Positions 1 to 38,923 of a stretch of 38,923 nucleotides of DNA are shown here, one piece after another. This stretch comes from Macrostomum lignano (taxonomy: Eukaryota): assembly GCA_002269645.1 (NCBI GenBank), contig NIVC01004661.1:1-38923 (forward strand), written 5' to 3'. Under the pieces are notes generated by a model that was not told where the DNA came from, searched no databases, and saw only the letters and a program-made list of their open reading frames with translations. Positions within the stretch are counted from its first letter, which is position 1, and every line of letters starts with the position of its first letter. The translations under genes and the position numbers were made by a program.

Positions 1-241
1 ATGTTTTCGCGGTTTTGATTTGACCACTTTAGGCGAGAGATTTTAGATACTGTGCGTCAAGTATTTGTAGCAATATTTTAAGTGATATATTTTAAGTGAT
101 ATATTAATGAAGTTTTGGTCAGTTTTTCTTTCTTAGTTTTATGACAGGTGCAGATTTGTTGCAGATTGCGTTTTATACTTGCTAGTAATGTCCGATTTTA
201 CTTGCTCTTAATGTGGTCATCAATTCAGCAAAGCAGCCAAT

Positions 242-2031
242 TTGAACCGACATCTCGAAACGACTAGATGTGGTCGCTGCTCATCTGAATCGTCTGGAGC
301 CTTCGCGCCTCCGAGAAACGCACGAGAGGCGCTTCAGTTTCTTGCGGTCGGTGGTAAGTATGTGAAAGTTTTTTTGAACCCAAACCTTTTTCCACGAACC
401 GCAAATGAGAAGGAGTTCAAACGTATTTGCGGTCTTAGTTATAGTGATTTCGATAGCTTCTCAGAAATGTTACCAGAAGTATCTCGCCTTCGTATTTTGA
501 CAAAGCCGTCTCGAATATTTTTGTACCTGAAGAAGCTTCGCCAAGGTTGCAGCTTTCAATCATTAGCTTTCAATTTCAACATTTCTGCCCAAAGAGCATG
601 CGACATTTTTAGGGAGATTGCCAAGGAGCAGTACCTACGGGATCCATATCAACCGAGGTCGATAGCGTCGACTCCGATTCAGACTCTGCTTGAGGAAAAT
701 GTAGTACGCGATCAATTTATTCTCGGTGTATTTCACACACTACTCAAAGGCAAGAAGCTTGTTCTTCTAGTGGGTGATCATACTTACTTTTATCTCCCTA
801 AGAGCAGCTCACACCACACGAAAATTCGAACTTACTTTTCCGGCAAGAAAATGAATGTGAACAAAAAATGGCGGTTGTCAACAGTAGAGGAAAAGTTATC
901 TACACCGCTCCCCTTACCGCCGCTATCTCGCCAACAATGGGCGATGGGAATTTGACTGCAATGCAAGTTGACATGGAGGCTGAAGGACTAATAGAGCCCA
1001 CTTTGTTGCGCATTCTATGCTCTGTACAGAAAGATTATCACGGTATTGGCATTTTCGACAAAGGTTACAGCCACCAGCTTTGTTCACCAACTTCGGTTAA
1101 CTTCCGCGACTTTATAGAGACTAATAGTAAAGGCTGCACGACGCTTCTATTTCCGACCAGTCCAGGTGACCGAGTTCTAAACGAGCAGTTTGAATTTGTA
1201 AATAATGAGGCTCCTGTTGGTGACCGATCAATACCAGGAAAGCTTACATCAATCGAAGCAAATACAAGTCGCTGGGCTACGCTTTTCCGTTATCTCGTAG
1301 AATGTAGCTTTGCTGCAATCAAGCAAGACAAATGCATAAATGAGCGACAGGAGCCGTACCAATGGCTACATGCCCCAGAGTTTACCGAACGCAGCCGGTT
1401 CGGTGTTGTTATTGAAAACCCCATGGCAAAATTCAACCGTTCGCATCCAGGATTTCAAGCTACAAGGAGTCTGCCGCCGTCATGGTCAGATTGCTCCATG
1501 TTCGAATATGGACGGAACTTTGCTAAACGTCTTTTCATTGCGAATGAGCTAGACGAAATTGAGCAACTTGAGTACAATTGCGATTTGACTCGAATACCAA
1601 CGAGTTCTACCCGAAAATGGACAGCAGTGGATCCCCTGGACCCTGAAAGTTCAGGGTTCCCCAGCGTTGACGAAAGAAATCTGGAAGAGCTTAGCATCGG
1701 CCCATACCACGTTCTTCAGTCAAAACGCTACATCGAAAACGTCAGAGTTCATGAGGTGCTCAGTAGCTACGCTGGAGACTCGTGGCGCGATTTCGAATTG
1801 TTGATTTCTGAACTGCCAAGCCATTTAAAATGCTGGAAGTTTCATCAGCGAGCGCCACCAAAGGGGTGGAGCAGTAAGTTTGGAGAATGGAGGCCATCTT
1901 GGATATATTTAGCCGTTCTTCATTCCCGTCATCGGTCAAAAACTTACCGAGTTGTCCTTCGTGTTTGCGAAACTGCAAGCGGTAACCGATTCGGATTTCG
2001 TGACTCATGGCTGCTGCGTCTGCATGAGTAG
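242..2031 (+). pseudogene. PIF/Harbinger-ISL2EU-like DDE transposase (DDE_Tnp_4 type), frameshifted at ~850-867 and truncated by the Polinton at 2026
   Basis: ORFs 242-955 and 868-2031 join. HTH segment (CGLSYSDF..IFLYLKKLRQGCSFQSLAFNFNIS), DDE-type motifs GDHTYFYLPKSS, GIFDKGY and EANTSRW..R..VE, and the SRHRSKTYRV motif that usually precedes a C-terminal SWIM finger. The stop codon lies inside the Polinton TIR. Family recognised from motifs, no database search. Confidence 0.7.
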
Positions 2032-2334
2032 TATAGAAAAAGACGCTTCTAGACCCAGAGCACTTTTTTAATGACCGTTTTAAGGGTCTAGAGGGGGGAC
2101 ACGGGGGGTAAATAAAAAAACACATCTAAACACCCTTAACACATCTAATCACCCATAATCACCCCTAACAATAAAAATCACTTCCCAACACTTCCAAACA
2201 CTCCCCAACACCCCCCTCGCGTCCCCCCTCTTAAGACCTTACAAACGGTCATTAAAATAAGGTCTGATCTAGAAGCGTCTTTTTCTATACTACTACTCTA
2301 TAACCCCTTGCCCGCGCCGCAGGCGCGAAGGGTC
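2027..2334 (+). repeat. Left terminal inverted repeat of the Polinton
   Basis: Reverse complement of 20697-21003 except 4 substitutions and 1 indel by manual alignment. Confidence 0.97.
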
Positions 2335-2351
2335 TTTTTCTGTTACTAAAA

Positions 2352-2666
2352 ATGACCCGAGTTTACACCTTTTCTGTTAGTGATACTTTTGAGACTGTTG
2401 CTAAAAATGCAGAGATAATAAAACAACATATTTTGAATGGAATAATTGATGAAGTTTATTTAAAATATGACGACAAGCACGACCTAAAACTTTATCCATT
2501 AGAGCTAGATGAGATGTATGATTTAGAACAAGAGGGTGAGTTAATATTTCAACTTGGAGATTATTTAAATTCGGATGATTGGGAGGTTAGATCAACAGAT
2601 TCCGAATCAACAAATAGTTCATATGAAACCAGTGATTCAGAGAATGAAAGTGAAATTTTTATGTGA
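2352..2666 (+). CDS. Polinton accessory protein, small acidic, unknown function (104 aa)
   Basis: Intact ORF right after the left TIR, TAAAAATG start context shared with other element genes, D/E/S-rich C-terminus. Confidence 0.6.
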   Translation: MTRVYTFSVSDTFETVAKNAEIIKQHILNGIIDEVYLKYDDKHDLKLYPLELDEMYDLEQEGELIFQLGDYLNSDDWEVRSTDSESTNSSYETSDSENESEIFM

Positions 2667-2682
2667 AAAAAATATTTAAAAA

Positions 2683-2907
2683 ATGAACTATTATTCTATA
2701 ACAGAAACGACATTTATTGTGAAAAATATATATAAAAAAATGAAGGTAAACTATTCCTACATCGGAAATGTGCCGATTAATGAACTTAATGAAAATTTAA
2801 GTTTGATAACAGTTGAACAAATGTCAATAATAATATTAGTAACAATTATAGTAATAATATTGTTTTTGTTTGTTATAAAAAATTTACTACCATGTTGTCT
2901 TAAGTAA
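2683..2907 (+). CDS. Small single-pass membrane protein (74 aa)
   Basis: TAAAAAATG start; hydrophobic IIILVTIIVIILFLFVI followed by a short Cys-Cys tail. Confidence 0.5.
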   Translation: MNYYSITETTFIVKNIYKKMKVNYSYIGNVPINELNENLSLITVEQMSIIILVTIIVIILFLFVIKNLLPCCLK

Positions 2908-2917
2908 CTGTTTGAAC

Positions 2918-4528
2918 TTAGTTCGCAGACATTATCTGGTTCTCATAAAAAGAACCCAATATTTCTTCACCATCCTTATCAGCAATTATATAGGTTGTAG
3001 GGTTTGTATTTAAAACTTTACTGATGGTAAATTTCTCACTTATTTTCCAATATCCTTTTCTTCCCTTTTCAAACTTATCTTTCCATTTATAGATATAAAC
3101 AGAATCACCAACCTTAAAACCTATAGTTTTCTTTTTTTCAAAATCTCCAAAAGTAACCCTAACGTTTTCAGGATTGTTATAAGCTTGTTGAGGAGTCATC
3201 TTTATCGCCGAATGATATGAATTATTATAATCTTTCACTACGTCTGGTAATATTTTTACCCATTTTTGGTTACCATTAAGACTAAACTGAAACCACAATT
3301 TCTTACCTAAAGTTCTATTAAATCTTTCTATTAATGCGTTTTTACTCTCTCCATAAATAGAATAAATTTTATTAATATACTCCCCATTCGCGTCCTTTTT
3401 CCTTTCTTGTCCTTTTTCAAAATGATATAATTTATACATATGAGGATTGTAAAATTCTTTTCCTTCGTCAACACACAACCTTTCACTTTTTTCTCCAAGA
3501 CTTCTAAAAGCAGCAGCAACATCCTCTCCCTTTTTGGATTTTAAAGGAACAGCCCACGCGTATCGAGTAAAACCATCTAATATGGTTAAGATATATTTAT
3601 ATCCTCTTTCGTTCGGCATCGACATTAAATCAGCATACCAAATTTCATTCTTTTTGAAGTTCATGATTTTTCTATAAAATTTAGGTTTTCGATATTCTTT
3701 ATGAAGAATCTTTGCCTCATCAGAACTTAACCCGCCGCCACTTAACAACAAACACTCAACACAATTATTTCCATGTTGATTATAATTAATTCCTAAACCA
3801 AATTTAACTTTAGACTGCAAGATCTTTTTAACCATCCACCTAGTTAATTTTTGACCTACCGATAATCCCTGCAAGTTATCTAATCCTTGAATCATTTTTT
3901 GATCGGCTTCATGTTTTAATCTTAATGCTTCCTCGGGTGTGTTCTTATCAGCATCTCTGTATGCTAAGTCATGATAGTATGCTAACCAATCAATTCCATT
4001 TATGGGAATTGAATCGGCTTTTGGGGTGTCATCAGGATTTAATCTCAAATCTAAGCGAGTGCCGGGTAGTTTACCCTCAATCTTTCGAAAGAGGCTGGAG
4101 CACACCTTAAGCGGCGATAATTACCGCCCATCTCCGTCTGCTCTCTGAACCTTCTCCTTATATTTAAAATACTTAGGAGCTTGGCTGCGCATTGCCACCG
4201 TGTCTTCAAGCTTTTTACCTTTGGGAAGAGGAGTTACCTCTGTTCCTTCAAAAGATTTCTCAATTGAAGTGGTACTTGAAGCAGTATGACGGGTTTCACG
4301 CAATTTGGAGATGTCGCCACAAATAGTGACTAGCAAGGACATTGCCTTCCTCACTCAGGCCACGGGTTAACCTGTGAAGTTCATTGATGGTAGGTGTAGT
4401 TCCCCTGTATATTTACCAGTAGTAAAGATTGGTGGTAAGCTTGTTAATCCTTTTTGAACATCTAACAATCCTCCTTCAAACACTATTTGATCGTTCCGAA
4501 GGAACGCGAACTTCGTTCGGTTGCTCAT
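2918..4528 (-). CDS. Parvovirus-type phospholipase A2 fused to retroviral-like (RVE) integrase; exons 4370-4528 and 2918-4066 split by a group I intron (~435 aa spliced)
   Basis: Splicing gives ELHLPSMNFTG|PGTRL...PINGIDWLAYYHDLAY (PLA2 Ca loop and HD dyad). Integrase motifs WYADL, ILDGFTRYAWAVPLK, CVDEGKEF, IERFNRTL and a C-terminal KVGD..FEKG..GSFYE domain follow. TAAAAATG at 4528; both exons in frame. Confidence 0.9.
4067..4369 (-). ncRNA. Group I self-splicing intron, subgroup IC1 (303 nt)
   Basis: P AAATTGCGTGAAA (4306-4294), Q AATGCGCAGCC (4193-4183), P3 CATCTCC/GGAGATG (4313-4307 / 4135-4129), P7 GAGCA/TGCTC (4143-4139 / 4102-4098), P5abc with GAAA loop and A-rich bulge, P6, P8, P9 GAAA loop, and P1 CAGGT/GCCTG with the U.G wobble at the splice site. 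Removal restores the conserved NFTGPGT. Confidence 0.93.
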
Positions 4529-5076
4529 TTTTAATAGCCATAAAAATACATGATAGCACCAATTGTTTTGCAAACTCTTCAATGGTTGGTTGTTGAACTT
4601 TTTTATAGCGATTATCTACGCTAGTTAAGTATCTTTTATTTCTCCAATTTTCAGACTTTTTAATCTGATCATCGTCTTTGTAACTAAATGAAGAAGCAGG
4701 AATGAAATGATCAATATCTAACTTTCCAGTATAATTTTTGAACATAATAATTTCTTGTGAAATTTAACCAATCAAAAAAGAATTCTTTTGTGCAACCAAG
4801 ATATGAGATATAGTCCTTGTCATTAAAATTTTTCAACGCCCAATTTATTCTATTTCTAATTAAAACAATATGTTTGTAATTATCATCAGTGTGATACTTA
4901 TTTTTTCTATATTCATTCCATTTATCTTTATTGTTTTTTATCCAAATAGCAGATGAGGTATTATGACAAGATCGACAATCATTTCTAAATTTTTTTGAAT
5001 CATTTCTCCAAAAATAAAATTCTTTCGTCATCGGTTTTTCTTGTTTACACTTAGTACAAATCTTATTAGTTTCCAT
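4476..5076 (-). CDS. Zn-finger + HNH endonuclease (NCLDV/Polinton type), frameshift at ~4745
   Basis: CTKC..CRSC finger, YLGC..F..W motif, IDHFIPASSF..ENWRNKRYL..DN HNH-like core, split over ORFs 4711-5076 and 4476-4745. Confidence 0.75.
4492..4519. other. GC-rich double-hairpin element
   Basis: CGTTCC-GAA-GGAACG then CGAAC-TTC-GTTCG. Confidence 0.8.
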
Positions 5077-5099
5077 TTTATAAAAAATAAATTTAACAA

Positions 5100-5771
5100 T
5101 TAAACTCCAGTATGTCCAGCAGCTTTCGCAGCAGCTAAAACAAGTTTTCGCGGTGTTTTAAATCCATCACCAACAGCTGGTTTGTTATTTATAGAATTAA
5201 CAATCCATTTATACAAGCTGGTATTTTTAACAGCTCCTCCTAACTCATCATAAAAAATTCTAGCACTTATTAATTCATCCCTAGTATATAAATCGGGGTT
5301 AAATTTTACCCTAGGGTTCGTAATAATATTAAATGCTCCGCCCAATTCTCTATATAGTTCATTTCGATCTTTAACAACGTTACCAATTCGATAATTACCA
5401 CCACCTAAATCTGTCACAGCAATACTAGTTGGTGCAGGTCTCGGATATTGATCAACTCCACCCCTAATCTCTTCACGTCTAATTTCTGCAACTCTAAATA
5501 TTGCTTGATCAGTCTCATAAGCAGGCGGCTCATCCAAAATTTCATCCTCTTTTGGCTCCGTATTTTTAGCAATTTTTTCCAGAAGATCTTTATCTGTTTT
5601 TTCTAGTTCACTAATTTTCCCAGTAATAGGATTAACAAAAGGAGCAGCAAATCTTTCACCCGCTAATTGTATTCCTAACTTTCTTTTTTGTAAATTTCTA
5701 ACAAAATCAGAATATCTTTGCTTCTCTTTATAAATCGCTAACTCTCCATCAACGTCCATAAATTGACTCAT
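5100..5771 (-). CDS. Polinton conserved accessory protein (possibly PZ-like), 223 aa
   Basis: Intact ORF with TAAAAAATG start, divergent from MCP, N-terminal helical segment with PFVNPITGKISEL. Family assignment tentative. Confidence 0.5.
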   Translation of the reverse strand: MSQFMDVDGELAIYKEKQRYSDFVRNLQKRKLGIQLAGERFAAPFVNPITGKISELEKTDKDLLEKIAKNTEPKEDEILDEPPAYETDQAIFRVAEIRREEIRGGVDQYPRPAPTSIAVTDLGGGNYRIGNVVKDRNELYRELGGAFNIITNPRVKFNPDLYTRDELISARIFYDELGGAVKNTSLYKWIVNSINNKPAVGDGFKTPRKLVLAAAKAAGHTGV

Positions 5772-5805
5772 TTTTTAACATAAAAAACTTTTTTAACTTA
5801 AAAAA

Positions 5806-7277
5806 ATGGCTGAAACAAAAACTATGTGGAGTGATAAATTTCATTTCAAAAAGCACCGACAGTATATTAATGAGGTCAGAGCAAGAGATTTAAATTATAC
5901 CCTACCAACAAGTGATAATTCAAATAACTTTACTACTGGAACGGTAACTTTTGACATCGGCGCAACCAACACTATATTGGATATGAAAAATGCGTTTTTC
6001 CGCGTTAGATGGTTGTATACTAGAAATGATGGAACTGCTCTTGCAGCCGGAGATATCGCAGATCGATCCGGAATAATAATAGAAAATGATTGGTTTTATA
6101 AATGTTTTTCCCAAGCTCAACTAACTGTTAATGGTGCTGAGGTTGAGACATCATCAAACCCCGCAGAGATTAATGGAGTTTTGAAACATTTAAATTATAC
6201 TTATTTATCAAAACAAGTTGGTGATAATGTTGGGTGGATGCCGGATAAAGGTAACGGTCAAGCAGTAGTTTTCCCTAATGTACAAAACGCAGCCGGTGCA
6301 GATACTGCAGCGCTAATTGTTTACCTTAATACAAACATAGTTCCAGTTGTAACCACTATGACTAATACAAAAGATATTAATACTGGTTTTATAGATCGTC
6401 AGAATAAATTCCCAGTCGCGGTTTTAACCACAGCAACAGCATATGAGCAGGACTTTTCAATCTTTCCACTATTTGGGTTCTTCTCACCAAATCGGGTATG
6501 GAAAGGATTAAAATTTGGGATACAGTTGCAAATATCTGGTGGATATCAGCCTAGGATACTTTATGGAACCTCAATTTCAACCGATATAGCAGTTCGTATA
6601 GATTCAATTCAATTAGTCGTACCAACTATTGAGGTAACAGCCCCACTTTTAAAACACATCGATAATCAGTTAACGCATGATCAGGAAATATTTTATTTGA
6701 ATCGTCGACATTTTATGCGAACCATTAATAACAATCAGGATTCATTCCAGTGGCAAATACTGACATCAAAACGTCGGGTGAGATATATTTTTGTTTGGTT
6801 TAAGATAACAAATAGAAGGAGTAAAAGAGCAAATGGGGATTTATATTGGCTTCAATCCGGTGCCATAGCAGCACAAGCAGCCACCGCAACAGACAATGCG
6901 GCTGCAGCTATTAACGAGTTTAATGTTCAGAATATCCGCCTGCAGGTTGATGATCAATATTATCCGGTTAAAGATCCTCTAATCTAAATATTGCAAATAA
7001 TAATGTTAATGATTTTATAAAATATTATCAAGATTATGCCAAAAATGAAGCGTATGCCGTCCCTCAGTACACACCCACAGAGTTTCTAAACATTCATCCA
7101 GTGGTTGTTTATGATCTAACGGCACAGAAAGAAAACGTAGCCAATATTGGACTTAATTATATGTTAGAGATTAATAAAACCGGTAATCAGGCACTTGACG
7201 CCCACGTATTGTTTCTAGAGGAATATATGTCAATTGCTAAAGCTGATGGCACGATTGTTAGGGACGCGCCGCTGTAA
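5806..7277 (+). CDS. Major capsid protein (double jelly-roll), -1 frameshift at ~6979
   Basis: TFDIG..ILDMKNAFFRVR, DWFYKCFSQAQLTVNGAEVE, RYIFVWFK and NIRLQVDDQYYP; continues in another frame as ..HPVVVYDLTAQKE..VRDAPL* to 7277. Position next to ATPase and penton. Confidence 0.88.
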
Positions 7278-7303
7278 GCGGCGCAGGTCTCCGACCGTCG
7301 CCC
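7261..7303. other. GC-rich double-hairpin element at the MCP stop codon (possible terminator/processing signal)
   Basis: GCGCCGCT-GTA-AGCGGCGC then GGTC-TCC-GACC, closed by GAC/GTC. Confidence 0.75.
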
Positions 7304-7326
7304 CTATTTAAATTATTTCTTTAAAA

Positions 7327-8114
7327 ATGGTAAAGGCAAAACACGATAAGATATTTCCAAATGATCCTTTTCTTTGTTTAGTAATGGGGGATCAGGTAAA
7401 GGAAAAACACACTTTGTTTACGATTTAACAACAGATGGAATGTTAGACTATAATAATTTAATAATTTATACTAATAAACCTAGAATAAAATATTATGAAT
7501 TTCTTAAACATGGATTAAAAAACAAATTAAAAAAAGATGTCTTGTTTAGAATGTTAAGAGCATATGAGCAATATGAGGATGATGACGAACCGCGATTTAA
7601 TCTAGCAGACATTGAGGATTTATGTAAAACAATGGCACAACAGCCAGAAAACATCACCGATCGCCCCGAAGGGTCGCGGACTTCGTCCGATCGCGCCCCA
7701 ACTGTTAGAGTATCAACCCGATTAGCCTATGATCAAATTCCAAAACATGATAAAACACTAATTATTTTTGATGATTGTATTAATGACGGTGATCAAGAAT
7801 TGCAAAAGGAAATTTTTGTTAGTGGTAGAGGAGATGGAATTGGAGCTTTTTATCTAACACAGTCTTTTAGAGAATTAGAATCGATTATAAAAAAGAATGC
7901 AAGTTGTTGTGTAATGTTTGATTTAGATAATTATGATTTACAAAATATTCACGCGAGATTTAATCCCGGATTGGATGCAAAACCATTTAAAAGTATGTGT
8001 AAAAAAATTTGGGATGATAGCCAATACAAACATATTTATATCAATCCGAGGTTAGAAAGGAAAAATCGAATCTTAACAAATTTGATAAAAGAAGATAATG
8101 AGGAAGAAGAATAA
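7327..8114 (+). CDS. FtsK-HerA/A32-like packaging ATPase, -1 frameshift at ~7389
   Basis: Walker A GGSGKGKT, Walker B LIIFDD, R....I..FYLTQS. True start MVKAKHDKIFPNDPFLCLV at 7327 with TAAAAATG context. Confidence 0.92.
7657..7694. other. GC-rich double-hairpin element inside the ATPase gene (30-bp in-frame)
   Basis: CCGATCGC repeated 30 bp apart around CCC-GAA-GGG and GGAC-TTC-GTCC. Confidence 0.8.
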
Positions 8115-8128
8115 TTCCCACTATAAAA

Positions 8129-8914
8129 ATGACTACAAATTTAAATACTATAAAACAATTGGTAGATCGAACTAATTCAAAATTTAGTACAACATTACAG
8201 TTTATAATGACAACCAGCGAGCAACGGATTCAATTGCGCGATCCATTACAACTTGATCAAAGCCTAAGTTATCAAATAGGTTTAATACTATTTTCGGTTT
8301 TCAACATGCCTCAATTAATTAATGCAACAAATAATCAATTTAGATATTCTAAAGATTCCGGAGCCAATTGGACAACATTTAGCGTTAACCCAGGAGCGTA
8401 TAGCTATACTGATTTGAATGCTTATATAGAAGGAGAATTAACAACTAATGGTGATTGGGTAGCAGGAGCAATTGTTATAGGTGTTGATTTACCGTCTGGC
8501 AGATTCACACTATCACTAGGATCCGGATATCAGGTTGATTTCACAATTGCAAATTCACTCAGAACCATACTTGGATTTAATTCCCGAATAGTTACCACAT
8601 CAAGCACCGGTGATACAGTTGGAAATATAGAGGGTGGAGTAAATACAATTAATATAACAACCGACATATCAAACGGTGGTTATATAACAGACGATAACGG
8701 AGTTTTGGTTCAACGTGGAATTATTTATTCAATCCCATTTCTTGCTGTTCCAATTGGAGAGAAAATGATTGTATCACCTCAAACCCCAATATATTACCCA
8801 TTAAATCAATATAATGTTCAATCAATTTATATTAGGATTGTAGATGAAAGCGATAGATTAATAAGTTTTGGTGGGCAGTCAATAACAATAATTTTACGTA
8901 TAAAACAGGTTTAG
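8129..8914 (+). CDS. Minor capsid protein (penton, single jelly-roll)
   Basis: PLQLD..YQIGL, PGAYSYTDLN, LRTILGF, and C-terminal PIYYPL..QSIYIRIVDESDRLISFGG..IILRIK typical of Polinton pentons. Confidence 0.85.
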   Translation: MTTNLNTIKQLVDRTNSKFSTTLQFIMTTSEQRIQLRDPLQLDQSLSYQIGLILFSVFNMPQLINATNNQFRYSKDSGANWTTFSVNPGAYSYTDLNAYIEGELTTNGDWVAGAIVIGVDLPSGRFTLSLGSGYQVDFTIANSLRTILGFNSRIVTTSSTGDTVGNIEGGVNTINITTDISNGGYITDDNGVLVQRGIIYSIPFLAVPIGEKMIVSPQTPIYYPLNQYNVQSIYIRIVDESDRLISFGGQSITIILRIKQV

Positions 8915-8924
8915 TACTGTAAAA

Positions 8925-9134
8925 ATGGGTAATCGAACAACATGTTCGCGTGCAAAGCACGATAATAATAATAATTTAATAAAAAAACAATCAGAAAAAG
9001 TTAAAAAAGCTGAAGATAATTACGAACTAGAACTAGCAAAATTAAGGCAGTTACAAGCTGATAAAATAAGAAAGGAATTGTTAAAACCCACACCTACGAA
9101 ACTAACTAAAACCAAGAGTTTTTCAGGAACATAA
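8925..9134 (+). CDS. Small basic protein with possible N-myristoylation motif (69 aa)
   Basis: MGNRTT (MGxxxT); TAAAAATG start; packed between penton and protease. Confidence 0.5.
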   Translation: MGNRTTCSRAKHDNNNNLIKKQSEKVKKAEDNYELELAKLRQLQADKIRKELLKPTPTKLTKTKSFSGT

Positions 9135-9135
9135 A

Positions 9136-9576
9136 ATGACCATGACGTGGGATGATTTTAAACAAAGATATGGAACAGACACAACAAGCAATATCGAATT
9201 AACAAATTGGGCGAGGCAGTTAAAAATAAAACCATTCAGATGTGTTATGCGAGATGAGATCAAAGACTTACCACAATATGGATGTTTCATTGTTAATATT
9301 GAAACAACAAAAGAAAATGGTGTTCATTGGTCAGCAGTTTATTCAAAACCAAAACTTGTTTATTTTTTTGATTCATACGCGCTTCCTCCGTTACAGGAAA
9401 TAAAAGACAAATTTAATCATACTAAAAATCGTTTATGTGGAGATCATCACGAACAATTTCAAACCTTTGATAAAAGTTATTGCGGGCAAGCGGCGTTGTA
9501 TTTTTTATATCGACTTTCGAATGAAGCTCGTGTAAACCCCGAAGTATTTAAGACTATTTTAGACTCTATAAAATAG
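9136..9576 (+). CDS. Adenain-like cysteine protease
   Basis: GVHWSAV, YFFDSYALPP and Q..DKSYCGQ give the H-D-Q-C catalytic arrangement. Confidence 0.93.
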   Translation: MTMTWDDFKQRYGTDTTSNIELTNWARQLKIKPFRCVMRDEIKDLPQYGCFIVNIETTKENGVHWSAVYSKPKLVYFFDSYALPPLQEIKDKFNHTKNRLCGDHHEQFQTFDKSYCGQAALYFLYRLSNEARVNPEVFKTILDSIK

Positions 9577-9585
9577 ACAGTAAAA

Positions 9586-20553: not shown

Positions 20554-20651
20554 CATTCCATTTAGACCAGATTTTAGACCAAATTTTTGAAAACGAAAAC
20601 CAAAACGATAGTCTAGTTTTGTTTGGTCTAAAATCTGGTCTAAATGGAATG
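20554..20651. repeat. Perfect 30-bp inverted repeat with 38-nt spacer, subterminal
   Basis: CATTCCATTTAGACCAGATTTTAGACCAAA (20554-20583) is the exact reverse complement of 20622-20651. Confidence 0.92.
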
Positions 20652-20696
20652 TTGGGTGGGTAGGTGAGCTGACTATAAATAGCTTCTATTCTTTCC

Positions 20697-21003
20697 GACC
20701 CTTCGCGCCTGCGGCGCGGGCAAGGGGTTATAGAGTAGTAGTATAGAAAAAGACGCTTCTAGATCAGACCTTATTTTAATGGCCGTTTGTAAGGTCTTAA
20801 GAGGGGGGACGCGAGGGGAGTGTTGGGGAGTGTTTGGAAGTTTTGGGAATGATTTTTATTGTTAGGGGTGATTATGGGTGATTAGATGTGTTAAGGGTGT
20901 TTAGATGTGTTTTTTTATTTACCCCCCGTGTCCCCCCTCTAGACCCTTAAAACGGTAATTAAAAAAGTGCTCTGGGTCTAGAAGCGTCTTTTTCTATACT
21001 ACT
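20697..21003 (-). repeat. Right terminal inverted repeat of the Polinton
   Basis: Ends in ...TTTTTCTATACTACT and matches the left TIR. Confidence 0.97.
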
Positions 21004-22110
21004 GAGGACAGAGAAGTATAAAAATGAGAAATGATCGGTACGTTCGCGCTTTTGAGGCTTCCGAATGCTTATATTCAATCAAAAACCCTTCCTGCAATGT
21101 TTCTCTTCCCAATCTCTGCACAGTTGGGCGGCATTAGATTGGAAAATTGGGGCTGCATTTCCAGTGCCTGCCGAAACAGCGGTCTGGGAATACAAAAGCC
21201 AGGCGCCCTGGCACACCTGGCTCCATCCCCTCCGACCGTCAATGCTTCTTTTCGTCTGCCTGTTCTTAAAGTTCAGGGATTGAGGGCTCGGTGCGGCGGG
21301 GGCATGATGCACTCGAATCACCGAAGCGGTTGCTGAATTTGTGTAACATTTTCCCCCTGCCTCTCCAGCCTTCCCTTGCACAATCGCTTTTACCTTGTGA
21401 GAGAAACAGCGGGATTCATCGGGCCCAGTCGAGGTTAAATAAACTGGGATTCAATACAGCTGGCTTGGCTTGTCTCCATCCATTTGCATCGCGGGGCCCA
21501 AAGTAATGAGCAATAAATAATTGAACTAGCCGTTATCATGAAGATTTCAGAATAACTTAGGTATTACGGACTCAGCATATTTTATATATCTCATGGAATA
21601 ACTGGGCTCAGAGGGCTCGAGATGTTGACGAGTCTCGAGCACACCTCTCGAGACCTCGCGACCCGCTGCCTTGATAAGTAGGGGCTTTCGCCGATCAGTT
21701 TCGCCGCTCTCGTTTGCTCGCCAAGAGGCTGGGCCTAATTCGCGTGAATTTTCTTTAGCGCGCCCCGACGGCAGGGGAAGCATAATTAATTCCTATTAAT
21801 AGCGCCCGAACCGGATTCTCCGAATGCGTTTGACAAAAACTGGCTGAATCTTAGTTTAGCTCATACATAGAATTGCAGTCGCGCAATCTGCTGCTAACGC
21901 TGCTGTCGTGTCTTCGGTAATGGTGCAATACATCGATTGATATGCAGGTACACCTTGTCTCTGTAACTGCTTATCTTTGCCATTATTTTTGTCCAAATGA
22001 TCAGCAACTCTCCATCGACAAACCCCAAAGCTCACTTTTATAAAGTCTTTAGCTCAAGCAGATTCAAATACCAATTCCTCCGGTTTTATTCCGTATCTGA
22101 GCTGACTTAC

Positions 22111-22603
22111 CGCTGTACGAAAGCTTCCACAGTCCCTGACTAGCTGTCAAATTATGCCCATTCTCCGCCACCATCTGGAGACGCGCCCAGGTGTTGGTGA
22201 AGGCGCCCAGCACCACCAGGAGACCGCTGGCAGCAGCCACTGCGGTGCAGACAACCAGCACCCTGGTCTCCATTTTCCACAGGCGCCATGTTTCCGCTGA
22301 AGCCTGCAAGCAGCCGGGCAGGGCGCCAGCAACGCGCTGCGGCCGCTGCTGCGACTTTCGTTTCGACTGCTGTTGCTCTACAGGGTTGGGCTTGTCGGGC
22401 TCGTCCAGCGTCTCAACTTCAACCTCTTCCGTGTCCGCCGTCACTGAAGCTACGGACGCCGCCGCTGATGTTGCCTTCGCCGATGCCTCCACCGCGGCGG
22501 CGTCAGTATGATCGTTCGATGCCGACTCCGTGGTTCCTTCCGATTGGAGCGAAGATTTCTCCTTGGCCATTCCCTGCTGGTGCTGTCTGCAACTTGCCTG
22601 CAT
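22111..22603 (-). CDS. First coding exon of a host claudin/PMP22-like tetraspan membrane protein gene
   Basis: Low-complexity N-terminus, TM helix VLVVCTAVAAASGLLVVLGAF, W..GLW motif, and a GTAAGT donor at 22110. Downstream exons and exact start not identified. Confidence 0.55.
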
Positions 22604-24074
22604 GCGACCTGCCTGAATTTATCCGTCAGGCTGGCGGTTTGCTGGACGCCACCTCTTCTTCCCTTCTCCCTCTCTTCCCCTGTGCCCAATCGGTTTTATT
22701 TTTTCCTGTCTGCTTCAGTTGGTTGGCAGGGAGGAGGTTGGCAGTACTGCAACTCCCAACTCCTCTCCCTCCCTTCCCCTCTGTCCTCCCCACTCGCCTT
22801 GCCACAGAGAGACGTCTGTCTGCTTTCTGAATTGCGGAACTTGCTGATCCTGCTTTGCAATTGCCGGTCTCGCTTTTGAATTTTGAATTTTGAATCTCGA
22901 TTCTCGCGTTTTACTGCCTTATCTGCGTCTCCAGTTCAATGCCATGGTACACTTATATTTCTTTAATTCTGTTGCACATAAAGACAGGAGATACGGGGTT
23001 AGTTGGGTATCATGTTAAGGTTGATGAGCTGCTCATTTTTGCTATACCATACACGCGTGTAAATGGGAAATTATAATCCTACTGTACATTTTTAGCAATG
23101 TACAGTAGGATTATGCCTTGGCTAAGGCCTAAGGTCTAAGGCCTTGGCTTAGAATGTTACGTAACGGTGTGAGAAGGCGAAAGTCGAATGCTAGCTGACT
23201 CATCTTCTGTTCCACTGAGCAGACCTGGGGATATTTAGCAGGTCCTAGAGCCAAGCACCTGAGAAAATGAATGCTTGCATCAGTGACCCCTCCCTGCCGT
23301 GCCTCTCTTGCATTTCACCTGCGACATTTCCTAGTCGCCCACCCTCACACGCACCCACCATTTGGTTTGCACTTGCCGCATCTCCCGTGTGTTGCACCAG
23401 CCTACACGAGGCTCAGCCCCTTGCTAATACAAATGAGGACATCTGATATCGGCAGATCGATTGCATCTGCCCTGTGCACTATTATTTCTCCTTTGTCTTG
23501 CTTTGCTTGAAAAAGCACAATAAAGGCAAGTAGAGGTCGCTCCGCACTGCTTTTTGTGGGTCAATGAATTCCCCAGCTTTTGCTAGAGTAGGCAGTTTTG
23601 TTTTGTGCTTCTCCTAGCCCACGTGACCACCCTATTGAGCAGCTTGTGTTCAGTAATAATAGTGCATTCAACTCACCTAGCATATTCTGCGTCATCATTG
23701 CCCAGTGCACTGAGATGCACTTACTACATTTCGTGATAGAAAGCGCAAAGTCTCGTGTATGAACTACGAGTATTCTTAGACTTAATTTATTACTTTACTT
23801 GTCATTGGTAATATTTACCGGTAAGAGCTTCGATAAATTCAAAAAAAATCTTAAAATGTAAGCAAATGCGATACGAGAGTATATATATATAAAGAATCAC
23901 CTGAACCGCTTACAGATTTAAGGTAACAGCCGCTGAAATCGCGCGGCGCCATCCAAATACTGAACACACATTTTACAGTGCTGAGACAGGGGGGAGGGCG
24001 CTGTCCCTATCACAGCCGGGTTAACAGGAGCTCAGCTAATTTGACCAACCACTCACAATGGCTACCTTGATTTG

Positions 24075-24460
24075 GTGTGTCTCTTCTCAGCTCTCTTCTC
24101 TCTATTTTCTTCTTTCTTCTCTCCTCTATTCCCTCCTCTCATCTCTCTCTCTTCTCTCCTCTCCTCTTTTCTTATCTCATTTCTTCTCTCATCTCATCTC
24201 TCCTCTCTTCTCTCTCTTCTCTCCTCTCCTCTTTTCTTATCTCATTTCTTCTCTCATCTCATCTCTCCTCTCTTCTCTCTCTCTTCTCTCCTCTTCTCTT
24301 TTCTTATCTCATTTCTTCTCTCCTCTCATCTCTCCTCTCTTCTTTCTCTTATATTTTCCCTCATCGCATCTCTCATCTGGCCTCTCACTTCTCCTCTCTT
24401 CTGTTAGCTCTTATCTCCCTCTTTATTCTTTTTTCTCCCCATTCCCTCTCCTTCCCACTC
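24075..24460. repeat. CT-rich low-complexity tract with ~60-65 bp imperfect tandem units
   Basis: Directly visible; explains spurious S/L/F-rich ORFs. Confidence 0.85.
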
Positions 24461-24488
24461 TCACCTGGCCCGCAGCAATGATCTAGGT

Positions 24489-24683
24489 CAGCGGTTCTCA
24501 ACCTTTTTTCAGGCGACCCCAATTTATTCACTTGCATCATTTTTTAATGCTTGCGACCCCTTTAATAATCAATATAATGCATCATTAAGTATGACGTTCT
24601 CACACATTTCTTAGTGCTGCGACCCCCCAAAAATGGTCACGCGACCCCATTTTTGGTCGCGACCCACAGGTTGTGAACCACTG
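24489..24683. mobile_element. hAT-type MITE (~195 bp)
   Basis: TIRs CAGCGGTTCTCAACCT / AGGTTGTGAACCACTG; 8-bp TSD ATCTAGGT / ATCTCGGT (7/8); internal GCGACCC repeats. Confidence 0.85.
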
Positions 24684-25257
24684 ATCTCGGTTCTTTATTT
24701 GGCCCTTGAGGTAAAGTTTGCTGACCCTGGCCTTAGGATGAGTTCTAAAGTTTTACACTCGCAGCAGTTTTTCCGGCCTTTCCAGCTTGTCATAAATCCA
24801 CTCAATCATTACTGCCCTCTTCCTGGCCTGAGCTGTCAGCTCAATGCATGGTAGATCGGCGCCAATTCGTCATCTTGGTTTGACCTTTTTCGTCACCCAG
24901 CGCCCTATGGCTGGCGTGACTGCATCGGATTAGGATTATGTCGCAAGCCTGGCACCAAGTCTTCCATGTCCTCCGCAGACTGAGTAAATATTTATGAGAT
25001 TGACTGGCGGCCACTGCCACGGTGGGGGGTTCTCAACTGCAGTCTTGCTCAAGCCTGGCAATCTCATGATCAATTGACTGCCGGAGATGGAGCGGAAAGC
25101 TGCGGCTCAGCGCAGAAATTTTCCTCAACGTTGGCGGTAGGAAGTAGCGCTTGATTTCACTCGGGGGGGGGGTTGCTTGACTTGCCTGTTGGCATTTCCA
25201 ACGAACGGTCGCCCGCCAATCTCAAGGTTTAGCTGATTAGTCTCTCTCTCGCTGATT

Positions 25258-25549
<292 letters not shown>

Positions 25550-26351
25550 AATAGATTTGAATACATTTTATATGCTGCACGACACAAAATAAGAAAGAAA
25601 CATGAGACTAAGTGACATCTTCACACTCATTTATGGTGCTTTCGTATGCCCCTCGGGCTAGCCTATAAAGACTTGTAGCTCCATTATGGTTTCACATTTA
25701 CTTAAAATAAGTAATTTACTTAAGGTAAATCCAGTTAACAATTGTAAGATTCCTGTATGAGTCCACTGGCTTGAGCAGAGAGATAGCAGCTGCGTCTTCT
25801 AAGACTGGACTGCATGCAGAGATAGCTCGCTAAATCTTTTTAAACCGGCCTCTAACTTGCTCGATCAAAGCTTTTCGATTCCGCTTATCAACGTTTAGCT
25901 GTTTAGCCAGCCAATTTCGATCTCAGAATTTTCAGATTGTTTTTTGTATTTTCGAAAGTCTCTGTTAGTTTGGTCAGGAGTGTTCTGAAGCTTCTTATCT
26001 CTGGCTGGCCACAGGCAGCGTATTTATGGCCTATGCTCTGCCCTCCGTGTACTGAGGTTGTTTTGCTGTATTGAAGTTTCAACCTGAGAAGGATTAGCAG
26101 TGTAGGAGTTGCGATGGCAACACGTCTGCTCAGATTTACTGAGCTTTTCTCTAATATCTCAGACGTTAAAAACATTTCAGACGCTTGTTAATTAACAAGA
26201 CCACGTATGATAAATATAAATTTGATTTGAACGCACATCATGTTCTATATCTTGCATCCTTGTTGTATTAAGGCCAAGAGATGGAGGAACACCTGAGCCA
26301 AACAAACCAATTTTCAATTTTCAACAATTATTTAAGCTCTTCTTCCCGCAG

Positions 26352-27591
26352 CCTCTGCTGCTGAACCTTATTATCAACGCTGACGATCTCGGCTACTCGG
26401 CCAGGCGCGACCGGGCCATCCTGCGGCTCCTGGCCGACGGTCACGTGACGGACGCCTCCTTCATGGTCACCGGTTCGGCCTGCCGCTCCGCCGAGCTTCG
26501 CAGCTTTTTTGCTTCAAGACCGACGCCCGGGCTTCATCTGAACCTGACCGAGGGCCGGCCGGTTTGTCCGCCTGGCCAAGTGCCGAGCCTGGTGAACCCG
26601 GACACTGGCCGGTTCCTGGGCAAGCTCGGCTTTCGCGCTGCCCTTTCAGCCGGACAGGTGTCCCGGTCGGACATCCTAGCCGAGGCCGGCGCTCAGTTTG
26701 CCCGATTCGCCGAGCTCTTCGACGGACGGCCGGCCGGTCACGCCGACGGGCACCAGCACGCGCACTCGCTGCCCGGCCTGGCCGCGTCCGCCTTCGCCGA
26801 GGCCGCCGCGGCTGCTGGTGTCCATCGCGTCCGAGTGCCGGCCGAGTGCCGCCTGCCCTGGCTGGATGTCGGCGACGAGGACAACAACAAGACTGTTGAA
26901 ACTGACGGAGAGGCCCAAAGCCAACGGCGACGCTTCCTGACTGACGTATCAAACGACGCGGCTATCGCGGCCAAGCAAGAGTTTGCCTCGGCTGGCCTCA
27001 CCTGGCCCGGTGCCTTCATGGGCCTGTCCAGCATGGGGGCCGAGATGCGGCTGGACAGAGTGGCCCGGCAGCTGGCCAGGCAGCTGAGCCCAGCGCTGAT
27101 TAAGCTGGTGTGTAGTAAATAGATTTTCTAAAGCTTCACGAAGAAAGCTCATAAATATCAAGTGATGCTTCGAGAAAATGAGGGACAAGAATATATATAA
27201 GCCAACAAACATACTTTGCTGCTTCACAACTATTATTATGCCACACGCTGTCATGCACTTAGCATTCTTTTTTCCCATAACTGCCTTTCAGCGGAGCATG
27301 TCAGACGAGCCCGCCGAGCTCTGGTGCGAGTGGATGGTGCACCCCGGCGAGCCCTGCCTGCCCGGAGAGCCTGGCTGCGGCGGCGACCCGGTGGACGAGT
27401 TTGCCTGCTCGTCGGAGCGCCGTCACGAGGCTGATTTTCTTGCCAGTGCAGAATTCGCCCACTTTCTAATGCGACCCTTCGATTGCGAAGCTTTCGCTGC
27501 TGAGCTGCCGTCAGATATTGCCGCTTCTGAGGCTGTGCGGCTGCGGCTGAGTTCATTCCATGACATGCCTCTAGTGACACAGCCTCTTTAA
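26352..27591 (+). CDS. YDJC: YdjC/ChbG-family carbohydrate deacetylase; exons 26352-27107 and 27292-27591, upstream exon not located
   Basis: LIINADDLGYS, GLHLNLTEG, DGHQHAH and EWMVHPG motifs; CAG acceptors at 26351 and 27291, GT donor at 27108, phases consistent. Confidence 0.88.
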
Positions 27592-27904
27592 TCCAGGAGT
27601 CATTGCTGGTTTTGGAAACATTTGAATTATTTCGTTTGCTATAGCCATCGTCAAAATAAATTAAAATTACTCAAAACATCAAGTTAAGCTTGGAGATAGA
27701 ATTCTGGTCTCTGGATTGTTAAATTAACAACCAACGTTCAGTATGTACTTTTTTCTTGGTTTACAACAGCTCCGTCTGTACCCTAGGGTGCAAATTACGT
27801 GCAGGATATTCCGGTGCGAAAGTTCAATAAAACTCACTACAAAAAATCTTTCTGCTCAAAACGATGGTAAGAGCGAAGTTTATCAACTCAGATATCGAAT
27901 GCTA

Positions 27905-29332
27905 TCAAGCCTCCACCTCATCGTAGCGTTCTGAGTCGCGATGACGTCTGCCGTGTCCTCCACCGCGGTGACGTCTGCCGCGACCTCCACCGCGGTGGCG
28001 ACGCGAGCGATGCCTGCCTGAACGACGCCAGTGGTCGTGGCCGCTCTCAGCGCCGCCCATTGCCTGCTCCATGCTGCCGTCAATCAGGTCCATCATCTGC
28101 GCCAGAAAGTCGTCTTCGACGAGACTCGCCACTTCAACATCTGACTTCATTTCTTTGGCCTCCAGTCCGACGTAGTTCTGCAACAAATTATCAATAGAAT
28201 CGTAGGTCCTTTCGTAACATTTATATACATACGGTAAACTTATGTGCAACTCGCAATACAAACTCAAAAGGAAACGCCTAGCCTTGTTCAGTCTCAGTCA
28301 AAAATACTGGATTCTGAAGAAGCCAGGCCGCAACGTATAAAGTACATTTCATTGGCGCATGGTACGTAACTTCAAGAACCTGAAAGTTTCGAAAATCGAT
28401 TAGAGAGTGATGAGCCGGTACCTTGAACTTGCGCCACAGCCTGCGACTTCCTGACGTCTCCTCGGCAGTGCTCGAGTTGTTCTTGCAGAAGTCCGGCACA
28501 TTGTACAGCTCCCTGTCTTTGATGCCCGAGGTCACGTTGTAGTACTGGTAGTTGCCCATCATGCTGCGGAATCGCCTCTTCACTCGGTAAGCGCCCTTAA
28601 TGGGCACGCACGAGCGGCTGGTGACAACGGAGAACACCTCGGTGGTCAGCGCGCGGCTGGCGTTGCGGTAGCCGTAGGCCGTCACTGGGAGGCTGTTTTG
28701 CCCGGCTCCGTAAAAGTATGGCGAGTACTGCCTGAAGTAGTCTGTAAGAGTTCGGAATTTTTACATAGCGGTACTCATCTATGCTCTACTCTGTCAATCA
28801 GCCTCATTCTGGCGGATTCTGGTGGGGATGGATTCTTACCTGGGATGCAGGGTCTTCTCATCGACCGCCTCAGCTTGAATGTCTTGCACTTGTCCTTGTA
28901 GATGAAGTACGCCTTCTTGGCATTAAAGTCGGCCACGGTTCGGGTGTGGTAGACCCGCTTAGTCTTCTTGCAGTAGGACATTGTGCGGGCGGCCACCTTC
29001 TTGCCAGGGTAATCAAGACCGACCTTGCTGTCGGACTGCGGGGCAGGCGGAGCGATTCTACGTTAAACTAACACATCAATGAATGAACGGGTACTTCTTT
29101 TCCATTTATTGTATTTATAAATCTCCAATTTACATTCACTTACGGCTCGAAATTTAGGGATCAGAAATTTCTTGCTAATGTGGAAGGCGCCCACGCGTCC
29201 CTCCCACTGTGTGGGCAGACAGCAGCCTTTGCCGAGCTCGCCCTTGTCGTCGGCGTAGTCGCCCATCCAGAAGAGGCTCTCCATCGCGCTGGCAGTCGCC
29301 AGCACAGTCAGGAGAAGCACTAGAGTCTTCAT
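27905..29332 (-). CDS. EPDR: Ependymin-related secreted protein, copy A (exons 29144-29332, 28840-29035, 28422-28741, 27905-28177)
   Basis: Signal peptide, CCLPTQWEG, C..P, Y.NVTSGIKD..YNVPDFC; canonical GT/AG introns with consistent phases. Confidence 0.85.
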
Positions 29333-32300
29333 GATTTTGTTGTCTGTTTGCAAATTTAGCTTGACCAATTTTTATCGTCGGAAAAGTTATGCTACAAATG
29401 ACTGTCTTTTATACTGCTTGCAATCTGACAGACGAAGGTCAAAACTTTGCACCCGCTGTCAAAGCGTTTTCCGTTCTAATTTTAGTATTCGTAGGTCTCG
29501 ATGACATGACATTTATTAAAACCTGCGGCTTGAATTTTTAGTGCGTAGAAAAACAGTTTCAGATCAAATTCAAAATAACTTTCTTACAATTTTTTACGAG
29601 TCTCCAGCGGCTAAGCAATTTGCCAGGTAATTTTTTGTCTATCGGACGAAGATCGAGCACATATTCAGAAGTCTTCAATACCGGTAAACAAATGTTTAAT
29701 ACGCATGAAAAATCCTTTAATTTCTCGGGAAGGTTTTAGATTTTCTACATTTTCTATTCTCAAGTTAAACACACAGCGTTTCTATGTACGAGGTACCAAA
29801 GTGTCACGTATTTGGGGTCCGTATTGACTGTGATAACTTTCTCATTCCACTTCAGCCTGACAGACTTCAGTGCGATAAAAATTGATAATTATGCCTTGAA
29901 GGAAGTTATAGCGCTGTCTCTGTTCGGGTGCATATTATAAGCAGATTGGCTCGATGGCAAACGTCTAATGAATTAATCCGAATTGAAAAAGAACTTTTTT
30001 AGTCTCTAGCAGAGACCCATACTTTTTTATTATTCATTTTTCTCTGTCACTGCACAATTTCTTGGGGCCAAAAGTATCGAAAATAATTTTTTGGGACCTT
30101 GTATTTCGAGCTGAGAGAGCATAAATTATGCTTTATTGCATTTAATTAACACCATTTACAGTGTTTTACTGTTGATTTACGAGCTAGCAGACGGCTACTT
30201 GGGCAAGCCGAAAATTTCATAGCAGGCCGATTTTTCAGCCCGAAATGTGCGCCTGAACAGTTAATTGGTTTGGCTGAAATCAATACATTGTATCGCTGCA
30301 CGACGCGAGTAGAGAATGAAAGCTTACATTACCTCGCCTAACTCAGACGGGTAAACAGACATGCAGCCCTCCTTACTTTCATCATGCTCAGCTAGCTGCC
30401 TTGGCCTAATTGGGCAAGAATCGTTTAACAACCTCCTTGTACGAATGATTTCCTTGTACGAATTTCACATTCTGTGGACCGCACGCGAGGAATCGAACCT
30501 AGGGACTCTCGTCGGATCTATAGTCCCCTGGTTGACTTACTTTTTTGGAGTGGCGCATTTTGTATCGACACCCATGTTTGTTACATGTAATACAAATCAT
30601 TTTCAGATAAAACACTATCTTATTGGCCTTAAGAGAGGATAATCTTGGTAGCAAATCGGCTAAAAAATTGTCTATAAACAGTGCATCTTACTTTAAAAAT
30701 CCAAGGGACATTAACTTTGTCATTATGTTGTCATGGATTGAATTAACAATCTAAAGCGCTGGAAAACCCAGTAAAATTTAACTTAGAAACGCTTTAAAAA
30801 ATTGATAGTGCTTATCGTGCTGCATGCAAATTTCATGTACATTGAACCCTTTTCTACTTTATCAAAGTAGCGAGGTTGCTAACGTCGTGTGCCGATACAG
30901 CAGATGCGTCATTGGAAAACTTCTCAATCTTGACAGCTCAGGTTTTCATATACTACACAGACCTCATCAGGCAGCCAGTGACACATGCTGTTACAGTTCA
31001 CGTATCGCGCCACGTCTAAAAATTGTCTCGATAAATTTTCGCCGAATTCTGACCCTCTACGTTCTCTTATAATCAGTAAAAGTCACATGCTATTAGCCAT
31101 GCAAACGTAAACTCTGCGTGGCTCGCTCTCAATCTGATTTATCCGCGTCTCCAGGTCAGCTGCAACTTTATGAAAGTAGCAAAGTTGGCTTGCCTGGAGC
31201 GATAAGAATCTTCAACAACAACCTATGGCCCTTTATAAATACTTGAAACGCAAATAGGAACTTCTTCCAACTTCAACGAGCTGAGCTCTCATAAATTCAA
31301 GCAATTTTAACCCAAGCAACAGCCATGAAGACTCTGGTGCTTCTCCTGACTGTGCTGGCGACTGCCAGCGCGATGGAGAGCCTCTTCTGGATGGGCGACT
31401 ACGCCGACGACAAGGGCGAGCTCGGCAAAGGCTGCTGTCTGCCCACACAGTGGGAGGGACGCGTGGGCGCCTTCCACATTAGCAAGAAATTTCTGATCCC
31501 TAAATTTCGAGCCGTAAGTGAATGTAAATTGGAGATTTATAAATACAATAAATGGAAAAGAAGTACCCGTTCATTCATTGATGTGTTAGTTTAACGTAGA
31601 ATCGCTCCGCCTGCCCCGCAGTCCGACAGCAAGGTCGGTCTTGATTACCCTGGCAAGAAGGTGGCCGCCCGCACAATGTCCTACTGCAAGAAGACTAAGC
31701 GGGTCTACCACACCCGAACCGTGGCCGACTTTAATGCCAAGAAGGCGTACTTCATCTACAAGGACAAGTGCAAGACATTCAAGCTGAGGCGGTCGATGAG
31801 AAGACCCTGCATCCCAGGTAAGAATCCATCCCCACCAGAATCCGCCAGAATGAGGCTGATTGACAGAGTAGAGCATAGATGAGTACCGCTATGTAAAAAA
31901 TTCCGAACTCTTACAGACTACTTCAGGCAGTACTCGCCATACTTTTACGGAGCCGGGCAAAACAGCCTCCCAGTGACGGCCTACGGCTACCGCAACGCCA
32001 GCCGCGCGCTGACCACCGAGGTGTTCTCCGTTGTCACCAGCCGCTCGTGCGTGCCCATTAAGGGCGCTTACCGAGTGAAGAGGCGATTCCGCAGCATGAT
32101 GGGCAACTACCAGTACTACAACGTGACCTCGGGCATCAAAGACAGGGAGCTGTACAATGTGCCGGACTTCTGCAAGAACAACTCGAGCACTGCCGAGGAG
32201 ACGTCAGGAAGTCGCAGGCTGTGGCGCAAGTTCAAGGTACCGGCTCATCACTCTCTAATCGATTTTCGAAACTTTCAGGTTCTTGAAGTTACGTATCATG

Positions 32301-32713
32301 CGCCAATGAAATGTACTTTATACGTTGCGGCCTGGCTTCTTCAGAATCCAGTATTTTTGACTGAGACTGAACAAGGCTAGGCGTTTCCTTTTGAGTTTGT
32401 ATTGCGAGTTGCACATAAGTTTACCGTATGTATATAAATGTTACGAAAGGACCTACGATTCTATGATAATTTGTTGCAGAACTACGTCGGACTGGAGGCC
32501 AAAGAAATGAAGTCAGATGTTGAAGTGGCGAGTCTCGTCGAAGACGACTTCTTGGCGCAGATGATGGACCTGATTGACGGCAGCATGGAGCAGGCAATGG
32601 GCGGCGCTGAGAGCGGCCACGACCACTGGCGTCGTTCAGGCAGGCATCGCTCGCGTCGCCACCGCGGTGGAGGTCGCGGCAGACGTCACCGCGGTGGAGG
32701 ACACGGCAGACGT
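27944..32713. repeat. Inverted duplication: arms ~27944-29333 and ~31324-32713, ~2 kb spacer
   Basis: The arms match as reverse complements including introns, with only a handful of differences seen. Confidence 0.93.
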
Positions 32714-32731
32714 GAGGGTGTGGAGATCTAA
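31325..32731 (+). CDS. EPDR: Ependymin-related secreted protein, copy B (exons 31325-31513, 31622-31817, 31917-32236, 32480-32731)
   Basis: Same motifs as copy A; inverted and nearly identical. Confidence 0.85.
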
Positions 32732-35700
32732 TGCTGCTATCCGGTTCTCAGATTAAAATTGCATCAAATAACGCACTATGCCATGCTTTCGAATGGTGGA
32801 CAAACACAACCAATTTGTATCTCGTTAATTAAAAATGCATGAAAGTAAAAGTTACGATATATATCGCTTCGGTTATTCTGATTTTTTATAGTTACCACGG
32901 ACCTATACCGATAAATATAATACAGAAAAGATTTAGTATTTTACGAAGTGAAATGTATGATTTTCTCTGTGTATTAACAATTGGCAAATATACTGTTAAC
33001 ACCATGTACACTATAAGCTGTACTTTTACTTAGATAAGCTCTGATGGTTAACCACCACAAGGTGCTCATCGCCCCTGCCTCATTCTGTTTTGATTCCGGT
33101 TTCCGACCCAGCTCAGGTCCGATCACCACGGGCGAGGTCAGTTAAGCTCTGAAGAGCGTTTGGATGCCGCTTCCGGGGCAGACTCAATAGCAAACGCTTT
33201 TGAACTTTCCGGAACTGACCCAATACGATGCATTTACGTCACCTGCCAAATGACGCACATTCAATATCGTAATCTCCATGCACTCCGAAAAAGTCTAAAG
33301 TCTAAACTGCTGAACGGCTAAATCTTCTGCTTCTCAGCCAGAAATGTTTTTCGGCTTGTCTGGTCCAGCACTGGCCATTCAGGTCGTTATCGAAGCTTGA
33401 AAGATGCCAAGCGCTCCGTAGCGATCAACTTTCGCAGTCTTTTCTGTTTACATGCCTGTAATTTTTTGTGGGTTTGTCTCTACTTTGTGCCTGGCGTTTA
33501 CATTGAATCTTTCCCTTAGGTGTAGCCTCTTGAATAGACCAGTACAGCGATCCGATGCACTGCGTTTGTCCAGTCCAGCCACGGCTAAACTTCAGGTGTC
33601 TGGCGACAAGCTATCACTACCCCCTCTGCTCTTCATCGTAGTTATGAACTACATGCTTCACTGGACGCTGGTGCCAGAGTGAAAACGATGGTGATGTTAT
33701 GGTTCCACACCGAAGCTCCCGGCATCCTGCCTTATTGCTGCGTGCTCTCCTTTACAAATAGAACTACGCTGAAGATATCGGCCCTTGTGTGTCACCATCC
33801 GGCTGTCGCGCTTAGCACGTTCTCTCCAGAGTCTTCATTCCCGAATTCCCGACGTCGCTGAAAAATTTGTATCGTACTTTTACAAATTACACCGACGTTC
33901 AACCGACGTTTGAAGCCGTTGTCCGTCGATGTTATTAAAAAGTACATTTTTTGTCAGCGACGTCGATAGACATCGGAAACGACAGTCAACGTCGGATTGC
34001 TGCCGGGAAGGAGGGCAATGGCGTCGGACTGGTGATCAACGCATCCGAGACTGAAGTGCGTAACGTTTGGCAAGCTCATAATCCGCAAACGTCTCCAGAT
34101 GCTGCTCTGACACTGTCTGAGCACGGACTACATAAATGCCGTTAAAGTCATCCGTGTGTCTAAGTCAAGACCCTTGAGGCCGTACCGTGACTTTGAGTGA
34201 AAATGGCAGGCCATGCGACTCAGCCCTCAGTCCGCTATATCTCCTCCTCTCACACTGTAAAACGCGTGTCCAAACTTTAAGCTTTTGTTTCTCATTTTCT
34301 TTCTTTACCGCTTCCTAGGCTTTAGAAGACTTTTAGTAGTAGAAAATTATTTTCTTAGAAGGCTGGCTTTAGGCGAAAATATTTCGAGATATGTTTATGA
34401 GACTTTTATGTTTAAAAGTAGCAGCGTTAGTGATTTTCTTTTCGTGTTTCTTTGGCTAGGGCATCGCCCAAAAATTCATCAATTAAAGGATATAAATATC
34501 GGCCTCCCCATCCTTTTAAAAAAATTAAAGACATTTAGAAAAATGACTCAAAGTATAAAAAACGACATAAAAATGTTCAGAGCTGCCTTTATTTTGAAGT
34601 TTTTGTAAACAATTGCCTCTGTTGTATTTCTTAGAAGGACGACGTCCATACAACGTTGTTTCAGTGGTGTATTTTTCGCGTAAAGACAGCCTTCTCTGAA
34701 GCAAACCTAACCCATAAGGATCCAATGTTCAAAAGACCCTAGCATACGCTGCTGGAGGTCACACTCCTTTATTCAGGGGTAGAGCCGTTAGCTTGGCTGA
34801 TCCGCGCCTTTAGGTTTAATAAACAAAGCTATGGCCTTCAAAGATTTGCGTTGGAAAGATCTAATATCTTATTTTAAAAAGTTTGAAGGATTAAAAGATT
34901 TTAAGAAAAAATATATCAAGGATACAAGGACACAAGTTTGCGATTGCATAGCTAATCATCACCTTAGCTAATTGATTGTTATAATCAGTAAATAGAAAAT
35001 TCACAAAATTGAATAGCACAAATTGGCTATTTTTATAATGTCGATGATGACGACGTGTATCGCAGCATGTACTTTACTTTATTATTTATAGGTGTCTGTT
35101 AGTGTCTAAATTAAGATAAATTTATTATTTACTTCGGCCATGCTTTGGTAAAGATAACCTGGCTCCTGTCTTAAGTTTAGGAGTGCCTAAGTGATGAGAA
35201 TAAGTCAAAGCTGGTGAATCCAATCCAACTTTCAATTGTCAAACAATTGAAGATTTGAAAAAACAGGCCTAGGCTTAAGTCTAAAGAACAAACCACTGAG
35301 GATTGAGCCGGGCTCTTAGACTTTTCATTAGGCATTAACAGTTTTTAACTGCCACTGACAGTCAGGATTCAAAGACATTTTAGAAAACTAATGCATGGGA
35401 ATAGGGAACAGAACGTTTATGTTTGTTTGCAAATATTTTAATGAATTCAGTTTTAAACTTAGTTCCGAACTAGAAAAATACATGAGTATTATAACAATAG
35501 GGCCTATAGCCTAGCCTTAGGGCTCGCTATAAATCTGGGGGTGGCCCATTTTGTTTTATGATTTCGCCTAAGTCCTAGCCTAAAAAGTCAATTGTATATT
35601 GTAAAATTCAATTGTCAATTGTAAAACTTGGAGAACTGGCCTATTTATCCTATTTTTATTATTAGGCCAAATATTAATTTAAAAATACAATAGTATAATT

Positions 35701-36380
35701 TTGCTAATGGATGGCATTGTCTTTACAACAATATTGCATTTTTTAGGGCCTAGCTTCTTTTCATGCCCATGGTACTCATTATTCCCATAACACTATGTAA
35801 ATAATCTGTATAGGCCTACTGTCATTATTTACACAGTAACTAAAATAAAGATTAGTTTTATTCTTTTATATACTGTGTTGTATTGTACTTATAGCTATTG
35901 TCTAGTTACATTTAATTGCAAATCTCCTTTTAATCATAAATAAGTAAACTTCATATTCTAATTCTTTTTATACTTTGCAAATTTATTATAGTACAAATAC
36001 TTATTTCAGTTATTATGTAAATAATATTGGCAATATTTACATTGTACCATGCATATAATCACTTCCTTTTTCTATCGGTATAGACCTTTCTTCTTTTTTT
36101 TATTTTTTCTATATCTGTCTCCCTCTTTCTTTCACCCATCTATCTCTAGTATCTCTCATCTCTCATAACTCATCTCTCCTCCAAAGATCTCATCTCTACA
36201 AAGAATGTAGAAATCATCCTTCTCTCTTCCCAGATTTACTCTCTCATCTCTCTTTCACCTGCCTCTCTGCCTCCTCTGCAAGCTCTCCTCCTCCATCTGC
36301 AGCTCTCTGCCTCTTATCTCTATCTCCCTCTCTCCCCTCTCCCCCCTCTCTTCATCGTCCTCAGCCCCTCATCTCTCCTA

Positions 36381-36825
36381 TATCAAGCATCCCCTAGATA
36401 GCAAGCATCCTCCAGATAGCAAGAATCCCTCAGCCATGCAAACATCCCCAGACAGCATGAAAGCATCTCCTAGATAGCAAGTATCCCCAGACAGCATGCA
36501 AGCATCTCCTAGATAGCAAGCATCCCCAGATAGCAAGCATTCCCAGACAGCATGCAAGCATCCCCTAGATAGCAAGCATCCCTGGATACAAAGAATCCTT
36601 ATAGATAGCTAGCAAACCCTTCTTAGATAGCAAGTCTAACAACCAAGAGCAAATAGCAAGTTACCCTAGATAGCAAGCATCCCCCAATAGCAAGTTACCC
36701 TAGATAGATAGCAAGCATCTTACCCAATAGCAAGCATCACTCAGATAGCAAACATCCCTCAGATAGCAAGCATCTCCCTGATAGCAATTATCTATCCTTA
36801 GATAGCAAGCATCCACCAGACAACA
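36381..36825. repeat. ~17-18 bp minisatellite (AGATAGCAAGCATCCCCT-like), preceded by a CT-rich tract
   Basis: Directly visible, diverged units. Confidence 0.85.
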
Positions 36826-36852
36826 AGTAGCTAGTGCAACAATATCCTTAGC

Positions 36853-38685
36853 TTTATAGTGGCTCCTTTATGTTTGGCATGATGCTTCTTTTTATGTTTG
36901 AAATGATGTCTCCTTTATGTTTGACATGGTGGCTCTTTAATGTTTGACATGGTGGCTCTTTAATGTTTGACATGGTGGCTCTTTAATGTTTGACATGGTG
37001 GCTCTTTAATGTTTGACATGGTGACTCTTTTGTGTTCTACATGGTGGCTCTTTTATGTTTGACATGGTAGCTCTTTAATGTTTGACATAGTGACTCTTTA
37101 ATGTTTGACATGGAGTCACATATATGTTTGACATGGTGGATATTTTATTTTTTGACATGGTGGCTCTTTTATGTCTGACTTGGTAGCTCTATGAGTATGT
37201 TTGACATAATAGCTCTTTAATGTTTGACATGGTGGCTCTTTAATGTTCAACATGGTGGCTCTTTAATTTTTGACATGGAGTCACATATATGTTTGACATG
37301 GTGGCTCTTTAATGTTTAACATCTAGTCGTGTACATGTTTGACATGGTGGCTCTTTTATGTTTCACATGGTGGCTCTTTAATGTTTGACATTGTAGCTCT
37401 TTAATGTTTGACATGATGGCTCTTCTATGTTCCACATGGTAGCTCTTTAATGTTCGAAATGGTGGCTCTTTAATGTTTGACATGGTGGCTCTTTAATGTT
37501 CGAAATGGTGGCTCTTTAATGTTTGACATGGTGGCTCTTTAATGTTCGAAATGGTGGCTCTTTAATGTTTGACATGGTGGCTCTTTAATGTTCCACATGG
37601 TGGCTCTTTAATATTCGAAATGGTGGCTCTTTAATGTTTGACATGGTGGCTCTTTAATGTTCCACATGGTGGCTCTTTAATTTTGACATGGTGGCTCTTT
37701 AATGTTTGACATGGTGGCTCTTTAATGTTTGACATGGTGGCTCTTTAATGTTCGAAATGTGGCTCTTTAATGTTCGACATGGTGGCTCTTTAATGTTCGA
37801 AATGGTGGCTCTTATATGTTTCGACATGATGGCTCTTTAATGTTCGACATGGTGGCTCTTTAATGTTCGAAATGGTGGCTCTCTTAAATGTTCGACATGG
37901 TGGCTCTTTAATGTTCGAAATGGTGGCTCTTTAATGTTTGACATGGTGGCTCTTTAATGTTCCACATGGTGGCTCTTTAATTTTTGACATGGTGGCTCTT
38001 TAATGTTTGACATGGTGGCTCTTTAATGTTTGACATGGGTGGTCTTTAATGTTCGAAATGGTGGCTCTTTAATGTTCGACATGGTGGCTCTTTAATGTTT
38101 CGAAATGGTGGCTCTTTAATGTTCGACATGATGGCTCTTTAATGTTCGACATGGTGGTCTCTTTAATGTTCGAAAATGGTGGCTCTTTAATGTTCGACAT
38201 GGTGGCTCTTTAATGTTCGACATGGTGGCTCTTTAATGTTCGAAATGGTGGCTCTTTAATGTTCGAAATGGTGGCTCTTTAATGTTCGACATGATGGCCT
38301 CTTTAATGTTCGACATGGTGGCTCTTTAATGTTCGAAATGGTGGCTCTTTAATGTTCGACATGGTGGCTCTTTAATGTTCGAAATGGTGGCTCTTTAATG
38401 TTTGACATGGTGGCTCTTTAATGTTCCACATGGTGGCTCTTTAATTTTTGACATGGTGGCTCTTTAATGTTTGACATGGTGGCTCTTTAATGTTTGACAT
38501 GGTGGCTCTTTAATGTTCGAAATGGTGGCTCTTTAATGTTCGACATGGTGGCTCTTTAATGTTCGAAATGGTGGCTCTTTAATGTTCGACATGATGGCTC
38601 TTTAATGTTCGACATGGTGGCTCTTTAATGTTCGAAATGGTGGCTCTTTAATGTTCGACATGGTGGCTCTTTAATGTTCGACATA
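36853..38685. repeat. 23-bp satellite (CATGGTGGCTCTTTAATGTTTGA), ~79 units, with a higher-order repeat
   Basis: Head-to-tail units without spacers; variant order repeats with a 13-unit period. Confidence 0.95.
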
Positions 38686-38923
38686 GTAGATAGTAGAAAT
38701 GAATCAGATAACAAAACAAACCTCCAAAGAAGTTCATTTTCAATGCATTACTATTGCAAATTTTAAGTGCTTTGAATCTAGAGCTGTGCATTGAGTTGAT
38801 TGCATAGACTATTAAAGAAGGATGCAACATTCAAAATCCATGGAAAATGTTTTAATGGCCATTTTTGCTATGCTATAAAAATATAAAACAGAGATAGAAA
38901 GTTTTCATTTTTCAGTAGAAATA

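What the first reader, a model, noticed from the sequence alone, without database searches (positions are those of the whole stretch)
4067..4369. A complete nuclear-type group IC1 self-splicing intron inside a protein-coding gene of an animal Polinton/adintovirus
Seen: a 303-nt GC-richer insert splits the PLA2 Ca-binding loop exactly (NFTG|PGTRL). It has P1 (exon CAGGT with IGS GCCTG, U.G wobble), partial P10 (CCCGG/CCGTG), P2.1, P3 (CATCTCC/GGAGATG), P4 (TGCGTG/TGCGCA, covaried relative to the usual TGCGGG/TCCGCA), P5abc with a GAAA tetraloop and A-rich bulge, P6/P6a, P7 (GAGCA/TGCTC, covaried from GACTA/TAGTC), P8 and P9 with GAAA. Established: IC1 introns are typical of fungal, algal and protist nuclear rDNA and some algal viruses; in animals group I introns are known mainly from sponge, cnidarian and placozoan mitochondria. 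Inference: a virus-like element has carried a ribozyme intron into an animal nuclear genome, in an mRNA rather than rRNA context. I am not aware of this being well described but cannot check the literature.
Basis: partly seen in the sequence, partly recalled or inferred. Interest (0 to 1): 0.96.

Follow-up and report, generated by a model that had tools for sequence, protein, structure and literature searches.

The report
Ribozyme intron in flatworm Polinton gene
A real self-splicing-type (group I) RNA intron interrupts the phospholipase-integrase gene of a virus-like Polinton element integrated in a flatworm genome, which appears to be the first such intron reported in an animal nuclear genome, although this copy looks partly decayed.

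Summary
On the minus strand, 4369..4067, there is a 303-nt group I intron: Rfam RF00028 scores 62.1 bits (gathering 50, E 5e-15), and all core helices check out.

- **Position.** It splits a PLA2-like/rve-integrase fusion gene. In 48 of 48 intron-less relatives the two exon matches abut with no residue between them, inside the F-T-G|P-G-T calcium-loop motif.
- **Element.** It is bounded by terminal inverted repeats (2027..21003) and carries a protein-primed PolB, an integrase and a weak A32-type ATPase match, so it is a Polinton/Maverick. The label 'adintovirus' could not be tested.
- **Host.** The flank holds a two-exon gene identical to a Macrostomum lignano protein, so the host is an animal.
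- **Family.** Protein models of several diverged relatives start inside a homologous intron at the same codon boundary. Intron-less members occur in the same 90%-identity clusters, so this is an intron family with presence/absence polymorphism.

Caveats:
- The 3' boundary of this copy lacks the terminal guanosine that defines group I introns.
- The PolB gene is broken and a transposon is nested in the element, so this copy is probably a fossil.
- The IC1 subgroup is supported by architecture only.
- DNA of relatives was not fetched.

Group I introns are already reported in protist Polinton-like viruses. I found no report for animals.

The parts
2027..21003 (.). Polinton/Maverick-type integrated element, TIR to TIR (about 19 kb, about 32% GC against 40-58% in the right flank)
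   Evidence: Inverted repeats I4/I5, 98% complementary; ends read; composition; pPolB, rve integrase and a weak A32 ATPase match
2027..2334 (.). Left terminal inverted repeat. It is itself a foldback: its terminal 27 nt pair perfectly with 2268-2294.
20697..21003 (.). Right terminal inverted repeat
2918..4528 (-). PLA2-like + rve integrase fusion gene, two exons split by the group I intron. Both exons are open reading frames.
   Evidence: Pfam rve 9e-8 and weak Phospholip_A2_4 on exon 2; PFV integrase core in PDB; 458 homologs, most with PF08398+PF00665; intron-less homologs pass both Pfam cut-offs
4370..4528 (-). Exon 1 (53 codons from the ATG at 4528). It ends in the Gly codon GGU, whose U is the 5' splice-site base.
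4067..4369 (-). Group I intron, 303 nt, with no endonuclease gene
   Evidence: RF00028 62.1 bits, E 4.9e-15; bounds from 48/48 homologs; no Pfam hit for the only intron ORF
2918..4066 (-). Exon 2 (382 codons plus stop). It starts with the Pro-Gly-Thr codons. The PLA2 H-D..Y motif lies about 30 codons in; the integrase core covers residues about 138-295.
4356..4374 (-). P1 hairpin: the last five exon bases and first two intron bases pair with the internal guide sequence (U4370.G4360 at the cleavage site). Bases 4361-4365 of the guide can pair with the first five bases of exon 2 (P10, 4/5).
4316..4355 (-). P2 (8 bp) and P2.1 (5 bp) hairpins
   Evidence: MFE fold
4149..4302 (-). P4-P5-P6 domain, including the P5abc three-way extension (about 4203-4282; GAAA loop on P5b, A-rich strand) and P6/P6a/P6b
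   Evidence: (z -2.7)
4098..4143 (-). P7 5' strand, P3 3' strand, P8 hairpin, J8/7 and P7 3' strand (catalytic core). By alignment to the Rfam consensus, the G-C pair next to the bulged A in P7 is kept. P3 5' strand is 4307-4313.
4067..4093 (-). P9 hairpin with GAAA loop (4076-4093) and a 9-nt 3' tail. The two bases before the last can pair with J7/9 (P9.0).
15417..18620 (-). [quoted passage not shown] BROKEN: about four frame changes and at least three in-frame stops relative to intact relatives of about 1150 aa. Outer bounds only.
   Evidence: Pfam Endonuclease_7 and DNA_pol_B_2; representatives; tblastn counts
7374..8114 (+). Candidate packaging ATPase (weak match to poxvirus A32, below the Pfam cut-off)

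Best explanation
A genuine group I intron with IC1-like architecture and no homing-endonuclease gene interrupts the PLA2-like/integrase fusion gene of a Polinton/Maverick element integrated in the Macrostomum lignano nuclear genome. It belongs to an intron family that occupies the same Gly|Pro codon boundary in several diverged relatives of this gene and is present or absent among near-identical relatives.

Proposed working (inferred from group I biology):
1. The gene is transcribed as a pre-mRNA.
2. The intron folds into the P3-P9 core, buttressed by P5abc.
3. The internal guide sequence pairs with the last five exon-1 bases (U.G at the cleavage site) and with the first bases of exon 2 (P10).
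4. A free guanosine bound at the P7 site cleaves the 5' junction.
5. Exon ligation restores the F-T-G-P-G-T calcium loop of the phospholipase domain.

The insertion site is made of the invariant positions of the Gly-Pro-Gly codons, which is typical of mobile group I introns.

In this copy the 3' boundary does not meet the terminal-guanosine rule and the element is otherwise decaying. This copy is therefore most likely a fossil whose second splicing step is impaired, while the family as a whole is or was functional.

Shown here: identity, position, structure compatibility, family distribution, host. Inferred: catalysis, expression, mobility.
For: - RF00028 at 62.1 bits, above the gathering score of 50, E 4.9e-15, full-length model match.
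- All core helices are canonical. P7 has two double-sided changes relative to the consensus and keeps the G-C pair next to the bulged A.
- P2, P2.1, P5abc, P6 and P8 are recovered by an unconstrained fold.
- Both exons are open, and 48/48 homologs join them with no extra residue.
- P10 (4/5) and P9.0 (2/2) fit that same junction.
- Protein models P0003, P0041, P0139 and P0140 begin with 13 residues that match the translation of this intron's 3' end at 12 of 13 positions, counting the start codon.
- P0130 reads through about 180 nt of an intron whose translation matches the translation of this intron's core in two short conserved stretches (by my reading, the P4'/P6 and J6/7-P7-P3' parts) and then differs where P8 and P9 lie.
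- P0008, P0011, P0025, P0032, P0129, P0133-P0135 and P0137 start at the same boundary with a Met codon.
- Intron-less members (P0124, P0131) sit in the same 90%-identity clusters as intron-bearing ones.
- Host: UniRef A0A1I8G0T2 (M. lignano) maps as two exons with a GT-AG intron at 26463-27588.
- Decay: pPolB is broken and a Tc1/mariner remnant is nested in the element.
Against: - The terminal guanosine that defines the group I 3' splice site is not met at the junction in this copy.
- No expression or splicing data exist.
- DNA of relatives was not examined, so there is no covariation test across natural copies, and the state of the 3' end in the closest intron-bearing lineage is unknown.
- The whole-intron fold z-score is only -2.0.
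- Host assignment rests on one flanking gene, whose nearest non-self relatives are bacterial or protist.
- No target-site duplication is seen at the element's ends.
- A long-read assembly error at the boundary cannot be excluded.
Confidence: 0.78

Rival explanations
1. This copy still splices. Either it splices accurately despite the non-canonical 3' end, or it uses one of the guanosines 9-11 nt upstream. Using the guanosine where the Rfam model ends would keep the frame and add three codons inside the calcium loop.
For: The Rfam model ends on a guanosine 9 nt upstream of the junction. The frame stays open through those 9 nt. Both exons are intact. The same 9-nt tail is conserved in the P0003/P0041 lineage with one residue difference.
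Against: Intron-less relatives, including P0124 in the same 90% cluster as P0003, have no extra residues. Three added residues would disrupt the Y/F-x-G-x-G loop. P10 and P9.0 do not fit the upstream site (my pairing check in reasoning on the, 56 sequence). By established group I biochemistry (own knowledge), a non-G terminal base strongly impairs exon ligation.
Confidence: 0.2
2. The insert is a dead, ribozyme-derived insertion in every lineage. It would be a pseudogene marker inherited vertically, never spliced.
For: This element is degraded, and there is no direct splicing evidence.
Against: Exons on both sides stay open over 435 codons and retain PLA2 and integrase motifs. The guide sequence matches both exon ends. 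The intron core is conserved between lineages whose exons are only about 46% identical. Presence/absence within 90%-identity clusters argues for recent gain or precise loss.
Confidence: 0.07
3. The element, or the whole contig, is a contaminant or a chimeric assembly and is not part of an animal nuclear genome. It could, for example, be DNA from a food alga or a protist-borne virus.
For: The element's GC (about 32%) differs from the flank. No target-site duplication is seen. Most relatives come from metagenome assemblies. The flanking YdjC-like gene has bacterial or protist nearest relatives.
Against: Both TIRs are embedded in non-viral sequence on one contig. The right flank carries a spliced GT-AG gene 100%/98% identical to an annotated M. 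lignano protein, an ependymin-family exon, and microsatellites and minisatellites typical of a eukaryotic genome. A nested Tc1/mariner remnant and a broken pPolB indicate residence in a genome.
Confidence: 0.08
4. The 303 nt are removed by the spliceosome as an ordinary nuclear intron.
For: The host uses GT-AG introns.
Against: No GT...AG pair gives the exact in-frame junction required by the homologs (sequence, junction). The insert scores as a full group I intron.
Confidence: 0.02

Closest known systems
Group I introns (RF00028) in Polinton-like viruses of protists (Rhodomonas lacustris cluster C3, Paulinella micropora, Desmodesmus armatus; PMC12220804)
   Same: A short (309-376 nt there, 303 nt here) group I intron with no annotated endonuclease, inside a protein-coding gene of a Polinton-related element integrated in a eukaryotic genome, detected with the same Rfam model.
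   Different: The hosts there are protists; here it is a bilaterian animal assembly. The gene there is a roughly 50-aa ORF upstream of the capsid gene; here it is the PLA2-like/integrase fusion. The element here is a pPolB + integrase Polinton. Sequences could not be compared.
Nuclear rDNA group IC1 introns (Tetrahymena LSU type; domain layout as in PMC2860135)
   Same: Architecture: P1-P2-P2.1, P3-P8 core, P4-P6 with a P5abc extension, GAAA tetraloops on P5b and P9, U.G at the 5' splice site, G-C pair next to the bulged A in P7.
   Different: This one sits in an mRNA of a virus-like element rather than in Pol I rRNA. It is much more compact. The 3'-terminal guanosine rule is not met in this copy. 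Subgroup membership was not tested with a subgroup model.
Group I introns in protein-coding genes of DNA viruses of microbes (phage T4 td type, chloroviruses, mimiviruses; own knowledge; only a marginal 48-nt core match to Brochothrix phages)
   Same: A self-splicing intron placed in a highly conserved coding motif of a viral gene.
   Different: Those hosts are bacteria, algae or amoebae. Many of those introns carry homing endonucleases and belong to subgroups IA/IB.
Animal mitochondrial group I introns (sponge, cnidarian, placozoan, bryozoan cox1/nad5; PMC5360047, PMC4676843, PMC9240083)
   Same: They are group I introns in animals, with patchy presence/absence that suggests mobility.
   Different: Those are organellar and often encode LAGLIDADG endonucleases. 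This one is in nuclear DNA, in a virus-like element, and has no endonuclease.
Adintovirus/Polinton PLA2-like genes (PMC8502044; PMC3671162) and HNH-bearing pPolB2 Polintons (PMC10748475)
   Same: A parvovirus-type PLA2 motif in a Polinton-class element, and a pPolB with an inserted HNH-type nuclease domain.
   Different: In Alpha adintoviruses PLA2 is fused to a pX-like domain; here it is fused to the integrase. Those papers report no ribozyme intron.

Membership tests
Group I intron (Rfam RF00028) | Covariance-model score above the curated gathering score | tested here: met
   62.1 bits against 50; E 4.9e-15; model positions 1-253 of 253; recovered again in a 21-kb scan
Group I intron (Rfam RF00028) | P1 formed by the exon end and the internal guide sequence, with U.G at the 5' splice site | tested here: met
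   7/7 pairs, U4370.G4360
Group I intron (Rfam RF00028) | Conserved core: P3/P7 pseudoknot, P4-P6 stack, P8, J8/7 | tested here: met
   P3 7/7, P4 6/6, P5 5/5, P7 5/5, P8 6/6; core letters match the consensus
Group I intron (Rfam RF00028) | Guanosine-binding G-C pair in P7 next to a bulged nucleotide | tested here: met
   By alignment to the Rfam consensus and pairing
Group I intron (Rfam RF00028) | 3'-terminal guanosine at the 3' splice site | tested here: not met
   At the boundary fixed by 48/48 homologs, P10 and P9.0, the last intron base is not G. Relatives of the P0008 type end with a Met codon.
Group I intron (Rfam RF00028) | Self-splicing activity | not testable with these tools
   No transcript data or biochemistry available
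Subgroup IC1 | P2 plus P2.1 domain | tested here: met
   Both hairpins appear in the unconstrained MFE fold; 8/8 and 5/5 pairs; layout per PMC2860135
Subgroup IC1 | P5abc extension with tetraloop and A-rich strand | tested here: met
   Three-way junction folds on its own, z -2.7; GAAA on P5b
Subgroup IC1 | Placement by a subgroup-specific model or phylogeny | not tested
   Rfam holds one model for all group I introns. No subgroup library was on hand.
Polinton/Maverick | Terminal inverted repeats | tested here: met
   About 308 nt, 98%
Polinton/Maverick | Protein-primed family B polymerase | tested here: met
   Pfam DNA_pol_B_2; up to 87% coverage of the ~1100-1300-aa relatives listed (66-87%), but broken
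Polinton/Maverick | Retrovirus-like (rve) integrase | tested here: met
   Pfam 9e-8; PFV integrase core 1e-6; fold match for a 70%-identical relative
Polinton/Maverick | Capsid module (double and single jelly-roll proteins, maturation protease, packaging ATPase) | tested here: inconclusive
   Only a sub-threshold A32 ATPase match. No PDB or Pfam hits for the other ORFs.
Polinton/Maverick | Target-site duplication (usually 6 bp) | tested here: not met
   The flanks at both TIR ends differ
Adintoviridae | Adenovirus-like hexon/penton, adenain, pX-type core protein | tested here: inconclusive
   Only a weak Adeno_PX match, E 0.01, below cut-off. Nothing else was found.
Parvovirus-type PLA2 domain (PF08398) | Y/F-x-G-x-G calcium loop and H-D-x-x-Y catalytic motif; profile match | tested here: met
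   Motifs are present across the two exons. Exon 2 alone scores 17 bits, below the cut-off. Intron-less relatives score 33-47 bits, above it.

The most novel reading that the evidence does not exclude
A lineage of compact, endonuclease-less group I introns circulates among Polinton/Maverick-type viruses of animals. It self-splices from Pol II transcripts in metazoan nuclei and spreads between elements by recognising, through its guide sequence, the invariant Gly-Pro-Gly codons of the PLA2 loop. That would make it the first nuclear group I ribozyme system in animals.
Probability: 0.35. Interest if true: 0.85.

Novelty: new member of a known kind. Interest (0 to 1): 0.7.

Why it matters
By the literature I could search, group I introns in animals are confined to a few mitochondrial genomes. 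Nuclear ones are known from rDNA of microbial eukaryotes (my own knowledge).

A bona fide group I intron inside a Pol II-type gene of a virus-like element in a bilaterian genome extends the known range of these ribozymes. Relatives that carry or lack it at the same codon boundary add to this.

It makes a long-standing question concretely testable with existing transcript data: can group I ribozymes work in animal nuclei and on mRNAs?

It also flags a blind spot. Routine Rfam annotation with default filters missed the intron, and gene callers on relatives produced truncated proteins that start inside it.

Last, it documents a PLA2-integrase fusion as a widespread gene type of Polinton-class elements.

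Tried and rejected
- **Whole-window Rfam scan at gathering thresholds:** 0 hits. This was a filter artefact, overturned.
- **Other group I introns in the window:** none.
- **tRNA scan:** none.
- **Homing endonuclease in the intron:** none.
- **Phage collection search with the intron:** only a 48-nt core match, uninformative.
- **Capsid, protease and ATPase identification by PDB sequence search and Pfam:** nothing usable, so the 'adintovirus' label stays untested.
- **Ependymin exon search for host confirmation:** no hits.
- **Fold search of the predicted relative structure:** dominated by the integrase, so it gave no independent PLA2 fold match.
- **Spliceosomal removal and an upstream-guanosine 3' site:** considered and judged unlikely (see rivals).

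Left out on purpose:
Exons were searched apart, by reference.

Transparency:
- In one search my script concatenated the two predicted exons in memory only to compute their GC content. Nothing was saved or printed.
- Early in my reasoning I began recalling a model ribozyme's sequence from memory. I stopped and used it nowhere.
- If that counts as the place of a break, I flag it as a slip.
- No contig that I take for human was met.

Full report

Yes. The insert lies on the minus strand. Read that way, exon 1 ends in ...ACAGGU (U at 4370), the insert runs 4369..4067 (303 nt), and exon 2 starts with CCCGGC at 4066.

A covariance-model scan of 3600-4900 gives Rfam RF00028 (group I catalytic intron) at 4379..4076, covering the full model. 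The score is 62.1 bits against a gathering score of 50, E 4.9e-15. A 21-kb scan gives the same hit at E 8e-14 and no second intron, and the rest of the window has none. The first whole-window scan in 'gathering' mode returned nothing. That was a speed-filter miss, so routine pipelines would overlook this intron.

**2. Anatomy**

- P1 7/7, with U.G at the cleavage site
- P2 8/8 and P2.1 5/5
- P3 7/7, P4 6/6, P5 5/5
- P5a, P5b (GAAA loop) and P5c
- P6, P6a and P6b
- P7 5/5 and P8 6/6
- P9 5/7, with a GAAA loop
- P10 4/5 between the guide sequence and the first bases of exon 2
- a 2-bp P9.0 just before the 3' boundary

Relative to the Rfam consensus, two P7 pairs are changed on both sides, while the G-C pair next to the bulged A is kept. 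An unconstrained MFE fold finds P2, P2.1, P3, P4, P5, P5abc, P6a/b and P8 by itself. The z-score is -2.0 for the whole intron and -2.7 for P5abc.

The intron is 45.9% GC and the exons 33.5%. The only ORF inside it has no family match, so there is no homing endonuclease.

P2 + P2.1 plus P5abc is the layout of the IC1 subgroup (PMC2860135). No subgroup-specific model was available, so 'IC1' is an architectural resemblance and not a tested membership.

**3. The gene**

Exon 1 (4528..4370, 53 codons) and exon 2 (4066..2921, 382 codons) are both open. Exon 2 carries a weak PLA2-like match and an rve integrase core. The core aligns to foamy-virus integrase structures.

Exon 2 finds 458 relatives, most annotated PF08398 + PF00665, so the PLA2-integrase fusion is a widespread gene type. 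Intron-less relatives pass both Pfam cut-offs. A predicted structure of the 70%-identical P0122 gives a confident helical N-domain and an integrase fold.

In all 48 relatives that match both exons, the two matches abut with zero residues between them. The closest of these (P0001) reads ...N-F-T-G-P-G-T-R-L... there.

**4. An intron family, not a one-off**

Several relatives' protein models begin inside an intron at the same boundary.
- P0003, P0041, P0139 and P0140 start with 13 residues that equal the translation of this intron's last 39 nt, apart from one residue and the start codon.
- P0130 reads through about 180 nt of intron. Its translation matches the translation of this intron's core in two short conserved stretches (by my reading, the P4'/P6 and J6/7-P7-P3' parts) and then differs in length where P8 and P9 lie.
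- P0008, P0011, P0025, P0032, P0129, P0133-P0135 and P0137 start at the boundary with a Met codon.

The exons of these lineages are only 46-59% identical to the window's. Intron-less members (P0124, P0131) share 90%-identity clusters with intron-bearing ones. That is presence/absence polymorphism, as expected of a mobile or recently lost intron.

The guide sequence reads the last bases of the Gly codon and the Pro-Gly codons. These are positions fixed by the protein motif, a typical group I insertion site.

**5. The weak point**

The 3' boundary is fixed independently by the homologs, by P10 and by P9.0. At that boundary the last intron base is not the guanosine that defines group I 3' splice sites, although the binding site in P7 looks canonical. 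The nearest guanosines lie 9-11 nt upstream, where the Rfam model ends. Using the in-frame one would add three codons that no intron-less relative has.

I cannot tell whether this is copy-specific decay, a lineage trait or an assembly error. I say no more about it than the membership test requires.

**6. The element and the host**

TIRs of about 308 nt (98%) bound 2027..21003. Each TIR is itself a foldback.

Inside are the PLA2-integrase gene, a weak A32-type ATPase match and a protein-primed PolB with an Endonuclease VII/HNH-type domain. That domain resembles the 'pPolB2' Polintons of nematodes, oomycetes and molluscs (PMC10748475).

Against intact relatives of about 1150 aa, the PolB gene is broken by about four frame changes and at least three in-frame stops. 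A GC-rich block with Tc1/mariner transposase remnants is nested in the element. No capsid or protease gene could be recognised. 'Polinton/Maverick' is therefore supported and 'adintovirus' untested. No target-site duplication is visible.

The right flank carries a two-exon GT-AG gene that is 100% and 98% identical to UniRef A0A1I8G0T2 of Macrostomum lignano. It also carries an ependymin-family exon and microsatellites and minisatellites. The window is therefore a flatworm nuclear contig. Contamination or chimerism is unlikely but not excluded.

**7. Mechanism**

The best-supported reading is ordinary group I self-splicing of the pre-mRNA, restoring the phospholipase loop of a protein that probably combines membrane penetration and integration. 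This copy is probably a fossil. Catalysis, expression and mobility are inferred and not shown.

**8. Novelty**

- RF00028 introns have been reported in Polinton-like viruses of protists (PMC12220804).
- Papers that hold both 'group I intron' and 'adintovirus', 'Polinton' or 'Maverick' mention the intron only in reference lists or in other contexts.
- The adintovirus paper mentions no such intron.
- Animal group I introns in the literature are mitochondrial.

This is a new member of a known kind in an unprecedented host setting.

**9. Slips and omissions**

Noticed in passing
window 2027-2334 (and mirror 20697-21003): Each terminal inverted repeat is itself a foldback. The terminal 27 nt (2027-2053) are perfectly complementary to 2268-2294, with a second imperfect inner pair (2066-2108 / 2215-2257). 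The element's ends could therefore form hairpins of about 270 nt.
   Followed up: partly
window 20554-20651: A perfect 30-nt inverted repeat with a 38-nt spacer lies just inside the right TIR. It gives sub-threshold matches to several plant microRNA precursor families on both strands, which looks like a MITE-like palindrome rather than a miRNA.
   Followed up: partly
window 1980-2030 and 21000-21050: No target-site duplication is visible at the element's ends. The left flank is a Harbinger-type ORF pair (212-2028, HTH_Tnp_4) whose reading frame stops right at the TIR, as if the element had landed in another transposon.
   Followed up: partly
window 11000-13000 (1-kb bins of the composition profile): A GC-rich block (43-55% against about 30% around it) in the middle of the element holds overlapping ORFs with Tc1/mariner-type transposase signatures (HTH_Tnp_Tc3_2, DDE_3). 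It is a nested, degraded transposon.
   Followed up: partly
window 15417-18620, minus strand: The protein-primed PolB carries an Endonuclease VII/HNH-type domain ahead of the polymerase core, as described for 'pPolB2' Polintons of nematodes, oomycetes and molluscs. Authors of that work speculated that such a domain came from a group I intron.
   Followed up: partly
window 27944-29333 and 31324-32713: A 1.39-kb inverted duplication, 99-100% identical, with a 1990-nt spacer. Each arm carries an ependymin-family exon. It could be a recent inverted gene duplication or an assembly artefact.
   Followed up: no
window 25258-25547 and 36859-38684: A long (AG)n microsatellite (145 units) and a 23-nt minisatellite of 79 copies lie in the host flank.
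   Followed up: no
window 26463-27588, plus strand: The host YdjC-like carbohydrate deacetylase gene (two exons, 58% GC) has bacterial and protist proteins at about 40% identity as its nearest non-self relatives. This may be an old horizontal acquisition in the flatworm.
   Followed up: no
window 4076-4379 (method note): The Rfam scan in curated 'gathering' mode on the whole 39-kb window returned nothing, although the intron scores 12 bits above the gathering score in more permissive scans. In relatives, gene callers produced truncated proteins that start inside the intron.
   Followed up: yes
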